Shown here piece after piece: positions 1 to 64,000 of a stretch of DNA of 64,000 bases. How positions within the stretch are numbered: the stretch's first letter is position 1; each line of letters begins with the position of its first letter. The notes under the pieces were generated by a model. It made no database searches, was not told the origin of the DNA, and worked only from the letters and a program-made list of their open reading frames with translations. The translations under genes and the position numbers were made by a program. The stretch spans positions 18,814 through 82,813 of the forward strand of contig MNDR01000081.1 of the NCBI GenBank assembly GCA_001915025.1, in the 5' to 3' direction. Source of the stretch: Gemmatimonadetes bacterium 13_2_20CM_2_65_7 (GTDB lineage Bacteria > Gemmatimonadota > Gemmatimonadetes > Gemmatimonadales > GWC2-71-9).

Positions 1-619
1 GGCGACGCCAAAACCCGGCCCCGTCCACGATCGCTGCTTCGACCACGTCCTGCGGAATCGACGAGAGACCGGCCAGCACGATGACGGTGGCGAAGGGAAA
101 GATGCGCCAGGCCTGCACGATGATGATCGCGACGAGGGCGAGCCCCGGGTCTCCCAGCCAGTACAGCCAGCCGTGCAGCAGGTGGGCCGCCTTCAGCGTC
201 CAATTGAGCACGCTGAACGTGGAGTCAAAGATCCACGTCCAGGCGATGGCGGCGAGCGAGACGGGCACGGCCCAGGGCAAGAGCAGCACGAGCCGGGCGA
301 GGCGTTTGCCGCGGAACGCGGCGCGGAATACCTGCGCGGCGGCCGTCGCGAGCACGACGACGAGCACCTGCGAGCCGATCGTCACAATCGCGGTGTTGCG
401 GAGCGACCGGAGGAAGATGGGATCGCCGAGGATCGCGGCGTAGTTCCGCCCGCCGGCCCAGCCGAAGCTCAGGCTTCCCGCAGTGGCGTTCGAAAAGCTG
501 AGCAGGATCGCGAGCACGAACGGCACCCCGACGAGCAGGGTGACGTAGATCAGCGCCGGCGCCAGCATGGCGACGCCCAGCACGTCCTCCCGGTCGGCGA
601 GCGTGCGCCGGAGGATCAC
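1..619 (-). CDS. ABC transporter permease, MalF/UgpA-like (5' part only; gene runs off the left edge)
   Basis: Absent from the ORF track because it is open at the window edge. My reverse translation from GTG (complement of 617-619) gives VILRRTLADREDVLGVAMLAPALIYVTLLVGVPFVLAILLSF...LLLPWAVPVSLAAIAWTWIFDS...IIVQAWRIFPFATVIVLAGLSSIPQDVVEAAIVDGAGFWRR. This is a multi-TM protein with the EAA-type loop of sugar ABC permeases. GTGA overlap with the stop of the upstream ATPase. Confidence 0.75.
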   Translation of the reverse strand, partial: MILRRTLADREDVLGVAMLAPALIYVTLLVGVPFVLAILLSFSNATAGSLSFGWAGGRNYAAILGDPIFLRSLRNTAIVTIGSQVLVVVLATAAAQVFRAAFRGKRLARLVLLLPWAVPVSLAAIAWTWIFDSTFSVLNWTLKAAHLLHGWLYWLGDPGLALVAIIIVQAWRIFPFATVIVLAGLSSIPQDVVEAAIVDGAGFWRR

Positions 620-1707
620 GGCCCCCTCCCCCCCTCGCGTCTCGCGCCGGTAGCGGCGTCGAAATAGCGCAGTGCTTTCCGCGGCACGGCGAACTCGAGC
701 GCCTCTCCTTCCGGAATCGGGGTGGCGACGATGGCCGGGAGCTTCGCGATGACCGTCGCCTCGCCGAAGCCCTGCTCGGCGACCGAGCCGTACACGTAGC
801 GATCGGAACCCAGGTACTCGACGCGCCGCACCGCGAAACAGAAGACCTGCGTCGGCTCGCCGGAGGCGAAGTGGCCCTGGGGGAGAAAATGCTCGGGGCG
901 GAAGCCGAGCAGTGTGCCGGGCGGCAGCGCCGGGTCGCGCACCTCCACCAGGTTCATGGGCGGCTGCCCGACGAACGTCGCGACGAACGTGTCGACCGGG
1001 TCCTCATAGACCTCCTGCGGTGTCCCGATCTGACGCACCTTACCGTGGTCCATGACCGCGATCCGGTCGCCCAACCCCATCGCCTCCACCTGGTCGTGCG
1101 TCACGTACACGGTGGTCCGCTGGATCCGGCGCTGAAACCGCTTCAGCTCGTCGCGGGCGGTGTTCCGCAGCTTGGCGTCGAGGTTCGCGAGCGGCTCGTC
1201 GAGGAGGAACACCTTCGGGTCGCGGACCAGGGCGCGACACAGGGCCACGCGCTGCCGTTCGCCGCCGGAGAGCTGGCGCGGATAGCGCTCGAGATAGCGG
1301 GCGATGCCGAACATCTCGGCCGCCCAGCGCACCTTGTCCGCGATCTGCGACCGGGGCATCCCGCTCGCCTCCAGGGGAAAAGCGATGTTCTGCGCGACGG
1401 TGCGGTGCGGATAGAGGGCGTAGCTCTGGAAGACCATCGCGATGCCGCGTGCCCGTGGCGGCACGTCGGCATCGACGCGCTCGCCGCCAATGAAGATCTC
1501 GCCAGAGGTAGGCCGCTCCAGCCCCGCGATCATCCGAAGCAGGGTCGTCTTGCCGCACCCCGACGGACCGAGCAGCACGAGGAGCTCCCCCTCGCGGATG
1601 GACAGATCGACCCCGTCCACCGCGTGGAAGTCACCGAATCGTCTGCTCAGGTTGCGCAGCTCGACGCCGACCACGATCGGGTCCACCCCTCTCCTCCCCA
1701 GCGTCAC
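616..1707 (-). CDS. Sugar ABC transporter ATP-binding protein (MalK/UgpC type)
   Basis: Walker A GPSGCGKTT, Q-loop FQSYALYPH, signature LSGGERQRV, Walker B VFLLDEPLANLD, H-loop VTHD. Also has a roughly 120-aa MalK-like C-terminal domain. Confidence 0.9.
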   Translation of the reverse strand: MTLGRRGVDPIVVGVELRNLSRRFGDFHAVDGVDLSIREGELLVLLGPSGCGKTTLLRMIAGLERPTSGEIFIGGERVDADVPPRARGIAMVFQSYALYPHRTVAQNIAFPLEASGMPRSQIADKVRWAAEMFGIARYLERYPRQLSGGERQRVALCRALVRDPKVFLLDEPLANLDAKLRNTARDELKRFQRRIQRTTVYVTHDQVEAMGLGDRIAVMDHGKVRQIGTPQEVYEDPVDTFVATFVGQPPMNLVEVRDPALPPGTLLGFRPEHFLPQGHFASGEPTQVFCFAVRRVEYLGSDRYVYGSVAEQGFGEATVIAKLPAIVATPIPEGEALEFAVPRKALRYFDAATGARREGGRGP

Positions 1708-1714
1708 CGCAGGG

Positions 1715-2719
1715 CTAGAACTGGATTTGCACCAGCGGGGTGAGCTCGCGCTGCATGTTCCGGGTGCTGACCTGGGCGGCGAGGTTTTCCGCTACCGTCA
1801 GATAAGCACGCGCGAGCGGCGATTCCGCGTCGAGCACAACCGGCCGCCCGGCGTCCGAACTTTTGCGGATCGCGGTGGCGAGCGGAATCTCCCCCAGAAA
1901 CGGCACGCCGAGCCGGTCGGCGGCGCGACGGGCGCCGCCCGAGCCGAACACGTCATCGCGCGCGCCACAGCAGGGGCAGACATACGAAGCCATGTTCTCG
2001 ATAATGCCGAGAACGGGCGTGTTGAGCTGGTTGAACATCGAGATCGCCTTCTGCGCGACCTTGAGGGCCACGTCCTGCGGCGTCGATACGACCGCCGCGC
2101 CGGTCAGGGGAATCGCCTGGCACAGCGTGAGCTGCACGTCTCCGGTCCCGGGTGGCAGGTCCACAATCAAGTAGTCCAGGTCGCCCCACAACACATTGCC
2201 GAGGAAGTGTTGCACCGTCTTGTGGAGCATCGGCCCGCGCCAGATGATCGCGTCGTCCTCGCGCAAGAAAAACCCCATCGAGATGATCTTGATCCCATAC
2301 TGCTCGGCCGGCACCGTGCCCTCGATGGTCGGCTTGGGCAGCGTGTGCACGTTCATCAGAGTGGGGATGGTCGGCCCATACACATCCGCGTCCATGATGC
2401 CCACGCGAGCGCCGGTACTCGCGAGCGCCAGGGCCAGATTGGCGGACACAGTGGACTTCCCGACGCCGCCTTTGCCGCTCGCCACCGGGATTACGTTCTT
2501 GACCGATGGGATGAGCCGTTCCTTGACTGGGCCGGGCGATCCGCGAACTCGCGCGGTCATCGTGACGTCTACGCCACCAACGCCGGGGAGGGCGGCGACG
2601 GCCTCCCGTGCTTGCTGCCGCATCTGTTCGCGCACAGGGCAGGCGGGCGTCGTCAGTTCGATCGTGAACCCGACCGTCCCGTCCGAAACTCGGACGTGCT
2701 TCACGAACCCCAACGACAC
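1715..2719 (-). CDS. mrp: Mrp/ApbC/NBP35-type Fe-S cluster carrier ATPase
   Basis: Deviant Walker A ASGKGGVGKST, DADVYGPTIP, a CPCC motif, and an N-terminal DUF59-like segment (ELTTPACPV). Protein-level conservation continues upstream of the GTG start (see finding). Confidence 0.85.
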   Translation of the reverse strand: MSLGFVKHVRVSDGTVGFTIELTTPACPVREQMRQQAREAVAALPGVGGVDVTMTARVRGSPGPVKERLIPSVKNVIPVASGKGGVGKSTVSANLALALASTGARVGIMDADVYGPTIPTLMNVHTLPKPTIEGTVPAEQYGIKIISMGFFLREDDAIIWRGPMLHKTVQHFLGNVLWGDLDYLIVDLPPGTGDVQLTLCQAIPLTGAAVVSTPQDVALKVAQKAISMFNQLNTPVLGIIENMASYVCPCCGARDDVFGSGGARRAADRLGVPFLGEIPLATAIRKSSDAGRPVVLDAESPLARAYLTVAENLAAQVSTRNMQRELTPLVQIQF

Positions 2720-2798
2720 GATGTCGCGTCCCAGATCGGGGTCCGTGACGACGCGGAGCGCATCCAGTACCTGGCTTTCGCTGACGGGCGGCGGCGTG

Positions 2799-2981
2799 TC
2801 AGCTCCCCGGCTTCTTCGCGAGGTCCACGGGCGCGTGGTAGATCACGCGGTACGGGCTGTTGTCGTCACGGAGGATCTTCACGGCGTCCGAGTTGGCGAT
2901 TTTGTCCCACGCCACCGGCGCCTGGCGTCGTCCGCACCCCGTCGCCAGCATGATTGCACTCACCAACAGTAGACTGCGCAT
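2799..2981 (-). CDS. Small lipoprotein, unknown function (60 aa)
   Basis: Internal ATG of ORF 2799..3170 preceded by GGGAGAG. MRSLLLVSAIMLATGC is a signal peptide plus lipobox. The longer ORF-track version overlaps the upstream gene. Confidence 0.4.
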   Translation of the reverse strand: MRSLLLVSAIMLATGCGRRQAPVAWDKIANSDAVKILRDDNSPYRVIYHAPVDLAKKPGS

Positions 2982-2994
2982 CGGATCTCTCCCT

Positions 2995-3336
2995 TCACGT
3001 TTCGCCACTCGCGTCATCCGACGGCGCGCCTTGGGTGAGCCAATCGCGAAACGACCCGGCCCCCAGGGCCAAGCGCCACTCCTCGAAGATCGACAAGGCC
3101 ATCGCGCGCATGCCGCCCTCTGCCGGTCCCGCCGCCGCGCACTGCTCCAGCAGCCACGCTTCAAACTCATCCGGCGCTGGATCGGCTGTGACGGCGCGGT
3201 CGAGCAGATCGCGTTTTATCGCGAGCCCGATCGCATCGGGCGTCGTGTCCCGCTTGCGACGTTTCCGCCGGCCTTCCGAGGCTCCGAGGGCGGCGAGCAG
3301 CTCGTGACAGACTTCGGCAGGTCGTGGAGAGGTCAT
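2995..3336 (-). CDS. Hypothetical protein (113 aa), last gene of the fdh operon
   Basis: ATG at 3336 makes an ATGA overlap with the fdhE stop (3333-3335). No recognisable motif. Confidence 0.35.
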   Translation of the reverse strand: MTSPRPAEVCHELLAALGASEGRRKRRKRDTTPDAIGLAIKRDLLDRAVTADPAPDEFEAWLLEQCAAAGPAEGGMRAMALSIFEEWRLALGAGSFRDWLTQGAPSDDASGET

Positions 3337-4181
3337 GCCTCCACAACCTTCACTTCCAAGTCGAAGCCCGGCCGCTCGGGACGATGGTATCCTCGGTCGA
3401 GGGCCGCAACGTCCAGGGCGACGGTCGCCACGTCGTCCAACAGCACGCCCCACCAGGGCAGCTCGCTCACTGTGGGCTCGGCCTTCACATATCCCTTACA
3501 GGTGTCGCACACCTCGACCTTGCGTGTCGTCTCCCCGTCCTCGGGCGCCAGGTATCCCAGATTCTCGTGACTCGTCTCCGCGCAGAAGGGACAGCGCAGC
3601 CACGGCATCTCCCAACCGATACCGCAGCGCCCGCATCTGAGCCACCGCTTCCGCTCGAGCCCGCGGAACTCCGCGAGCGTCGGCCAGGCGCCGCACAGTG
3701 GACAGTAGCCTTCCCACCAGGCAGCTGATACTTCACTGGCGATCGTGCGGGCACATGCCCGGAGCAGCGGTACGACCGCGACCTGCGCCACAACGCGCAA
3801 GGTGGACGGATCGCCTGCCGCGAGCGCATCGATGCGCGCATCATCCTGACGAATCGCCGCCTCCAGCAGTTCGAGCGCGTCAAGGTGAGTCGCGCCCCCC
3901 CCGTCGAGACCGGCGAGCCGCGAGAGGCGGCGCACGAAGCGCGTTGCGGACCGGCGGTTCACGCCGACCTCGGCGCCGTGGAGCAGGGGCGCGCGGGCCG
4001 GACGACCGTCCACTGGAGCCGGCACGGCGGGGTCCCACGTCGTGGCGTCCTGACTCTCGGCCAGAGCCGCCTCGACCAACGCCAGCCACGTTTCGGATTC
4101 AGGGTTTTTCTGCCGAACGTCCGCCAGGCGTTGCGCCTGCTCCGCGGCTAGGTGCCGGCGTCCGGTAACGGGCCAGAGCAT
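3333..4181 (-). CDS. fdhE: Formate dehydrogenase accessory protein FdhE
   Basis: C-terminal paired Cys motifs CPLCG...CGRCG...CPFC...CDTCKGY, typical of FdhE. Start taken at ATG 4181 (GAGGG SD); the Arg-rich ORF-track extension was rejected. Confidence 0.75.
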   Translation of the reverse strand: MLWPVTGRRHLAAEQAQRLADVRQKNPESETWLALVEAALAESQDATTWDPAVPAPVDGRPARAPLLHGAEVGVNRRSATRFVRRLSRLAGLDGGGATHLDALELLEAAIRQDDARIDALAAGDPSTLRVVAQVAVVPLLRACARTIASEVSAAWWEGYCPLCGAWPTLAEFRGLERKRWLRCGRCGIGWEMPWLRCPFCAETSHENLGYLAPEDGETTRKVEVCDTCKGYVKAEPTVSELPWWGVLLDDVATVALDVAALDRGYHRPERPGFDLEVKVVEA

Positions 4182-4366
4182 TTCACCCTCGGGGTCTTGC
4201 ACGGCGTCTTGTAGTAGATCTTGGCGCCGGCGTGGAGCTGCACGACCGCACCGTGGTTGCCCGGATCCGCACCGGGTCCGCCGCCGCGCGTTCGGCCGGC
4301 CTCGGGGCTCGTCGCGCAGGCGACCAGGCCGGCGGCGAGGAAGGGAACCCACCAGCGCGCGGTCAT
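4148..4366 (-). CDS. Small lipoprotein, unknown function (72 aa)
   Basis: MTARWWVPFLAAGLVAC lipobox. ATGA overlap with the stop of the upstream NrfD-like gene (4363-4365). Confidence 0.4.
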   Translation of the reverse strand: MTARWWVPFLAAGLVACATSPEAGRTRGGGPGADPGNHGAVVQLHAGAKIYYKTPCKTPRVKCSGPLPDAGT

Positions 4367-5238
4367 CGTGCCACGACCGAAGCGACGCGATGATACTCGA
4401 TCGAATTGGACGCGAGCAGGACGACGCAGCGCAGCAGGAAGCCGCCGAGCAGGACCATCACTGCCGGATTGCGGAGGGCTCCGGCGCCGGCGGGCTTCAG
4501 GTGCAGCCGCAGCGGCCACAGGATGCCGGCGCCGACCACGCCCACGATGAGCAAGAGTCCCCACACGCTCAGCCACGCTTTCGCCACGGTCCCGAGAGAG
4601 ACGAGGAAGACGATCAAGAGCAGCAGCTCGACGATGAGCGCCCGCGCGTCGAATGTCGTGACCCAGCGGAGCGAGCGCTCCGTGGCGCCACGCCCCGGCG
4701 CGAATAACGCGATCGCCGCGGCGCCGGTGGACGCGCCGGACGCGAGGAACAGCGCTCCCAGCCAGGGGCTATCGGCCCAGATGGGTCGGTTGGTGACCGA
4801 GAGGAGGACGCCGGTGTACCCCGCGACGAAAAAGCCGAGCAGTCCGCCAACGGCGGCGATCAGTTTGGCGGGCGTCCCCCCTGTTTCGGCGTACCACGAT
4901 ACGAACGCGCAGGCGCCGAACAGCAGCAGCGCCCATGCGCCGAACGAGATCGGAGAGAAGCTCTTGAACATGAGGTGCGGGAAGTTGTCCGACTGGAACA
5001 GCATGTTCAAGAAGCGAAGCGACCGCCCCAGGTCGAGCGTCAGCAAGAGCCCCGAGAGCACCGCGCCCCAGAACGCCAACGAGTAGCCGGTGCGGATCAC
5101 TGGCCGGTCCTCTGGCCGCCCGAACCATTCGAGCACCGCGGCGAGGAAGTACGCACCACCGGCGATGCCGCCAACGAAGAAGTACGGAATGATGAACCAG
5201 GTCCAGTGCGGCGATGCCGTGACGAATGTGTCGGACAT
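4363..5238 (-). CDS. NrfD/PsrC-like integral membrane subunit of formate dehydrogenase
   Basis: About 8 predicted TM helices. N-terminus HWTWFIIPYFFVGGIAGGAYF is typical of the NrfD family. TAATG overlap with the preceding Fe-S subunit. Confidence 0.8.
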   Translation of the reverse strand: MSDTFVTASPHWTWFIIPYFFVGGIAGGAYFLAAVLEWFGRPEDRPVIRTGYSLAFWGAVLSGLLLTLDLGRSLRFLNMLFQSDNFPHLMFKSFSPISFGAWALLLFGACAFVSWYAETGGTPAKLIAAVGGLLGFFVAGYTGVLLSVTNRPIWADSPWLGALFLASGASTGAAAIALFAPGRGATERSLRWVTTFDARALIVELLLLIVFLVSLGTVAKAWLSVWGLLLIVGVVGAGILWPLRLHLKPAGAGALRNPAVMVLLGGFLLRCVVLLASNSIEYHRVASVVAR

Positions 5239-5909
5239 TAGTTCTCACTCCCTCTCTCCCCGCCTCCTCCGATCTCATCCATGCGGCGCTTGCGCAGACC
5301 GACGAGCGCGACCAGGCCGAGCACGGCGCCGGTTGCGGCCGAGAGCACGCCGCTGGATTTCAGGTTGCGGCTGGGGAGTTTCGGATCCCTCGGCAAACCG
5401 TAGACCTCCGGCTCGTCCACGAGGAGGTAGAAGGAGTTGAGCCCACCAAGCGGGCCATTCGGATCGTCGCCGTATAAGCGGGCGCGCTTCTCGCCCTGGG
5501 CCTTAAGCTGGTCGACACGCTTTTGCGCGCGGGTGCGCAGCTCGGCGATCGGCCCGAACTGGATCGAGTCAGTGGGGCAGGCTTTCGCGCAGGCCGGCTC
5601 CAGCCCCACCTGCATGCGGTCGTAGCACAGCGTGCATTTCTGCGCCGTTCCCGCGGCCGGGTTCATGTCGATCACGTCGCTCATCATCAGCCAGCGCCCG
5701 TTGTACGGGCCCTCGAACTGCTCGATGAACTTGACGTGCCGCCAGTGCGTACCGTCGAGCTTTCTCGTGTTGTCGTAGCTGTCGCCCGACAGCTCCGAAA
5801 CGCCGCCGTTCGTTGCGGGGAGTTGATTCCAGTTCTTGCAGGCGACTTCGCAGGCCTTGCAGCCGATGCAGATCGTCGTGTCGGTGAAGAAACCCATGGC
5901 CTCTGGCAT
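5238..5909 (-). CDS. Formate dehydrogenase iron-sulfur (beta) subunit, with only 2 of the usual 4 ferredoxin Cys motifs
   Basis: CIGCKACEVAC near the N-terminus, KCTLCYDR...PACAKACP near the middle, C-terminal TM anchor GVLSAATGAVLGLVALVGL. ATG at 5909 lies 1 nt after the alpha-subunit stop. The central two Cys motifs are absent (see finding). Confidence 0.8.
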   Translation of the reverse strand: MPEAMGFFTDTTICIGCKACEVACKNWNQLPATNGGVSELSGDSYDNTRKLDGTHWRHVKFIEQFEGPYNGRWLMMSDVIDMNPAAGTAQKCTLCYDRMQVGLEPACAKACPTDSIQFGPIAELRTRAQKRVDQLKAQGEKRARLYGDDPNGPLGGLNSFYLLVDEPEVYGLPRDPKLPSRNLKSSGVLSAATGAVLGLVALVGLRKRRMDEIGGGGERGSEN

Positions 5910-5910
5910 A

Positions 5911-8900
5911 TCAGGCTTTCTCCACGTTGCACACGAAGGCCTTGCCCTCGTGGATAGACACGTTAGGGTCACCCACCCAGGCGGTGAGGTCGTTGACGAC
6001 GTCGCCGGTGGAGAGGCCGGCCCAGCCCCAGTGCCACGGCATGCCGACGTGGTGGATCGCCTTCCCGGCGATTTGCATCACGCCGATGCGGTCCGTCACG
6101 AGGGCCTTGGCGCGGATGTGTCCTCGTGGGCTCGATATGATCACCCAGTCGAGATTCCGGATGCCCTTCTCTGCCGCGAGCGCCTTGCCCATCTCGATGA
6201 ACAGCTCGGGCTGTAGCTCGGCGAGCCACGGCAGCCAGCGGCTCATCGCGCCGGCGAGGTACATCTCCGTGAGCCGGTACGTCGTGATGACGTGCGGGTA
6301 CTTCGGGTCGCCGACACTCGCCAGCGGATTCCAGGGTTTGCCGGCGGACCAAACCTTGTGTACCGGACTCATCTGATGTTTGGGGTACAGCATGTTTTGC
6401 ACAGGCGACTCATGCGGCTCGTAATGCGTAGGCAGCGGACCGTCCAATAATCCCGTGGGCACAAACAGCCATCCCCTGCCGTCGCCCCGCATGATGAAGG
6501 CGTCGGTGCCCGACAAGGCGTCGAGCGCGATGCCGTCGGGTTTGGGCTTCGCGTCCGGCGCCTTGGTCACGGCGAAGTCGGGCACGTCGTAGCCGACCCA
6601 TTTTCCACGCGGCGGGGCGATGCCGGTCTTCGGGTCGGGAGGATTCACAAACGTCGGATCCCACCACACCCAGCGCTTGCGCTCGCTCCACGGGTTGCCG
6701 CGCGGGTCGGCCGACGCGCGGTTGTACATCACGCGCCGGTTGGCGGGCCACGCCCAGCCCCACTTGAGGTGCGCGCCGGGCACGCCCGGCGGATCGGGCT
6801 CGCGCCGCGCGCTCATGTTTTGATCGGGCGCCGGATAGCACCCGCAGTAAATCCACGAGGCGCACGTCGTCGAGCCGTCGTCCTTGAGCGCGGCGAAGCC
6901 CGGCAGGTGCTGGTGCGGGTCCGCCGTCATGTAGCCGTTGATCTCGCGCAGGATCTTCAGGGCGTCGGGCTCTCCCGGATAGATCGGCTTCACGCCGGGG
7001 TCCGGATCGAAGTCCCAGAGCAGGTTATTCCACCCCTGGTCCCTGGGCGCCGTGCTGCCGGCGTACGCCTTCTTCGTGCGCTTCGCGAGGTTGTGGTAGA
7101 ACCAGGTGTCGGTGCGGCAATCCCCGGGTGCGTCGACCGCTTTGGAGTGCCACTGCAGCATGCGCTGCGTGTTGGTGAAGCTGCCGTCGTACTCCGCGAT
7201 CTGCGTCGACGGGAAGAAGAAGATCTCGGTCTTGATGTCGCCGCTGTGTACCCGGCCGTCCTTCACCTCAGGCGCCTGATACCAATACGTCGCGGTTTCG
7301 GTAAGCCAGTTGTCCTTGACGACGAGCCAGTCGAGCTGGCGGAGGGCAAGGCGCGTGGCGCTGCCGTTCAGTGACGTAGCCGGGTTCTGCCCGACGCAAC
7401 ACATCCCCTTGACCTTGCCCTCGGCCATGGCCGCGAACGTCGCGATGTGGGAGTGATCCCCCAGGATCTTGGGATGCCAGTCGTAGCCGAAGTCGTTGTC
7501 CGCCGTCGCGGCGGCGCCGTACATCGACTTCAGATACGAGACGAGGAACTTGGGCGTGTTGCCGTAATAGCTCGTCGGCGTCGTTTCGGCGGCCATGTAC
7601 GCCCGCAGCGACTCGTGGGGGCGGAGCGCCGAGGGCGCGTTCATGTAGCCGTGAATGCTGTGGTACAGCGTGGGCACGTCGGTCGAGCCTTGGATCGCCG
7701 CGTGACCGCGCAGCGCCATGACTCCAGCGCCCGGGCGGCCGACGTTGCCCAGGAGCAGCTGCAGTAGCGCGCAGCAGCTGATCATCTGCACGCCGTAGGT
7801 GTGCTGCGTCCACGCCACTGCATAAGCGAATGCGCTGGTGCGGTCGCGGCCCGAGTTCGCGAGCAGCGCTTCCGCGACCTGGATGAACTTGTCTTTGGGC
7901 GAGCCGCACACCTGCTCGACCATCTCCGGCGTGTAGCGGCTGAAGTGCCGCTTCAAGATCTGGAAGACGCAGCGCGGGTTCTGGAGCGTCGGGTCCCGAT
8001 GGGCGGGGCCCGGCTTCAGCGAACGCACCAGGTCGTCGAACGGCGGCCCCGCGCGGCGCGCGATCAGGTCTTCTGTCTTGGGACCGGGCGGTTTCGGATC
8101 GCGCTCGTACTGCCAGGAGGCCGTGTCGTAGCGTCCCTGGAAGCCGTTGTACGGCCAGCCCGGGGGCTCGCTGAATGAGCCGAGTCCGGAGAAGACGCCC
8201 TCCAGCTCCTCGGTGTCCTTGAAGTCCTTGTTGATGATCGTCGCCGCGTTGGTGTAGTTGACCACGAACTCCTTGAAGAAGGGGTCCGTGTTCCAACGCC
8301 GGCTGTTGACCACGTAATTGATGAGTCCGCCCAGGAACGCGATGTCGGAGCCGGCGCGGATCGGGACGTGCAGGTCCGCCACGGCGCTGGTGCGGGTGAA
8401 CCGCGGATCGACATGGATCAGCTTCGCGCCATTGAGCTTGGCCTTCATGGGCCAGCGGAACGCCACCGGGTGGCACTCCGCCATGTTGGAGCCCATGATC
8501 ACGAAGCAGTCGGTGTGCTCGAGGTTGCGCGGATACAGCGTCGCCGCGCCACGACCCAGCCGTGTCCCCAGACCGGGGACGCTAGAGCTGTGTCATATCC
8601 TGGCCTGGTTCTCGATGGCGACGACCCCGAGGCCGCGCCAGAATTTCTGGCAGACGTGGTTGAACTCGCTGTCGAGTGTCGCGCCGCCCAGCGCGAACAT
8701 CGCCGACGTCATGTTCACTGTTTTCCCGTTGGGGAGCTTCTCGAGGAACGTGTCGTCGCGCGTCTTCTTGATCAGCTCGGCGACGCGATCCATCGCCCAC
8801 TCGAGCTCGACGACGTCCCAGCTCGAGGCGCCGGGCTTGCGATGCAAGACTTTCGTCTGGCGGTTTGGATTGACGTGGAGCTGGTAGATCGCCGCGCCCT

Positions 8901-9168
8901 TCGGGCACAGCGTGCCTTCGTTGTGGGGGCTGCGCGGATCGCCTTCGATGTTGACGATCCGGCCGCCCTTCACCTGGATCAGCGTCGCGCATCCGACCGA
9001 GCAAAACGGGCAGATGCTCGGCACGGACTTCGCGTCCCGGATGCGCAGCTCCTGCGCCTGGGCGCGCGCCGGCGCGAGCGTGGCGCCCAGTCCGACCAGT
9101 CCGCCGATCGCGGTGCCGGCGCCCGCGCCGGCGGTGACTCGCAGGAAATCGCGTCGACTGACCTGCAT
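5911..9168 (-). CDS. Formate dehydrogenase catalytic (alpha) subunit, molybdopterin, selenocysteine-containing (in-frame TGA at 8593-8595)
   Basis: ORFs 8593..9168 and 5911..8502 are in the same frame. Read-through gives ...IENQARI-U-HSSSVPGLGTRLGRGAATLYPRNLEHTDCFVIMGSNMAECHP, the canonical FdnG/FdhA active-site context. Tat signal SRRDFLR. N-terminal CPFCSVGC...C FeS-0 motif. Confidence 0.85.
8564..8595 (-). promoter_or_regulatory. UGA(Sec) codon plus candidate bacterial SECIS hairpin
   Basis: mRNA: UGA CAC AGC UCU AGC GUCCCC-GGUCU-GGGGAC. A 6-bp GC stem (8580-8575 / 8569-8564) with a GGUCU loop starts 12 nt after UGA. The GGU-containing apical loop resembles the E. coli fdhF SECIS. Confidence 0.55.
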
Positions 9169-9337
9169 AGAAAAATCCTCCCCTTAGGCGCAGTAAGGGC
9201 GTGAGCGACGGATTGTGAGGACCGGGGCTCGAGTTGCGGGTAGGCAGAGCGAGGAACGGACGACCTCGCGCATGGTCAATGATATAGATACGCTTCCACG
9301 ACGCCGCAACCCCGGTAGCATTGGCGTTGGAGAGTCG

Positions 9338-9874
9338 ATGAGCGAGTTGCCGAAGGTGACACCGGAATACTTTCAGATCCTCGTCATTCGCGAGCTGCGA
9401 AAGGCCGGGTTCGACGTTGGCGATGTGCGGATACACCGGCGCAGCGAGTTGCCCGAGCCACAGCGCGGTTTCGTTCTGGAATTGGCGGCGCCCCTCGCCC
9501 ATGCGGCCTGGCACAAGCGGGCGCTGCTGGCATGCCGGAAACAGGACGATGTGGTGAGTCGCGACGTCGTGGATGCTCTCAACTCGCGGCTGGGAAACGC
9601 GCGAGCCGAGGTTGTCATTCTCTTCGCGACTGCGGAGTTCCACGAGGAGACCGTGGTGGCCGCGCAACAGTCGGGAATGGCCCTCCTCCACGTCATTGAC
9701 GGCCGGAAGGCGTACGACGGCGGTGGTTACGGGACCCCCGACCATTACCCGGCGTGGCTTCCCGCCCATACAGTAGAAGTCGTCGATCGGGATGGCGGCG
9801 GGCAAATCCGCGCGCGAGTGCTCGAGGCCGGTGGGGGCGCGGCAATCGTGCTGGCCGCCTTCGAGGCAGACTAG
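9338..9874 (+). CDS. Restriction-endonuclease-fold (Mrr_cat-like) domain protein
   Basis: Layout VTPEYFQILVIRELRKAGFDV...GFVLEL...ALLACRKQ...VVSRDVVDAL...VVILFATAEFHEETVVAAQQSGMALLHVIDG matches the Mrr catalytic-domain pattern (FE..v..ll..mG, D/E...xK, Tts.Ft..A, lid). ATG 9338 follows GGAGAG. Confidence 0.4.
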   Translation: MSELPKVTPEYFQILVIRELRKAGFDVGDVRIHRRSELPEPQRGFVLELAAPLAHAAWHKRALLACRKQDDVVSRDVVDALNSRLGNARAEVVILFATAEFHEETVVAAQQSGMALLHVIDGRKAYDGGGYGTPDHYPAWLPAHTVEVVDRDGGGQIRARVLEAGGGAAIVLAAFEAD

Positions 9875-9893
9875 GAAGGGGAGGGGAGGGGGA

Positions 9894-10178
9894 ATGCAGA
9901 AGGATGCGATGGATGTGTTGCAGGCGTGGGTGGATCAGTACAACGCCCGCGCGGGAGCCTCGATCGCGCTCGATTCGGGGGGCGAGGCGGGCGGGGCTCA
10001 GCTCCGCCTCAAATACCGGCCAGCGGACGGCGTCATCTCGATTCTTCATCTCGTCGCCGTGAGCAGCGATGGCCGGCCAGCCATTCTCGTGAGCCGGTTC
10101 GAAGGTCCGACCGCCGAGACCTCGGTGCAGGCAGGTCTGTGGGCGAGTGCCCAGCTCGGACGCCGGCCGGCGAGTTGA
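9894..10178 (+). CDS. Hypothetical protein (94 aa)
   Basis: ATG 9894 preceded by a strong purine-rich SD (GGAAGGGGAGGGGAGGGGGA). No recognised motif. Confidence 0.35.
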   Translation: MQKDAMDVLQAWVDQYNARAGASIALDSGGEAGGAQLRLKYRPADGVISILHLVAVSSDGRPAILVSRFEGPTAETSVQAGLWASAQLGRRPAS

Positions 10179-10184
10179 GGTGGC

Positions 10185-10478
10185 ATGCGCAAGCCAATGC
10201 CGCTCGAGATCACCCGCGCCAACGAGTGGGACGTGCGAATTCGCTGGAGCGACGGGCACGACGTCGTCTATCCGGCGCGGTATCTACGGGTCCGATGTTG
10301 CTGCGCGGTATGTACAGCGGTGGTGGATGTCCCGGCCCCTGAGGACGTCCACCCCGTGGCGATCAACGCCGTAGGGGGGTACGCGATCCAGTTTGAGTGG
10401 AGCGACGGGCACGCCGCGGGGCTGTACTCGTACGACTATCTGCGCGGGATCTGTCCGTGTCCGACGTGCGCCTCCTAG
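10185..10478 (+). CDS. DUF971 (gamma-butyrobetaine hydroxylase N-terminal-like) protein
   Basis: IRWSDGHDVVYPARYLRVRCCCAVC...FEWSDGHAAGLYSYDYLRGICPCPTC, the duplicated W.DGH motif with Zn-type Cys pairs. Confidence 0.7.
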   Translation: MRKPMPLEITRANEWDVRIRWSDGHDVVYPARYLRVRCCCAVCTAVVDVPAPEDVHPVAINAVGGYAIQFEWSDGHAAGLYSYDYLRGICPCPTCAS

Positions 10479-11893
10479 CGCGAGAACACCACCGTCTGGA
10501 TGGAGTGTGGCCGCGCGCTGATCTGCACTGACGCGGAGCCGACGGCGAGGTTGTAGTCTCCGCGCTTTGACGTCGGATTCATGACGACCACGACCACTCT
10601 ACCGTCCGGGTTGGCGAAAGCCGTCGCGAGCAGCATGCTGCGGCTCGGTGCCGCCAGGATTCTTCTGGCGCCGGGACGGATGAATTTCGAGAAGTGCCCG
10701 ATGTAGTAGTAGGAATTGGTGTAGATGAGCTTGCCGGTACGGGTGTCGCCATGGATCGGGGCAAAGCAGAAATTCCCGACGTGGTTGGGACCGCCCCGTT
10801 CATCGAGCAGAATATTCCAGTCCGTCCATCCCTCGGCGCCCGCATTGAAGTCGTGAATCATCGAGCGCCCGTACGCCTCGCCCAGGCTCCAGCGTCCGTA
10901 CCCGGTGGAGTCGAAGTTCGCCGGCGTGCCTTCGGTGAAGAGGAGGTGCTTACCAGGGTAGAGCCGGTTCACCAGGGCGACGTTGTCGTACATCTGAGTC
11001 CCACCGGACCAGTCTTCATACCAGTGGAAGCCCATTCCCCACGCGTATTTCGCGGCCGCGGAATCGCCGAAGATGGTCAGCGCCCGCTCGATGATGAGAT
11101 CCCGGTTATGGTCCCAGACCATGATGTTGACGTCACGCAGTCCCTCTCCCCACATGGCCGGACCGAGGTGATTCTTGAGAAAGTCGCGCTCGTCCGCCGC
11201 CTGGTAGACGCACGATTCCCACGTCTGGGTCGCCATCGGCTCGTTCTGAATCGTGATGCCCCACACAGGTACGCCTGCCTTACGGTAGCTCTCAACGAAC
11301 TTCGCGAAGTAGTGGGCCCAGGCGTGAGCGTACTCAGGGCGCAGGTGACCGCCATGCAACATGTCGTTGTTGTCCTTCATGAACGCCGGCGGGCTCCAGG
11401 GACTGGCAAAGAGTTTGAGCTTGTTGCCGCTCGCAGCCATCGCGCGCTTGATGAGCGGGATTCTGAACCGCAGGTCGTGCGCGACGGAGAACGAGGTCAG
11501 GGCCGAATCGCCTTCCGTCACGTAGGTGTAGCTCTCGCTCGAAAAGTCGCAGCTATTGATGTTCGTCCGGCCCAAGGTGTATCCGATCCCGCGATCGGCG
11601 CTGTAATACGCCGTGATCAAGTCCTCCTGCTCGGCCGCGGGGAGCTTGGCAAACGTCTCGGCTGCGGCATCGGTCAGCGCTCCGCCGATTCCAATCAACG
11701 GCTGGAACGTTTTCCGCGGATCGACGAAGACGTACACCTTTCCCTCGGACGTTGGCTCTGAGGGCTTGAACACCAGGGTGTCGGTGGCTGTCAGCCGGAG
11801 GCTGGTGCTCTCGGCGGTGGTGTAGACGATGGCGCGAGTTTGGGATGCGGCAGTCCTCGCGAGGAGCAGTAACAGCAGCAGATAGCGCGCCAT
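10475..11893 (-). CDS. Glycoside hydrolase family 30 (glucosylceramidase-like), secreted
   Basis: Signal peptide. IGIGGALTDAAAETF, FASPWSPPAFMK, ITIQNEP (acid/base Glu context), and a beta-sandwich C-terminus, typical of GH30. Confidence 0.8.
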   Translation of the reverse strand: MARYLLLLLLLARTAASQTRAIVYTTAESTSLRLTATDTLVFKPSEPTSEGKVYVFVDPRKTFQPLIGIGGALTDAAAETFAKLPAAEQEDLITAYYSADRGIGYTLGRTNINSCDFSSESYTYVTEGDSALTSFSVAHDLRFRIPLIKRAMAASGNKLKLFASPWSPPAFMKDNNDMLHGGHLRPEYAHAWAHYFAKFVESYRKAGVPVWGITIQNEPMATQTWESCVYQAADERDFLKNHLGPAMWGEGLRDVNIMVWDHNRDLIIERALTIFGDSAAAKYAWGMGFHWYEDWSGGTQMYDNVALVNRLYPGKHLLFTEGTPANFDSTGYGRWSLGEAYGRSMIHDFNAGAEGWTDWNILLDERGGPNHVGNFCFAPIHGDTRTGKLIYTNSYYYIGHFSKFIRPGARRILAAPSRSMLLATAFANPDGRVVVVVMNPTSKRGDYNLAVGSASVQISARPHSIQTVVFSR

Positions 11894-12640
11894 TTAAGCC
11901 TCGATTTTTGAAAACCGCCACGCACCGAAGAGGACGAACAGAACCCCAACCCCCACCAGCACGGCAACGTCCAACGCGACGCCGAAATGCGTCCGACCGA
12001 TCAGCAGACCCCTCACCCCGTCGACGCCGTAGGTGAGCGGATCGACGCGCGTGAGCGCCCCCAAGACTTTGGGAAGCCCCTCGAGCGGATAGATCGCTCC
12101 CGAGAGAAAGAAGGTCGGCATCACGAGGAAGTTCATCACCATCTGAAAGCCCTGCATCTCCTTGAGGCTCGACCCGATCGCGGTCGCAAGCGCCGAGAAG
12201 ATCACGGCAATCAGCGCGATGACGAGAAAGGCGAGCGGCACGGCGAGGAGGCTCGCGGGGCGGAAGCCCGCGATGAGAGTCACGACGAAAATCAGCGTGC
12301 CCTGCAACACCGCGACGGTGGCACCGCCGAGCGTGCGCCCGATCATGATCGCCAAACGCGGCACGGGCGCGACCAGGGTCTCCTTTAAGAATCCGAACTG
12401 GCGGTCCCACAGCATCGCGATCCCCGAGAACATGGCCGTAAACAGCACGGTCATGCCGATCACGCCGGGCGCCATGAACTGGAGGTAGCTCCCCTCGCCG
12501 GCGCGCCGGAACACGGGGCCGAGGCCGAACCCGAGCACGCCCAGGTACATGAGCGGGCCGCCGAGCGACGCCACGATCTGGACGCGCGAGCGCAGGTATT
12601 TCTTCACTTCCCGCAGCCATAGAATGAAGACGACGGTCAT
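11894..12640 (-). CDS. ABC-2 type exporter permease
   Basis: Six TM helices with ABC-2 family architecture. Immediately downstream of the DrrA-like ATPase. Confidence 0.8.
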   Translation of the reverse strand: MTVVFILWLREVKKYLRSRVQIVASLGGPLMYLGVLGFGLGPVFRRAGEGSYLQFMAPGVIGMTVLFTAMFSGIAMLWDRQFGFLKETLVAPVPRLAIMIGRTLGGATVAVLQGTLIFVVTLIAGFRPASLLAVPLAFLVIALIAVIFSALATAIGSSLKEMQGFQMVMNFLVMPTFFLSGAIYPLEGLPKVLGALTRVDPLTYGVDGVRGLLIGRTHFGVALDVAVLVGVGVLFVLFGAWRFSKIEA

Positions 12641-12644
12641 GCGC

Positions 12645-13445
12645 TCATCTCCTCCACACGCGGGCGACCTGCCGCATCTGGTCTGCGGCCGTGGCGCTCT
12701 CGTCCCGGATCGTCGTACCGGTGAGCGCGAGGAACGCGGCTTCGAGCGAATCGGTGCCGGTTTGCTGCTTGAGCTCCGCGGACGAACCGGTGGCGACGAT
12801 GCGCCCGTGGTCGATCACCGCAATGCGATCTGCCACCCGGTCGGCTTCGTCCATGTAGTGCGTGGTGAGAAACACGGTCACGCGCTCCGCCTGATTGAGA
12901 TTCCGTACGTGGGTCCACATCTGATTGCGGCTCTGGGGATCGAGGCCGAGCGTCGGTTCGTCCAGAAACAGCACCTTCGGGGTGTGCAGCAGCCCACGGG
13001 CGATTTCGAGCCGGCGTTTCATGCCGCCGGAGAACGTCTTCACCAAGTCATCGCGCCGGTCCCACAGCTCGAACATGCGGAGCAGAGTCTCGGTCCGCTC
13101 CCGTCGGGCACGACGCGGTAGATGGTACAGGACGCCGTGGATATCCATGTTCTCCCACGCCGTGAGGTCGCTGTCGAGACTCGGATCCTGGAACACGACG
13201 CCGAAGCGCCGCCGCACCTCCGTCTGGTGCGTGGCGGGATCGAGCCCGTCGAGCTCGAGGGAGCCGCTCGTGGGCCGGAGCAGGGTCGTGAGCATCTTGA
13301 TGGTGGTGGTCTTCCCGGCGCCGTTCGGACCGAGGAACGCGAAGATCTCGCCGGCGCGGACGTCGAAGGAGACATCGTTGACCGCCGTGACTTTCCCGAA
13401 CGACTTGATGACGTGCTGGACGCGAATGATCGGCTGATCGCTCAC
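12645..13445 (-). CDS. ABC transporter ATP-binding protein (DrrA/ABC-2 type)
   Basis: GPNGAGKTT, FQDPSLD, FSGGMKRRLEIARGL, LFLDEPTLGLD, TTHYMDE. All motifs are present. Confidence 0.9.
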   Translation of the reverse strand: MSDQPIIRVQHVIKSFGKVTAVNDVSFDVRAGEIFAFLGPNGAGKTTTIKMLTTLLRPTSGSLELDGLDPATHQTEVRRRFGVVFQDPSLDSDLTAWENMDIHGVLYHLPRRARRERTETLLRMFELWDRRDDLVKTFSGGMKRRLEIARGLLHTPKVLFLDEPTLGLDPQSRNQMWTHVRNLNQAERVTVFLTTHYMDEADRVADRIAVIDHGRIVATGSSAELKQQTGTDSLEAAFLALTGTTIRDESATAADQMRQVARVWRR

Positions 13446-14228
13446 CTACGCCCTCGGCGCCGCCGGTTTGGCCGCGTAGATGAAGTCGTAGTACTCCCGC
13501 ATCGTCAGACTCGCGGCGGCTTCCACGTCCACGATCACGATCGCGTCGCGGTGCAGCTGGAGCGCGCTGGCCGTCACCATGCTGGTCACCGGCCCCTCGA
13601 CCGTTTGTGCAATCGCTTTTGCCTTGGTTTTTCCGCTCGCCACCAGCACCAGTTTGCGCGCATTGAGGATCGTACCGACGCCCATGGTGATGGCATACAC
13701 CGGCACGTCCTCCCGACGCTCGAAGAAGCGCGCGTTGTCATCGATGGTCTGCTTGGACAGCGTCTTGAGCCGCGTGCGCGAGCTCAAGGAGCTCGTCGGC
13801 TCGTTGAAGGCGATGTGACCATCGGTGCCGATGCCGAGAATCTGCAGGTCGATCCCGCCGCATTCCGCGATGCGCCGCTCGTACCATTCGCAAAAGGCGG
13901 CGTAGTTGCTGGTGGTGCCAGACGGAATGTTGATATTGTGCGGCGGGATGTTCACGTGCCGGAAAAAATGCTCGTGCATGAAGTAGTGATAGCTCTGCGG
14001 ATGATTCACGGGCAGGCCGACGTATTCGTCGAGGTTGAACGTCGTCACGCGCGAGAAGTCGAGCTGCTCCTTCTTGTGCAGCCGCACTAGCTCCTGATAC
14101 AGCCCGAGCGGCGTGGAGCCCGTCGCCATGCCGAGCACGGCATTCGGCTTGGTGTTGAGCAATTCCGCGACGATGTGCGCCGCGACCTTGCTCATCTGCG
14201 TGTAGTCTCGCTGAACGATGACTTCCAT
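13446..14228 (-). CDS. nagB: Glucosamine-6-phosphate deaminase
   Basis: LGMATGSTPLGLY, FNLDEYVGL, LGIGTDGHIAFNEP. Full length (260 aa). Confidence 0.9.
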   Translation of the reverse strand: MEVIVQRDYTQMSKVAAHIVAELLNTKPNAVLGMATGSTPLGLYQELVRLHKKEQLDFSRVTTFNLDEYVGLPVNHPQSYHYFMHEHFFRHVNIPPHNINIPSGTTSNYAAFCEWYERRIAECGGIDLQILGIGTDGHIAFNEPTSSLSSRTRLKTLSKQTIDDNARFFERREDVPVYAITMGVGTILNARKLVLVASGKTKAKAIAQTVEGPVTSMVTASALQLHRDAIVIVDVEAAASLTMREYYDFIYAAKPAAPRA

Positions 14229-14245
14229 GGGTCCTCATCCCCTGA

Positions 14246-14270
14246 CCCCCTCTCCATTGTGGAGAGGGGG
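14246..14270 (-). terminator. GC-rich hairpin between the DinB-like gene and nagB (possible terminator, no U-tract)
   Basis: CCCCCTCTCC-attgt-GGAGAGGGGG, a perfect 10-bp stem, 24 nt downstream of the 14294 stop. Confidence 0.35.
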
Positions 14271-14293
14271 AACGGCGGGAACGGGGGTTCGGA

Positions 14294-14896
14294 CTACATG
14301 CTTCGACGCTGCGCGGTCGGCGGCAAGACGCCGTTGAGGCGCAGGTAGTTCGCTTCCTGACTGTAGTGGTCGGCCCAGTCTCCGACGGTAATGAGGACTG
14401 CGGTCGCGCGTGAGAGGTTCATGCCGAACATCGAGACTGACTCGGCCAGCTTCGAGTCGTCCATTTTTGCGAAGGCCTGCTCGCAGAACTGGAACGTCTC
14501 TTTCAGCCGGGCGACGAGCTGCTCCTTGCTGGCCGTCGTGTCTATCGGTGTACGCTGCGGCGCCGGGACGCCGGCGGTCTTGCTGCAGAGGACATCGTTG
14601 CCCTCATTCGCGAGATGGACCTGGATCAGGGCGAAGCTCATCTGCGCCGGCGTGGGGCGGTAGTTGTACTTGTCCGCCGGCATCGCTTCAGCAGCGGCAA
14701 TCAGGTTGCGCGCGGAACGCTGTTCCATGTTGCGCAGCGCGTCGCTCACCGGATTTGCCGATGGCGCGGGGGCTGCGTTGGGAGCAGCGGCGGGAGCAGG
14801 GGCGGGGGTGGGAGCTGGGGGCTTGGACGCTTGCGCGACGAGCGCTGCCGGAAGAACGGCGCAAGCAATCAGGAGAAAACAGGCTCGGTGCTGCAT
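14294..14896 (-). CDS. DinB-family protein with signal peptide and Ala/Pro-rich linker
   Basis: Signal peptide MQHRACFLLIACAVLPAALVAQA. Four-helix DinB-like pattern (MPADKYNYRPTP...HLANEG...GDWADHYSQEANYLRLNG). Confidence 0.6.
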   Translation of the reverse strand: MQHRACFLLIACAVLPAALVAQASKPPAPTPAPAPAAAPNAAPAPSANPVSDALRNMEQRSARNLIAAAEAMPADKYNYRPTPAQMSFALIQVHLANEGNDVLCSKTAGVPAPQRTPIDTTASKEQLVARLKETFQFCEQAFAKMDDSKLAESVSMFGMNLSRATAVLITVGDWADHYSQEANYLRLNGVLPPTAQRRSM

Positions 14897-14959
14897 CGTC
14901 AGGGCTCCAATGAGAGGGGCTTGGATTTTGCCCCAATCAGAGCCGAGGCGCTAGCCTCC

Positions 14960-16666
14960 TTACGCCTCTCGCTTGCGCCGTGACGGCTTTCGCTCGTCCT
15001 TGCGCTCCTGGCTCACTCCCGCAATCACGACCTGGTTCCGGCCCGAGCTTTTGGCCTGATACATCGCGGCGTCGGCGGTCGCAATCAGCTCTTCCGGCGT
15101 CTCCCCTCCTTCGGGGTACTCGGCCAGGCCGATGCTGACCGTGAGCGACCCCGGGCCGAGCTCCTGCTCCGCCACGCGGGCGCGAACGCGCTCCCCGACG
15201 ATCGCGGCCGTCGCCATCGTGCACTCGAGCAGCATCACGACAAACTCTTCGCCACCGTAGCGCGCCACACAATCCACCTGGCGCGTCGTCTTGCGGAAGA
15301 CCTCCGCGATCTTCACGAGCGCCGCATCACCCGCGAGATGTCCATGCGTGTCGTTGTATTGCTTGAAGCGATCGACGTCCGCGAGCAGCACGGTGAACGA
15401 GCGCCGCAGGCGTCGCGACCGCTGCACCTCACTCGCGAGCGTGCCCATGAGATGCCGGCGGTTGTACAGTCCTGTCAGTGAATCGGTGAGCGACAGCTTC
15501 TCCAGCTCGCTATGACTCTCCTTTTCTCGCAGTCGCGATACCAGAGTGTTGAACGCCCGCGTCAAATAACCGACCTCGCCACCCCCCGAGGGAAGCTCAA
15601 CCGACAGATCACCGGCCGACAGGCGTCCCGCGGCTTCGGTCAGGCGCACGAGGGGCCCTGTCAGGATCACACTCACGATGAACCCCACGAGCCCGACTGC
15701 GACCAGCAGTGCCACGATGAGCACCACCGTTCGCATCCGCAGCACACCGGCCTCCCGCACCGCGGCGCGCGGCGTCTCGGCCACGACTGCCCAGCGGAGC
15801 TGGGGAATGCGCTGCACCACCGCCACAACGTCGCGTCCTCGCGCGCGCGTCTGATTGACCGTCTGACCTTCGTGCTCGAACAGCTCGCGCGTCGTCGCCG
15901 CCGGCCAGGCGGTCCTCATGAGCTCGGCGGAGTTCCCCGCCGCGCTGATCACCACGCGCCCCTGCTCGGTGATCACGGAGAGGTCGCGCGACCCGTTCGC
16001 CGATCGCTCGTGCAACATGTCCGTGAGGCCGGTCAAATTGATTTTTGCGGAGAGCGCGCCCAGAAAGAGTCCGTCATCCCGGCGGATCGGGACCACGATA
16101 ACGAGCGCCGGCTTGCCGAGCGACGCGTCCCAGAAGGGATCACCGACGAGCGCGTCTCTCGTGCGCAGGTTGTTGAGCTGGTCCTGAGAAAGCCGGAATC
16201 CGGTGCGGCTTCCGCTGCTCGTCAGCACCTGACCGTCGCCGCCGCTGATGGCGAGGCCATCGTGAGCCGCAAGGTTCTGACGGACCGAGTTGAGATAATC
16301 GCGTAGGCGAATAACAGCCTGAGCGGCTCCGCGCCCTCCTCCCGACGCCCGGGCCAGATTATCCGAAACGACGTAGGGACTCGCGCGCAGCCGCAAATCG
16401 AAGACGCGCTGGTCGAGCCACACGTCGATCTCGCGAGCGGCGTCCGAGCTCGCGGCCCGGAGCTCGAGACCGACGCGATCGCCCAGCGAGCGCTGACTTC
16501 CCCCTGACAAGATCAGCGTCATGGCAAGTGCCGTGACCAGCGCCGCCAGCACCGCGAGCAGGAGAACCTTGCCGCTCAGAGTGTCCAGGCGCAGCGCGCG
16601 CAGCGATCGAATGCCGATTTTTTCCGAAATGCTCACGGATGGTCGCCTGAAAGGACGCAACAACAT
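14960..16666 (-). CDS. Diguanylate cyclase with periplasmic Cache-like sensor, HAMP and GGDEF domains
   Basis: Two TM segments flank a roughly 270-aa periplasmic region. HAMP (PLVRLTEAAGRLSAGDL). GGDEF domain (DSLTGLYNRR...RYGGEEFVV). Confidence 0.85.
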   Translation of the reverse strand: MLLRPFRRPSVSISEKIGIRSLRALRLDTLSGKVLLLAVLAALVTALAMTLILSGGSQRSLGDRVGLELRAASSDAAREIDVWLDQRVFDLRLRASPYVVSDNLARASGGGRGAAQAVIRLRDYLNSVRQNLAAHDGLAISGGDGQVLTSSGSRTGFRLSQDQLNNLRTRDALVGDPFWDASLGKPALVIVVPIRRDDGLFLGALSAKINLTGLTDMLHERSANGSRDLSVITEQGRVVISAAGNSAELMRTAWPAATTRELFEHEGQTVNQTRARGRDVVAVVQRIPQLRWAVVAETPRAAVREAGVLRMRTVVLIVALLVAVGLVGFIVSVILTGPLVRLTEAAGRLSAGDLSVELPSGGGEVGYLTRAFNTLVSRLREKESHSELEKLSLTDSLTGLYNRRHLMGTLASEVQRSRRLRRSFTVLLADVDRFKQYNDTHGHLAGDAALVKIAEVFRKTTRQVDCVARYGGEEFVVMLLECTMATAAIVGERVRARVAEQELGPGSLTVSIGLAEYPEGGETPEELIATADAAMYQAKSSGRNQVVIAGVSQERKDERKPSRRKREA

Positions 16667-16741
16667 TCACTTCCGTCCCGTGGGCGCAAGAGACGGCGGT
16701 CACGGCGAACGGTCTTCGACCCGCGACAGCTAGTACTTTTC

Positions 16742-19306
16742 CTACCGATTGAGCCAATACGACAGCTTGACCAGGAAACTGTTGTCAGGCCGCTGATTGA
16801 ACAGGTCGTTCAGGTCGCCACCGAAACTGCGCGCCCCCTCCAGCCCCGTGGATCCTTGACGACCCTGACTCCACACGACGAACAACGTGGACCCCGGCCG
16901 GTACTCCCAGCGGAACACGACGTTCGAGCGGAACTGCTTGAAGTTGAACCCGCCGATGTTGTTCGTGTACGCGGTGTCGCCGTAGGCCTGATAGCGACTC
17001 GCGTAGTCTGCCGCGCGCGGGGTGGCTGACAATTGCCGGACGTTGCTGAACGTCCCCTTGGAGACAAATGGCTGGGCGTACACCTGCAACGTCATGTTCG
17101 CGGTGAACGGATACGTAAGGCGCATCGTCAGCGCGAGCTCTTTCTGCTCGAGATGCGCGAACAGGTAGTGCGTAACATTGCTGGCGTCGGTCCTTGGGCC
17201 GCGCTGCTGGGTGTCGTTGCGCCGGTGCGAGTAGCTCGGGGCGAGCGCTGCCGTCACGCGCGACGCGATCTTGAAGTCGACCTCCGGCGAGACGTTGAAG
17301 CTGCGCGACCGCCCGCCGTCGGCGCGAGACCAGTTGAACCAGAGATAGGGGACGATCGCCTTGCGGTCGTCGCCGTTGATCCCCAGCCATGGCGCAACGT
17401 ACGAATCCTGGCGCACCGCGGGACCGCCTCGCGCGCAGGAGTAGCAGTACGTCGTGCCCAGCCGGCCGACGGTTCCACCAAAGTGGAGCGACCACGTATT
17501 CAGGAAGGTCGTGTGTGTGTTGGTATTGAACGCCCGCTCTTCCGGTAGTCCCGCCGTGGTCCAATACTGCCACCAGTTGAAATTCCACTGGAATCGCTGA
17601 TAGAACCGGCGCTTGTGGCGGTCGAAGTATCCGGCCCACGTGCTCCACGCCAGCTGATCGGCACGCTGCAGGTACCCGAGGTCGTTGATCTCGAAGCCCG
17701 GGGACCGACGCTCGACATTGGTTTGGAAGAGGATGTTGCCGGCCACTTTGCCGAACTGCAGCGACTCGTCGTCGCCCGACAGGGAGGTACGTGTCGAGTC
17801 GAAGACGATTCCCGCATCAGGACGCTGGTAGTAGTGCGTGGCGTCGCGCTGCGTCGTGGCGATCGCCTGCGCGCTGCCCGCGACTCGACTGAGATCGAGC
17901 GCACCGGAGATCTCGTAGCGCCCGCCGGGGAAACGATGACGGAAGTCGAGCGCACCGACGTAGGCGTTCGAATGTAAGTACGGTGCGCTCCAGGAATCGT
18001 TGTTGCGATTCACGGCCGTGACGATGCCGCCCACGCTCGTCTCGCCCCCGCGCAGATCCTGACGCAGGCGGAGCACGCCGTAATTGGTCGTGGGTTCGAT
18101 CGTCACGCCTCCCGTGCCTCGCTCATGCGCGGTGACCGCGTCCACCGCCCCAATCGTCAGGCCGCCTGGCAGGCGCCCGGTGAGCTTTGCGGCGCCGAGG
18201 ATCGTCGTGAACGCCGGGGACGTGGTGTCGGAGTAAACTCCAGACAATTCGGGTGCGCGTCCGATGCGTCGCGAGTAGACCAGTCCCTCACCGGTCGAAC
18301 AGTCGTTCACCGCGGTGCAGTTTACGTTCATCTGGAATTGCCCCGCACCCTGGACGAAGAACGGCCGTTTCTCTTGAAAAAACGTCTCGAACGCCGTGAG
18401 GTTGAGCACCCCAGGGTCCGCTTCGACCTGGCCGAAGTCCGGCTTGATCGTGGCATCGAGCTTCAGGTTCGGCGCCACGCGGTACTTAAAGTCGCCGCCG
18501 ATAGTCAGGTCCTGCGTGCGGCCCAGCGTGTTGTTGCTGATGTGGGAAACGTTCTTGGTAACGAGATAGGGCGCGGCTTCGAGCCGACGCGGCTCCTCGA
18601 GGTTATCGAGGCCAGCGAGCTCGCCGAACTGCGACACGAACCCTGCCTGTGACTGACGGAAGAGCGGCCAACTCACCCGCTGGGAGTAACGGTAGATGTC
18701 GCGATCGATGGTCAAGCCAAAGGTGTGGCTCCGCTGCCGGCCATACGGAAGCTGCGACAGCGGGATCCGAAACTCGGCGGTCCAGCCGAGCGAATCGATG
18801 CGCGTTGCGACGTCCCACACCGCATCCCAGGCGAAATCTTCGTTCCCATCATTGTAGATCTGCGCGTCGAGCTTCACCCGGGAGGGATTGACCCAGAACT
18901 CGAAACCCGTACGGCGATCGTGATACGGATCGATAAAGACTCCAATCAAGTCGGTTGGCGTGAAGTAATCGCGGCGGGCGAGGACGGTGATAATGCTGTC
19001 GGGATGCGGGTCGAAGGCGCGGACGAAGATGTACAAGTTGGCCGCGTCGTACGCGATTTTCGCCTCGGTCGGCAGCTTCGGTGCTCCGCCCTCACTGGGC
19101 CGCCATTCCTGGAACTCGGTGATGGGCAGCGCCTCGTGCCAGACCTCATCGTCGTCGCGCCCGTCGATGACGGGCGGCCGAGCGGCGCGGGTCGCGATAG
19201 CGGCTTTCGGCGGAGGCGGTTTGTCCGCTGGGTTGCCGGGCGGCCGGGGATCGGGAGACTGACTGGCGAGCGCGACGGCGGCGAGCAGCGGCAATCCGAG
19301 CAGCAT
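16742..19306 (-). CDS. CBM9-like / DUF5916 family outer-membrane-associated protein
   Basis: Signal peptide. N-terminus IDGRDDDEVWHEALPITEFQEWRPSEG...YDAANLYIFVRAFD...DPYHDRRTGFEFWVNP is characteristic of CBM9/DUF5916 proteins. C-terminal aromatic residue. Confidence 0.7.
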   Translation of the reverse strand: MLLGLPLLAAVALASQSPDPRPPGNPADKPPPPKAAIATRAARPPVIDGRDDDEVWHEALPITEFQEWRPSEGGAPKLPTEAKIAYDAANLYIFVRAFDPHPDSIITVLARRDYFTPTDLIGVFIDPYHDRRTGFEFWVNPSRVKLDAQIYNDGNEDFAWDAVWDVATRIDSLGWTAEFRIPLSQLPYGRQRSHTFGLTIDRDIYRYSQRVSWPLFRQSQAGFVSQFGELAGLDNLEEPRRLEAAPYLVTKNVSHISNNTLGRTQDLTIGGDFKYRVAPNLKLDATIKPDFGQVEADPGVLNLTAFETFFQEKRPFFVQGAGQFQMNVNCTAVNDCSTGEGLVYSRRIGRAPELSGVYSDTTSPAFTTILGAAKLTGRLPGGLTIGAVDAVTAHERGTGGVTIEPTTNYGVLRLRQDLRGGETSVGGIVTAVNRNNDSWSAPYLHSNAYVGALDFRHRFPGGRYEISGALDLSRVAGSAQAIATTQRDATHYYQRPDAGIVFDSTRTSLSGDDESLQFGKVAGNILFQTNVERRSPGFEINDLGYLQRADQLAWSTWAGYFDRHKRRFYQRFQWNFNWWQYWTTAGLPEERAFNTNTHTTFLNTWSLHFGGTVGRLGTTYCYSCARGGPAVRQDSYVAPWLGINGDDRKAIVPYLWFNWSRADGGRSRSFNVSPEVDFKIASRVTAALAPSYSHRRNDTQQRGPRTDASNVTHYLFAHLEQKELALTMRLTYPFTANMTLQVYAQPFVSKGTFSNVRQLSATPRAADYASRYQAYGDTAYTNNIGGFNFKQFRSNVVFRWEYRPGSTLFVVWSQGRQGSTGLEGARSFGGDLNDLFNQRPDNSFLVKLSYWLNR

Positions 19307-19384
19307 GATGAGCCTGGATGTAGGTTATTAGGTTGGACGACGGAACCGCGAAAATGGTTGTTTCAGGCAGAGGTCAGGGAGAAG

Positions 19385-20317
19385 TCAGGTGCGCTCGTGA
19401 CCTCCCTGTGCAGCCTGCCACCGCCGGCTCACCTCGAGCCCGGAGATACACGCCGACAACCACAGCACGCCTGCCGCATACCCCCCCACGACATCGCTGA
19501 AGTAGTGAACACCGAGGTAGAGCCTGCTCCAACCAATCGCCAGCACGAGGAGCGACGTGCACAGCACGATGCCGAGACGTCGCGCCGGGGTGCCGGGGAT
19601 CATGACAATCAGGAGATACGCCAACATGCCATACCCGATCAGCGATTCCATCGCGTGGCCGCTCGGAAAACTCCAGCTCTGATACGAGAGGATCGCCGAA
19701 TGCGCGGGTCGCGGCCGATGAATCGCGCTCTTGAGGGCGGTATTGAGAACGGCCCCGCCAAGGAACGCGGTGATCCAGCCTTCGAGTAACAGGCCTTGCC
19801 GTCGAATGGCGAGCAGGGACCCCACACTTAGCGCCAATCCGATCATCACATAGGCCGAGCCGAGAGTGCTGATCGCCCGGGCGATGCTGAGACCGCTCGA
19901 TCCGGCATGCGCGCGCAGCCAGTCAAGCAGCGTTTGGTCAAACCGCGTGATCGGATCCAGGTGAACGACGTCTTCGGTCAGAGCGGCAAAGATCCAAAGA
20001 CCGACAAGGCTGATCGCCAGTCCCACGGTGAGGTGTAAGCCCAGATACTCGCCGTGAGCAAACCGCGCCGCCAAAAACTTCCAGAGCCGCGGATAGCGGG
20101 CCTTGAGCCGCTGCATTACGGCCGTCCGGACGAAACGCTGCCACCACTGCACCATGTGCTCGACCAGCATCGCGCGGTGCGCGACGAACCAACGCGACAG
20201 AAGGACGAGCCCGGACACGAGCGCGAGGAGCAGGAGTGCGGCAAGAAGCGCTTTGTTGACGCAGCTGACCCCGCGCACCGTGAACACCGTGACGTTCGGC
20301 AAGATCCACGTCATCAC
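19385..20317 (-). CDS. PAP2-family phosphatase (membrane)
   Basis: PAP2 motifs KSAIHRPRP, SFPSGHA, SRLYLGVHYFSDV. The true start may be an internal GTG (about 20278), because the first codons are antisense to the neighbouring gene remnant. Confidence 0.75.
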   Translation of the reverse strand: MMTWILPNVTVFTVRGVSCVNKALLAALLLLALVSGLVLLSRWFVAHRAMLVEHMVQWWQRFVRTAVMQRLKARYPRLWKFLAARFAHGEYLGLHLTVGLAISLVGLWIFAALTEDVVHLDPITRFDQTLLDWLRAHAGSSGLSIARAISTLGSAYVMIGLALSVGSLLAIRRQGLLLEGWITAFLGGAVLNTALKSAIHRPRPAHSAILSYQSWSFPSGHAMESLIGYGMLAYLLIVMIPGTPARRLGIVLCTSLLVLAIGWSRLYLGVHYFSDVVGGYAAGVLWLSACISGLEVSRRWQAAQGGHERT

Positions 20318-21502
20318 CGTGGACGGCGACGTGTATGCCCAGGTGCTCTATCTCCCGTCGGTGAACATTCCATCGAAAGGCACGCACGCCGTCATCTACG
20401 TCGCGACCGAGCACAACTCCGTCTACGCGTTCGATGCCGCGGCGCCTGCCGAGCCGTTGTGGCATGTCGACCTCTCCGCTGTGACGGAAGGAGCTGGGCC
20501 TGTTCCGACAAGCGATGTCCAGGTGTCCCTTCATTCGGCCCGAAGTCGGCATCACGTCCACCCCAGTCATCGACACCGCGACGGGTACGATCTACGTGCT
20601 CGCGAGAACGAGGGAGCATGGGCAGTACGTGCAGCGCCTGCATGCGCTCGATGTGGCGACCGGCGCGCCGCGGCACGCGGCAGTGCAGATCCGCGCGTCA
20701 GCACGGGGTACCGGACGGCAACGACGGCGGGATCTGGCAGGGGGACGCGGGCCTCGCCCGCCAGGGTCGTATCTACGCAGTCACGGGGAATGGCACCTTC
20801 TCGGCCGGTACCAGCCAGCACCTCGATTACGGCGACACCGTCTTACAGCTCACGCTCGGCGCGCACGGGTTCGTCGTGAGCGATTACTTCACGCCGGGAA
20901 ATGAGAAGACGCTCGAGGAGACGGACGGCGATCTGGGATCGGGCGGTCCGCTGCTCATCCCCGATCATTTTCTGTTCGTTGGCGGCAAGGACGGCAGCGT
21001 GTATCTGCTCGATCGCGACCGGATGGGGAAGTTCGACCCCGCAGCGAATCGCGGCGCCGTGCAGGCGATGAAAGCGCCGGGGCTCGTGATGGGCGCGTCC
21101 GCGTACTGGAACGGACACGTGTACTCGCTGTGGAGTAACGACGTCGTGAAGGAGTTCGGGTTTGCGAACGGCAGGCTGAGCGCAGCGCCCCTGACCAAGG
21201 GGACGCAGGTCTTCACCGATCCGGGCGCCACACCGACGATTTCGGCAAATGGTACGACCGACGGCATTGTCTGGGTGGTCGAGACGAGGACGTGGAATGG
21301 CGTAGATCGGCACGCGATTCTGCACGCGTTCGACGGGGCGGATGTCGGGACCGAGCTGTACAGCAGTGAGTCAAACGCCGCGCGGGACAGGGCAGGGACG
21401 GCCTTGCGGTTCGCGATGCCGACGGTCGCAGCGGGACGGGTGTATATCGGGACCAAAGGAGAGGTCGACGTTTACGGCATACTTGCGGGGAAGCCGCAGT
21501 AG
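20247..21502 (+). pseudogene. Degraded PQQ-like beta-propeller gene (5'-truncated, one frameshift, one internal out-of-frame deletion)
   Basis: Homology runs through three frames. The first frame reads LTPRTVNTVTFGKIHVITVDGDVYAQVLYLPSVNIPSKGTHAVIYVATEHNSVYAFDAA...TSDVQ. The frame then shifts at about 20518-20526 to [47 protein letters not shown]...QIRASA. It shifts again at about 20700-20715 to [30 protein letters not shown]...AGRVYIGTKGEVDVYGI. No signal peptide or N-terminus. Confidence 0.6.
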
Positions 21503-21530
21503 CCTCGCGTCGATTCTCTACAGCGAGCCC

Positions 21531-22286
21531 TTATCGGTTGGCTGTGTTATCCAGAAACGGCCGATTGGTAGCAGTCGTGGATGTGATGGTGATGTCTCCG
21601 CGAGCTGTAATCGTATATAGGTGGCCGCCCAAAAAGGACTGGGCCGTGCGGGTCACCTTATTCGTGGTCGAATCAGTGTAACGCGCGAACAGGTTGTATA
21701 TCCCCGTCGGAATGGCTGTGAAGGCCGCTGCGCCTTGATACGCTACTGCGCCTCCAAGAGACAGTGTGTCGTTGGTGAAGGCGTTCGCCGCATACAGATT
21801 CAGAGGCTGGGCGTTGTAGATCGCGTTTACGAATCGGACATAGGCAGTCGAATCATTCAGCGTTCCACTGAACGTGTCATCCAGAATGAAGGCGTCAACG
21901 GTTTTTGTCGTCGGATTGTAAAGCCCACTCATGTAGAGGGAGTAGGGTTTCCCATCCGCAACCGTCGTCGTGACTGTGGCAATCGTCGTATCCTTGTTGG
22001 TCCCGGCCGCGATTCGGCCCGAGAACGTATACTGGCCCGCCGCGATGGCGGTGTAGGCTCCGTTCGCTGCCGCGAAGCTGTACCGCACGCCCAACGGATC
22101 CGTCGTGGTCCCGACTTTTGCATTGTCGGCGTAGAAGTTCACCCCCGGCGCATTCAGGCCGAAGTTGAAGAACTTGATCTGAGCTCCGGAGACCGGTTCG
22201 AAGGGCAACTGCTGAACGGCGTTCTTGTCGCACGACGCGACCGCCGCGATGCAGAGGATCCCCGCGAGAATGCGATGGCTCTTCAT
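21531..22286 (-). CDS. DUF4397 domain lipoprotein
   Basis: MKSHRILAGILCIAAVASC lipobox. Repeated VRFVNA/IKFFNF-type beta-strand motifs typical of DUF4397. ATGA overlap with the SusD-like stop. Confidence 0.7.
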   Translation of the reverse strand: MKSHRILAGILCIAAVASCDKNAVQQLPFEPVSGAQIKFFNFGLNAPGVNFYADNAKVGTTTDPLGVRYSFAAANGAYTAIAAGQYTFSGRIAAGTNKDTTIATVTTTVADGKPYSLYMSGLYNPTTKTVDAFILDDTFSGTLNDSTAYVRFVNAIYNAQPLNLYAANAFTNDTLSLGGAVAYQGAAAFTAIPTGIYNLFARYTDSTTNKVTRTAQSFLGGHLYTITARGDITITSTTATNRPFLDNTANR

Positions 22287-23857
22287 GGCTGCGTGATCCA
22301 AAGGGGTATGGTGTGATAATTGGGAGCGTCCGCGCCGATGGCTTTCAGCGCCGGGAAATTCCAGACGTATTCCGAATTGTACCTCGGTCTGATCCGCTGG
22401 ACGACTAGCCCACCGTTGTCTGAAAACAGCGATGTGGGAGGCGCGAATCCGCGGAACACCTCCACCGTCGTCGTCACGGGATAATTATCGGTGTAGTGGT
22501 AGCGTCTCATATCCATCCAGATTTCGTTGTGACCCCAGCCCCACAGCGCGATGAATTTCTGCGACATGATGTGCGACATCGTTATCGTGGCGGGGACGAT
22601 GTTCGTATCCGCCAGGAACGCCGCCTTCTCGGCCGCGGTGATCTGCGTGGGTGTCTGGCCGGCGTCGAGGTTTCGCGCGTTCACGAAATCGATGTGGGAA
22701 GACACGCCGTTGATGTACGCGGTCCGCGCCAGTCCGGCGTCTCCCATCCGCAACGCGGCCTCCGCCTTGATGAACTGCAATTCCGCGTAGGTCATGGATG
22801 GAATTCTCGACCTATCGGCGAACAGATAGCGGCTGGGTAGTCCCAGCCCACCAGTGCTGACGTAGCCAAAGAAATTCCTCGGCTGCTGGGGTGGCGTGAG
22901 GGCACCAAAACCGACCTGGTTGATATCCAGGCCTCGATAGGTCGTGTTCGCCGAGTCGATCGCCAGCATGCGGCTCATCCGCGGGTCGACCGTCCCGCCG
23001 AATTGCGTGCCGTTCATCAGGCCCACCACGAACTGCGTTTGCCGGTACGGCGTGATGTTGTTTCTGCTGCGGCCCCAGAAATTGCAGTCCGCGAAGTCCG
23101 TGGACGTGCAGGGATACGCCAGCAGGGCATCATCGGCGTTGCCGGTGAACGATGAATCGACCACCCGGATGACGCGCGCCGGATCATAGGACGACGTCTT
23201 GTTGGAAAAGTGATTCAGGTTCCGGGCGAGCATCCCGTACGCGAGTTTCAGCCACTTCGTGCGGTCCCCGTTGTAGATGTGGTCGCCGACCGCGAGGTAT
23301 CCCTGATCGACGGCGCCGTCGGTTCGCTTGAGGACCACAATGGCGCTGTCCAGGAGGCGTTGCACTTCCGAATACGCAAAGTCTTGTGGGTCGTAGTCGA
23401 ACCGGGTGCGCGATTCGTCGAACGCTTCCTTGATAATGATGGGGCCGTGCAGATCGGTCAGCACCTGCCAGCCCCAGGCCTTCAGAATCAGTCCGACGCC
23501 GAGCAGGTCCCACCGTTGCTCCGCCTCGGCTTTGGTATTCATGTCGATGAGATTCTGGCCGAGGGACCAGTACACGTCACGCCATTGTTGCGCCCCATTG
23601 TCGCTGGTCGCGTCATAGCCCATGCGGTCCCACGTACTGAGACTCGTTCCGGGGAGCGTCCACTCCTGCGCGTAGCGGCCTACGAATCGCCCATCAAACT
23701 GCGGCGACGTCACCATCCAGTGCAGCATCGGCGGCAGGTACAGGTTCGCCGATACCGACTGCGGGCCGTTGGGGTTCGTGTTGACGTTCAAGAAATCCGT
23801 ACAACCGACTGTTGAGCTCAAAACTCCGATGAGCACGGCGGCATGGATTGTTTTCAT
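22283..23857 (-). CDS. SusD/RagB-family nutrient-binding outer-membrane lipoprotein
   Basis: Lipobox LSSTVGC. TPR-like helical pattern. Sits directly downstream of the SusC-like gene (2-nt gap). Confidence 0.8.
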   Translation of the reverse strand: MKTIHAAVLIGVLSSTVGCTDFLNVNTNPNGPQSVSANLYLPPMLHWMVTSPQFDGRFVGRYAQEWTLPGTSLSTWDRMGYDATSDNGAQQWRDVYWSLGQNLIDMNTKAEAEQRWDLLGVGLILKAWGWQVLTDLHGPIIIKEAFDESRTRFDYDPQDFAYSEVQRLLDSAIVVLKRTDGAVDQGYLAVGDHIYNGDRTKWLKLAYGMLARNLNHFSNKTSSYDPARVIRVVDSSFTGNADDALLAYPCTSTDFADCNFWGRSRNNITPYRQTQFVVGLMNGTQFGGTVDPRMSRMLAIDSANTTYRGLDINQVGFGALTPPQQPRNFFGYVSTGGLGLPSRYLFADRSRIPSMTYAELQFIKAEAALRMGDAGLARTAYINGVSSHIDFVNARNLDAGQTPTQITAAEKAAFLADTNIVPATITMSHIMSQKFIALWGWGHNEIWMDMRRYHYTDNYPVTTTVEVFRGFAPPTSLFSDNGGLVVQRIRPRYNSEYVWNFPALKAIGADAPNYHTIPLWITQP

Positions 23858-23859
23858 CG

Positions 23860-26800
23860 TCAGAACTCCAGCCGGACGCCGACGTTGATGCCGATCGGCA
23901 TCGGGAAGTTGCCGAAGTCGATGCCCGTGCCTCCCGAGCCTCCGACCGCCGCGTCGTTGCCGTTCACGATCGGATCGAGACCGGTGTAGTTCGTGATGAC
24001 AAATAGGTCAGTGCCCAGGAGGAAGAGGCTGGCATTGCGCGCCCCCAGGAATCGCGTCGGCAACTGGTAGGTCAGCTGCACATCCCGGAGTCTCAGCCAG
24101 TTGATGTTTCTCTGGATGAACAGCTCTTCGCTCATGTTGGTGTAGTAGGACGTCTGCACACTCGGGATGATGACGATGTTATTGGGAGTCGGATTCGCGC
24201 TGTTCTCGTTCCCGTCGCGCAGCACGCCCTTGATCACGCGCGGCGTGTCGCGGTCCAACGTCTCCTTGCTGAGCCCGCGAACCGTGAGGTAATGCTCGGT
24301 GGCGTTGAAAATGTCGCCGCCCTTGCGGATGTCGAGCAGAAAATCGAGCGACAGCCGTTTGTAGCGGAACGTGTTTCCAAAGCCGATCGTAAAATCGGGC
24401 TGGCGATCGTAGCCGGCATCGATGAACGTGGTCGAGCGAATCGGCAACCCCGTCGAGGGGTCGATCAAGAGGTTCCCGCGGTTATTCCGGAGATAGAACG
24501 TGCCCGTCAGCGACATGGTGGACAGGCCGTGCATCACTCCGTTGCGCACGTTCCCATACAGCCACGTATCGGAGACGTAGGATTCCGGTATACCGCGCGG
24601 CAGCGACGTCACGATCTGCCCGGCGCTGGTCCAGTTGGCCGTGAAATCCCAGGAGAAATCGGGCTTTACAATCGGCGAGCCGCGCACGGTGAGTTCCAGT
24701 CCCCGGCTGCGCGTCGACGCGCCGTTCACGTTGAACAGAATGAATCCCGTCCCGTAGCTGCCGCGGACATCGTTGACGATTTGGTCCAGCGTGACCTTGC
24801 GATAGACGGTCGCATCGAGACCGAGCCGGTCATGCAGGAAGCTCAGTTCGGCCCCGACCTCGTAGGATCGCGCGAATTCGGGCTTCAAAGCCAGGTTGGG
24901 ACCGGTAAAGCCGTAGCCGTACCCGCCGTAGGAGGTCGTCTTGTTTTCCAATACTGGGCGATAGGCGTAGGGACGTGCGTCTTTTCCGGCGCCCGCATAT
25001 GCCGCGCGCAGCTTGCCGGTGACGAACCGCCCCACCCCCGGAAAGGCGTCCGAGAAAATGAAGCTCGCGGAGACAGAGGGATAAAAGAATGCGTTTCTCG
25101 GCCGAGGAATCGTTGAAGTCCAGTCATTACGACCGGTCACGGTGAGATAGAGGTAGTTCTTGTAATCCAGTTCGGCCCGGCCGTAGGCGCTCACCACGCG
25201 CCGTTGCTCGATCGTGGTCTTCGGCAGCCGTGCGCTCGTGTTGTTCATCGACACGAAATTGGGGTCGAGGAACCCGGTACCGACGGCCGCATCGGCGGTC
25301 GACTTGAGGTCGGAAATCGAGTGGCCCAGCAACCCGCTGATCGAGAGACTGTTGGTCAATGGGTGGCTGTTGAAGTTCAGGATCGTTTGCGCACTGAGGT
25401 TGCGGGTGATGACGTCGGCCAGGTCGAGGATGCCGCCCGAGGCGTTGCCGGCGAAGCTTTCGGGGTTGCGAAGGATGAGGTTCTGGTTCGTGTAGTTATC
25501 GGTGCCGATGTTGCTCTTCACGCTCCCCCACGAAAACGGCGTGATCAGGAAGCCGATGTTCGCCATGATACGCGTATTTTTGGAATTGAACTTGTTCTTG
25601 ACGACGTTGAAGTAGGGATTATCGATTTCCGCCCCGGCGGACAAGCTGGTCAAGCGGCGCCGCGTACCCGCGGGTGTGAGATAATTCTGCGCGTTGTCGG
25701 TTTGCGGCCAGAGCATCAAGTCGATCAGTGGGCCGAGGTCTCCCTTGTAAACCTGATCGTTGTTCGCGTAGGTGTAGGCCATCGACAGGTCCGTGTTCAG
25801 CCACGGCTTGATCTGCGCCTGCGACGCGCCGGTGACATTGACCCGACTATATCCTGAATTCCGCACCACTCCGTCCTGCTTGTCGATCGACGTGCCGAGC
25901 CGATAGTTGATGGTGTTGTCCGGTGTCGCCCCACTGAACGACAAGTCGTGAGTCTGTGTGACGCCCGTTTTCAGGAACCCGCCAATGTTGTCGTAGAACT
26001 GCGTGCCCGAGGGATACGGGTTTCCGAAGTACTGGAACGCGCCCAGTGTGCCCGAAATGGTCGACGGGCCGTAGACGCGCTGGAGCACCGGATTGGCCCT
26101 GCTGTGTTCGACGCGGAAGCTATTGCTGTAGGTAAAGCCACCCCCGGATCTGCCGCGCTTGGTCGTGATGACGATGGCCCCGTTCGCCGCATCGATGCCG
26201 TACAGGGCGGAGGCCTCGGGTCCCTTCAAGACGGTGACCGTCTCGATGTCGTTCGGATTCAGATCTGCCGCGCGGTTCGTGAAATCCACGCCACGGTTAC
26301 TGAATGCGGTCGTCGAGCTCAATTCGGACGCCAGCACTCCCGTGTTGAGGGTCCGGTTGTCCATCGGCAGTCCGTCGACGATGATCAGCGGCTGATTGCT
26401 ACTGCTGATCGAGCTGACGCCGCGGATCGTAATCGATGACGAGGCGCCTGGAACCCCGGACGTGCTGGTCACATCTAACCCGGCGACGCGTCCCTGCAAT
26501 GCGTTAATGAAGTTCGGCCGTTGCGTCTGAGCGATGGCGTCGCCGGGGACGGTTTGCTGCCCATATCCGAACGATCGCTGCGGCGCGGTCTGTCCTAACG
26601 CCGTCACGACGAGGGCGTCGAGATCCAACGCGGCCCGGCGGAGCTCGACATTGATGACGTCGTCGGCAGCGACAATCCGCTCCACCATTGCGGTTCCGAT
26701 GTAACTGAACTGCAGAACCTGGCCCGCCTCCGCGCGGATGGAATACTGCCCTTCATTGTTGGTCTCGGTTCTGGCGATCGTCCCTTTGACGGCCACCAAT

Positions 26801-26922
26801 ACTCCGGCCAGCGGAGTGCCCTGCTGACTCGTCAGTTTCCCGCTAATGATGCGTTGCTGAGCAAAAGCTTGGGCGGCAATGAGGAGGAGAACCATCAACA
26901 CAATGGGGATACGTTTGTTCAT
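23860..26922 (-). CDS. SusC/RagA-family TonB-dependent outer-membrane transporter
   Basis: Signal peptide from ATG 26922 (MNKRIPIVLMVLLLIAAQAFAQ). Carboxypeptidase-regulatory-like domain (GKLTSQQGTPLAGVLVAVKGT). Plug domain (VTVLKGPEASALYG). C-terminal ...GVRLEF. Confidence 0.9.
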   Translation of the reverse strand: MNKRIPIVLMVLLLIAAQAFAQQRIISGKLTSQQGTPLAGVLVAVKGTIARTETNNEGQYSIRAEAGQVLQFSYIGTAMVERIVAADDVINVELRRAALDLDALVVTALGQTAPQRSFGYGQQTVPGDAIAQTQRPNFINALQGRVAGLDVTSTSGVPGASSSITIRGVSSISSSNQPLIIVDGLPMDNRTLNTGVLASELSSTTAFSNRGVDFTNRAADLNPNDIETVTVLKGPEASALYGIDAANGAIVITTKRGRSGGGFTYSNSFRVEHSRANPVLQRVYGPSTISGTLGAFQYFGNPYPSGTQFYDNIGGFLKTGVTQTHDLSFSGATPDNTINYRLGTSIDKQDGVVRNSGYSRVNVTGASQAQIKPWLNTDLSMAYTYANNDQVYKGDLGPLIDLMLWPQTDNAQNYLTPAGTRRRLTSLSAGAEIDNPYFNVVKNKFNSKNTRIMANIGFLITPFSWGSVKSNIGTDNYTNQNLILRNPESFAGNASGGILDLADVITRNLSAQTILNFNSHPLTNSLSISGLLGHSISDLKSTADAAVGTGFLDPNFVSMNNTSARLPKTTIEQRRVVSAYGRAELDYKNYLYLTVTGRNDWTSTIPRPRNAFFYPSVSASFIFSDAFPGVGRFVTGKLRAAYAGAGKDARPYAYRPVLENKTTSYGGYGYGFTGPNLALKPEFARSYEVGAELSFLHDRLGLDATVYRKVTLDQIVNDVRGSYGTGFILFNVNGASTRSRGLELTVRGSPIVKPDFSWDFTANWTSAGQIVTSLPRGIPESYVSDTWLYGNVRNGVMHGLSTMSLTGTFYLRNNRGNLLIDPSTGLPIRSTTFIDAGYDRQPDFTIGFGNTFRYKRLSLDFLLDIRKGGDIFNATEHYLTVRGLSKETLDRDTPRVIKGVLRDGNENSANPTPNNIVIIPSVQTSYYTNMSEELFIQRNINWLRLRDVQLTYQLPTRFLGARNASLFLLGTDLFVITNYTGLDPIVNGNDAAVGGSGGTGIDFGNFPMPIGINVGVRLEF

Positions 26923-26992
26923 GTGAATTGGAGGAGAAGTGGTAGAAGGTGAATCACGCCCCGGACGCCCGCTCGAACGAGACAGCGTGACG

Positions 26993-28117
26993 TTATCGCG
27001 GGGTCCGTGAGACGGCAAGGAGCACCCGCAGCGGTAACTGAAGAAACCGGCCGAAGCGCTCCACCGCGGCTCGCACCAGACGGTGCTCTGGCGTCGTCAA
27101 CGGGACCAGGAGCCGCAACTCCACCTCTGCCGTTTTGCCGAGCGTCCGCCGCCAACCGCCGACGATCTGCCCGTCAATGCAGACGACGTGTCCCATGAGC
27201 GCGTCGACCCGACGATCCGGGAAGACTCCGCGCAGCCGCTCCGCAATTGCCGACCGGTTGCGAAAGCCGACGAAATACTCGTCGAAATTCGGCAACAGAT
27301 GGGCGACTCGCGTCGAGCGCGGCGTGCGCGAAGCGCGGGCATGCCAATACGCCACGCCGTCGCGCGTTTCGCGAACGAGGAATGACGCGGCGCTCTCCAC
27401 GCCGCGTTTCGCGTCGGCGACCGTGAGTCCCGACCACCACGCGAAGTCATGCACGGTGGCCGGCCCGCGCGTCGCGAAGTAGCGGCGCGTCAGATCGTGC
27501 AGTGTGTCGTCCCGGTCGCGAGTCGCCGCTGTGGGGACGCGCTCGTCAAACAGTGCGTACGTGAATTGTTTCCCGCGCCGCGGTCCGCTGATGATGAGGC
27601 GGTCGAGCTCGGCTTGCATCAGGAGACCTATGACGCGTCCAGAAACGTCGACGCTGGCGCGTTCCAGTGCAGCGCTCAGTTCGCCTCGCGTGAGGCAGTG
27701 GCCGTCGCGCAGCGCCCGTTCGATGGCCGCGTGGCTCTTGCGGAACACCGTCGCGTCGAGCTCGTGGTAGCGATAGTAGAACGCCATCGCGCCGCGAATC
27801 CGGGGTGCCGTAAGCTCGAGCATCCAGCGAACGTCTTCCGGCAGCACGAAATGCCAGGTGGGCCGCAGGACGTGGGTTCGCAGGATCGCGCCACCGGCAA
27901 TCGCGCCCTCGACATCCGTTTCGGCTAATCCGGTGGCTCGCTGCGCGATCGCCCACCTGGCGCCCAGATAGTCCTGTGCCTGCACCGCGCCGAGGGTGCG
28001 AACCACCTCTTCAGCCTCGGTCAACGTCGGCGACACGAGATGTTGATTGTGCAGTCGTCGCCGGGCGATGGAATTCGTGGCGACAACCAGCTTGACGGCA
28101 CGACGCCGCTGCCTCAA
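26993..28117 (-). CDS. Winged-helix DNA glycosylase-like protein (YcaQ/AlkZ family)
   Basis: RRRLHNQHL...LGAVQAQDYLGARWAIAQR...LRTHVLRPTWHFV... matches the conserved N-terminal pattern of the YcaQ/AlkZ (DUF1006) family. Confidence 0.7.
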   Translation of the reverse strand: MRQRRRAVKLVVATNSIARRRLHNQHLVSPTLTEAEEVVRTLGAVQAQDYLGARWAIAQRATGLAETDVEGAIAGGAILRTHVLRPTWHFVLPEDVRWMLELTAPRIRGAMAFYYRYHELDATVFRKSHAAIERALRDGHCLTRGELSAALERASVDVSGRVIGLLMQAELDRLIISGPRRGKQFTYALFDERVPTAATRDRDDTLHDLTRRYFATRGPATVHDFAWWSGLTVADAKRGVESAASFLVRETRDGVAYWHARASRTPRSTRVAHLLPNFDEYFVGFRNRSAIAERLRGVFPDRRVDALMGHVVCIDGQIVGGWRRTLGKTAEVELRLLVPLTTPEHRLVRAAVERFGRFLQLPLRVLLAVSRTPR

Positions 28118-28129
28118 TTACTACTCCTC

Positions 28130-29311
28130 ATGGCGCCCCGCACGATGACACGCACTGCGACCGCCGCGCGCCCCCCCCGGCCCCCCGCCCCGGCCCGCCC
28201 CGGCGCCGAGCACACGGCGAAGCCCGCGGTGTTGCTGACAGTTTACAGCTCGGAGAGCGGGCGAACCTATCAGTTGCATGAGCTGATCGGCAAGGGAGGT
28301 TTTGGGGAGGTTTACCTCGCCACGTCCAACCGTCGGGATGGGCTGCCCGCTCAAATCTGCGTCAAGATCACCGACCGCCTCGCCCCCTGGCTGCGCGAGT
28401 CATACTTCGCAGAGCTCCTGGGCCGCGAGCCGCGCGCGCTGCGCGTCCTCGACCGGTTCGTCATCGCCGACGGTGCCCGCACGCGCTACTGCCTGGCCAT
28501 GGAATATGCGATGCACGGAGACCTGGGCGCCTGGCTCGCGCGCAAGGGGCCGCAGCCGGAGCGCCTCGTCCGTCGCGAGATCGCCGGGATCCTGGCCGTG
28601 CTCGACGCGCTGCATCGCGGTCAGGCGCTGCACCGGGACCTCACGCCGTTCAACGTGTTCGTATGCGAGCACGAGCAGCTGAAGCTCGGCGATTTTGGGA
28701 TCGCCACGCACCAGCTGACGCGTCGCGGCGTCACTGCGGACGCATTCAACGTGCTCAATGCGCCAACGGAGATCGCGTGGGGAAAGGTGCGGCGCTGGCA
28801 GCAGCGCGACGACATCTATCAAGTCGGGCTGATCGCCGTCATGCTGCTCCGCGGCGACATCGCCAGTCCGATTCGCAGCCGCGATGTCCGGCGGCTGCCG
28901 TGCAGTGATCATCTGAAAGAGGTCATTCACCGCTGCCTCGGCGTACGCGGCCGGCGCTACGAGGCAGCGGGCGAGCTGATGACCGCGCTGCAGCACGCGC
29001 GCACGGCGCCGCAATTCGGCCGAGTGCAGAGTCTCAAGGGGAAGCGGCTGTCGTTCACCGGCTTCCTGAGCCACCCGCGAAGCGAAGCGATCGCCGCCGC
29101 GCGCAGAGCGGGCGCGATCGTCCAAACGAAACCCGGCCGCGCCACCGATGTCCTCGTCCGCGGGCGACCCAACCCACTACAGATCGCGGGTGCGGGCGGC
29201 GGCACGAAGCTCATTGAGATCGGCCGCCTTGCCGCGAAGGGGCACCCCGTGACGGTCATCGGCGATCGTCAGTTCTGGAGGCTCGTTCGTCGTCGTCGCC
29301 AAGCGGGGTAG
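28130..29311 (+). CDS. Ser/Thr protein kinase with C-terminal BRCT domain
   Basis: Gly-loop IGKGGFGEVY, ICVKI Lys, HRDLTPFNVFV, LGDFGIA. C-terminal LKGKRLSFTGFL...RSEAIAAARRAGAIVQTKPGRATDVLVRG...TKLIEIGRL...VTVIGDRQFWRLV is the BRCT pattern. ATG 28130 is divergent from 28117. Confidence 0.8.
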   Translation: MAPRTMTRTATAARPPRPPAPARPGAEHTAKPAVLLTVYSSESGRTYQLHELIGKGGFGEVYLATSNRRDGLPAQICVKITDRLAPWLRESYFAELLGREPRALRVLDRFVIADGARTRYCLAMEYAMHGDLGAWLARKGPQPERLVRREIAGILAVLDALHRGQALHRDLTPFNVFVCEHEQLKLGDFGIATHQLTRRGVTADAFNVLNAPTEIAWGKVRRWQQRDDIYQVGLIAVMLLRGDIASPIRSRDVRRLPCSDHLKEVIHRCLGVRGRRYEAAGELMTALQHARTAPQFGRVQSLKGKRLSFTGFLSHPRSEAIAAARRAGAIVQTKPGRATDVLVRGRPNPLQIAGAGGGTKLIEIGRLAAKGHPVTVIGDRQFWRLVRRRRQAG

Positions 29312-29369
29312 CCCCCTAGGCGGTCTCGTTTACCACGCAATGACGTAATCAGAGAGAGCCTCAACCAGC

Positions 29370-29395
29370 AGCGTAAACAGCGTCATAGAGCGTCA
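29370..29395 (+). repeat. Three tandem heptamers AGCGT(A/C)A at 9-10 bp spacing upstream of the SARP-STAND gene (candidate operator)
   Basis: AGCGTAA (29370-29376), AGCGTCA (29379-29385), AGCGTCA (29389-29395). A related GACGTAA lies at 29342-29348. Located in the only AT-richer intergenic stretch of this locus. Confidence 0.3.
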
Positions 29396-29420
29396 CCCCC
29401 TTCCTAGCGCTATTGGGAGC

Positions 29421-32400
29421 GTGCGGTACCTTAGACGCAGGCAAGCTGGCCGCCCGTCCTCATCCAAGTCTCAACACATTGTGACTGCTCACCTTCAGCT
29501 CAACGTTTTCGGACCGCCAGAGCTCGTTCGCGGGGGGACGCCGGGGCCCGGCGCGCCCGTTCGGTTCCGCACCAAGAAACACCTCGCTGTCCTCCTGTAC
29601 CTGCATTTCGAGGGACGCGCGCGCCCCATCCCGCGTGATCGTCTGGTGGATTTGCTCTGGCCGGACGTTCCTGCCGCGAAAGGCCGGCATTCGCTCTCGC
29701 AGGCGTTGCTCGCCATTCGCTCCCGCCTGGGCCGTGATGCCGTGACCGGTGGTGAAGAGGACGTGCAGATGCTGGCGGAGTTGCCGTCCGACCTGTCCAC
29801 CCTACAGCACGGCGCCGGCGCAACGATGGCGGCGGAACCCCTGCGAGGCCTCGAAGACTGTGGCAGCGCCGAGTTCTCGCATTGGGTCGACGGTGCGCGC
29901 GCCCGGCTGAGGATCGAGGCGCGTGACACGCTGCGCGCGGCACTTCAGGCATCGCGCGCTCGAGGCGATGCGGCAGAGACGCAAGGGCTCGCGGCAGCGC
30001 TCTATGAGATCGACCCGCTGTGCGCGGAGGCCGTGTACGCGCTCGCCGAGCGATCGTTGCTCGACCGCGATACCGTAGCCGCCGTGCGGTTGCTCAAGCA
30101 TCACATCGAGCGAGCCCGAGCCGAGCTCGGCACCAATCCGAATCCCGAGATCGCGCGGCTCTTCCGCCGTCTGGAACGCGGCGAGCGACCTGCCGTTGCC
30201 GGCGCAACGGCTGCGTTGGACGAGGGACGCATGCGGCCACACTTACTCATCGGCCGTGGGGCCGAGCTGGGACGGCTGGAGGCGATCGCGAATAGCGTGG
30301 TCGATCGCGCGCGCCCCGACTACGAGACCTGCTTGATCAGCGGCGCTCCAGGCATCGGGAAGAGCTCGCTGATCCGCCGCTTCGCCACGTCGCTTCAGGC
30401 GCGGGCCTGGCCGGTGTTCACGGTCTCGTGTCAGGAAATCGGCCAAGGCATTCCCTACGCGGGGATTTCGGAGCTCATCACCGCTCTGGGGCGAGATCCG
30501 GCGGCCGGCGGCACCGACCCGCACTGGCTGGCAGAGGCGACGCGCGTGTGTCCAGGTCTGCGCGCGATCTACCCTGGCATCCCCGAAGCCCCCGCAGCGC
30601 CGACCGACTCGATTCGTCTGCGAGTTGCTGAAGCCGTGCTGCGCATGATCGAAGCCGTGGCGGACGACGGCCCCGTGTTGCTCGCGTTCGACGATCTCCA
30701 GTTTCTCGATCCTGCCAGTCAGGAAGTGCTATTCCTGGTGACACGGCGACCGGGGAGCGTACTCGCGTTCATCCTCGCAGGAGCCCGCCCGGGCGAGGTG
30801 AGCGGGTTGCCGTGGACGGAAACAGTGGAGCTCCACCCGCTCGATCGTTCGCAAGCCTTGACGCTCATCCGCGATCTCTCGACGGACTCCAAACCGCCGG
30901 AGGCCGAGATTCGCGATGCGATCGTACGTCTGGCGCAGGGAAATCCGTATCACATCGAGGTGCTCCTGACCGATTGGCGCATGCACCAGGAGCACTCACT
31001 GGTTGCGGCCGAGAGCATCGGCGATGGTGTGGCGTTATCGTGGGCGCCGCCGGAGGATTTGCGCGCAGCCTTCGCGCGACAGTACGGTGGTCTGTCGACC
31101 GACGCCCAGCACGTACTCCAGGTACTCGCGGTCGCGGGCAAGGCGATGTCGCCGCAGGACGTCTCGAGTCTACTCGGATTGACCGAAGGGGCGAGCGAGC
31201 GCGTGGTGCTCGAGATGCTGGATCGGGGCGTCGGCCGCGTGGAGGAAGGCCGGCTGTCATTCAAGAATGAGCTGTACCGGGCGTATGTGTATCACGCGAT
31301 GGGAACCGACCGGCGCATGTACCACCACGCGCAATTCGCGCAACGCCTGAGGGAAGGAAATCCGCTCGAGCTCGTTCATCACTACATCGGCGCGGGTCTG
31401 GAGCAGCAAGCCATGAAGACCGGGCTCGTCGCCGCCGAGATCGCGATCGCGCATGGCGCGCCGCGCGAGGCGGAGCGACTGCTGACCTGGTTGCTCAGGG
31501 CCTACACTGTGCCGCCGGAGTCACGGCTCCGGTTGCTGTTGGCCCATGCCTTGGCCGCAGCCGCGCAGTATCAACGCGCGCTGGACGCGTTGGACGACTG
31601 GCGGGACGACACCGCTTCCCCGACGGATCGGGCCCTTGCCGCGCTGATTCGTGCCGATGCGCTGCAGCGCGCGCGTTTGGGCGGGGATGACGCGATCATG
31701 CGGGCGGCGCAGCAGGCGATTGCGTTAGCCGAACAAGCAGACGCCACGCCGTTCTTGCTCCGCGCGAACTACACACGCTTGGAAGTTGCGATCGATGCGG
31801 GAGACATCGCCGCGCGGGCGGACGCCGAGGCGTTGGCGGCGAAAATTGCCGCGTCACCTGCGAGCCCCGAGTGCGTTGCCCTGGCGAACCTCACCCTGGG
31901 GCAGTGTGCGCTCGCGAGCGGCGAGTTTGCCGAAGCCGTGCAGCGGCTCACGCTCGCAGCGCCCGTGCTGGAATCGCTGGGGCTGCTGGTGGAGTTGCGC
32001 CGTGTGTTGAACACGCTGGGCATTGCCTATCGAGGCATGGGTCGATTCGCGGACGCGACCGGAGTGTTTCGCGAGAACGTCGTGGTCTCCGAACGGTCCG
32101 GCCATCAAGGAGCAGTGCTACAGAGCCGTTTGATTCTCGGGAACGTGTATCACGATCTCGGCTGCTTCGGCGCTGCGGTCGACAGCATGGGGGTAGTGGT
32201 TGCCGCGCTCGAAACGCTCACCACGCCGCGCGCATGGGCCGAGGCGTATTCCAACATCGCACGATTGGCGCTGGTCCTGGGCAACGCGTCAGAAGCGGAA
32301 CTGGCAGTGGAACGTTGCGACGACGGTGCGCGGCGATCGGGACTCTGGCGCCACAAAGTGAGCGCGCTGATGGCACGTGCGGATCTCCACCTGAGCAAGG

Positions 32401-32867
32401 GTCAGCCCGCGTTAGCCTGGCCGCTCGTTGAGGAAGCGGCACGACTCACTGGAGATCGTTCCCATCTATTGCCGGATGGCGGGCTCTACGTGCGACTGCA
32501 GCATCAGTTATTGTGGGCGACTCGAGGCTACGGAGCCTTGAAATCGATCGGCCCGCGCGTGCGCATCGCCATGTTTGACTCGCTGGTCGACGCGCTGGAG
32601 GTGCGTCTGTTCGATGAGGCGGTCGCCTCCATCGCCGATGACTCGGTCGCGTCGAGAGCGCCGGTGCTGGACGAAGCCGTGAGAAAGGGATTGCTCGGAC
32701 CGCTCGCCCGGCTGTCCGCGTATGGCGTTCACCATCCCGGCGTTCCGCCACGTTTGAACGGCGAATCGGCTGCCCAGCTCATTGCGCGCATCTTCCCGCA
32801 CCCTCAGCGCGCGGCGATTCCGACCTCGGTGGGTATTTTCGGGACGGCTGGAGCGCGGTCGAACTAG
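29421..32867 (+). CDS. AfsR-like regulator: SARP (OmpR-type wHTH + BTAD) - P-loop STAND NTPase - TPR
   Basis: N-terminus LQLNVFGPPELVRGG...RFRTKKHLAVLLYLHFEGRARPIPRDRLVDLLWPD. Walker A ISGAPGIGKSSL. Walker B VLLAFDDLQFLD. Long C-terminal helical/TPR region. The start may instead be GTG 29481. Confidence 0.75.
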   Translation: MRYLRRRQAGRPSSSKSQHIVTAHLQLNVFGPPELVRGGTPGPGAPVRFRTKKHLAVLLYLHFEGRARPIPRDRLVDLLWPDVPAAKGRHSLSQALLAIRSRLGRDAVTGGEEDVQMLAELPSDLSTLQHGAGATMAAEPLRGLEDCGSAEFSHWVDGARARLRIEARDTLRAALQASRARGDAAETQGLAAALYEIDPLCAEAVYALAERSLLDRDTVAAVRLLKHHIERARAELGTNPNPEIARLFRRLERGERPAVAGATAALDEGRMRPHLLIGRGAELGRLEAIANSVVDRARPDYETCLISGAPGIGKSSLIRRFATSLQARAWPVFTVSCQEIGQGIPYAGISELITALGRDPAAGGTDPHWLAEATRVCPGLRAIYPGIPEAPAAPTDSIRLRVAEAVLRMIEAVADDGPVLLAFDDLQFLDPASQEVLFLVTRRPGSVLAFILAGARPGEVSGLPWTETVELHPLDRSQALTLIRDLSTDSKPPEAEIRDAIVRLAQGNPYHIEVLLTDWRMHQEHSLVAAESIGDGVALSWAPPEDLRAAFARQYGGLSTDAQHVLQVLAVAGKAMSPQDVSSLLGLTEGASERVVLEMLDRGVGRVEEGRLSFKNELYRAYVYHAMGTDRRMYHHAQFAQRLREGNPLELVHHYIGAGLEQQAMKTGLVAAEIAIAHGAPREAERLLTWLLRAYTVPPESRLRLLLAHALAAAAQYQRALDALDDWRDDTASPTDRALAALIRADALQRARLGGDDAIMRAAQQAIALAEQADATPFLLRANYTRLEVAIDAGDIAARADAEALAAKIAASPASPECVALANLTLGQCALASGEFAEAVQRLTLAAPVLESLGLLVELRRVLNTLGIAYRGMGRFADATGVFRENVVVSERSGHQGAVLQSRLILGNVYHDLGCFGAAVDSMGVVVAALETLTTPRAWAEAYSNIARLALVLGNASEAELAVERCDDGARRSGLWRHKVSALMARADLHLSKGQPALAWPLVEEAARLTGDRSHLLPDGGLYVRLQHQLLWATRGYGALKSIGPRVRIAMFDSLVDALEVRLFDEAVASIADDSVASRAPVLDEAVRKGLLGPLARLSAYGVHHPGVPPRLNGESAAQLIARIFPHPQRAAIPTSVGIFGTAGARSN

Positions 32868-32868
32868 C

Positions 32869-34356
32869 TCAGCGCGCCTCTTCCCACCGTCTCGCCCGAT
32901 CGAGCGCCTTTTGCCACCCTGACTCGAGCTGCTTGCGTTGCGCTTGCTTCATCGCTGGTGTGAAGCGGCGATCGACCTGCCACTGCGCGGCAATCTGTTT
33001 TTGATCCTTCCAATAGCCGACCGCTAATCCGGCCAAATACGCGGCGCCGAGTGCTGTGGTCTCGGTGACTTTGGGCCGCACCACGGGGACGTCAAGCAGG
33101 TTCGACTGAAACTGCATCAGCAGATTGTTCGCCGACGCGCCGCCGTCCACACGCAGCTCCTTCAGTTTAATCTTCGCGTCGGCCTCCATCGCCCGTAGCA
33201 CGTCGGCCACCTGAAACGCGATTCCCTCGAGCGCCGCACGCGCGATGTGGGCCGCGGTCGTGCCGCGCGTGACGCCCGCGACCAGGCCGCGCGCGTATTG
33301 GTCCCAATGCGGCGCACCCAACCCGGCGAACGCGGGGACGAGATACACGCCCTCCGGGTCCGTGACCTGCGAAGCCAACGCTTCGACTTCCGACGACGAC
33401 TTGATGATGCCCAGCCCATCGCGCAACCACTGCACGACTGCGCCCGCGATGAAGATGCTGCCTTCGAGCGCGTACTCGGTGCGCTTGCCGATGCGCCACG
33501 CCACGGTCGTCAGGAGATTGTGCTTCGACACGATCGGTTTGGTGCCGGTGTTCATGAGCATGAAGCAGCCGGTGCCGTAGGTGTTCTTCACCATGCCGGG
33601 CTCGGTGCACGCCTGGCCGAACAGCGCCGCCTGCTGGTCGCCCGCGATGCCCGCAATCGGAATCGCGCCACCGAACAGCGTCGTCTCGCCGTACACTTCG
33701 CTTGAGGAGCGCACCGCCGGCAACATTGAGCGCGGTACGCCGAACAATCTCAGCAGCTCATCGTCCCAATCGCCCGTCCGCACGTTGAACAGCATCGTCC
33801 TCGAGGCGTTGCTCGGATCGGTCGCATGCACTCGGCCACCCGTGAGATTCCAGAGGAGCCAGGTATCCACGGTGCCAAACGCGAGCTTGCCGGCTTTTGC
33901 CTTGGCGCGCGCACTGGGGACGTTGCGCAGAATCCACGCGAGCTTGGTGCCCGAGAAGTAGGCGTCCACGACGAGGCCGGTCTTGCGCTTGATCAGCGGG
34001 GCGAGCCCGCGCGCTTTCAGCCGATCGCACGCAGCGGCCGTGCGACGATCCTGCCACACGATGGCGTGATGCACCGGCGTGCCGGTTTCGCGGTCCCACA
34101 CGACGGTCGTTTCGCGCTGATTCGTGATGCCGATGGCGGCGATATCGGCCGCCGTCAGTCGCGCTTTCCCAATCGCTTCCGACGCCGTGTGCAGCTGCGA
34201 CGCCCAGATCTCGGTCGCATCGTGCTCCACCCAGCCGGGCTTCGGGAAGATCTGCCGAAACTCCCTTTGCGCCGATGACACGACGTTGCCGCCATGATCG
34301 AATACGATCGTGCGCGAGCTGGTCGTGCCTTGGTCGAGGGCCAGGATGTGCTTCAT
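32869..34356 (-). CDS. glpK: Glycerol kinase
   Basis: [47 protein letters not shown]. Full length (495 aa). Confidence 0.95.
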
Positions 34357-35087
34357 GTCGCCGACCAGGCCACCTTATAAAGGAAGGCGGCGATCAGACC
34401 GCCGATGATCGGTCCGGCAATCGGGATCCACGCATAGCCCCAATCGGAGTCTCCCTTGCCCGGAATCGGTAGTATCGCGTGTGCGATCCGGGGACCCAGA
34501 TCGCGCGCCGGGTTGATCGCGTAGCCGGTCGGCCCGCCAAGCGACAGGCCGATGGCCCACACGATGATCCCGACCAGTGCCGGTCCGAGGCCCACATCCC
34601 AGCTATAGGCCGGGTTCAGATTCTTTGGCGTCAGGATGGCCAGCACGCCGAGCACGAGCACCGCGGTCCCGATGATTTCGGTCACGAGGTTGGAGATCGA
34701 GTTGCGGATGGCGGGGGCGGTGCAGAAGACGACGAGCTTCAGCCCCTGGCTTTCAGTAACGCGCCAGTGCGGCAGGTATGCGAGCCACACGATCGTCGCA
34801 CCAAGCACCGCGCCCAGCATCTGTGCGGCGATGTAGAGCGGCACCTTCGACCACGCGAATTTGCCGATGGACGCGAGGGCGATGGTGATGGCGGGATTGA
34901 TGTGCGCGCCGCTGAACGTGCCGACGGCATAGACGGCGACCGTCACAGCGAACGCCCAGCCCGCGGTGATGACGATCCAGCCAGAATTCTGACCCTTGGT
35001 TTGACTGAGCACCACGTTGGCCACCACGCCGTCGCCCAGGATGATGAGCAGCATGGTGCCGAGGAGCTCGGCGAGAAAGGGAGACAT
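34353..35087 (-). CDS. glpF: Glycerol uptake facilitator (MIP/aquaporin family)
   Basis: Two NPA boxes ([12 protein letters not shown] and [13 protein letters not shown]). Six TM helices. ATGA-type overlap with glpK. Confidence 0.9.
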
Positions 35088-35279
35088 GAGGCGGCGAAGG
35101 TATCAGTGAGGTGGGGAGTTGTCTACGATGCGCATTCGTGCCCTGCTCGCGTGACGCGAGTCACACTCCGTTGGTTCGCGCGACAACGCCTGTTACGAGC
35201 GTGACCGAGCGGAGCGTCATTGGTCTTTATAGTATTCGACACTCACGCTAAGCACTGGTCGCAACAACCGGAGGTTTTG

Positions 35280-35961
35280 ATGCACGGAACACGATCGTTA
35301 CTCCTCCTCGCTCCCGTAGCGCTGCTCTTCACCGCTTGCAGCCCAACCGCACCCCACCCATCACAACGAATCAGTCTGTCGGCTACGATCGGGTCGGCCG
35401 CGCATTCCGCTGCGTCGGGCATCGCTGCGGACGTCATCGTCGGTGGGAGCGGCGGCAAGGTGCGCATCACGTCGGCCCAAATGGTGCTGTCTCACCTCAA
35501 GCTGGCGGGCGATGCGGCTTGCTCGAGCAGCTCTGACGGCGAGGCCACCGAGGCCGACGCCAGCGAGCCCGACGGCAACGACAACGACGAGAACGACTGC
35601 GAGTCCATGGATGTCGCGCCCCTGCTGATTGACCTGCCACTCGATGGGTCCACCAAGGTGATCCTCGACGCCGTCGTCCCGGCGGGTACCTACACCGGGT
35701 TGCGGGCGAAGCTCGAGGCGGTCGAGGGCGATGACGACGGCGCGAGCGCGTTTCTCACCGCCCACCCCGAATTTCAAGGCATCAGCGTGAAGGTCGGCGG
35801 CGTGGGGTAGCTGGTTCACGGACGCGTCCGGCGCTGTGATCGATCCTACGAACGCCGCGAACCAGGAGGCGATCGAGCAGGCCATTCGCGCGTCGCTCAG
35901 TGCGTTCGAAGATGACAACCACGACGGCAACGACGATCACGAGGCGAGCGGCGGCCACTAA
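35280..35961 (+). pseudogene. DUF4382-like lipoprotein gene interrupted by a +1 frameshift near 35791-35808
   Basis: Frame 0 runs from ATG 35280 (GGAGG SD; MHGTRSLLLLAPVALLFTAC) and ends at TAG 35808-35810. The +1 frame continues WGSWFTDASGAVIDPTNAANQEAIEQAIRASLSAFEDDNHDGNDDHEASGGH to TAA 35959-35961, directly before a strong terminator. Confidence 0.5.
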
Positions 35962-35989
35962 GCGCCATCCCAACTGACTGAAACAGCAA

Positions 35990-36025
35990 GCCCCACTGCG
36001 AGTGCCGCAGTGGGGCTTTTTCTTC
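35990..36025 (+). terminator. Rho-independent terminator (usable from both convergent genes)
   Basis: GCCCCACTGCG-agtgc-CGCAGTGGGGC followed by TTTTTCTTC. Lies between the 35961 stop (+) and the 36046 stop (-). Confidence 0.75.
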
Positions 36026-36045
36026 GTCCCGGTACCCGAGTCCGT

Positions 36046-36507
36046 TCAGCTTGCCTGTTTCTCCGCTTCCTTGGCGTCCCGATCAGCCTGCCGTTGCGCT
36101 TGGCGCGCGTCGGCAGCGGAGAGCCCTAGGCCCTGGAGTGTCTGCCCGATACTCTTGCCGCTCTTCAAACCATCCAGGATCGCCTGGGTCGTGATGCTCG
36201 GGTTCTTCTCGCTCAGGTTGCGCGCCAGCATGTTGGCCGCAACGAACTGCCCGCGCTTCAGGTTGGGGTTCGCCTGCTTCGCCGCTAGATAGGCGCTCTC
36301 GAGGTCGGCGGGCGACATGCCGAGCTTCGCGGCGATCCCCTTGAACGAGTCACGGGCTTTCGCCGTCGGCGCCATCGCCGATGGGTTCCCCGCCCGATGG
36401 CTCCTCGGCGTCTGCGCGGGCTTCTGCGCGACGGCTGCTGAGTACATAGCGAGCGCGAGCCCGCAGACGAGCGCCGTGCTCGTGCACAATCTCGATGTCA
36501 CATTCAT
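36046..36507 (-). CDS. Secreted hypothetical protein (153 aa)
   Basis: ATG 36507 preceded by GGAGGAACGTTC. Signal peptide MNVTSRLCTSTALVCGLALAMYSAAVAQ. The 350-aa ORF-track version overlaps the opposite-strand gene and was rejected. Confidence 0.5.
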   Translation of the reverse strand: MNVTSRLCTSTALVCGLALAMYSAAVAQKPAQTPRSHRAGNPSAMAPTAKARDSFKGIAAKLGMSPADLESAYLAAKQANPNLKRGQFVAANMLARNLSEKNPSITTQAILDGLKSGKSIGQTLQGLGLSAADARQAQRQADRDAKEAEKQAS

Positions 36508-36609
36508 GAACGTTCCTCCGGTTTGGGTCCTCGCGCCTAGGACTGCCCGAAGGCGCCAAAGGTCACGTTGGGCGGTGTGACGCTGCGCACGGGAGCTGGG
36601 TGTTAAGGC

Positions 36610-37440
36610 GTGCGCATTCCCGTTCGCTGTTTCATTCTGCTCGCGCTGCTCGGCGCAGCGCCCCTTCGTGCCCAGACGCTCGCTGTGGGTGGCACGGCCG
36701 GTGCCGTGAAACTTACCTCTCAGCGCTCCGAGCAGGCATTTACTGGCGTCGTGCAGCTCCAGGCGGCTCCGTGGCTCAGCTTGTCCGCGACGCCCTCGTT
36801 CGTCCACGTCTCCGATGTCGTGAGCGGCCGATCGGTGTCGAGCAACGGGATTGGCGACCTGCCGCTTTCCGCCGATGCGTTTCACGCGTTCCCGACGGCC
36901 GGTTCGCCGGTCCTGGCGTCGGCGCTCACGGTGGTGTTTCCGACGGGGAACGCGGCATGCGGACTCGGGAGCGGGGAGACGTCGTTCGGGCTCGACCTCG
37001 GGGCCGGTGTGTCGCCAGGCCCGCGACTCCACCTGTCGGCAGATGCGAGCCGCAGCATCAGCGGCCTCTCGGCCCAATCCACTCTGAGCGCACCGCACGC
37101 GACGTCCCTTCGGGGCGAGGCGAGCTATGACTTCGCGCCCCGCTGGACCACGAGCGTCTCGCTCGGCGTCGACGTGGGCCAGTCAGATTCGACGCAGCCC
37201 CTGAGCCGCACATTGGGTGCGGGGATATCCCATGCCCTCGCGGGGACGCTCACCCTCACCGTGGATGCAGGCGTGGGGCTCTCGGTGGTGTCGCCCAAGT
37301 GGGCGCTGTCGGTGGGCATTGGCAGAGTGTTTGCCGGCACGTCGCCGATCAGCCTGGCGTCGCCGTCCAAGCGTCTCAAGTCGACCTTCGTGGGCGGCGT
37401 GAGCCGCGGGAGCGGAGGAGGGAAGATCGGGTGTCGCTGA
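36610..37440 (+). CDS. Putative outer-membrane beta-barrel protein
   Basis: Signal peptide ...LLGAAPLRAQT. Alternating-hydrophobicity beta-strand pattern throughout, Gly/Ser/Ala-rich. Confidence 0.45.
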   Translation: MRIPVRCFILLALLGAAPLRAQTLAVGGTAGAVKLTSQRSEQAFTGVVQLQAAPWLSLSATPSFVHVSDVVSGRSVSSNGIGDLPLSADAFHAFPTAGSPVLASALTVVFPTGNAACGLGSGETSFGLDLGAGVSPGPRLHLSADASRSISGLSAQSTLSAPHATSLRGEASYDFAPRWTTSVSLGVDVGQSDSTQPLSRTLGAGISHALAGTLTLTVDAGVGLSVVSPKWALSVGIGRVFAGTSPISLASPSKRLKSTFVGGVSRGSGGGKIGCR

Positions 37441-37634
37441 GCCCCGACTAGCTCAGCCGCTCGTAGTGACGTCCATCACCCCTCGCCGGGCCGCGTCCTC
37501 TACATTTGCCCCCGGCACTCATGCCGTTCCAGGACGGGCAGTGCCCACCCGCCCCCTCACGCTGTTGATCCAGAGGTGCCGCGCACCCGGCTCCCGCGCT
37601 TGTTCCCGGAGCCCTCTTCTCGAGGGATCGGATC

Positions 37635-40271
37635 ATGGCCGCCTGGAATATCTTCGGACACGAAACCACACCTGAAAAGCTTCCCGCCGAGCTGCGCGCG
37701 ATCCTCGCGGAGATGAAACGCGAACGCGTGGCGTTCGAGAACCTGACCACTACCGCGCGAGACTCCGGTCAGAGTCTGACGCAGCTCATGCAGCCGCTCA
37801 CCGAGGCGCAGAAGGTCGTGAGCGAATTGCAAGCGCGCGTCAAATCATTGGAACGGTTGGTGCCGGTCCTCGCGACACTGGACGAGCAGACCGAGAACGT
37901 CTCGAAGTCGCAGCGGCGTACCGAGACGCAGCTCACGCAGAACTCCGACAACGCCAAGCAGCTGCGCGGCGAGATCGACGAGCTGCGCGGCGTGCTGGAG
38001 CAGGCGCTGGCGCTGAAGAATGACGTGGCCGGCTTCCTCGAGCTGGGCGGCGGGTTCAAGGCGCTGCGGATGGACGCCGACACGTTGAGCGGCGCGGTCC
38101 GCGAACTCACGAACGGCTTCGATCAAGTGCGCGCGCGGCAGGAAGAGCTCCGCAAGTCGAGCGAGTCGATTGCCGCCCGGTTCGGCGCGTTTGAGGAGCG
38201 GCAGGTGAGTTCGCAGCGGAGCGTCAGCGAAACCGAATCCCGCACCGCGACGGTCGGCCAGACGCTCAAGGAGCTGACGCAGGCCGCGGCCGAGGCCGCG
38301 CAGACCAAGCGGCAGCTCACGACGCTGAAGACACTCGCGGACGGCGTGACCGCGAAAGTCGCAGCGCTCGAGCAGCAGCGTGACGTGGTCGACCGCGCCA
38401 CCGCCGAAGTGGGCAAGCTCCACGTGCTGATGGGCGAAGTCGACGCGAAGATCCGCCGCCACGAGGCGAGCGCCAAGGGCCTCGGCGAACTGGAATCGAA
38501 CGTCGGCGAGCTCAAGGCCCTGCACGCCGAGGTGCTGGAGCGCTCCACCGAAATCACCGCCAACCATGACGCCGTGAAACAGGCCGACGAGGAGCTGCGC
38601 GCCCGTCTCGCGGCGCTGCGCGACGACGTGCAACGCGCCGTGAAGCGCTTCGAGCTGGAGAACCAGGGGCTCGACGCGGTCGGGCAACGCATCGTCGATC
38701 TGCGCGCGGGGCTCACGGCGATGGAAGGGCGCTTCAAGTTGCTGGAGGAGTCGAGCCGCACCATCACCGACGTCCACTCCAAGGCCGATGGCCTGACGAC
38801 GCAGCTCGAGGGCATCGCTGAGAACGTGGCGCTGCTCGGCACGCAGGCCGAGCGCGTGCGCACCATGGAGACGAGCACCGGCCGGCTGGGCAACACGGTC
38901 GAAGAGATGACACAGCGCGTGGCGCAGCTGGAAAAATCGCACCCCGGCGTGCAGGCGGCGCTGCAAGATGTCGCGATGCTCAGGGGCACACACGAATCGG
39001 TCAGGGGCGCGCTGGAGCAGGTGGAGGGTGCCGCCGACGAGATGGCGCGTGTGCTCGAGCAGCAGTCAGGAACCAAGGCGTGGCTCTCCGGCGTAACCGA
39101 CCAAATCAAGGCGCTCCGTGGCGAGCTGGCCGCAATCGAGGATCTGAAGCCGACCGTCGAATCGGTGCGCGGCGAAGCCGATCACCTGTCGCAGGCCATG
39201 GGCCAGATCGAAGCCCGCAGTCGCGTGGTGGACGATCTCAACAAGCGGTTGTCGGAGCTGACGACATTGGGCTCCCAGCTAGATGAGCGGAGCCGCGAGT
39301 TGCTGGCGCGGATGCAAGGTGCAGACGAGCGCTTCAGTGCGCTGGCCGCCCACGCCGACGAGTCCGCGCGCATCGAGAAGCTCGTGCCGGCAGCCGTCGC
39401 GACCGTCGAGCGTGCGGAGCGCCGGGTGGGCGAAGTCGATTCCGCCGTGACGGGGCTCGAATCGCGCGCCCACAATCTCGAAGGCCTCGCCGAGCGCACA
39501 CGCGCCCTGGGTCAGGAGCTCGAGCTCAAACAGACCGCGCTGGACAAGGCGACGGAGCATCTGGACCGCGTGGCCCAGCTGCGCGAGCAAGCGGCGAGTG
39601 CCGCACAGCAGCTCGAAGAGCGCTCTGGCCAGCTCAACAGCGCGGTCTCGACCGCGGGCAACCGGCTCATCGAGTTGACCGCGACGCTTGACGACCTGGA
39701 TAACCGGGCCGGCAGTCTGCGCTTCGCGCAAAAGCGCATGGCGCAGTTCGAGGAGCGGCTCGCGAAATGGGAAGCGGTCGAGTCTCAGTTGACGCGCGCG
39801 CTCGAGCAGATGAACCAGCGCCAGACGACGGTGGATGCGATGCAGGCAGATATGCATCGCCTGTACGAAGTCGCCGAGAAGACGACCGATGATGTCCGCT
39901 CCATCGCGGGCGCGCGGGAGGAAATCGGCCAGACACGCGCGATGCTCGAGACGGTGCTCAGCATGGTGACGCATGTGCACGACGCCGCCAACGGCCTGGA
40001 TCATCGCAAGCGCCAGGTGGAGCAAGCCGAGGAGCGGCTCGCGCGGGCGGAGGCGATGCTGGCGGAAGTGCAGGCAGGCCTGGAGCGCCTGCACGGCCAG
40101 AAGGCGTTGCTCGATCAAGCGGTCACACAGGCGAGCGCGCTCGAATTCCAGACCAAGCAGGCGGAGACGGTGATCGCCTCCCTGCGTCAGGAGCGGGAAA
40201 TCACTGACAAACTGCGCGCCGCCGTGACGCAGCTCCGCGAGGAGCGTCAAGCGAAACCGAAAAGCGCTTAG
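37635..40271 (+). CDS. 878-aa all-coiled-coil protein, unknown function
   Basis: SD GAGGGA. Composition is dominated by E/Q/R/L/A with heptad-like periodicity along the whole length. No enzymatic motif, TM segment or signal peptide. Confidence 0.7.
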   Translation: MAAWNIFGHETTPEKLPAELRAILAEMKRERVAFENLTTTARDSGQSLTQLMQPLTEAQKVVSELQARVKSLERLVPVLATLDEQTENVSKSQRRTETQLTQNSDNAKQLRGEIDELRGVLEQALALKNDVAGFLELGGGFKALRMDADTLSGAVRELTNGFDQVRARQEELRKSSESIAARFGAFEERQVSSQRSVSETESRTATVGQTLKELTQAAAEAAQTKRQLTTLKTLADGVTAKVAALEQQRDVVDRATAEVGKLHVLMGEVDAKIRRHEASAKGLGELESNVGELKALHAEVLERSTEITANHDAVKQADEELRARLAALRDDVQRAVKRFELENQGLDAVGQRIVDLRAGLTAMEGRFKLLEESSRTITDVHSKADGLTTQLEGIAENVALLGTQAERVRTMETSTGRLGNTVEEMTQRVAQLEKSHPGVQAALQDVAMLRGTHESVRGALEQVEGAADEMARVLEQQSGTKAWLSGVTDQIKALRGELAAIEDLKPTVESVRGEADHLSQAMGQIEARSRVVDDLNKRLSELTTLGSQLDERSRELLARMQGADERFSALAAHADESARIEKLVPAAVATVERAERRVGEVDSAVTGLESRAHNLEGLAERTRALGQELELKQTALDKATEHLDRVAQLREQAASAAQQLEERSGQLNSAVSTAGNRLIELTATLDDLDNRAGSLRFAQKRMAQFEERLAKWEAVESQLTRALEQMNQRQTTVDAMQADMHRLYEVAEKTTDDVRSIAGAREEIGQTRAMLETVLSMVTHVHDAANGLDHRKRQVEQAEERLARAEAMLAEVQAGLERLHGQKALLDQAVTQASALEFQTKQAETVIASLRQEREITDKLRAAVTQLREERQAKPKSA

Positions 40272-40302
40272 GCTACCGCGTCGCTGGGGCGTCCGGGAAT
40301 GG

Positions 40303-40941
40303 CTAGGCGTCGGGCGGCACCGTCACCGGTGCGAACTTGCGCCGCTCCGCCGTGTGCGCGCGCAGGTCCGCCGCGGTCTTGATGACTACAAGCAGCACCA
40401 ACGTCGGCAGCGGCGATCCGAGCAACATCACGATCCAGCCGCCGAACAGCATCGTGAGGTGAAGCACGATAACTCGGCTGTAGGGCTGCCCCATCAGTGC
40501 ATTCAGCGAAGCGCGCTGGTATTCGCCGTTCTTCAGGTAGTTCCGGTAGAAGGAGAATCCGTGGCTGGCGACGAGGCTGGCAACACCCCAGCCCAGCTGA
40601 TTGGCGCCAATCGCCGATATCACGGTGGGAATCAGGTTGAAAGGGTCCGGCCCTTTGGGACCGAAGAACGCCACGACCAGCACGCCGTGGATGTAGGTGA
40701 ATCCTCCGAAGTGCACGATGAAGAACGGAATGAGAAACGCCTTCCCCAGCCAGTAGACGGGCTGGCGCGGCTGCGCGAGCAGCATCTTGGCGACGTTGAA
40801 GCCACCCACGACCACGTTCTCGAGCCAGTAGAGCAGCACCAACGGGAACACCGTCCAGCCGAGGAACAGGACACCCGCGACCGGAAAGGCATTCGCCAGC
40901 AGGAGGATGAAGAGGGAAGGAGTCACGGCGAAAGTATACAT
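40303..40941 (-). CDS. Polytopic membrane protein (DUF6498-like, from memory)
   Basis: Six hydrophobic helices. LYWLENVVVGGFNVAKML and FIVHFGGFTYIHG motifs. Confidence 0.55.
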   Translation of the reverse strand: MYTFAVTPSLFILLLANAFPVAGVLFLGWTVFPLVLLYWLENVVVGGFNVAKMLLAQPRQPVYWLGKAFLIPFFIVHFGGFTYIHGVLVVAFFGPKGPDPFNLIPTVISAIGANQLGWGVASLVASHGFSFYRNYLKNGEYQRASLNALMGQPYSRVIVLHLTMLFGGWIVMLLGSPLPTLVLLVVIKTAADLRAHTAERRKFAPVTVPPDA

Positions 40942-40950
40942 TATCGAGGA

Positions 40951-41556
40951 GTGAACCCAGTCCTCCAGGTCCAGGATTTACGCTACGAATTGTTGGGAGA
41001 CGGACGAGCGCTCGTCGACGGCGTTTCGTTTACCGTGGGCGTCGGAGAAACACTCGTGCTGCTCGGGCGCAGCGGGTCGGGGAAAACCACGACGTTAAAG
41101 CTCGTGAACCGTCTTCTCGTGCCGACGAACGGCGCCGTGCTGATCGCAGGCGAGCCGGAGGATCGCATCGAGCGGCGCGTGCGCGAGCTGCTCGTCCTGG
41201 TCGGTCTCGATCCCGATACGTTCGGTGCCCGCTTTCCGCACCAGCTCTCCGGCGGCCAACGGCAGCGCGTCGGCGTGGCCCGCGCCCTCGCCGTCGACCC
41301 GCCGCTGCTGCTCCTCGACGAGCCGTTCGGCGCGCTCGACCCGATCACGCGCCTCGAGCTGCAGCGCGAATTCCGCGGCCTCCAGGGCAGACTCGGAAAG
41401 GCTATGGTTTTCGTCACGCACGACGTGCGCGAGGGACTGTTGCTCGGCACGCGCCTCGGGTTGCTCGATGCCGGGCGGCTCATCTTCCTGGGAACGCCAG
41501 ATGAATTCCGCGCCAGCGCCTTGCCCGAGGTCCGTCAATTCATGGAAGCCGCCTGA
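40951..41556 (+). CDS. Osmoprotectant-type ABC transporter ATP-binding protein lacking the Q-loop segment
   Basis: GTG 40951 follows GAGGA. Walker A GRSGSGKTT, signature LSGGQRQRVGVARAL, Walker B LLLLDEPFGALD, VTHD. Only about 60 aa separate Walker A from the signature, against about 95-100 in this family (see finding). Confidence 0.75.
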   Translation: MNPVLQVQDLRYELLGDGRALVDGVSFTVGVGETLVLLGRSGSGKTTTLKLVNRLLVPTNGAVLIAGEPEDRIERRVRELLVLVGLDPDTFGARFPHQLSGGQRQRVGVARALAVDPPLLLLDEPFGALDPITRLELQREFRGLQGRLGKAMVFVTHDVREGLLLGTRLGLLDAGRLIFLGTPDEFRASALPEVRQFMEAA

Positions 41557-41591
41557 GGCTATTCCAGTTCTACGCCCGGCACGCGGGCGAA

Positions 41592-42182
41592 GTGGGGCTG
41601 CTCCTCGGCCAGCACATCGGCCTCGTGGCGATCTCGACCGGCTTCGCCTTGCTCATTGGTCTGCCGCTGGGCGTCCTCGTGGCGCGCCGGCCCGCCTGGC
41701 GGCGACCAGTCCTCGGCCTCGCGAACGTGTTCCAGACCGTCCCCAGTCTCGCGCTGTTCGGTCTCCTGATTCCGGTGTTCGGCATCGGCGCGTGGACCGC
41801 GATCACCGCCCTCGTCGTGTACGCGCTGCTGCCGATCGTGCGCAACACGTACGCGGGGATCACGGGCGTGGACCCGGCCGTCCGTGAGGCGGGTCGAGGG
41901 ATGGGGATGACCGACGGCGAGCTACTGCGACTCGTCGAGCTGCCGCTCGCCGCCGGCGTCATCCTCGCGGGTGTGCGCGTGGCGACGGTGGTGAGCGTCG
42001 GCATCGCGACCATTGCAGCCGCGATCGGAGCGGGCGGGCTCGGCGTCTACATCTTTCGCGGCGTGGCGACGGTGGATGACACGCTCATCCTTGCGGGCGC
42101 TATTCCTGCCGCGTTGCTCGCGCTGCTCGCGGATGCATTGCTCGGATTGGCAGAACGGAGGCTCGTCTGGCGCCCACGATAG
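41592..42182 (+). CDS. Osmoprotectant ABC transporter permease (OpuCB/ProW-like)
   Basis: FQTVPSLALFGLLIP, EAA-type loop AVREAGRGMGMTDGELLRLVELPLA. The conserved-looking upstream segment FQFYARHAGE has no canonical start, so the start is uncertain. Confidence 0.8.
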   Translation: MGLLLGQHIGLVAISTGFALLIGLPLGVLVARRPAWRRPVLGLANVFQTVPSLALFGLLIPVFGIGAWTAITALVVYALLPIVRNTYAGITGVDPAVREAGRGMGMTDGELLRLVELPLAAGVILAGVRVATVVSVGIATIAAAIGAGGLGVYIFRGVATVDDTLILAGAIPAALLALLADALLGLAERRLVWRPR

Positions 42183-42196
42183 TCCGTCTGCTGCTC

Positions 42197-43039
42197 GTGG
42201 CGATCGTTTTGTCGGGGTGTGGACGACGGGATCACATCGTCGTCGGCGCGAAGAACTTCACCGAGTCCGACCTGCTGGCCGAGATCGTCGCGCAGCAGAT
42301 CGAGCGCCGTACTGGACTGCCGGTCGAGCGCCGCCTGCACCTCGGCGGCACCTTCGTGTGCGACCGCGCCATCAAAGCCGGCAATATCGACCTGTACGTC
42401 GAGTACACGGGCACGGCGTTCACGGCGATCCTGAAGCAACGGCCGATCTCCGATCCCGACAGTGTGTATCGCTTCGTCGCGGCGACGTACGCGCGGCAGT
42501 TCCAGTTGCAATGGACCGCGCCGCTCGGCTTCAATAATACGTTCGCGATCCTGGTGCGCCGCACGGATGCGCAGCGCTATGGCTTGAGGTCGATTGGCGA
42601 TCTCGCCCGGGTGGCACCGCGCTGGAAAGCGGCATTCGGTTATGAGTTCCTGGAGCGCGCAGACGGCTTTGCGGGTCTCGCGAAGGTGTACGGCTTGACG
42701 TTCTCACGGCCGCCCAGCGCAATGGATCTCGGTCTCACGTACCGCGCGTTGGCTGACCATCGAGTGGACGTGATCGCCGGCAACTCGACCGACGGGCAGA
42801 TCGCGGCTCTCGATCTGGCGGTTCTGATCGACGATCACCGGTACTTCCCACCCTACCAGGCTGCGCCGATCGTGCGAGCGACGACCCTGGAGAAGTATCC
42901 TGCGGTAAGCCGCGCGCTCGCGGAGTTGGGAGGCAAGATCTCCGACGCCGAGATGCGCCGACTGAACGCGCTGGCAGACGTGGAGCATAAGGACATCGCT
43001 GAGATCGCGCGGGCGTGGCTCGCTGAACGGATCCCCTGA
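42197..43039 (+). CDS. Glycine betaine/osmoprotectant ABC transporter substrate-binding lipoprotein
   Basis: Lipobox VLSGC. VGAKNFTESDLLAEIVAQ...GNIDLYVEYTGTA...FNNTFAI... is typical of the OpuCC/OpuBC family. Confidence 0.8.
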   Translation: MAIVLSGCGRRDHIVVGAKNFTESDLLAEIVAQQIERRTGLPVERRLHLGGTFVCDRAIKAGNIDLYVEYTGTAFTAILKQRPISDPDSVYRFVAATYARQFQLQWTAPLGFNNTFAILVRRTDAQRYGLRSIGDLARVAPRWKAAFGYEFLERADGFAGLAKVYGLTFSRPPSAMDLGLTYRALADHRVDVIAGNSTDGQIAALDLAVLIDDHRYFPPYQAAPIVRATTLEKYPAVSRALAELGGKISDAEMRRLNALADVEHKDIAEIARAWLAERIP

Positions 43040-43050
43040 GGAGAGTTCCC

Positions 43051-43497
43051 ATGCCAGAAGCTGACGGCGTCGTGGTTGTGCATGGTGGTGCGCGCGGGTT
43101 TGTCCAGGAGATCACCACGGGCCGGCATCATCTTGTCGCGGACGAGCCCGTCGCCGCCGGTGGGACAGATCGCGGCCCCGGGCCTTACGATCTGCTGCTG
43201 GCGGCACTCGGCTCTTGCATGTCCATGACGATGGCGTTGTACGCGCGAGCGAAGCAGTGGCCACTCGAGACAGTGGTCGTCCGCTTACGGCACTCGCGGA
43301 TTTACGCCAGGGATTGCGCCGATTGCGTGGTTAGAGACGATACGATGCTGGATCGCATCGAGACGGAGGTTCAAGTCTCCGGCGCGCTCACACCTGAGCA
43401 GCAGCGCAGGCTTGTGGAGATCGCCCACAAGTGTCCGGTGCATCGCACGCTCAAGTCCGAGATCAACATTCGGGAAGTGTCGACGCTCACTGCTTAG
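43051..43497 (+). CDS. OsmC/Ohr-family peroxiredoxin-like protein
   Basis: GPGPYDLLLAALGSCMSMT...KCPVHRTLK, the two conserved Cys contexts of OsmC. Confidence 0.85.
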   Translation: MPEADGVVVVHGGARGFVQEITTGRHHLVADEPVAAGGTDRGPGPYDLLLAALGSCMSMTMALYARAKQWPLETVVVRLRHSRIYARDCADCVVRDDTMLDRIETEVQVSGALTPEQQRRLVEIAHKCPVHRTLKSEINIREVSTLTA

Positions 43498-45100
43498 AGT
43501 CGGTCGTGGGGAATGGGGGGGGGGACAACGCGATGTAGTGTGTCGTGCGTTCGCGACCGACTACGAGCGCACGGATGCGGTCTTCCACCTCACGATCCGA
43601 TTTCGTGGTCCGATCATGTTGGCGGAGGTGCTCCGCCCATGACTCCACCAACCAACACTCCACACAGCGTCGCGGGTCAGCGGAATCCACGAACAGCTCC
43701 CAGAAGACGGCGCCATCGCGGCGGCGAATCGGTCGCAGCTGGCTGCGCATTGCATCGACAAAGGCGGCGCGCCGTTCCGGTTCGACGATGTACTCGACCG
43801 TCACGAGCACCGGCCCGGCTTCGGCGTCGAGGCTTTCGGCCACGACGGGATCGGGCCAGTTCTGTGAGTGCTCCAGATTGCCAGCGTCGGCAGCCGCGAG
43901 GCGGAACCGCGGTATCACCGTCAAGCCGAGTAGCAGCGCACCTCCAGCAGCGGTGAGGGCCCACTGGGTGCCGGCTTGGTTCGCGATGACCCCCCAGAGC
44001 AGCGCGCCGAGCGCGAGCGACCCGAAGAGGATCAACGTCGCTATCGAAAGCGCGCGCCCTCGGACCCACGCGGCGGCGCCGCGCTGTGCCGCCAGAATCA
44101 GACTCGATAGGATCGTGAGCCAGCCCGCGCCCGCGATGACCATGACGGCGACCAAGACCGCGAAGTTGGTCACCCACGCGAGCGACAGGCATCCGAGCGC
44201 GAACGCAGCAGTGGCTATGGCCGTGATCGCGTCCGTCGACCAACGCTTGCGCCAAGCCGGTAATACGGACGCTCCGATTAAACCACCGAGTCCAAGGCTG
44301 CCGACGAGAACTCCGTACGAAACGGGGCCACGACCCAGGGTTACCCTCACGACCAAGGGGAGCAGCGCCCAGAGCGCGCTGGCGAAGCCGACGAAGGTAG
44401 CGGCGCGGACGGCGACTGTGCGCAGCGCCGGGGCGTAGCGCACATAGCGCACGCCGGCCTGCATGGCCGACACGAGGCGCTCGGCGGGCAGGCTCGCACG
44501 AACAGGCTCACGCTTCCAGCGCCAGAGGACGTAGAACACGCCGACGACGGAAACGGCATTAATCAGGAAGGCGGGGCCTGGCCCACCCACGACGATGATC
44601 ACGCCGGCGATGGCCGGACCCAGCGCACGCGCGATGTTGATTGCGACCGCGCCGAGTCCCACGGCCGCCGGCAACTCCTCGCGCGACACGGTTTCGGGGA
44701 TGATCGCTTGCCAGGAGGGCAGGTCGATCGCGCTGCCCGCGCCGATGGCGAGCGTTATCAGGAGCAACATCCATGGCTGCACCACGCCTGCGATCGTCAG
44801 CACCCCCAGCAACCCTGCCACCAGGAACAACCACACCTGTGCGATGAGCAGGATGCGGCGCCGATCGAGCACGTCCGCGAGCGCGCCCGCGGGAAGCGCG
44901 AGCAGAAATAGGGGCAGGGTGGTGGCGACTTGCACCAGCGAGACCATCAGCGGCGACGGCGCGAGCAATGTCATGAGCCAGGCGGCCGCGGAGTCGTGCA
45001 TCCACGTGCCGATGTTCGACGTGACGTCGGCGATCCAGAGACCGCGGAACAGTGGCCGGCGGAGCGGGCTCCAGGCGGAAGGCGCGGTCGTGTCGGCCAA
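43487..45100 (-). CDS. MFS transporter with C-terminal cytoplasmic ABM-like domain (likely exporter of the adjacent operon)
   Basis: TTG start 15 nt after the upstream stop. Twelve TM helices. Soluble tail VLVTVEYIVEPERRAAFVDAMRSQ...FWELFVDSADPRRCVECWLVESWAEHLRQH. Confidence 0.8.
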   Translation of the reverse strand: MADTTAPSAWSPLRRPLFRGLWIADVTSNIGTWMHDSAAAWLMTLLAPSPLMVSLVQVATTLPLFLLALPAGALADVLDRRRILLIAQVWLFLVAGLLGVLTIAGVVQPWMLLLITLAIGAGSAIDLPSWQAIIPETVSREELPAAVGLGAVAINIARALGPAIAGVIIVVGGPGPAFLINAVSVVGVFYVLWRWKREPVRASLPAERLVSAMQAGVRYVRYAPALRTVAVRAATFVGFASALWALLPLVVRVTLGRGPVSYGVLVGSLGLGGLIGASVLPAWRKRWSTDAITAIATAAFALGCLSLAWVTNFAVLVAVMVIAGAGWLTILSSLILAAQRGAAAWVRGRALSIATLILFGSLALGALLWGVIANQAGTQWALTAAGGALLLGLTVIPRFRLAAADAGNLEHSQNWPDPVVAESLDAEAGPVLVTVEYIVEPERRAAFVDAMRSQLRPIRRRDGAVFWELFVDSADPRRCVECWLVESWAEHLRQHDRTTKSDREVEDRIRALVVGRERTTHYIALSPPPFPTTDSKQ

Positions 45101-45115
45101 TCTCTGGTCTCTTTC

Positions 45116-45895
45116 CTAACTACCGGTCGAAAACCGCACGGCGCCGATCTCGGTCAAATCGCGTAGCGTCGCCGCGATTTCGCCGGGACGAAGACCGGCC
45201 GCGCGCGCCAGGTCGTCCACCGTACGCGCGCCATCGGCGAAGCGCACCACGGAAGCGATGGCGTCGCTCGCGCGTGCCACCGCCACGCGTCCGTGACGCG
45301 AGCGCGCCACGATGAGGCGCGTTGCGCGCCGCGGAGCCTCGGGGGGCGTTGTCCACGGTTGCAGCAACTGGGGCAACACCGTTGGCAGGTCGTACTCCAG
45401 CTCGAGCAGCTCGGTGCCTTCAACCAGCTCGGGGGGGGGCGGGGGGGGCGGGGGCGGAACCACGGCCGGCCGATCGTCGTCGCGACCCGTATCGCGCCAC
45501 ACGCGCGGACCAGCCTCCACCACCATCATCGCTTCCTGGTAGCGCAGCAAATCCTTGTGATATGGCACTTCCTCGCCGGCGACGTACGCCGTGACCAGGC
45601 GCGCGACAGCATGCGCCGTGGCCCGCTCACCGAGCACCGCAGTCGCGAGCAGCGCGTCGAAGCCCGGTTGCCGCAACACCGCCTCGGGCCAGCGTGCGGT
45701 CACGCGCGCGAGCGCCCGCGAGTACTTGAAGAAATGGACAATGCGCTCGTGATAGAAATGCCGGGCGAGAAACCGCGCGAACCGCTCGACTTTCCCGGCG
45801 TCCACGAGCCCGCGCCCGCGCCACTCGGCCGACGCCCGGTAGGGCGCGTCGGCCAAGGCACGGATCACGTCGTCTTGCAGGGCCCGATCGTTCAC
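45116..45895 (-). CDS. Candidate MNIO partner protein: helical N-domain, poly-Pro linker, RRE-like winged helix
   Basis: GTG 45895 is in a GTGA overlap with the DUF692 stop. A PPPPPPPPPP linker. C-terminus RLIVARSRHGRVAVARASDAIASVVRFADGARTVDDLARAAGLRPGEIAATLRDLTEIGAVRF resembles PqqD/RRE domains (beta strands followed by a wHTH). Confidence 0.5.
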   Translation of the reverse strand: MNDRALQDDVIRALADAPYRASAEWRGRGLVDAGKVERFARFLARHFYHERIVHFFKYSRALARVTARWPEAVLRQPGFDALLATAVLGERATAHAVARLVTAYVAGEEVPYHKDLLRYQEAMMVVEAGPRVWRDTGRDDDRPAVVPPPPPPPPPELVEGTELLELEYDLPTVLPQLLQPWTTPPEAPRRATRLIVARSRHGRVAVARASDAIASVVRFADGARTVDDLARAAGLRPGEIAATLRDLTEIGAVRFSTGS

Positions 45896-46671
45896 AGCGC
45901 CGCCCGGATGCGGTCGACGCTTGAGAAGAGGACGTCGGCCGTGAGCGACGGTGAGAACGCGTCGAACGTCACCGCTCTTGTCGCAGGGCAGCGCGTCAGC
46001 GCGTGCGCCATGAAGTCGAGCATCGCGTCGCTCGGTGCCGTCGGAGCGATCCACGGACCCTCGAGATCGCGGTCTTGCTCCACGCCCGCGACGTGCACTT
46101 CGACCACATGCTCCAGCGGGAACTCGGCGAGCCAGGCTTGGGGCGTGAGGCCACGGTAATGCGCCTCGAGCCACACGTGCGGCAGATCGAGCAGGAACCC
46201 GGTTCCGGTCGCGTCGAAGAAGCGCCGCAGCCATACGGGCTCAGGCATCTGACTGGCGTGCACATCGAAGAAACCGGGGATGTTCTCCATGACCAGCGGT
46301 TGGTCGAGGCGCGCCTTGAGGGCGTTGGCGTTGGTGACGAACCGCGCTAGAAACTCTTCCGTGTAGAGCGGCGGGAAGACGTAGTTGAGATTGTAGGTCC
46401 CGTCCTCCGTGTGCAGGCACTGAAAGTGCTCGGCCACCCAGGGCGAGTCGTACAACCCGGCCAGGGAGCGGGCCCGTTCGATGGCGCGATCATCGAGCGG
46501 CTCCGAGAGCTGACCCAGATAGTCATGCAGCAGCAGCGTGTAGCGCTGTTTGATCGCGGGCCAGTGCCGATCGCCCGCCGCCGGTGGGTCAGCCATGGCC
46601 AGATGATCGATGTTGCGGGCCGCCGCGAGCTCGGCGCCGAGGTGCGGATTGTAGAATGCGCCGACCATCAT
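45892..46671 (-). CDS. DUF692 / MNIO-family (MbnB/TglH-like) multinuclear non-heme iron enzyme
   Basis: TIM-barrel xylose-isomerase-like pattern. LLLHD, SPWVAEHF, LVMENIP, FLLDLPHVW and EVHVAG correspond to the conserved His/Glu/Asp-bearing strands of UPF0276/DUF692. ATGA overlap with the upstream gene. Confidence 0.7.
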   Translation of the reverse strand: MMVGAFYNPHLGAELAAARNIDHLAMADPPAAGDRHWPAIKQRYTLLLHDYLGQLSEPLDDRAIERARSLAGLYDSPWVAEHFQCLHTEDGTYNLNYVFPPLYTEEFLARFVTNANALKARLDQPLVMENIPGFFDVHASQMPEPVWLRRFFDATGTGFLLDLPHVWLEAHYRGLTPQAWLAEFPLEHVVEVHVAGVEQDRDLEGPWIAPTAPSDAMLDFMAHALTRCPATRAVTFDAFSPSLTADVLFSSVDRIRAAL

Positions 46672-47690
46672 ACGATGAATCCCTGTTCCGCGAGCCGATC
46701 CACGAACACCTTCACCTGCGCCGCGATCATCGGTTTATCGCCTCGGTCCGTCCATTCGGCGGCAATCGCTTCGTAGCGCGTCCGGCCGTCGAGCTGCGCG
46801 ACGATGAAGCGCTCGCGCTCCCCCCAGGTCGCGGCCGCGGCGTGAGCCGCGGTGGTTGCGCGCGCGGGCGCGAACTGGGCTGCGACGATGGCGTCGATCG
46901 ATCGCGCACTGTCGGGTTCGAGTCGCCTTGCGCCGGCCAGGTTTTGATCGACTTGCTCGACGGTGCGTGCGCCGGCCAACACGATGTTGACGCCAGGTCG
47001 CGAATACACCCATGCAAGGGCCAGCGCGGCGAGCGTGAGACCGGCGCGCTGCGCGATTGGGCGCAGTCGTTCGATCACCTGTTGCCGCCGTGCGAATTCC
47101 GCTCCCTTGAACCAATAGATCGCGCCGCGGTGATCGCCGGGCGCAAATATCGGGGCGGAGGCAGCGCCGTACTTGCCGGAAAGCAGCCCCGATGCCAGCG
47201 GCCGGTATGCCAGAAATCCCAGTCCCTGCTGTTGGCACGTCGGGATCTCGCGCTCTTCCGCGTCGCGGTCGAACAGGTTGTACGCACCCTGATAGGTAAC
47301 GATCGGAGCGATTTCTGTCGCGCGCTGGATCTGCAAGTGCGTCGCGTTGCACAGTCCAATGGCGCGCGCCTTGCCTTGCTCCTGGAGCTCGTGGAGCTGC
47401 TCGAGCTGCGCTTCCCACCCGGGCAGCGCCTCGTGCAGCTGTAGCAGATCGACGTAATCGCTGTCGAGCCGTCGCAACGATGCCTCGAGCGATGTGCGTG
47501 GATCAGCGCGCGGGCCGACCTTCGTGGCAATCGCAATCGCTTCGCGCCGCTCGCGCAAGACACGGCCGTCGTGCTGTCCTGACCCACTCCAGCCGCTACC
47601 TCCGACCGCCCAGGCGCCGAACCCCAGCATGGGTTGGGTGCCGGTAAAACGCGACAGGGGCCCGAAGTTCATTCGGGCCCCCGCATGCAT
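46668..47690 (-). CDS. Aldo/keto-reductase-like protein lacking the DTA..YG catalytic segment, with a PqqD-like C-terminal tail
   Basis: AKR pattern LGFGAWAVGG...IATKVG...SLRRLDSDYVDLLQLH...GKARAIGLCN...YQGAYNLFDR...GFLAYRPLASGLLSGKY...VLAGARTVEQVDQNL. About 31 aa are missing between GQHDG and RVLRERRE. Tail FIVAQLDGRTRYEAIAAEWTDRGDKPMIAAQVKVFVDRLAEQGFIV. Start at ATG 47690 (GGAG SD) or 47672. Confidence 0.65.
   Translation of the reverse strand: MHAGARMNFGPLSRFTGTQPMLGFGAWAVGGSGWSGSGQHDGRVLRERREAIAIATKVGPRADPRTSLEASLRRLDSDYVDLLQLHEALPGWEAQLEQLHELQEQGKARAIGLCNATHLQIQRATEIAPIVTYQGAYNLFDRDAEEREIPTCQQQGLGFLAYRPLASGLLSGKYGAASAPIFAPGDHRGAIYWFKGAEFARRQQVIERLRPIAQRAGLTLAALALAWVYSRPGVNIVLAGARTVEQVDQNLAGARRLEPDSARSIDAIVAAQFAPARATTAAHAAAATWGERERFIVAQLDGRTRYEAIAAEWTDRGDKPMIAAQVKVFVDRLAEQGFIV
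47657..47681 (-). promoter_or_regulatory. Perfect 10-bp GC-rich hairpin just downstream of the short ORF, covering the alternative AKR start codon
   Basis: mRNA GGGGCCCGAA-UGAAC-UUCGGGCCCC. ATG 47672 sits at the loop/stem edge. A UUUU run follows 11 nt later. Confidence 0.4.
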
Positions 47691-47703
47691 GCTGCCGCTC
47701 CGG

Positions 47704-47796
47704 TTAGGAGTGGCAGGTGGGCTGCAGCTCGCTCGTCTCGACGATTTCGGGACGATGACAGCTGGGCACCAGTTCCTGCGTTTCAACGATCTGCAT
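47704..47796 (-). CDS. Candidate RiPP precursor peptide, 30 aa: MQIVETQELVPSCHRPEIVETSELQPTCHS
   Basis: GGAGG, then 4 nt, then ATG. Tandem 12-aa repeat IVET(Q/S)EL(V/Q)P(S/T)CH, with synonymous third-position differences between the two DNA copies. First gene of the MNIO operon. Below the ORF-track length cut-off. Confidence 0.5.
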   Translation of the reverse strand: MQIVETQELVPSCHRPEIVETSELQPTCHS

Positions 47797-47938
47797 ATAA
47801 CCTCCAATTGGAATAAATGGGGTGGTACTACTCGTCTCGCAATAATGCCGCGACCGCCTCAACGGTTCCCCACCCCCGACCCCCTTGAAATGGGCATGGT
47901 TGCATGAACGCGCAAGGCCCGCTACCCTCGGGAGCCCG

Positions 47939-48880
47939 ATGATTCAGATCGCGAGCCTCCTCACCGAGCAAGCCCTCGCCGACGAGTTCGTCAATTCGTT
48001 GGCGGCCCGGCGCCTCGACGAGAAGTTCTTCTATTGGTTCCCCCTCTCCGTGCGTGCCTGGCTGGCGCTCTGCTCCGATGGAGCGTACCGGAACTTCGTC
48101 CGCTCGCGATCACTGATCGCGCAATCCAGGGCGGAGCTTGCGGGCCAGACGCCCGCGGGCGAGATCGAGGTCCTCAGTCTCGGCGCAGGACAAGGGGACA
48201 AGGACGTGCTGCTGCTCGAGGCGTTGCGCGGGCACGGCCGGAGTGTCCGCTATGTCCCCGTGGACGCGAGCCAGGGCCTGCTCGAAATCGCGTGCCAGAG
48301 CGCCGGCGACGCCGGGTTTCCCGCGCAGGGAATCAAGGCCGACGTATCGCGCGCCGATCATCTCCGCGCCCTGGCAGCCGATTCTCGAACTCCGCCACGA
48401 CTCGTGATGATGCTGGGGAACACGCTCGGCGCGTTCGATCCGCTGGCGATGGCGCGCGCGCTGCGGGAACTCCTGCGGCCGGCCGATCTCCTGCTCGTGG
48501 ATGGTGAGGTGTACGCCGGCGATACCGTCGCCGGCTATGACAACCTGCTGAATCGCCGGTTCGCGTGGGCTCCGCTGCACTCGGTCGGCATCGACGAAGC
48601 GGATGGCGAGCTGCGGTTCGAAGTGCGGGACGACCCGCGCCTTCCCGGTCTCTACCCGCTCGCGAAATACTTCGCGCCCAGCCGTGACGTCGTGGCCCGC
48701 GTTGGCGGCGAAACACTGGCTCTCGCCGCCGGCGAACGCGTCGAAATGAATCACTCGTACAAATACTCGGCGGACACATTCACCCGGATTCTCGCAGACG
48801 CGGGACTCAAGGTCCGCTGGCGCGGAACGAGCGACGACGGCCGATTCCTCATGGTGCTCGCGGAGCGAGGGCTGCGATGA
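47939..48880 (+). CDS. SAM-dependent methyltransferase, EgtD-like (Methyltransf_33-type) fold
   Basis: KFFYWFP..., VLSLGAGQGDKDVLLLEAL, YVPVDASQGLL, MLGNTLGAFDP, LLLVDGEV, and the C-terminal HSYKYS pattern run parallel to the EgtD motifs (KyfYD, ELGsGts.Kt, Y.PiDis, flGStiGNf, LLlG.D, S.Ky). Start at ATG 47939 (GGAG SD). Confidence 0.5.
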   Translation: MIQIASLLTEQALADEFVNSLAARRLDEKFFYWFPLSVRAWLALCSDGAYRNFVRSRSLIAQSRAELAGQTPAGEIEVLSLGAGQGDKDVLLLEALRGHGRSVRYVPVDASQGLLEIACQSAGDAGFPAQGIKADVSRADHLRALAADSRTPPRLVMMLGNTLGAFDPLAMARALRELLRPADLLLVDGEVYAGDTVAGYDNLLNRRFAWAPLHSVGIDEADGELRFEVRDDPRLPGLYPLAKYFAPSRDVVARVGGETLALAAGERVEMNHSYKYSADTFTRILADAGLKVRWRGTSDDGRFLMVLAERGLR

Positions 48881-50148
48881 GCGCCCGAATCATCCGTACC
48901 TACTTCGCGATCACATTTCTCTTCAACCTGGCCATGTCCCTCATCTGGGGCGTTGACACGTTGTTCAAGCTCGGCGCCGGCCTCGACATTTTCCAGGTCA
49001 TGCTCACCAACGCCGCATTCACCGCCGGCTCCATGGTGTTCGAGATCCCGACCGGCGTGGTGGCCGATACCGTCGGGCGCCGAGTGTCGCTGCTGCTGAG
49101 TCTCGGCACACTGTTCATCACGACGTTGCTTTACGTCAGCGCGGCGTGGCGCGGCTGGGGCTTCGCCGCGTTCTGCTGGATCTCGGTGTTTCTAGGCTTG
49201 GGATACACGTTCTACACGGGAGCGGTGGATGCCTGGCTCGTGGACGCCCTGAAGGCCACGGGCTACAGCGCGCCGCTCGAACCGGTCTTCGCACGCGGGC
49301 AGATGATGTTCGGCGTGGGAATGTTGCTCGGGACGATCTCGGGGGGATTGCTGGGCCAGATTCATCTCTACATCCCATATCTCGTTCGCGCCGGGGTGGT
49401 GATCCCGCTGTTCGCGCTGGCGTGGTTCGGGATGCGGGAGGTCGGCTTCACTCCCCGCGCACTCGAGTTGCGCCGCGTGCCGGCCGAGCTGCGGCGGTTG
49501 TTCGTCGAGGGGATGGATTATGGGCTGCATCATCGAGTCGTCCGGCCGGTGATGCTCGCGTCGCTCGTGACGATGAGCTTCATGATTTTTGGCTTCTACA
49601 GTTGGCAGAAGTACTTCCTCGATCTATTGGGGAAGAATCTCATCTGGGTCAACGGTGTGATCAGCTCGCTCGTCGGGCTCGCGCTGATCGCTGGGAACGC
49701 GCTCGTGCCCAGTGTGTCGCGCGTGGTCGGCACGCGTACCGGCGTGCTCACGCTCAGCATCGTCGTCCAGGCGGCGACCGCGACCGCGTGTGGCGCGCTG
49801 GGACTGCTCGCCCCGGGTCCCGCTACGTTTTATATCGTCGTGCTGCTGTATCTCGTGTATGGCGTGGCACTGGGCGTATCGATGCCGGTCAAGCAAGGCT
49901 ACCTGAACGCCCACATCCCATCCGCTCAGCGCGCGACGATCATTTCACTCGACGCGTTTTTCGCGAGCCTGGGCGGTGTGGTGGGCCAGACCACCTGGGG
50001 GTACCTGGCGCGGCTGCGCGGTCTTGCGACGGCGTGGGTAGCGGGAGGGTTGGGTCTCGTGCTCGCGGTGCCGCTCTATCTACAGGCGCGCCGCCGCGAC
50101 AAGACACTGGACCGGTTCGAACAGGAGGCTTCGCATGTCACAGCCTGA
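48877..50148 (+). CDS. MFS transporter
   Basis: Twelve TM helices. DTVGRR motif between TM2 and TM3. ATGA overlap with the upstream methyltransferase. Confidence 0.8.
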   Translation: MSARIIRTYFAITFLFNLAMSLIWGVDTLFKLGAGLDIFQVMLTNAAFTAGSMVFEIPTGVVADTVGRRVSLLLSLGTLFITTLLYVSAAWRGWGFAAFCWISVFLGLGYTFYTGAVDAWLVDALKATGYSAPLEPVFARGQMMFGVGMLLGTISGGLLGQIHLYIPYLVRAGVVIPLFALAWFGMREVGFTPRALELRRVPAELRRLFVEGMDYGLHHRVVRPVMLASLVTMSFMIFGFYSWQKYFLDLLGKNLIWVNGVISSLVGLALIAGNALVPSVSRVVGTRTGVLTLSIVVQAATATACGALGLLAPGPATFYIVVLLYLVYGVALGVSMPVKQGYLNAHIPSAQRATIISLDAFFASLGGVVGQTTWGYLARLRGLATAWVAGGLGLVLAVPLYLQARRRDKTLDRFEQEASHVTA

Positions 50149-50340
50149 TGGGGTCGTAGTGCGGGGTGCGTGACCAAGAACACGATGCTCGACCAGATCG
50201 CGCTCGAGGTCGAGATCGACGGTGCCCTGACCGCGGAACAGCGGGCGCAGCCGCTGGAAATCGGGGAGAGGTGTCCGGTTCATCGAACGCTCAAGTCCGA
50301 GATCGTTATCGGAACGACGGCACAACCCTCAACGGAATAA
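50135..50340 (+). pseudogene. OsmC-family gene remnant with a large out-of-frame internal deletion
   Basis: ATG 50135: MSQPDGVVVRGA* compared with MPEADGVVVVHGGARG of the 43051 OsmC. A second frame from about 50167 reads CVTKNTMLDQIALEVEIDGALTAEQRAQPLEIGERCPVHRTLKSEIVIG, compared with CVVRDDTMLDRIETEVQVSGALTPEQQRRLVEIAHKCPVHRTLKSEINIR. The roughly 90 central residues are missing. Confidence 0.6.
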
Positions 50341-50352
50341 GGAGAGTCCTCG

Positions 50353-50730
50353 ATGCTGCAACGGGCTCATTTATACGCCTACATCCCGGCGAAGGACGTC
50401 GTCCGGGCACGCGCATTTTACGAGAAGACGCTCGGCTTCGAGCCTAAGCGAGAGACCGCCGGGGGCGTGATGTACGAGTTCGGCGACCGCACTGGTTGCT
50501 TCTTATATCCGACGCCCAACGCCGGCACGTCGAAAGCGAGTCAGGCCTTCTGGCAAGTCGACGATCTCGAGCGTGAAGTCGCCGAGCTGAAAGCTCGCGG
50601 GGTGCGGTTCGAGGAATATGACACGCCGGGGTTGAAGACCAAGGACGGCATCGCGACGAGTCGGGGGAACAAGGCCGCATGGTTCAAGGACACCGAGGGC
50701 AATATTCTGGCGCTGGTTCAGAACCTCTAA
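50353..50730 (+). CDS. VOC/glyoxalase-bleomycin-resistance family protein
   Basis: 125-aa beta-alpha-beta-beta-beta pattern: HLYAYIPAKDVVRARAFYEKTLGF...AWFKDTEGNILALVQ. Confidence 0.75.
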   Translation: MLQRAHLYAYIPAKDVVRARAFYEKTLGFEPKRETAGGVMYEFGDRTGCFLYPTPNAGTSKASQAFWQVDDLEREVAELKARGVRFEEYDTPGLKTKDGIATSRGNKAAWFKDTEGNILALVQNL

Positions 50731-50739
50731 GCGTGTAAG

Positions 50740-51675
50740 TCAGCGCTCGAGGAGCGCTCGCTGCCAGCCGCCCAGGTTCGCCGCCGCGTCGTAGGTACTC
50801 TGCGCGAACGCAAGGACGGCGGCATCCGGATCGGCCGCGCGCTGCACGGCCTCGTACGGCAAGATCCATTCGTGCATCCGCATGTCGTAGCCTGCGGCGG
50901 CCGGAGCGATGACAGCGTCCGGACATCCCGCAGGCTCGGGATACGCGTACGCATAAAACGCCGGCTCCAAAATCGGCGAGAATCCTCCGCCGGGCCACCA
51001 GCCGACGCTGATGCATTCGTGCGAATAGGCTTCCCGCGTCACCGTATCTGACAGATTGGGTATGCCGCCCGGGTGCCGCGGGGCGGGGCGGCCGGAGAAT
51101 CGCGTGTGAGCGAGATCGAAGCTCCCCCACCAGAAATGCACGGGACTCGTCTTGCCGAGGAAGCGGCTGCGGAACTGCTCGAGAACGCGCTTGGTCTGGA
51201 CGAGGACCTGCCAGCACGCCTGAACCGGCGCGGGCTCATACGAGCGATGAGTGGTGTCTGCCTCGAACCGAATCGGATTCGGGACTTCAACCGGCATCGT
51301 CCAGATCCGCGCTGGGATGTCTAGCCGTGTCAGCGCTGCCGTCACGAGCCGATAGAACTCGGCCACAGACCGCGGCTCGAGCGATACGGTGGTCCTTTTC
51401 CCGTCCGAGCACTCGAGCACGAGTTGATGGGCGACAAAATCGAACGAGATCGTGACGCTGCGATGATCGGCGGTCAGCGGCAGCGTGGCGAGTCCGCGCG
51501 ATGTTACCTGAAGCGCGGTGTTCCAGTAATGGTTCGTGAGCGGCGACAACTCCAGGGCGAGCTTGCCGACGACCTGCGTCCACATGTGGAGCGTGGCGTA
51601 AGTGTCCTTCCACCCCTCGAGCGGTAGGGCTGGCCACGTTTCGCTCGAAACGGCCTCAGTAGTCCGCGAAGGCAT
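50740..51675 (-). CDS. DUF5996 family protein
   Basis: WPALPLEGWKDTYATLHMWTQVVGKLALELSPLTNHYWNTALQVTSRGLAT is the signature N-terminus of DUF5996. Start taken at ATG 51675. Confidence 0.65.
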   Translation of the reverse strand: MPSRTTEAVSSETWPALPLEGWKDTYATLHMWTQVVGKLALELSPLTNHYWNTALQVTSRGLATLPLTADHRSVTISFDFVAHQLVLECSDGKRTTVSLEPRSVAEFYRLVTAALTRLDIPARIWTMPVEVPNPIRFEADTTHRSYEPAPVQACWQVLVQTKRVLEQFRSRFLGKTSPVHFWWGSFDLAHTRFSGRPAPRHPGGIPNLSDTVTREAYSHECISVGWWPGGGFSPILEPAFYAYAYPEPAGCPDAVIAPAAAGYDMRMHEWILPYEAVQRAADPDAAVLAFAQSTYDAAANLGGWQRALLER

Positions 51676-51957
51676 CGTCAGGATAACAATACGTGCGCGG
51701 CCGAATGGCGTGCACGCAACTTTCACCCTGGCTTCAGCGACACCATATCCGACCGGCGTAGTCGCGCTCCACTATCGGCATTAACCCTCGCTGCACGGCT
51801 GCCGCGATATCATTCGCGCGATGCCGCGCGCCGGCGTCGTGGCAGTGGCACCACGATCTGTAAGCCCTTGCGACGGAACGCGCTCGACATGTGAACATTC
51901 GGTACACCGCTTGCCTTCGTGCGGAGTTGCAAATCCTCATTCATGGAGGCAAGCGTT

Positions 51958-52623
51958 ATGTCCAACCCGAGATTGCTCGCCGGACTGACGGCGACCGCGG
52001 TGACCGCGGCGATCGCGCTGGTCGTCGGAAGCTGCGAGGCGAACCACACAGCGCTGGCGCCGAAGGTCGGTGGGCCGCGGTTCCACTTCGGTGCATTTGA
52101 GTGTACTCCCTTCAAGATGACCGGCGGTGGCCGCATCGATTATCCGGACGGCACGGCTGACAAGAATCCGCCGGCGAGCCACACCTACGAGACATTCGGC
52201 GCGCACGTGTTTGGCTCCGGTCAAACGGATGCGACTGGCACGTGCCTGGCCGACAAGGGCGCGTTGGAATGGATCGATCACCGGCCGGGGATGGAGCTCA
52301 ACGGACATCCCCTCAACCTCCATGCGACGTCGGTGACCTTCGCGGAACACCCGACAGACACCGACTGCACTGACGGCGCAGCGCATTGGGGCGGGAAGCT
52401 GCGGGTGCAGAACACCGGACAGGAGGATCTCGATTTTGAAGTGTTCGATTGTGACAACGGTGAGCCTGGCGTCGGTCACGACGGGTTCGCCATCAGGGTG
52501 TTAGAGCCCATCGACGGACTGGGGGACTATGAGGTGACGTGCCCGGATCCGGACCTACCACCGGCGGAGCCATCCTGCACGCTGACGGGTGGGAACAGGC
52601 AATTCCATCCAACCCACTTGTGA
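51958..52623 (+). CDS. Lipoprotein, Cys-rich, unknown function
   Basis: GGAGG SD. MSNPRLLAGLTATAVTAAIALVVGSC lipobox. Several further Cys residues downstream of the lipobox. Confidence 0.45.
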   Translation: MSNPRLLAGLTATAVTAAIALVVGSCEANHTALAPKVGGPRFHFGAFECTPFKMTGGGRIDYPDGTADKNPPASHTYETFGAHVFGSGQTDATGTCLADKGALEWIDHRPGMELNGHPLNLHATSVTFAEHPTDTDCTDGAAHWGGKLRVQNTGQEDLDFEVFDCDNGEPGVGHDGFAIRVLEPIDGLGDYEVTCPDPDLPPAEPSCTLTGGNRQFHPTHL

Positions 52624-52665
52624 GCCCGGACGCATATGCGTACCGAGATGGCTAAGGAGGATACA

Positions 52666-53313
52666 ATGAACATCGATAGCATCCGGCGGGCGATCCGTTT
52701 TGCGGGACTCGTCCTGCCCTTGACCTGGGCGCCGGGCTCCATGGCAGGCCAAATGCGGGCCGCGCAAGCCCAGTCATTCGGCGTCGGCGTGACCACGGCG
52801 ACGGTCAATCAGCAGGCACCGTCAGCCGTGTTGCCGGCAGGTGGCACAATGGCGCAGGATCAGGCCAGCAACGTCTCGATCGCCGACATGGTGACGGCGC
52901 AGGACGCGTTCGCAATCGTCGCGGGCGACGGGACGGACGCCTCGGACGCCGTGAGCAGCGCGACGCTCGGACAAGTGAGCATCCTCAACGGTTTGATAAC
53001 CGCGGATGGAATCGTCGCGATGGCGAGTAGCACAGTCGACGGAGGCGGCGCGAACAGCAATGCCGAGGGTTCGAGTCTCGCGAACCTGGTCGTGAACGGC
53101 GTGCAGGTGTCCGACCCCGCTCCGAACACGCGCATGGACTTGCCCGGCGTGGGCTACGTCGTGTTCAACGAGCAGATCCCGACGGGCGATGGCGTCACGA
53201 GCAGCGGGATCACCGTCAACATGATCCACGTGGTGTTGCAGCAGCTCGGGCTTTTCGGCTATGAGACGACGGGCGAGATCATCGTCGGGTCGGCGTCGAG
53301 TGGCGTGAACTAG
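52666..53313 (+). CDS. Secreted protein, unknown function (resembles choice-of-anchor-type proteins, weak recollection)
   Basis: AAGGAGG SD. Signal peptide. Pattern ...SSLANLVVNGVQVSDPAPNTRMDLPGVGYVVFNEQ...ITVNMIHVVL. Confidence 0.4.
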   Translation: MNIDSIRRAIRFAGLVLPLTWAPGSMAGQMRAAQAQSFGVGVTTATVNQQAPSAVLPAGGTMAQDQASNVSIADMVTAQDAFAIVAGDGTDASDAVSSATLGQVSILNGLITADGIVAMASSTVDGGGANSNAEGSSLANLVVNGVQVSDPAPNTRMDLPGVGYVVFNEQIPTGDGVTSSGITVNMIHVVLQQLGLFGYETTGEIIVGSASSGVN

Positions 53314-53462
53314 TCTCAGATCCCGGGCGGCGTGCTTCGTGCACGTCGTCCGGGATCAGATCGCGGCGTAGCCGAAACGAAGGTGGGCCCGAGGACGGTG
53401 GAAGCGCCACGCACCGGCAGTCGCGGCAAAGCTCAGACTCGTCGCGAGAAATTCGCGCCGCT

Positions 53463-56400
53463 TCAGTGGGCCACCCCGAACGTGTACACGGTGCGCGAGC
53501 GGTAGGTCGCACCGGGACGCAGGATCGTGGAAGGGAAGTTGGGATGATTGGGCGAGTCGGGAAAATGTTGCGTCTCGAGGCACAGCCCCGTCCGATACGC
53601 GTAAGCGAGGCCACCCTTTCCTTTAATGGTGCCGTCGAGAAAGTTGCCCGAGTAGAATTGCACCCCCGGCTCGGTCGTGCTGATCTCAACCGTCCGCCCG
53701 CTGGCGGGGTCTACGAGACGCGCCGCAGGTACCAGGCCGGTTTGGCTGCCGCGATCGAGCACCCAGTTGTGGTCATACCCACGGCCATAACGCAACTGCG
53801 TGTTCTCCTGCGCAAGGCGCTCGCCGATCCTCGTCGGGGTGCGAAAATCGAACGGCGTCCCCGCCACCGGAGTGATTTCGCCCGTCGGAATCAGCGTCGA
53901 GTCAACCGGCGTGAACGCGGCTGCGTTGAGCGTCAGCATGTGGTCGAGAATCTCGGCGCCCCCCCCACCGGTCGTGCCGAGCAAGTTCCAGTAGGTGTGC
54001 TGTGAGAGATTGACCGGCGTGGCTTTGTCGCTGGTGGCTTCGTAGTCCACGACAAGCTCATCACGCGGAGTGAGCGTGTATGTCACGCGCGTGACGAGCG
54101 TTCCCGGGAAGCCTTCTTCTCCATTCTTGCTCGTGTAGCGCAGCGTGACTCCGACGCCGCTGTCGGTCTGGAACGGCTCGCCGGTCCACAGGACCTTGTC
54201 GAATCCGCGCACCCCGCCATGCAGCGTGTTCGGGCCATTGTTCGTCGCAAGGCGATAGGTGGTGCCGTCGAGCGTGAACTGCCCACTGGCAATCCGATTG
54301 GCATAGCGGCCGACGATCGCACCGAAGTACGGCGAGTCTTTCAGGTATCCGGCGAGACTGTCGTAGCCGAGCACGATGTCGTCGAAGTGGCCGGAGCGGT
54401 CCGGTGTGTGGACGACGGTGATGATGCCGCCGTACGTCATCACCCGGACCTCGATGCCGTGCGCATTGGTGAGCGTCAACAGCTCGACGCTGCGCCCGTC
54501 GGGCAGCTTCCCGAATGGCGCGCGCGTCACGCCAGCGTGCGATGGTGTTGTCGTCGTGTCGCGGAGCACAAAGAGCACCGAGGGATCAATTGGATAGCGC
54601 CCGAATTGCGCGCCATAGATCGCCAGCCCACCTGGTAGCGCGGCATCAACCTCCAACCTAACGATCATCTCACCGGTGCGGGCACCTTCACGAATCGCGT
54701 CGGCGGGAACGGGCACGTGCAACAGCTCGCCGTATGATCCGGCTTCGTAGAGATGTCCATCATGCGGCTGCGCATGCCAGCTCAGAATGCCGCGCGAATC
54801 GGCGGGATCGTCGGGCAGGTCCCAGCGGGGGCCCGCAAGCTGACCGTTGACGCGCACCGTGACGGCGCTGCGAAACGGCGTCACACCAGTCATCGGATAG
54901 CTGTTGGGATTGCGGCTCGGATCGTGGAAGCCGCCGCCGCGCATGTAATCGCCATTGTCCGCCATCGTCGAGTCACGATCCTTGCCGTTCAAACGCTTGG
55001 CGGATGCCTCGACGAGAAATGTCGCGCTTGCGACGTCCTTGACGTCGAGCCCGGCGGGCCACGGAATGCGGTACTCGAAGAACCCGCTGCCGGCGCCGTT
55101 CAGTTTGTGATCGCCGAGGACGTTCCATTGTTTGAGCGTCCAATGGGCATCACGCACGGCGGTGGCCGGCACATGGGCGATCCGCACGCGCCGTCCGTCA
55201 GCCAGCGTCGCAACCGCCGGCGCCTCGCCTTCTACGATGAATGTCGTGAAGTTGCGCTGTAGGACGGAGTCTTTCGCATCCTCGAGCCGCGTCGCCAGCA
55301 CCAACGTAGCCGGCTCGTTCGGCATTGTGATCGTGAGCGGCGCGAGGGGCTGCGACATCCACGGCCGGTACGGCACGCGCCTCACGGACGTGTCCCACGT
55401 GCGTCGCTCGCCTAGCGCATTCCACCCGTACAGCTCGGCACGCAGCGTAAGTGAGTCACCGAAGCTGGTGCTGCCGGTCAGGAACGACGCGTAGAGCGGC
55501 ACCTCAACGTGCTCGCCGGGACGAACCGTGCGGCTCAGCTCCGGATCGCCCACCGCGATGTAGAGTGGCGCGTGCAGGTCGCGCAGCGACATGCCCGGCA
55601 CGATGTCGCCGAAGCCCGTTTCCTTCCACGAACGGTCGTAGCGCCAGTAGCCGTTCCACTCGTTGATCACGTCATGGTGCTCCGTATACAGCCAGCCGCA
55701 GATCTTGGGGTGACGGCGAAATGCGTTGATGGCGCGGTGGTAATCCCAGCTCCAATCCACGTCGCCGGTGCTGCCCTCGTAGCCCCACACGTTCCCGAAC
55801 TCCGAGTTACACATCGGCTGCCGTGCCTGCCGCCAGGCCGACCGGAAGTTCCAGGTCGAGCCCGGGAACGTGCTGTCGCTCACCTGCTGGTCGTGCGTCT
55901 CCCAGCGCCAGCCAGGCAAGTACTCGTGCCACGTATTGAGATCGGTCTCGGTGTGTCCGCTGCCGCAACACACGGAGTTGTCTTCGATGAGTCGTGTGGG
56001 ATCGAGCGACTTCGCCAAACGGTAATCGCGCACGACGCGACGCTCGGTCTCTGGCAAATAGCGATCGCGTCCATCGACTTTCGTCTCGAGACCCCATGTC
56101 TCGTTGAAGAGCACCCAGGCGAACACCGACGGATGATTGTAGTCGCGTTCGATCATGCCGCGCAGCGCGGTATCGTGCTCGCGAAACGCCGCGGAATCGG
56201 GTGGTCCCCACCAGTTCGGTACATCGGCCATGATGAGCACACCCAAGCGATCGGCCCAATACAGTTTGCGCGGCGCTTCGATCTTGACGTGTTCTCTGAG
56301 TCCGTTCAGGCCGATCCTACGGGCGCGCTGGATCTCGTCGCGGAGCACGCTGTCGGAAGGAAACGTGTAGTAGCCTTGCGGATGGTACGCCTGGTCGAGC

Positions 56401-57371
56401 GCCACCTGCAGATAAACGGGCGTGCCGTTGAGCGCGACGTAGCGGTACGTCGTGCCGGGCACGTTGACGACGCCGATCGTCCGCATGCCGAAATAGGTTT
56501 GCACGCGGTCTTCGGCCATTCCGGTGCCGCTCACACGCACGACGACGTCGTGCAAGAACGGATCATCGAGCGACCAGCGACGTGCGCCGGGCAGCGGCAC
56601 GTCGAGGTGCACGGAGCGTGTGCCGCGGGGAATGCGATGCGTCACCGTGGGCCCCGTGGCCCCCCCCCCGCCGGCGCGATTGGTGAACGCGAGTTGCAGC
56701 GTGAGCGCCCGCGGCGCCGGCTCGAGCAGTCGCACGTCGACGCCGACCCCCGCGAGGTCGGCCTCCGGTGTGAAGTGCACAAATTCCAATGGATCGCTGC
56801 CGCGCGCCTCGAGGTACACGGTCTGCCACATGCCGCGCGCTTTTCCGTAGCCCTGCTTGCCCTCGAGCTTGAAGGGGTGCGGTGAGTCGTCCACGCGGAC
56901 CACGAGCCGCTGCGACGCACCAGTTGTTGCCTGCGTCAGCTCGAAGGAGAACGGGGTGTAGCCGCCTTGATGGTCGCCCAACTTCCGGCCATCGAGCCAC
57001 GCGCTTGTCCGCCAGTCCGATGCGCCGAACACGAGAAACACGCGACGTCCCCCCCCGTGCCACGCGGCGGGCACGGTGATGGTGCGGCCATACCAACCGA
57101 TGTCACCGCTATCGGGAATCCCGGAGAGCGGCGCGCCCCAGGAAAACGGCACGAGAATCTCCCGTCCTGCGGGTAGCCCGCGGCTCGGCCAGCCCTCGCG
57201 TTCCCCGCTGTCTTGTGGATCGAACGCGAAGTGCCAGCGGCCGTTGAGATTGAGCCATTGTGCGCGTTGGAAGTCGGGGCGCGGATGCTCAAGAAGCGGA
57301 ATACTGTCGGTGGTGCTGGAGTGACTCGCGGTGCCGAACAGTGCCAGGAGGAGCGTTACGCCTCGTTTCAC
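53463..57371 (-). CDS. Fusion protein: glycoside hydrolase family 2 (beta-galactosidase-like) + aldose 1-epimerase (mutarotase)
   Basis: Signal peptide. GH2 sugar-binding domain (WYGRTITVP...ASDWRTSAWLDGRKLGDHQGGYTPFSFEL). Catalytic NHPSVFAWVLFNETW and CNSEFGN. C-terminal roughly 350 aa: VRVMTYGGIITVVHTPDRSG...IVLGYD...YFGAIVGRYANRIA...TLHGG..GFDK..W...HTYWNL...GYDHNWVL...PGVQFYSGNFL is GalM-like. Confidence 0.8.
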   Translation of the reverse strand: MKRGVTLLLALFGTASHSSTTDSIPLLEHPRPDFQRAQWLNLNGRWHFAFDPQDSGEREGWPSRGLPAGREILVPFSWGAPLSGIPDSGDIGWYGRTITVPAAWHGGGRRVFLVFGASDWRTSAWLDGRKLGDHQGGYTPFSFELTQATTGASQRLVVRVDDSPHPFKLEGKQGYGKARGMWQTVYLEARGSDPLEFVHFTPEADLAGVGVDVRLLEPAPRALTLQLAFTNRAGGGGATGPTVTHRIPRGTRSVHLDVPLPGARRWSLDDPFLHDVVVRVSGTGMAEDRVQTYFGMRTIGVVNVPGTTYRYVALNGTPVYLQVALDQAYHPQGYYTFPSDSVLRDEIQRARRIGLNGLREHVKIEAPRKLYWADRLGVLIMADVPNWWGPPDSAAFREHDTALRGMIERDYNHPSVFAWVLFNETWGLETKVDGRDRYLPETERRVVRDYRLAKSLDPTRLIEDNSVCCGSGHTETDLNTWHEYLPGWRWETHDQQVSDSTFPGSTWNFRSAWRQARQPMCNSEFGNVWGYEGSTGDVDWSWDYHRAINAFRRHPKICGWLYTEHHDVINEWNGYWRYDRSWKETGFGDIVPGMSLRDLHAPLYIAVGDPELSRTVRPGEHVEVPLYASFLTGSTSFGDSLTLRAELYGWNALGERRTWDTSVRRVPYRPWMSQPLAPLTITMPNEPATLVLATRLEDAKDSVLQRNFTTFIVEGEAPAVATLADGRRVRIAHVPATAVRDAHWTLKQWNVLGDHKLNGAGSGFFEYRIPWPAGLDVKDVASATFLVEASAKRLNGKDRDSTMADNGDYMRGGGFHDPSRNPNSYPMTGVTPFRSAVTVRVNGQLAGPRWDLPDDPADSRGILSWHAQPHDGHLYEAGSYGELLHVPVPADAIREGARTGEMIVRLEVDAALPGGLAIYGAQFGRYPIDPSVLFVLRDTTTTPSHAGVTRAPFGKLPDGRSVELLTLTNAHGIEVRVMTYGGIITVVHTPDRSGHFDDIVLGYDSLAGYLKDSPYFGAIVGRYANRIASGQFTLDGTTYRLATNNGPNTLHGGVRGFDKVLWTGEPFQTDSGVGVTLRYTSKNGEEGFPGTLVTRVTYTLTPRDELVVDYEATSDKATPVNLSQHTYWNLLGTTGGGGAEILDHMLTLNAAAFTPVDSTLIPTGEITPVAGTPFDFRTPTRIGERLAQENTQLRYGRGYDHNWVLDRGSQTGLVPAARLVDPASGRTVEISTTEPGVQFYSGNFLDGTIKGKGGLAYAYRTGLCLETQHFPDSPNHPNFPSTILRPGATYRSRTVYTFGVAH

Positions 57372-57471
57372 GTCGGCAATTCTACTCCACTACCACGAGG
57401 CGGTCCACGACTCCATGTTCCAAGACACCTTCAACTTCTCCCCCCGCGACCCGCTATTTAGGAGAATCGAC

Positions 57472-58074
57472 ATGGCCTCCCGAACACTGGCAAAACGGAG
57501 AGATGGAAAGGAGAAGCGGGTTCGAGCAGCTCCCGCTCGACCTGCAGTCCCCCCCCCGGAGACGATTCCCGAGAGGCGTGTGCGTGCGCCGGCGCGGCTC
57601 TATACGACCAAGAACGATTTGCCCGAGACGACTCGCGTCGAGGTGATCGAGCTCCTCAATCAGCGCCTCGCCGACTGCATCGATCTCCAGACACAGTGCA
57701 AGCAGGCGCACTGGAACGTGAAGGGCCCCTCGTTCATCGGACTGCACAAGCTGTTCGACGATGTCAACGAGGATGTCGAGGGCTACGTGGATCTGATCGC
57801 CGAGCGCATCGTGCAGCTGGGCGGCATCGCCGAGGGCACCGTGGGTGCGGTCGAAGGGCGTTCGTCGCTGCCGGACTACCCGCTCGCGTTATCGGACGGC
57901 GCGGAGCATGTGGCCGCATTGTCGGATGCACTCGCGGCGTTCGGGCGGACGGCGCGCATCGGCATCGAGGAAATGAACGAGCTCGAGGATACCGACAGCG
58001 CCGATCTGCTGACCGAGATCTCGCGCGGCGTCGACAAGTGGCTGTGGTTCGTGGAAGCGCACCAGCAGGCCTAA
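57472..58074 (+). CDS. dps: Dps (DNA starvation/stationary-phase protection protein) with Lys/Arg-rich N-terminal tail
   Basis: AGGAG SD. LNQRLADCIDLQTQCKQAHWNVKGPSFIGLHKLFD...DLIAERI, the ferroxidase-centre motif pattern of Dps. Confidence 0.85.
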   Translation: MASRTLAKRRDGKEKRVRAAPARPAVPPPETIPERRVRAPARLYTTKNDLPETTRVEVIELLNQRLADCIDLQTQCKQAHWNVKGPSFIGLHKLFDDVNEDVEGYVDLIAERIVQLGGIAEGTVGAVEGRSSLPDYPLALSDGAEHVAALSDALAAFGRTARIGIEEMNELEDTDSADLLTEISRGVDKWLWFVEAHQQA

Positions 58075-58358
58075 CGCGCTAACGGCCGCGGCGCCGGCTC
58101 GAACATGAGCTGGTCGACAAAACAGAATCCCCAATCCTCACCAGGCTCGAAGCTGCGCATGATGGGGTGTTTGGTCTTGTGGAAGTGCTTCGTGGCGTGC
58201 CGGTTGGGCGAATCGTCGCAGCAGCCGACGTGACCGCACTCGAGGCAGAGCCGCAGGTGCACCCACTCGTCGCCGCTCGCCAGACATTCCTCGCACCCGT
58301 CGGGCGTTTTCGGCTCGACGGCGCGGACCTGCGCGAGATGCTTGCATTGTTGGGCCAT
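58071..58358 (-). CDS. UBP-type zinc-finger protein
   Basis: C.EC....WVHLRLCLECGHVGCCDDSPNRHATKHFHKTKHP, the zf-UBP Cys/His pattern. Confidence 0.75.
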   Translation of the reverse strand: MAQQCKHLAQVRAVEPKTPDGCEECLASGDEWVHLRLCLECGHVGCCDDSPNRHATKHFHKTKHPIMRSFEPGEDWGFCFVDQLMFEPAPRPLAR

Positions 58359-58395
58359 GCTAGAAGCTCTTCCGTTGGGTGGTAGTATTCAAGCG

Positions 58396-60087
58396 ATGAC
58401 CGCCACGACTGTTCCACCCAAAACCACTCCTGCCGCCGCCGCGCGACAGGCGGAGGCGTTTCCGCGGCTGACGGCGGCGCAGATCGCCCGCATTGAGCCC
58501 CACGGCCGCCGGCGCCTTGTCGAGCCGGGCGAGGTGCTCGGCGACGCAGGTGAGCCCGTGACGAAAATATTCGTGGTCGTGTCGGGACGGCTCGATCTCG
58601 TTCGCCCGCCGCGCTGGGTCGGCGAGGAAGTGCCGAGCTTCAGCGAGGGGATGTTTACGGGCGAGCGTTCGATCCTGGCCGGCGGTCGCTTCCTGGCCCG
58701 CATTCAGGCCAGCACGCCCTGTGAAGTCATCGAAGTCGGCCGCGAGTCGCTGCTCGAGTTGATTCGGACCGACCCCGAGTTGAGCGACATGTTTCTCCGG
58801 GCGTTCATCCTGCGCCGCCTGCAGCTGATCGATCAAGAATTCGGTGACGTGCTGCTGCTGGGATCGAATCACTGCCAGGGCTCGCTCCACATCCGCGAGT
58901 TTCTCACGCGCAATGGGCACCCCTACAAATTCGTGGATCTCGACAACGACTCCGACAGCCAGCAGATGCTCGATCAGTTCCGCGTGAGCGCCGGGGACAT
59001 ACCCGTCGTGATCTGCCGCGGCAGCATCGTGCTGCGCAATCCCACGATTCAACAGGTGGCCGACTGCCTTGGCCTGAATCCCACAATCGATCGGACGGCG
59101 ATCTGCGATGTCGTCATCATCGGGGCAGGGCCGGCTGGACTCGGCGCCGCCGTGTATGCCGCATCGGAAGGCCTGAGCGTCGTGATGATCGAAGCGAACG
59201 CACCCGGCGGTCAGGCGGGGACAAGCTCGCGCATCGAAAACTATCTGGGCTTCCCGCTCGGCATCTCGGGACAGGAGCTGGCGGCTCGAGCGTATGATCA
59301 GGCCCAAAAATTTGGAGCGAAGATCCTGATCGCCAAGTCCGCCGTCCGGCTCGACTGCGACAAGAAGCCCTACCGCATCCTGCTGGGCGAGGGAGAGGGC
59401 GATCCGCTGCTCACGCGCGCGATCATCATCGCGAGCGGCGTCGAATACCGGCGCCTCGCGATCGACACCCTCTCACGGTTCGAGGGTGCCGGCGTCTACT
59501 ACGCTGCTACGCCCATGGAAGCACAGCTCTGCACCGGCGAGGAGATCGCCATCGTGGGCGGCGCGAACTCGGCGGGTCAGGCGGCGGTGTTCCTGGCGGA
59601 GTCCGCGAAGCGCGTGCACATGCTGATTCGATCCGACGGGTTGTCGCAGACGATGTCCCGTTACCTGATCAGTCGCATCGAAGCGCACCAACGGATCGAG
59701 CTCCATACGCGCACCGAGATCGTGGGCCTCGAGGGTAATGGTCATCTGGAGCACGTCGCATGGCGTGCGGGACGCAACGGACCGGTGGAGAAGCAGAACA
59801 TTCGCCACGTCTTCACCATGACCGGAGCGGAGCCGAGCACGAAGTGGCTCGCCGGATGCCTGGCGCTCGACGCGAAGGGGTTCATCAAGACGGGATCCGC
59901 GCTGACCGCGGACGAGCTGTCGGCAGCGAAGTGGCCGCTGCATCGCCCGCCCCATCTCCTCGAGACGAGCTTGCCTGGGGTGCTCGCGGTGGGCGATGTG
60001 CGCAGCGGGAGCACCAAGCGCGTCGCGTCCGCCGTTGGTGAAGGCTCGATCGCGGTCGCGACCGTGCATCAGATCCTGGCCGAGTAG
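58396..60087 (+). CDS. Cyclic-nucleotide-binding domain fused to thioredoxin-disulfide reductase-like FAD oxidoreductase
   Basis: N-terminal cNMP-binding fold (FTGERSILAGGRFLARIQA). DVVIIGAGPAGLGAAVYAASEG. Second dinucleotide motif IAIVGGANSAGQAAVFLA. GVLAVGDVR. Confidence 0.8.
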   Translation: MTATTVPPKTTPAAAARQAEAFPRLTAAQIARIEPHGRRRLVEPGEVLGDAGEPVTKIFVVVSGRLDLVRPPRWVGEEVPSFSEGMFTGERSILAGGRFLARIQASTPCEVIEVGRESLLELIRTDPELSDMFLRAFILRRLQLIDQEFGDVLLLGSNHCQGSLHIREFLTRNGHPYKFVDLDNDSDSQQMLDQFRVSAGDIPVVICRGSIVLRNPTIQQVADCLGLNPTIDRTAICDVVIIGAGPAGLGAAVYAASEGLSVVMIEANAPGGQAGTSSRIENYLGFPLGISGQELAARAYDQAQKFGAKILIAKSAVRLDCDKKPYRILLGEGEGDPLLTRAIIIASGVEYRRLAIDTLSRFEGAGVYYAATPMEAQLCTGEEIAIVGGANSAGQAAVFLAESAKRVHMLIRSDGLSQTMSRYLISRIEAHQRIELHTRTEIVGLEGNGHLEHVAWRAGRNGPVEKQNIRHVFTMTGAEPSTKWLAGCLALDAKGFIKTGSALTADELSAAKWPLHRPPHLLETSLPGVLAVGDVRSGSTKRVASAVGEGSIAVATVHQILAE

Positions 60088-60124
60088 AAAAGACAACGGC
60101 GCCCTCTGTGTAGAGAGCGCCGTC
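60087..60124 (-). terminator. Terminator hairpin between convergent trxR-like and csp genes (U-tract on the csp side)
   Basis: Minus-strand RNA: GACGGCGCUCUCU-acac-AGAGGGCGCCGUUGUC followed by UUUUCUAC. Lies 21 nt after the csp stop. Confidence 0.6.
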
Positions 60125-60144
60125 TTCCTGCTGTACCGCGGTGG

Positions 60145-60354
60145 TTACAGCTTGACGACGTTCTGCGCCGCCGGGCCTTTCGCGCCCTGCACGACTTCGA
60201 ACTCGACGCGCTCGCCTTCGGCCAGGGACTTGAATCCCTGTGCCTGAATCGCGGTGTGGTGCACGAAGCAGTCCTTCTCGCCGTTCTCGGGCGTGATGAA
60301 ACCGAACCCCTTCGCGTCGTTGAACCACTTCACGGTACCGGTGATACGTGCCAT
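60145..60354 (-). CDS. Cold-shock protein (CspA family)
   Basis: [15 protein letters not shown] (RNP1) and DCFVHHTAI (RNP2). 69 aa. Confidence 0.95.
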
Positions 60355-60455
60355 CTGATGAAACTCCTGTTCACTAACTGTTCCCGGCGTCGCGCGTCGT
60401 CACCCTGCGGTGCGCCGCGACCTGTGATTCCGGCGCCGGTGAGCGAGGCCACGCC

Positions 60456-60493
60456 AAAAAAATCGAGGACCGGAGACGTTGCCCCAGGTCCTC
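60456..60493 (-). terminator. Intrinsic terminator downstream of the sigma/anti-sigma operon, or an attenuator in the csp leader
   Basis: Minus-strand RNA: GAGGACC-(loop)-GGUCCUC followed by GAUUUUUUU. Confidence 0.55.
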
Positions 60494-60556
60494 GTAATCG
60501 GTCACTGGCTTGTCGCTCGGCTGAACAATCGATAGAAGGTCAAGAAAAGTCAAGCA

Positions 60557-61318
60557 TTACGGCGCAGCCGAATCCGCCTGCTGCAAGAGCCGCGAGAACT
60601 CACGCAGCTCCGTCAGGCCGAGATCGGACACGACCCAATACGCATAGGCGGGCGTGTTCCAGTGCAGCAGGTGGTAGCCTTGGCGCGTTTGCGTTGTCGG
60701 TCCCAGGTCTCCACCCCGCGCCGATGGCCACAAGACCACATTGATCACGTGTTGGCGCCGGCCGTATACGAGCGCCGCGACCGATCTGCCCCCGACGTAG
60801 TCGAGCCGGCCGCCGAGCAGCGGATAGCCACGCCCGGCGAAATCGTACACGGGCGGCGAATAATCCAGCTTGCCGTTAAACCATGGCTTCACGGTGTGCT
60901 GATCCGATGACAGCACGTCGGTGAGGTGCCCCCCCCCGGGCATCAGCGAGCGGACGTGGCTCGTGAAGACGTCGCCCGCGAGCGCCTCGCCCGCCGAGCG
61001 ACGGGCCGCGAGCTGCCACGTCCCCAGTGCCACGACCGCGAGTGATGCCGCGATTGCCAACGAGCGCCAGGGGCGGGGGCGGGAGCCGACCATCGATGGT
61101 TTGCGCATAGGTGCCCGCACGCGTTGGCGCAGGACATCCGACGCCTGGAACGTCGGTACGCGGGCTTTGATCGCCACACGGAGCGCGAGACGACGGTCGC
61201 GAAACTCCATGCACTCCCGACATTGCGCGACGTGCGCTTCCAGCTCGCGCGCGTCGACGGCGGCGAGCTCGCCGTCGAGGTAGGCGTCCAGTTGTGATTC
61301 GAAGTTCGGGTGACTCAT
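60557..61318 (-). CDS. Anti-sigma factor (zf-HC2 N-terminus, one TM, periplasmic domain)
   Basis: H-x3-C-x2-C motif (EAHVAQCRECMEF). TM segment WRSLAIAASLAVVALGTW. Start 1 nt after the sigma gene stop. Confidence 0.7.
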   Translation of the reverse strand: MSHPNFESQLDAYLDGELAAVDARELEAHVAQCRECMEFRDRRLALRVAIKARVPTFQASDVLRQRVRAPMRKPSMVGSRPRPWRSLAIAASLAVVALGTWQLAARRSAGEALAGDVFTSHVRSLMPGGGHLTDVLSSDQHTVKPWFNGKLDYSPPVYDFAGRGYPLLGGRLDYVGGRSVAALVYGRRQHVINVVLWPSARGGDLGPTTQTRQGYHLLHWNTPAYAYWVVSDLGLTELREFSRLLQQADSAAP

Positions 61319-61319
61319 G

Positions 61320-61877
61320 TCAACACTCCTCTGCGGCGCAAAGCGCCTCCTGCAACCGCTGGCGGGCTCGGGACAGACGTGACATCACAGTACCGACCGG
61401 CACGCCGGCGACGTCGCTGATTTCCTTATACGACAGCCCCTCGAGCTCGCGCAGGACGATGACTTCGCGGAACTCGATCGGGAGCTGGTCGAGCGCCCGG
61501 GTCAACGATTCTCCGGCATCCCGCTTGAGCAGCGTCGCTTCGGGGTGCTCGTCCGCGACCGCATCGCTGTGCAGCTCCTCGTTGAACTCTGTGCCCAGGG
61601 TGTCCGAGTGCTGCCGGCGCCGCCAGGTGTAGGCGGTGTTGCGGACGATGGCGAGCACCCATGCGCGCGCGCTGCTGTCCTCACCCCGAAATCCACCGAA
61701 ATACTTGAGCGCGCGTAGATAGGCGTCCTGCACGACGTCTTCGGCGTCGTGATCATTCCGCGTCAGATAACGCGCCAGCGTGTACGCGGCGTCGAGATGC
61801 GGCAGCACGACCGTTTCGAACCGCTCCAGCTCGTGTGAGTCCAACCGTTCCCCTTCGGAAGAGGACTTCGCCGCCAT
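61320..61877 (-). CDS. ECF-type RNA polymerase sigma factor
   Basis: Region 2 (DAEDVVQDAYLRALKYF) and region 4 (LPIEFREVIVLRELEGLSYKEISDVAGVPVGTVMSRLSRARQRL). Confidence 0.9.
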   Translation of the reverse strand: MAAKSSSEGERLDSHELERFETVVLPHLDAAYTLARYLTRNDHDAEDVVQDAYLRALKYFGGFRGEDSSARAWVLAIVRNTAYTWRRRQHSDTLGTEFNEELHSDAVADEHPEATLLKRDAGESLTRALDQLPIEFREVIVLRELEGLSYKEISDVAGVPVGTVMSRLSRARQRLQEALCAAEEC

Positions 61878-61882
61878 CGAGT

Positions 61883-61920
61883 TTATTCCCGGCGGAATAA
61901 GCTCGCGTGGCGTGTGGTCT
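61883..61920 (+). promoter_or_regulatory. Palindrome TTATTCC-cggc-GGAATAA and possible ECF-type promoter GGAATAA-N16-GTCT for the cupredoxin genes
   Basis: Palindrome at 61883-61900, directly upstream of the sigma start codon. GGAATAA (61894-61900), then 16 nt, then GTCT (61917-61920), about 50 nt upstream of ATG 61970. Confidence 0.25.
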
Positions 61921-61969
61921 CCGGCATTGAACAGGCTGTGAACACACTCTTGCCGGAGGAAGATCCCGT

Positions 61970-63064
61970 ATGACGCACGCTCTTGCTGTTCCGTTCAGAA
62001 ACCTCGCGAGCTCGATCCTTACCGCCATTGCGCTCGTGGGCGAACCCCATCCAGTGGCCGTAACTGCCACACTCTCCGAGTGGAAGGTCGAGCTCTCGGA
62101 ACGCCGTATCGCTCCCGGCGTTGTGACGTTCACCGTCACGAACGCGGGCAGTATCCCACACGCGCTCGAAGTCGAGGGCGAAGGGATCGAGCAGGAAACG
62201 GAGGTCATCCAACCGGGCGCACACGCGACCCTGACGCTCACGCTCAAGCCCGGGACCTACGAGGTGTATTGCCCCGTCGGCGACGACTCGCACAAGAAGC
62301 TCGGCATGGACACACGCCTGAAGGTCCAAGGAGGCGCCGAGCACGGCGACGCGATGTCTTCGGGTTATAGCAGCACGGCGATGCACGAAGCGCACGCGAT
62401 GGAGGCGACCGCGCCGGCGATCAAGGTGACTGGCGGTGGGCCTGTCATTCAGATCCTGCCGGGACCCTTTCCATTTCCTGACAGCGCCGCGCCGATCCTT
62501 CAGGCGTTCGGCGATGAGCGCGAGGGACTCGAGTCGCAAGTCAAAAATGGCCCGTACTCGAATAACGTCGCACCGACGTCCGGCACGTTCACTTTCACCG
62601 CGTGGGACAAGGGCGCGGTGCGCGATTCGGTGGACGGCGTTGCGGAGTTCGCCACGCAGGACGGCGCCCGCTGGAAACTCGTGCTCGACCGCGTGCAGAC
62701 GAAGGACGTGCCGCACCACCCGCGCTTCGGCGGTGTGATCTTCGGGCTGTACTACCACGGCGTCACGCAGGTGCACACGCCACTGGTCCCCACGATCAAC
62801 AGCGCCGTCGCGCTGTGGGCGTTCGGTCACCTCTACAAGAACGGCGCGCTCGTAACCGACAACGCGATGGTGCACGTCATGCTGTTGTCGCACACGCGGC
62901 GTGACGGCGATTTCGCAATCGCCTGCTGGGATTGCTCAAAGAACAAGATCGACGAGCTGCAGCTGCAGATCCTTCCCGGACCAGGCGAGCCGAAGTTCGA
63001 CGCGCCCGGCGGGTTTCTGTTTGTCAATTGGGAGCAATCACGCTCCCGCAAACTGGCAAGTTGA
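61970..63064 (+). CDS. Cupredoxin-domain protein with a roughly 230-aa C-terminal domain of unknown function
   Basis: GGAGGA SD. N-terminal TM/signal segment. Type-1 Cu ligand pattern NAGSIPHALEV...YEVYCPVGDDSHKKLGM (His...Cys...His...Met). Confidence 0.6.
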   Translation: MTHALAVPFRNLASSILTAIALVGEPHPVAVTATLSEWKVELSERRIAPGVVTFTVTNAGSIPHALEVEGEGIEQETEVIQPGAHATLTLTLKPGTYEVYCPVGDDSHKKLGMDTRLKVQGGAEHGDAMSSGYSSTAMHEAHAMEATAPAIKVTGGGPVIQILPGPFPFPDSAAPILQAFGDEREGLESQVKNGPYSNNVAPTSGTFTFTAWDKGAVRDSVDGVAEFATQDGARWKLVLDRVQTKDVPHHPRFGGVIFGLYYHGVTQVHTPLVPTINSAVALWAFGHLYKNGALVTDNAMVHVMLLSHTRRDGDFAIACWDCSKNKIDELQLQILPGPGEPKFDAPGGFLFVNWEQSRSRKLAS

Positions 63065-63074
63065 GGAGAATCCC

Positions 63075-63491
63075 ATGCGCGTACACAATGCGGTAATCGC
63101 TCTCATCACACTTGCCTCTTTGGCGGGCTGTAGCAGCAGCAGCTACAGCACCGGCGTCGGTGGGGGCGGGGGCGGGGGTGGGGGTGGGGGTGGAGGGGCG
63201 GTCGGATCTATCGCCGTGGGCGCTGCCATTCAGTTCACGAGTGCGCACAACGGCAGCCGGAATCCGGCTGTGGATACGATCGCGGTCGGCGGGACGGCGA
63301 CGTGGACCTGGGATCCGAATTCTGGCGCCTATGCCGGGCACAGCGTGCGCTCGGTGGGGTCCGCGAGATTCGCGAGCAGCGCGGTGAAGTCGAGCGGCAC
63401 CTACGCGGTCACATTCGACACGACCGGAGTCTATCACTACGACTGCGCCGTGCACGGCAGTGCGATGACGGGAACGATCGTAGTGCGCTAA
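63075..63491 (+). CDS. Cupredoxin (plastocyanin/azurin-like) lipoprotein with poly-Gly linker
   Basis: GAGGAG SD. Lipobox LASLAGC. G13 linker. Cu site ...GHSV...YHYDCAVHGSAMTGTIVV. Confidence 0.7.
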   Translation: MRVHNAVIALITLASLAGCSSSSYSTGVGGGGGGGGGGGGGAVGSIAVGAAIQFTSAHNGSRNPAVDTIAVGGTATWTWDPNSGAYAGHSVRSVGSARFASSAVKSSGTYAVTFDTTGVYHYDCAVHGSAMTGTIVVR

Positions 63492-63543
63492 TCAACGTTC
63501 GGGCGGAGTAGCACGCTCTTCTCGGAGGCTGCATACTCCGCCC

Positions 63544-64000
63544 ATGCGAATCTCATCCGTCATTCTCGGCTTCGCCGCGGTCTGGTCGACCGCCATGGCA
63601 CAATCGCCAGACGTCAGCTCCGCGCTGCGCTGGCGCTCGATCGGTCCCGCGCGCGCAGGCCGCGCACGCGCTTCGAGCGGCGCGTCGGGGCATCCGACCG
63701 TCCTGTACATCGGCTTCGACAACGGCGGCCTGTGGCGCTCGAGCGACTACGGCTCCAACTGGGAGCCGCTCTTCGATCGCGAAGCGACCGGCTCGATCGG
63801 CGCGATCGCCGTCGCGCCGTCCAATCCCAACATCATCTACGTCGGTACTGGCGCCGGCATCATCCGTCCCGACCTCGCGACGGGCAACGGCGTCTACAAA
63901 TCGACGGATGCCGGCCGCACCTGGACGCACTTGGGTCTCGATTCGACGCTGATGATCGCGATGGTCGACGTCGACCCCACCAACCCCGATCGCCTCTTCG
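63544..64000 (+). CDS. BNR/Asp-box (sortilin/VPS10-like) repeat protein, N-terminal part (runs off the right edge)
   Basis: Absent from the ORF track. ATG 63544: MRISSVILGFAAVWSTAMAQ signal peptide, then WRSIGP...GGLWRSSDYGSNWEPL...GVYKSTDAGRTWTHLG (Asp-box S.D.G.TW repeats). Confidence 0.6.
   Translation, partial: MRISSVILGFAAVWSTAMAQSPDVSSALRWRSIGPARAGRARASSGASGHPTVLYIGFDNGGLWRSSDYGSNWEPLFDREATGSIGAIAVAPSNPNIIYVGTGAGIIRPDLATGNGVYKSTDAGRTWTHLGLDSTLMIAMVDVDPTNPDRLF

Follow-up and report, generated by a model that had tools for sequence, protein, structure and literature searches.

The described MNIO systems closest to the locus analysed here are TglHI, ApyHI and HvfBC/BufBC. By profile our MNIO lies nearest to ApyH and BufB, by structure it lies nearest to TglH, and its gene is followed by that of an ApyI/HvfC-like partner, but all of these scores fall far below the equivalog cut-offs. 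Between the precursor peptide and the MNIO, the locus encodes an aldo-keto reductase (AKR) whose best solved-structure matches are two B. subtilis proteins, IolS (AKR11A1, 1pyf) and YhdN (GSP69, AKR11B1, 1pz1). Both possess the same catalytic tetrad and NADPH motifs as P0001, an intact relative of the reductase in the window (the whole 64,000-nucleotide stretch of DNA that was analysed). Compared with IolS and YhdN, the family described here adds a linker and a PqqD-like tail of ~55 residues and is confined to the peptide-MNIO operon, and the window copy further lacks 34 residues that include the Asp and Tyr of the tetrad.

Two further groups of enzymes offer partial precedents for such an arrangement. 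The cyanobactin heterocyclases TruD and LynD likewise carry a small helical PqqD-like module on a catalytic domain encoded in a precursor-peptide cluster. TruD (4bs9), the best Foldseek match to our tail model, and LynD (4v1u) rank among the leading structural matches of that model, neither of them significantly (E 0.41 for TruD, 0.41 or worse overall), and, unlike canonical RREs, the modelled tail has no three-stranded sheet, the element that normally provides the leader-binding groove. ElxO uses NADPH to reduce the N-terminal pyruvyl group of epilancin 15X to a lactyl group and is a precedent for nicotinamide-dependent reduction of an enzyme-made carbonyl on a ribosomal peptide, although it is a short-chain dehydrogenase, acts in a lanthipeptide pathway and contains no RRE-like domain. 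For an AKR that serves as the subunit of a complex, the closest precedent is provided by the Kv-beta subunits (AKR6), which are among the PDB matches; they differ in keeping their catalytic residues and binding NADPH, and nothing here points to a Kv-beta-like role.

Within the literature searched, we found no AKR described as an RRE-fused enzyme, and the combination of an AKR with an RRE-like tail is not mentioned in a survey of RREs. Searches pairing MNIO or RRE with aldo-keto reductase, MNIO with ergothioneine, EgtD with RiPP, or DUF692 with Gemmatimonadota returned nothing relevant. Likewise, the repeated ELxP[S/T]CH substrate, the AKR-tail protein and the EgtD-like methyltransferase are absent from the MNIO cluster types in the text of a 2025 landscape survey (PMC12452194). 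An AKR fused to a truncated RRE-like tail in a peptide-MNIO cluster is apparently an undescribed family, and would represent a reductase type new to RiPP recognition domains that is fixed in a widespread soil-bacterial operon.

A peptide-MNIO operon with an embedded reductase gene

The reductase gene and its neighbours occupy the following positions in the window:

40951..43039 (+), betaine/choline-type ABC transporter, conserved alongside the cluster
40951..41556 (+), ProV-like ATPase of this transporter, with a private 126-bp in-frame deletion
41592..42182 (+), permease of this transporter
42197..43039 (+), OsmF/OpuAC-like binding protein of this transporter
45116..45895 (-), MNIO partner of 259 aa, whose GTG start overlaps the stop of the MNIO gene; helical N-domain and wHTH/RRE-type C-terminus
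45892..46671 (-), MNIO (DUF692) enzyme, 259 aa; PF05114 at 8.9e-26
46668..47690 (-), gene for the AKR-RRE fusion in its deleted form; product of 340 aa (orthologs have 371-376 aa)
47704..47796 (-), gene of the 30-aa precursor peptide (MQIVETQELVPSCHRPEIVETSELQPTCHS), which has two ELxP[S/T]CH repeats; GGAGG 5 nt upstream of its ATG
47939..48880 (+), EgtD-like (Methyltransf_33) methyltransferase, divergent; PF10017 at 6.6e-24, EgtD TIGR03438 at 2.2e-17
48877..50148 (+), MFS efflux-type transporter, conserved alongside the cluster

The start of the MNIO gene overlaps the stop of the AKR gene by 4 nt, which upholds the physical link between the two that an earlier, sequence-only reading of this DNA had drawn, and the AKR gene is translationally coupled to that of the MNIO. 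The best NCBIfam matches of the MNIO are ApyH (3.8e-28) and BufB (1.1e-23), which miss their cut-offs by a wide margin, and its closest solved structure is TglH (8hci, 1.6e-12). Orthologs of the protein encoded downstream match NCBIfam ApyI in 15 of 17 cases (best 6.4e-8) and the HvfC RRE family in 13 of 17, with weak winged-helix Pfam matches; a search of its profile against PDB sequences returned weak generic wHTH regulators only and did not reach TglI. The helical DUF2063-like domain plus RRE by which MNIO partners are recognized is thus matched by this downstream protein and not by the AKR protein. The earlier proposal that the AKR constitutes a new partner type of the MNIO complex was overstated in this respect, as the cluster encodes, downstream of the MNIO, a distinct ApyI/HvfC-like partner whose wHTH/RRE-type C-terminus is complete.

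In species-representative genomes the same neighbours recur at 54 loci, of which 53 belong to Gemmatimonadota and one to Actinomycetota. The order peptide-AKR-MNIO-partner holds at practically all loci of sufficient length, the EgtD-like methyltransferase adjoins the cluster in essentially all loci, and a distant relative (P0173, locus L071) retains the same core genes. The methyltransferase probably starts at MIQIASLL (the mechanical ORF start is 47885) and is matched by EgtD structures at 1.6e-9. The exact precursor peptide of the window is present on 287 contigs, and the peptide is identical between loci whose AKR shares just 63% identity; other lineages carry three (L059) or four (L071) ELxP[S/T]CH repeats. 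Together, these comparisons establish, at the level of gene content, an operon for a precursor peptide with two to four ELxP[S/T]CH repeats, an AKR-tail protein, an MNIO and an ApyI/HvfC-like partner, opposite which lie genes for an EgtD-like methyltransferase, a betaine-type ABC transporter and efflux pumps. With its five genes, it is a compact system in which new MNIO chemistry could be sought and tested.

The missing catalytic segment of the window copy

The 340-aa ORF (47690..46668, minus strand) begins with an ATG (MHAGAR...) that has GGAG 9 nt upstream. Its product had been read as following the AKR template while lacking a segment of about 31 aa that carries the catalytic Asp and Tyr, and both observations stand. 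Pfam Aldo_ket_red matches at 8e-46, with residues 42-269 covering profile positions 52-290 of 291 and the first ~51 positions finding no counterpart; alignment to the AKR11 structures (IolS 1pyf, YhdN/GSP69 1pz1) correspondingly begins at about chain residue 68, with a separate weak match for GFGAWAVGG. P0001, a 374-aa relative that is 99% identical, has 34 additional residues (AAEREAAVRHAADRGITWFDTAPTYGNGASEMLL) between GQHD and GRVLRE, which align with LDTAYIYGIGRSE / IDTAPAYGFGQSE of IolS/YhdN and so contain the Asp and Tyr of the tetrad. The alignment to AKR11 enzymes by which the sequence-only reading proposed to check the gap therefore bears it out: in the window copy Asp and Tyr are gone, and Lys (IATK) and His (LQLH) are kept. 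The parts of the gene concerned are:

47567..47568 (-), junction left by the private in-frame deletion of 102 bp (34 codons), placed by DNA alignment to L001 and by blastn against 10 near-identical contigs
46884..47690 (-), remaining AKR (beta/alpha)8 domain, residues 1-269, with the Lys (IATK), the His (LQLH) and NADPH motifs

The DNA junction falls close to the position estimated earlier (47562-47567). The clean 102-bp gap, with the remaining gene colinear, rules out that Asp and Tyr merely sit in a shifted position or that start or frame was wrongly chosen. What is lost, in P0001 numbering, is helix alpha1, strand beta2, Asp61 and Tyr66, and the window copy, with its alpha1 and beta2 segment deleted, does not match the full-length AKR barrel profile (PF00248). 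Putative NADPH motifs are kept (GLCNAT, YQGAYN, YRPLASGLL and VLAGARTVEQVDQN). The alignments of P0001 with IolS and YhdN run from end to end (for IolS, residues 22-288, E = 3.7e-42), and P0173 matches PF00248 profile positions 1-290. By these alignments the AKR-tail family is a member of the AKR superfamily (PF00248, AKR11-like), and the window copy is a truncated member of it.

We next compared the residues of the tetrad across an ortholog set of 51 distinct sequences, including that of the window and drawn mainly from the 54 species-representative loci. Lys91 and His120 are kept in all 51 and Asp61 and Tyr66 in 50, the one exception being the window copy, and the cofactor motifs GxCN, YQxxYN, RPLAxGLL and LxGARxxxQVxxN are conserved in sequence. 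On sequence grounds, the comparison establishes the family as active-type, AKR11-like oxidoreductases that depend on NAD(P)H, retain the whole Asp-Tyr-Lys-His tetrad and carry a variable linker and a PqqD/RRE-like tail of ~55 residues. Eight independent contigs encode an MNIO protein identical to that of the window, with DNA 99-100% identical to it, and all eight carry the intact 374-aa AKR gene. The exact 340-aa sequence does not occur in a collection of 15 billion proteins, where three alternative starts were also tried and where the MNIO and peptide sequences of the window do occur.

The lesion is, moreover, one of at least three private deletions of 100-131 bp within 12 kb of this contig (at 35804/35805, 41153/41154 and 47567/47568), two of which destroy essential motifs; that at 41153/41154 is the 126-bp in-frame deletion in the ABC transporter ATPase of the cluster. 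The third is 131 bp, which rules out that the deletions are all in frame through design or selection. Repeat-mediated slippage was likewise ruled out as their cause, since microhomology at the junctions is just 1-4 nt. Because the deletion is private and one of at least three in the contig, and because the orthologs are intact, the sequence data establish that the window carries a mis-assembled or a recently inactivated allele of an active-type AKR.

Whether an assembly or consensus error alone accounts for the gap, so that the organism encodes an intact 374-aa enzyme, deserves to be taken seriously, and we judge it possible if on balance unlikely. The clustering of three private deletions in 12 kb of one contig, the wrecking of essential motifs by two of them and the lack of the deleted allele anywhere else would all fit an error of this kind, as would the location of the gap exactly where two strain haplotypes of the population diverge; the comparison contigs, too, show indels of their own, of 31-37 bp, relative to the window. 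Against this, junctions with 1-4 nt of microhomology contain no repeat long enough to mislead a k-mer assembler, some 21 kb of the window in total (25979-35600 and 51748-63200) align to other contigs with no large indel, and genuine microhomology-mediated deletions have the same appearance.

The PqqD/RRE-like tail

The C-terminal part of the protein comprises a single further feature:

46671..46829 (-), PqqD/RRE-like helical tail (TWGERERF...GFIV), residues 288-340, 53 aa; sub-threshold PqqD match

That this tail resembles the helical part of PqqD had been noted from the sequence alone, and the likeness holds, though below the gathering score: PqqD (PF05402) scores 16.9 bits with the whole window protein and 20.4 bits with the isolated tail, the gathering score being 23.4, and the match covers only profile positions 21-67, the helical part. 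PqqD was the top Pfam family, again sub-threshold (best E = 2e-5), in all 40 orthologous tails tested, and for this reason we consider the likeness to be more than chance. The AF2 model of the tail (pLDDT 82.6) is a helical bundle of three main helices with no beta-sheet, and in this model the tail is thus a truncated RRE only. An hhalign comparison of the tail with the C-terminal RRE of the MNIO partner gave 14.5% probability and aligned the xxVxxLDGxxT motif alone, and a search of the tail profile against PDB sequences yielded nothing meaningful (spurious prohibitin matches, E ~0.3). Across 1.84 billion representative proteins, the tail profile matched AKR fusions only, and no other part of the protein is as strongly conserved as the tail. 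The same architecture outside MNIO clusters, for which the sequence-only reading had proposed to look, was not encountered: no full-length AKR-tail protein was found outside peptide-MNIO clusters wherever the flanks suffice to judge; the exception is the distant singleton P0177, whose contig of 2.3 kb shows no cluster.

Many AKRs oligomerise via C-terminal elements. The AKR may be an ordinary small-molecule reductase of the pathway, acting on a product after its release, on a cofactor or on a compound to be detoxified, with helices that serve oligomerisation or protein docking and are unrelated to leader recognition. The modelled tail without a beta-sheet, its sub-threshold PqqD scores, the lack of a significant structural match or of a meaningful result from the PDB-sequence profile search, and a partner protein that already provides a complete RRE-type domain are all consistent with such an enzyme. 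It is harder to reconcile with PqqD as the top family of every tail tested, with a tail found only on AKRs that, when full-length and sufficiently flanked, all lie in peptide-MNIO clusters, and with a gene placed between precursor and MNIO and translationally coupled to the latter, and we regard an ordinary small-molecule reductase as rather unlikely.

Proposed role of the reductase and the meaning of its lesions

Taking the locus as a whole, we favor with moderate confidence an explanation in which the window gene is a privately deleted copy of an active-type AKR, the tail of which docks and the AKR domain of which reduces a carbonyl made by the MNIO. Conjecturally, the MNIO would create an aldehyde or ketone at the Cys(-His) motif of the peptide; the tail would dock the reductase onto the precursor peptide, or onto a complex of peptide, MNIO and partner; and the AKR domain would reduce the MNIO-made carbonyl with NADPH. 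In this strain, if the deletion is real, the reduction step would be lost; the tail would remain, as would translational coupling with the MNIO gene.

The sequence-only reading had instead inferred an evolved pseudo-enzyme, an AKR fold without Asp and Tyr that the MNIO complex had recruited as a scaffold or a peptide-binding subunit with no catalytic role. An in-frame deletion that spares both the tail and the 4 nt shared with the MNIO start could be taken in its favor, as could a second ortholog (L030) with a different in-frame deletion and an intact tail, a tail that is better conserved than the catalytic domain (mean pairwise identity of 72% against 65% for the AKR domain and 44% for the linker) and the Tyr to Leu and His to Ser changes of P0177. 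We nevertheless consider it very improbable, and largely refuted already by the ortholog comparison, since the conserved loss of catalytic residues that would mark a pseudo-enzyme was not found across orthologs, the full tetrad being present in 50 of 51 of them and in all eight contigs with the window-identical MNIO; since the deleted allele is unique and similar private deletions hit unrelated genes of the same contig; since a canonical MNIO partner is present in the cluster; and since the loss of barrel strand beta2 makes a folded scaffold unlikely, the five AF2 models of the window protein having a mean pLDDT of 55-75 and falling below 50 at the junction segment. P0177 has neither relatives nor cluster context, and a naturally dead AKR-tail clade around it was rejected because it is a singleton without close relatives; no peptide or MNIO gene was seen near it on its 2.3-kb contig. 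A dead-enzyme scaffold would have meant a new design of MNIO complex, a claim that is to be dropped because the evidence shows a private lesion. More generally, catalytic residues missing from a single metagenome-derived sequence call for comparison with orthologs before a pseudo-enzyme is proposed.

A bolder extension of the favored explanation, in which the AKR is an active-type enzyme guided by its tail, concerns the end product. We can imagine, very tentatively and with considerable doubt, that the conserved core, with its EgtD-like N-methyltransferase and alongside the betaine-type ABC importer and efflux pumps, makes a new class of peptide-derived product that combines a modified Cys-His unit with a quaternary ammonium, such as a compound of thio-histidine-betaine type or an N-trimethylated Cys/His metallophore, in which case the RRE-guided AKR would reduce a peptide carbonyl and the tail would dock even where the reductase is damaged (by 34 aa in the window copy and by 60 aa in L030, both in frame). 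If true, an RRE-guided AKR would bring to RiPP biosynthesis a peptide carbonyl reduction that is new to it. Overall, AKR lesions occur in three of 51 genomes (those of the window, L030 and L038) and the MNIO is intact everywhere tested, a pattern suggesting that the reductase step may be dispensable.

The reductase gene and its missing segment

The reductase gene (AKR, aldo-keto reductase) lies in a compact neighbourhood of the window, beside a precursor peptide and an MNIO (DUF692) enzyme.

Features of the gene neighbourhood
47796..47704, minus: precursor peptide ORF, 30 aa, MQIVETQELVPSCHRPEIVETSELQPTCHS, ending 13 nt upstream of the AKR start
47690..46668, minus: AKR-tail ORF, 340 aa, ATG with GGAG upstream
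45892..46671, minus: MNIO (PF05114, 9e-26), its start overlapped by the AKR stop
downstream of MNIO: 259-aa MNIO partner-like protein, its start region overlapped by the MNIO stop
47939-48880, plus: EgtD-like Methyltransf_33 methyltransferase, divergently transcribed
48877-50148, plus: MFS pump, divergently transcribed
40951-43039, plus: betaine/choline-type ABC transporter (OsmF-, ProW-, ProV-like), in the same conserved neighbourhood

The Aldo_ket_red match of the window protein (Pfam, 8e-46) spans residues 42-269 only, against profile positions 52-290 of 291, and its nearest solved structures are the AKR11 enzymes IolS (1pyf) and YhdN/GSP69 (1pz1). Alignment to these two enzymes starts only at chain residue ~68, and GFGAWAVGG forms a separate short match to solved AKR11 structures. 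The sequence-only reading, which had placed the protein on the AKR template and noted the loss of the stretch bearing the catalytic Asp and Tyr, was correct on both points: profile positions before 52 are unmatched and 34 aa are absent relative to P0001, an intact 374-aa ortholog.

More than 100 close relatives came up in a database search, and nearly all of them measure 370-376 aa, ~34 aa more than the window protein. P0001, which is 99% identical to the latter, has 34 additional residues, AAEREAAVRHAADRGITWFDTAPTYGNGASEMLL, located precisely between GQHD and GRVLRE; in IolS/YhdN the aligned segment reads LDTAYIYGIGRSE / IDTAPAYGFGQSE. At the DNA level, the window and locus L001 are near-identical save for a single 102-bp gap with its junction at 47568|47567. 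We surveyed catalytic residues (P0001 numbering) in 51 distinct sequences drawn from the 54 loci of GTDB species-representative genomes and, in addition, from metagenome contigs; Asp61 and Tyr66 are kept in 50 of these, Lys91 and His120 in all 51, and the NADPH motifs are conserved. Moreover, all eight independent metagenome contigs that encode an MNIO protein identical to that of the window (DNA 99-100% identical) carry the 374-aa gene, and the 340-aa sequence is absent from a collection of 15 billion proteins in which the window's MNIO and peptide are both present. Judged from these sequence comparisons, the gap is a private deletion and not a family trait, and the retention of Asp61/Tyr66 in 50/51 sequences and of an intact gene in 8/8 contigs leaves the earlier proposal of a pseudo-enzyme unsupported.

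The window copy has neither the full barrel nor the complete tetrad of the AKR superfamily; the family to which it belongs is bona fide AKR and, going by its conserved residues, is shown to be an NADPH oxidoreductase of the active type. Because one barrel strand and two catalytic residues are lost, the window reductase is expected to be inactive and is probably misfolded. Five AF2 models of it gave mean pLDDT values of 55-75, with the junction below 50.

The gap coincides with a point of divergence between two strain haplotypes of the population. When window positions 47400-47700 were compared with L061-L068, the haplotypes differed precisely in the segment absent from the window (GCCGCGGAGCGT... 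versus GTTGCCGAACGT...) and their flanks were almost identical.

Other lesions in the contig and in the family

Comparison with near-identical contigs uncovered two private deletions besides the AKR gap.

Further private deletions
41153|41154: 126-bp in-frame deletion in the ABC ATPase gene 40951-41556 (plus), ProV-like and belonging to the cluster
35804|35805: 131-bp frameshifting deletion in a hypothetical gene (270 aa in near-identical contig L075)

The former costs the ATPase 42 residues, Q-loop region included, which are kept in locus L008, in near-identical contigs L074 and L075, and in ~45 distant orthologs. No large indels relative to other contigs occur over 25979-35600 and 51748-63200 of the window (~21 kb together), and microhomology at the deletion junctions is only 1-4 nt. 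Either a decaying strain really carries these deletions or they come from assembly noise; in both cases they argue against the AKR gap being an adaptation. The comparison contigs themselves lack 31-37 bp at other places, so short indels abound in the assemblies of this population.

Two other loci have damaged AKR-tail genes, one with an in-frame 60-aa deletion (L030, 9215-10159; GKYAM|VAIVLAGAR) and one with a frameshift near residues 76-84 (L038, 8076-9192). Since MNIO is intact wherever checkable, the reductase step may be the most dispensable of the pathway. In P0177 (L072, 411-1703), a distant AKR-tail protein of 37% identity, Leu takes the place of Tyr66 and Ser that of His120, and the cofactor motifs are altered; this singleton, with no peptide or MNIO visible beside it on its 2.3-kb contig, is possibly a natural dead variant.

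The finding in the window thus comes down to a private deletion, which may be an artefact, in a single copy of an enzyme family that is otherwise intact. What stands of the sequence-only reading is its observation of the gap, the RRE-like tail (RRE, RiPP recognition element) and the MNIO linkage, but not the pseudo-enzyme interpretation, the gap being private to the window copy.

The PqqD-like tail

That the C-terminal segment is PqqD-like and helical agrees with a weak Pfam match at residues 295-339 of the window protein (16.9 bits; gathering score 23.4). PqqD was the top Pfam family for all 40 orthologous tails tested (best E = 2e-5), but every score fell under threshold and coverage was confined to the two-thirds of the profile that are helical. 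AF2 modelling of the tail from a 40-sequence alignment (pLDDT 82.6) gave two short helices followed by three main ones, with no beta-sheet; within the whole-protein model, the tail region reaches pLDDT 90-96. Foldseek against the PDB returned no significant match, the best being TruD, a heterocyclase that bears an RRE (E 0.41, probability 0.82, TM 0.49), followed by LynD and assorted winged-helix domains. We call the tail RRE-like rather than RRE because it fails the Pfam PqqD threshold and, in the AF2 model, lacks the sheet.

Searching 1.84 billion representatives with a tail profile matched only 28 proteins, and eight of the nine examined were AKR fusions or their fragments, one of them with a weak second match. 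The ninth, the zinc-finger repeat protein P0170, has no AKR domain and looks spurious. The tail is the best conserved part of the protein (mean pairwise identity 72%, versus 65% for the AKR domain and 44% for the linker). From these profiles and models we conclude that it is a putative offshoot of the PqqD/RRE fold, truncated and specific to AKRs, and we infer that it binds peptide.

The conserved cluster and a candidate pathway

The linkage of the AKR to MNIO holds, as their genes overlap and essentially all 54 species-level loci (53 Gemmatimonadota, 1 Actinomycetota) show the peptide-AKR-MNIO-partner arrangement. By established usage the AKR is not itself an MNIO partner; that role is held by the downstream 259-aa protein, whose orthologs match the MNIO partners ApyI (15/17) and HvfC (13/17) and end in a C-terminal wHTH/RRE-like domain. 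By profile, MNIO is nearest to ApyH/BufB, with scores far under every equivalog cut-off; its closest solved structure is TglH. The window's peptide contains two ELxP[S/T]CH repeats and is identical between loci whose AKRs share only 63% identity; repeat number is two in Gemmatimonadota, three in the Actinomycetota MAG (L059, 8926-9039) and four in a distant relative (L071, 5272-5469). The repeat unit is (I/V)VExxELxP[S/T]CH with an invariant Cys-His, and the peptide is conserved far above the surrounding enzymes.

The AKR-tail family is shown to be tied genetically, and is probably tied translationally, to the precursor peptide, MNIO and its partner. The tail would recruit the reductase to the peptide, or to a complex of peptide, MNIO and partner, and the AKR would reduce an aldehyde or ketone that MNIO generates oxidatively at Cys-His; the EgtD-like enzyme and betaine-type transporter suggest that the product could bear a quaternary ammonium group. 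Taken jointly, we hold this scheme tentatively, at somewhat less than an even chance, and ergothioneine-like chemistry for the product is pure speculation. Tailoring enzymes with a fused RRE domain are well known; in the literature searched, we found neither an RRE fusion with an aldo-keto reductase as the enzyme nor an AKR in an MNIO cluster. The family would be a variant of the known RRE-guided tailoring enzymes, and the RiPP-type cluster that holds it is uncharacterised.

The EgtD-like methyltransferase, ABC transporter and MFS pump accompany the core in nearly all loci, and many also have an EamA-type exporter; no such exporter was identified in the window. Accessory genes vary by lineage (L041 10075-11226; L005 10932-12140; L002 9909-10607; L045 about 12030-12990): in some, a secreted alpha/beta-hydrolase-like protein is inserted between AKR and MNIO, and in some an LssY_C protein, a 232-aa protein or a secreted repeat protein lies between MNIO and the partner.

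Follow-up and report, generated by a model that had tools for sequence, protein, structure and literature searches.

The window analyzed here, a stretch of 64,000 nucleotides of Gemmatimonadales DNA, contains a 30-codon reading frame that is a real gene under purifying selection. Sequence comparisons lead us to put at about 80% the probability that this gene is translated into the precursor of an uncharacterized MNIO-dependent RiPP family that has neither a Sec signal nor a separate long leader. It belongs to a gene set that is linked across phyla, with a core order of divergent EgtD/EasF-family methyltransferase, precursor, GC-rich hairpin, MNIO, and ApyI/HvfC-like partner and with an aldo-keto reductase fused to an RRE (AKR-RRE) as a frequent accessory. 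The precursor gene and its parts are located in the window as follows:

47704..47796, minus strand: precursor peptide gene, 30 codons plus TAA, with the translation MQIVETQELVPSCHRPEIVETSELQPTCHS
47796..47794 and 47706..47704, minus strand: ATG start codon and TAA stop codon of the precursor gene, read directly
47801..47805, minus strand: Shine-Dalgarno sequence GGAGG, 4 nt 5' of the precursor ATG, read directly
47755..47790, minus strand: repeat unit 1, IVETQELVPSCH, residues 3-14, read directly
47710..47745, minus strand: repeat unit 2, IVETSELQPTCH, residues 18-29, read directly

A first-pass annotation of this DNA had described an ORF preceded by GGAGG and translating as MQIVETQELVPSCHRPEIVETSELQPTCHS at 47704..47796 of the minus strand, and all of this is found in the sequence as it had been given. 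The DNA copies of the two repeats differ in 8 codons, 5 of them synonymously (GTT/GTC, GAA/GAG twice, TGT/TGC, and CAT/CAC) and the remaining 3 with the replacements Q/S, V/Q, and S/T, again just as had been noted. No other ORF in the 64 kb of the window has paired P[ST]CH motifs, and an MNIO (PF05114) gene and its partner gene lie downstream on the same strand. The annotation had also called the ORF “unannotated”, which holds for the ORF track that it worked from and not for public databases, where the identical peptide is found on 287 contigs (NCBI, JGI, ENA, and Logan) under the name “hypothetical protein”. Two sister variants of the peptide, likewise called “hypothetical protein”, occur on 847 and 414 public contigs, and the three exact variants together are found on ~1,500 contigs, nearly all of them from uncultured soil Gemmatimonadota. 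A profile search with multi-repeat sequences returned 171 precursor clusters at 90% identity, none of which is named, and no model of Pfam or NCBIfam matches the peptide.

Homologs of the MNIO number 853 at E <= 1e-20, with the closest ones in soil Gemmatimonadales, and a scan of one genome per species yielded 80 loci with 61% to 97% MNIO identity from Gemmatimonadales, Gemmatimonadaceae, Actinomycetota, and Terriglobales/Acidobacteriales MAGs. An intact precursor ortholog lies upstream of the MNIO gene, on the same strand, in all 73 loci that have upstream sequence (70 of the 80 by a six-frame regex scan, plus L061, L068, and L074 from other scans and manual inspection); contig ends truncate the rest. 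All orthologs with upstream sequence in this respect (70/70) have GGAGG or GGGAGG 4 to 9 nt 5' of their ATG. The 30-codon form is represented by 51 distinct nucleotide sequences, in which the three codon positions show 13, 8, and 25 variable sites, and pooled Nei-Gojobori dN/dS is 0.19 in the precursor frame, compared with 1.47 and 2.85 in the other two frames of the same strand. The earlier proposal that the substitutions between the repeats reflect selection in the precursor frame is thus borne out, and the frameshifts or stops that it had suggested looking for at orthologous loci occur in none of the 73.

The same DNA could also be read as an N-terminal extension of the reductase starting from TTG 47807, with no separate gene, in that the long frame is open in the window and, as the +1 frame, in 50 of the 51 orthologs. 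However, with this G+C content open shadow frames arise commonly and the openness of this one is expected, and the dN/dS of 1.47 given above is the value of just this extension frame. Homology to AKRs starts only at ATG 47690, 13 bases past the peptide stop, and the peptide gene is present, directly preceding the MNIO gene, in 7 loci that have no AKR. We give this reading practically no chance and thereby agree with the first-pass view that the true reading of this DNA is not the long ORF 46668..47807 with its TTG start.

The repeat units follow the consensus [IVL][VI]E[TAS]xE[LVI]xP[TS]CH (logo of 148 distinct units, with frequencies of 95% for E(-8), 84% for E(-5), and 98% for P(-2)), and their C and H are invariant in our alignments A2 and A3. 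This motif is kept while the number of repeats varies between clades, from 2 in Gemmatimonadales to 3 in Terriglobales, 3 to 4 in Actinomycetota, and 4 in Gemmatimonadaceae. Terriglobales peptides end exactly at the His, and the C-terminal residue across the family is variably S, A, T, I, V, R, L, or His. The peptide of the window starts with MQIVETQEL and has no Sec signal or hydrophobic N-terminal segment, nor does it contain DUF2282 or a Lys-Cys or Cys-Lys motif.

Methyltransferase, precursor, MNIO, and partner are the only genes common to all four clades, and no other small Cys-containing ORF is shared by them. These and the neighboring features of the window are:

45892..46671, minus strand: MNIO (DUF692), 259 aa, PF05114 9e-26
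45116..45895, minus strand: MNIO partner (PME-type-2-like), 259 aa, with a helical N-terminal domain and a C-terminal winged-helix RRE
46668..47690, minus strand: aldo-keto reductase with a C-terminal PqqD-like RRE, Pfam Aldo_ket_red 8e-46 over profile positions 52-290 only
47654..47684, minus strand: GC-rich 13-bp hairpin that begins 20 nt after the peptide stop, within the first AKR codons
47939..48880, plus strand: EgtD/EasF-family (Methyltransf_33) SAM-dependent methyltransferase, divergent from the precursor, PF10017 6.6e-24
43487..45100, minus strand: MFS_3/EntS-like efflux transporter, PF05977 6.8e-169, NCBIfam EntS 85 bits
48877..50148, plus strand: second MFS transporter, PF07690 2e-20, overlapping the methyltransferase stop by 4 nt
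40354..43497, plus strand: possibly associated OpuC/OpuB/EgtU-class quaternary-amine ABC importer plus OsmC (Pfam ABC_tran, BPD_transp_1, OpuAC 9.5e-61, and OsmC), consisting of the ATPase, the permease (41592..42182), the binding protein (42197..43039), and then OsmC (43051..43497), all on the plus strand

An AF2 model of the MNIO (pLDDT 83.7) has TglH (8HI7, TM 0.73), MbnB (0.71), and 3BWW (0.72) as its top Foldseek matches, at sequence identities of 16% to 21% (21% for TglH). NCBIfam scores are 98 bits for ApyH, 84 bits for BufB, and 45 bits for HvfB, all far under the cut-off. Since the enzyme is about equally like TglH, MbnB, and 3BWW and scores so far below the cut-offs of NCBIfam, it forms a separate MNIO clade. 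At five positions, H49, H82, E129, D162, and H193, it has the same residue as TglH in the alignment, without variation among 28 family members, and we take these five to be the iron ligands from what is known of the MbnB and TglH structures. ApyH, the best profile match of this MNIO, acts on a C-terminal Asp and not on Cys, an observation that counts against Cys oxidation.

The GTG start of the partner gene overlaps the MNIO stop. ApyI of NCBIfam matches 12 of 14 partner orthologs (best 7e-8), with the match spanning about residues 107 to 250, and 7 of the 14 are matched by HvfC (NCBIfam) as well as 7 of the 14 by Pfam NGO1945_C and wHTH families; DUF2063, the PME-type 1 signature, matches none of the 14 at E <= 0.1. 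A single-sequence AF2 model of the partner reached a pLDDT of 40. It was reported that MNIO precursors lacking a signal peptide pair with PME-type-2 partners (PMC12452194), and the protein encoded in the window fits the description given there, with a similarity to ApyI, HvfC, and NGO1945_C that is weak but consistent.

The C-terminal domain of the reductase matches PqqD in 7/7 AKR orthologs (best 5e-5), and this fusion to an RRE implies a peptide substrate. AKR genes are found in most Gemmatimonadales, Actinomycetota, and Gemmatimonadaceae loci. In the window, the gene has suffered a 102-nt (34-codon) in-frame deletion with its junction at about 47567/47568, which takes out PAEREAAVRHAADRGITWFDTAPAYGNGTSEMLL including the catalytic Asp and Tyr. 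All 7 compared AKR orthologs have kept PAEREAAVRHAADRGITWFDTAPAYGNGTSEMLL, among them the closest two (L001 and L002), and judging from this loss the reductase of the window is probably inactive.

Downstream of the precursor, the 66-nt stretch after the stop folds in the window into a hairpin with a dG of -35.7 kcal/mol (z -3.65), and across loci the 60 nt after the stop have a mean MFE of -31.6 kcal/mol, compared with -19.9 +/- 5.4 kcal/mol for random windows of the same loci. A hairpin is found at the same position in every clade with unrelated sequences, that is, its structure is conserved and its sequence is not; no Rfam family matches at E <= 1. It is followed by a T-run in L076 and in the Terriglobales loci, and the lineage of the window has no adjacent T-run. 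Hairpins 3' of the precursor gene are typical of RiPP operons, and the one observed here may favor the precursor transcript over the enzyme transcript. Upstream of the precursor, most Gemmatimonadales loci have a promoter-like block (TTGACG, 17 nt, and TAGGAT or TATGGT) with an 8-bp inverted repeat inside. This block is absent from the lineage of the window itself, and a scan of the window for consensus promoters and terminators found nothing.

The methyltransferase adjoins the precursor divergently in every locus with upstream sequence, including those of Terriglobales at 38% to 41% identity. We place its start at ATG 47939, since homology begins there and a GGGAG lies upstream. The best 120 of its 936 homologs are all close Gemmatimonadales relatives, EgtD is the sole relative found by sequence in the PDB, and PGAP names the orthologs “L-histidine N(alpha)-methyltransferase”. 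We considered and rejected an assignment as EgtD, given a score of 63 bits against the cut-off of 290.9 for TIGR03438 (the EgtD equivalog) and differences at 2 of 4 checked substrate-contact positions: in an alignment to EgtD (4PIM, M. smegmatis numbering), Y206 and S284 are kept, N166 is replaced by Ala, and E282 is replaced by Asn (Ser in the Terriglobales enzymes), all four being residues that we take to contact the substrate in the EgtD structures. EgtD-type relatives N-methylate free amino acids. They offer no account of what such an enzyme would do with an internal His, which counts against the explanation that we favor.

The transporters are less uniformly distributed. The MFS_3 gene closes the operon in the lineage of the window, and of the fetched loci only L001 and L002 have it there; most Gemmatimonadales loci keep the second MFS gene in the operon of the methyltransferase. 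Three ABC genes lie directly 3' of the methyltransferase, which is first in the operon, in more than 50 Gemmatimonadales loci, and in the window and L001 they have moved to the other flank but are kept. Within the PDB, the binding protein comes closest to OpuBC-derived sensors (200 bits) and EgtUC (172 bits), a comparison that does not discriminate between binders of choline, carnitine, and ergothioneine. Loci of Actinomycetota, Gemmatimonadaceae, and Terriglobales lack the importer, except for a distant, differently placed set in L076, and it is thus not part of the core.

From these data we infer the modified residue, the type of modification, the binding partners, and a role in metal binding as follows. 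The acidic, beta-strand-like segment [IV][VI]E[TA]xE[LV] of each 12-residue unit would serve as the recognition element, bound by the winged-helix RRE of the partner and, where the reductase is present, also by its PqqD-like domain, and the P-[TS]-C-H of each unit would be the site of modification. With O2 and its iron cluster, the MNIO-partner heterodimer would oxidize each Cys that precedes an invariant His. Our most conservative guess for this step is a 4-electron oxidation to a heterocycle of the 5-thiooxazole or oxazolone-thioamide type, which together with the adjacent imidazole would create a metal-binding site, 2 to 4 per peptide. The EgtD-family methyltransferase could then methylate the product, the AKR-RRE might reduce a carbonyl in lineages with an intact copy, and the MFS pumps would export the product. 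Precursor mRNA would be left in excess over enzyme mRNA by the hairpin that follows the precursor gene and that in some clades is a terminator.

Cys is the usual target of MNIOs and Cu-binding thiooxazoles are their commonest product, and the thiooxazole-forming FonBC rejects a charged residue after the Cys (PMC13097082). The Cys is always followed by His in the peptides described here, and the chemistry may therefore differ; the invariance of the His points to a part in the reaction, in the binding of Fe, or in recognition. The analogy to the thiooxazoles of most MNIOs is a weak one, both because of this restriction of FonBC and because the MNIO is remote from all characterized MNIOs. EntS-like and MFS exporters would fit a secreted metallophore. 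Against the explanation that we favor speak the lack of a metal-homeostasis gene conserved in all clades, the lack of a conserved protease in the cluster, and the probably inactive reductase of the window.

The invariant adjacency of Cys and His in all repeats and all clades would also be in line with a peptide that is a disposable scaffold and not the product. In this case, the MNIO would join the sulfur of the Cys to the imidazole of the neighboring His or transfer it there (as a Cys-His thioether or thiohistidine), the modified His unit would be cut out, the EgtD-like enzyme would methylate its alpha-amine to give a betaine, and the small molecule would leave through MFS pumps and be recaptured by the ABC importer, giving a ribosomal ergothioneine- or ovothiol-like route with one copy in each repeat. 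A precursor with several copies would be suited to small excised products, TglH and ApyH are MNIOs able to cleave or excise at modified residues, and the methyltransferase, alone among the tailoring enzymes, is linked in every clade and comes from a family in which the known enzymes N-methylate free aromatic amino acids. Gemmatimonadales have it in one operon with the importer of the OpuB/OpuC/EgtUC class, whose binding proteins enclose small quaternary amines or betaines, and this linkage outlasts rearrangement; in addition, an OsmC peroxiredoxin is adjacent in the window. On the other hand, the N166 and E282 replacements described above (Ala, and Asn or, in Terriglobales, Ser) affect residues with which EgtD presumably binds His, the EgtD model gives 63 bits against a cut-off of 291, the RRE-fused reductase suggests tailoring on a peptide, and our literature searches gave no precedent. 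We regard this route as unlikely, given that three of the four clades lack the importer and that the cluster includes no conserved protease or C-S lyase. If true, it would be a third, peptide-templated route to thiohistidines of the ergothioneine/ovothiol type, beside the sulfoxide-synthase and the anaerobic EanB routes.

We consider it very improbable that the peptide acts unmodified as a cytoplasmic Cys/His metal-binding or regulatory micropeptide while the MNIO acts elsewhere. Cys-His pairs are metal ligands in their own right, and the peptide is a predicted substrate of the MNIO, but the peptide gene is linked to an MNIO and an RRE-bearing partner in 73/73 loci and directly precedes the MNIO wherever the AKR is absent. 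No second small Cys-containing ORF is common to the clades, and the two RRE-type domains of the cluster call for a peptide ligand. The strong hairpin within 20 nt of the short ORF, T-tailed like a terminator in some clades, would also be compatible with a leader for transcription attenuation, in which ribosomes stalling at the Cys/His codons control the hairpin and thereby read-through into the operon. Yet purifying selection acts across phyla on the whole unit including both E and the P, whereas attenuators conserve regulatory codons only, and whole units have been duplicated. Moreover, the downstream genes are not for Cys or His biosynthesis, the MFE fold shows a single hairpin only (for the 66 nt after the stop, with the coding region outside the fold), and RiPP operons generally have a hairpin in this place. 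The odds of attenuation appear slimmer still than those of an unmodified peptide.

Taken as RiPP precursors, the Cys-His repeat peptides are, as far as sequences can tell, a new and widespread MNIO-dependent subfamily with an unprecedented gene set. Full-text searches of the literature, with most subscription journals outside their reach, turned up no link between MNIOs or DUF692 and EgtD, ergothioneine, aldo-keto reductases, or a P[TS]CH motif; the 2025 MNIO landscape paper makes no mention of a Cys-His repeat family, and the only paper found on DUF692 together with Gemmatimonadota concerns six-Cys bufferin-like peptides of Gammaproteobacteria. Features that are undescribed in characterized MNIO systems are the invariant Cys-His dyad, the self-contained recognition-plus-core repeats that have neither leader nor signal peptide, the obligatory EgtD-family methyltransferase, and the reductase with its attached peptide-recognition domain. 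MNIOs yield a rapidly increasing amount of unprecedented peptide chemistry and, to our knowledge, each new motif of an MNIO precursor has so far meant a new reaction. Because the family is abundant and spread over several phyla (soil Gemmatimonadota plus Actinomycetota and Acidobacteriota), a common ecological role is probable, with the handling of metals or of redox as our first guess. The precursor also shows cleanly how a gene of 30 codons is dropped by ORF-length filters and listed in databases only as a “hypothetical protein”.

Among known systems, the aminopyruvatide enzymes ApyA/ApyH/ApyI are alike in providing the best profile matches both for the MNIO (ApyH, 98 bits) and for the partner (ApyI, 12/14 orthologs), in having a precursor that lacks a signal peptide, and in a partner with a C-terminal RRE and without the DUF2063 signature. 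The scores are nevertheless far apart from those of true members, with 98 bits against an equivalog cut-off of 400 for ApyH and at most about 30 against 200 for ApyI. ApyH acts on a C-terminal Asp, whereas the site here would be an internal Cys-His and the C-terminal residue is variable, and the present cluster has no P450 or B12-radical-SAM enzyme and instead an EgtD-like methyltransferase and the AKR-RRE. We rejected membership in the aminopyruvatides on these low scores and the missing C-terminal Asp. The closest solved structure is that of TglH (8HI7, TM 0.73, 21% identity) from the TglHI system of the 3-thiaglutamate/pearlin pathway, which is also alike in its Cys substrate, its TglI-like partner, and a peptide that can serve as a small-molecule scaffold. 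The substrate Cys of TglH is, however, a single one at the C terminus that is added by a PEARL enzyme, whereas the Cys residues of our peptides are internal, genetically encoded, and repeated, and their cluster contains neither a PEARL nor a LanB-like gene.

The captophorins (bufferins, oxazolin, and fontiphorin, with BufBC, HvfBC, and FonBC) share the action of an MNIO and an RRE-bearing partner on repeated short Cys motifs and a likely metal-related role, and BufB is the second-best MNIO profile match (84 bits). Captophorin precursors have Sec signals and DUF2282, Lys-Cys, or Cys-Lys motifs, their partners are DUF2063 proteins of PME-type 1, and DoxX is common (PMC13097082, PMC12452194). None of these traits, from Sec signal and DUF2282 or its motifs to DUF2063 and DoxX, is found here, and the motif is P[TS]CH. 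Membership in captophorins or bufferins was rejected, with no DUF2063 in 14 partner orthologs and no Sec signal or captophorin motif in the peptide. Methanobactins (MbnA/MbnB/MbnC) resemble our system in a precursor of ~30 residues and in an MNIO-family oxidase that acts on Cys (MbnB, TM 0.71). Unlike them, it has no leader-core architecture, TonB-dependent receptor, MbnE-type binding protein, or MATE exporter, its repeat motif and its phyla are different, and its neighbors are MFS and OpuC-type transporters. Methanobactin membership was also rejected, given no MbnB or MbnC model among the matches listed and no Mbn transport genes, so that the comparison drawn by the first-pass annotation stands for size and enzyme superfamily only and does not make this a methanobactin cluster. 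Finally, EgtD and EasF share the Methyltransf_33 domain with the methyltransferase described here, which, by contrast, has no egtB, egtC, or egtE beside it and is linked to a ribosomal Cys-His peptide and an MNIO.

The region directly 3' of the stop codon of the precursor gene (the 30-codon putative RiPP substrate) is characterized by a strong hairpin at window 47654..47684 on the minus strand, which recurs at the equivalent position in the related loci L001-L080 collected by the scan for homologs of the MNIO. Across all four clades (Gemmatimonadales, Gemmatimonadaceae, Actinomycetota and Terriglobales), the position and structure of this hairpin are kept but its sequence is not. It takes the form of a T-tailed terminator in locus L076 and the Terriglobales loci, while the Gemmatimonadales hairpin falls within the first 12 codons of the aldo-keto reductase gene and therefore may act as an added throttle on reductase translation. 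Upstream of the precursor, most Gemmatimonadales loci share a conserved intergenic block, AGAGTTACCGGTTGACGGGTGTGACGGCAACCCGTAGGATT (about 4655..4700 in L011 and at the equivalent site elsewhere), with a promoter-like arrangement of TTGACG, 17 nt and TAGGAT. This block contains an inverted repeat, ACGGGTTG/CAACCCGT, as a possible operator; in the window and its two closest relatives, L001 and L002, unrelated sequence takes its place.

Two lineage-specific genes are found inserted into the operon, with examples at:

L027 4827..5978: alpha/beta hydrolase with signal peptide
L011 6780..7985: LssY_C-domain protein

The hydrolase sits between reductase and MNIO in a subset of loci; counting all positions, it was detected in 30 loci, frequently at sites farther downstream. 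The LssY_C-domain protein lies between MNIO and its partner gene in 26 loci. Both are possible extracytoplasmic processing enzymes, and the window has neither gene of this type. Among other neighbors, one locus of Gemmatimonadaceae (L072 3724..4308, minus strand) and one of Acidobacteriales (L080 2586..3317, minus strand) each encode a DUF1440 membrane protein close to the cluster. Beside its EgtD-like gene, L080 also carries an ArsM-like methyltransferase gene (3769..4614), which is overlapped by a 177-aa ORF just upstream (3291..3824).

The window's reductase gene (46668..47690, minus strand) bears a clean in-frame deletion of 102 nt with its junction at about 47567/47568, and the lost FDTAPAYG-containing segment includes the catalytic Asp and Tyr. 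All seven orthologs compared are intact, L001 and L002 among them. In the window, either this accessory gene is decaying or the deletion is an artefact of the assembly. Elsewhere in the window, a 1302-aa ORF (53463..57371, minus strand) carries an aldose 1-epimerase domain at its C-terminus in addition to domains of glycoside hydrolase family 2; it is unrelated to the precursor finding.

In most Gemmatimonadales loci, an OpuC/EgtU-class ABC importer immediately follows the EgtD/EasF-family methyltransferase (L003-L071, about 1300..3750). In the window's lineage, the importer has shifted to the opposite flank together with the OsmC gene (window 40354..43497, plus strand), and after this rearrangement the methyltransferase is joined to the second MFS transporter gene by a 4-nt overlap. 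Just downstream of that transporter gene lies a second, shorter OsmC-like stretch (50050..50310, plus strand), which shares 42% identity over 88 residues with the one at 43051..43497.
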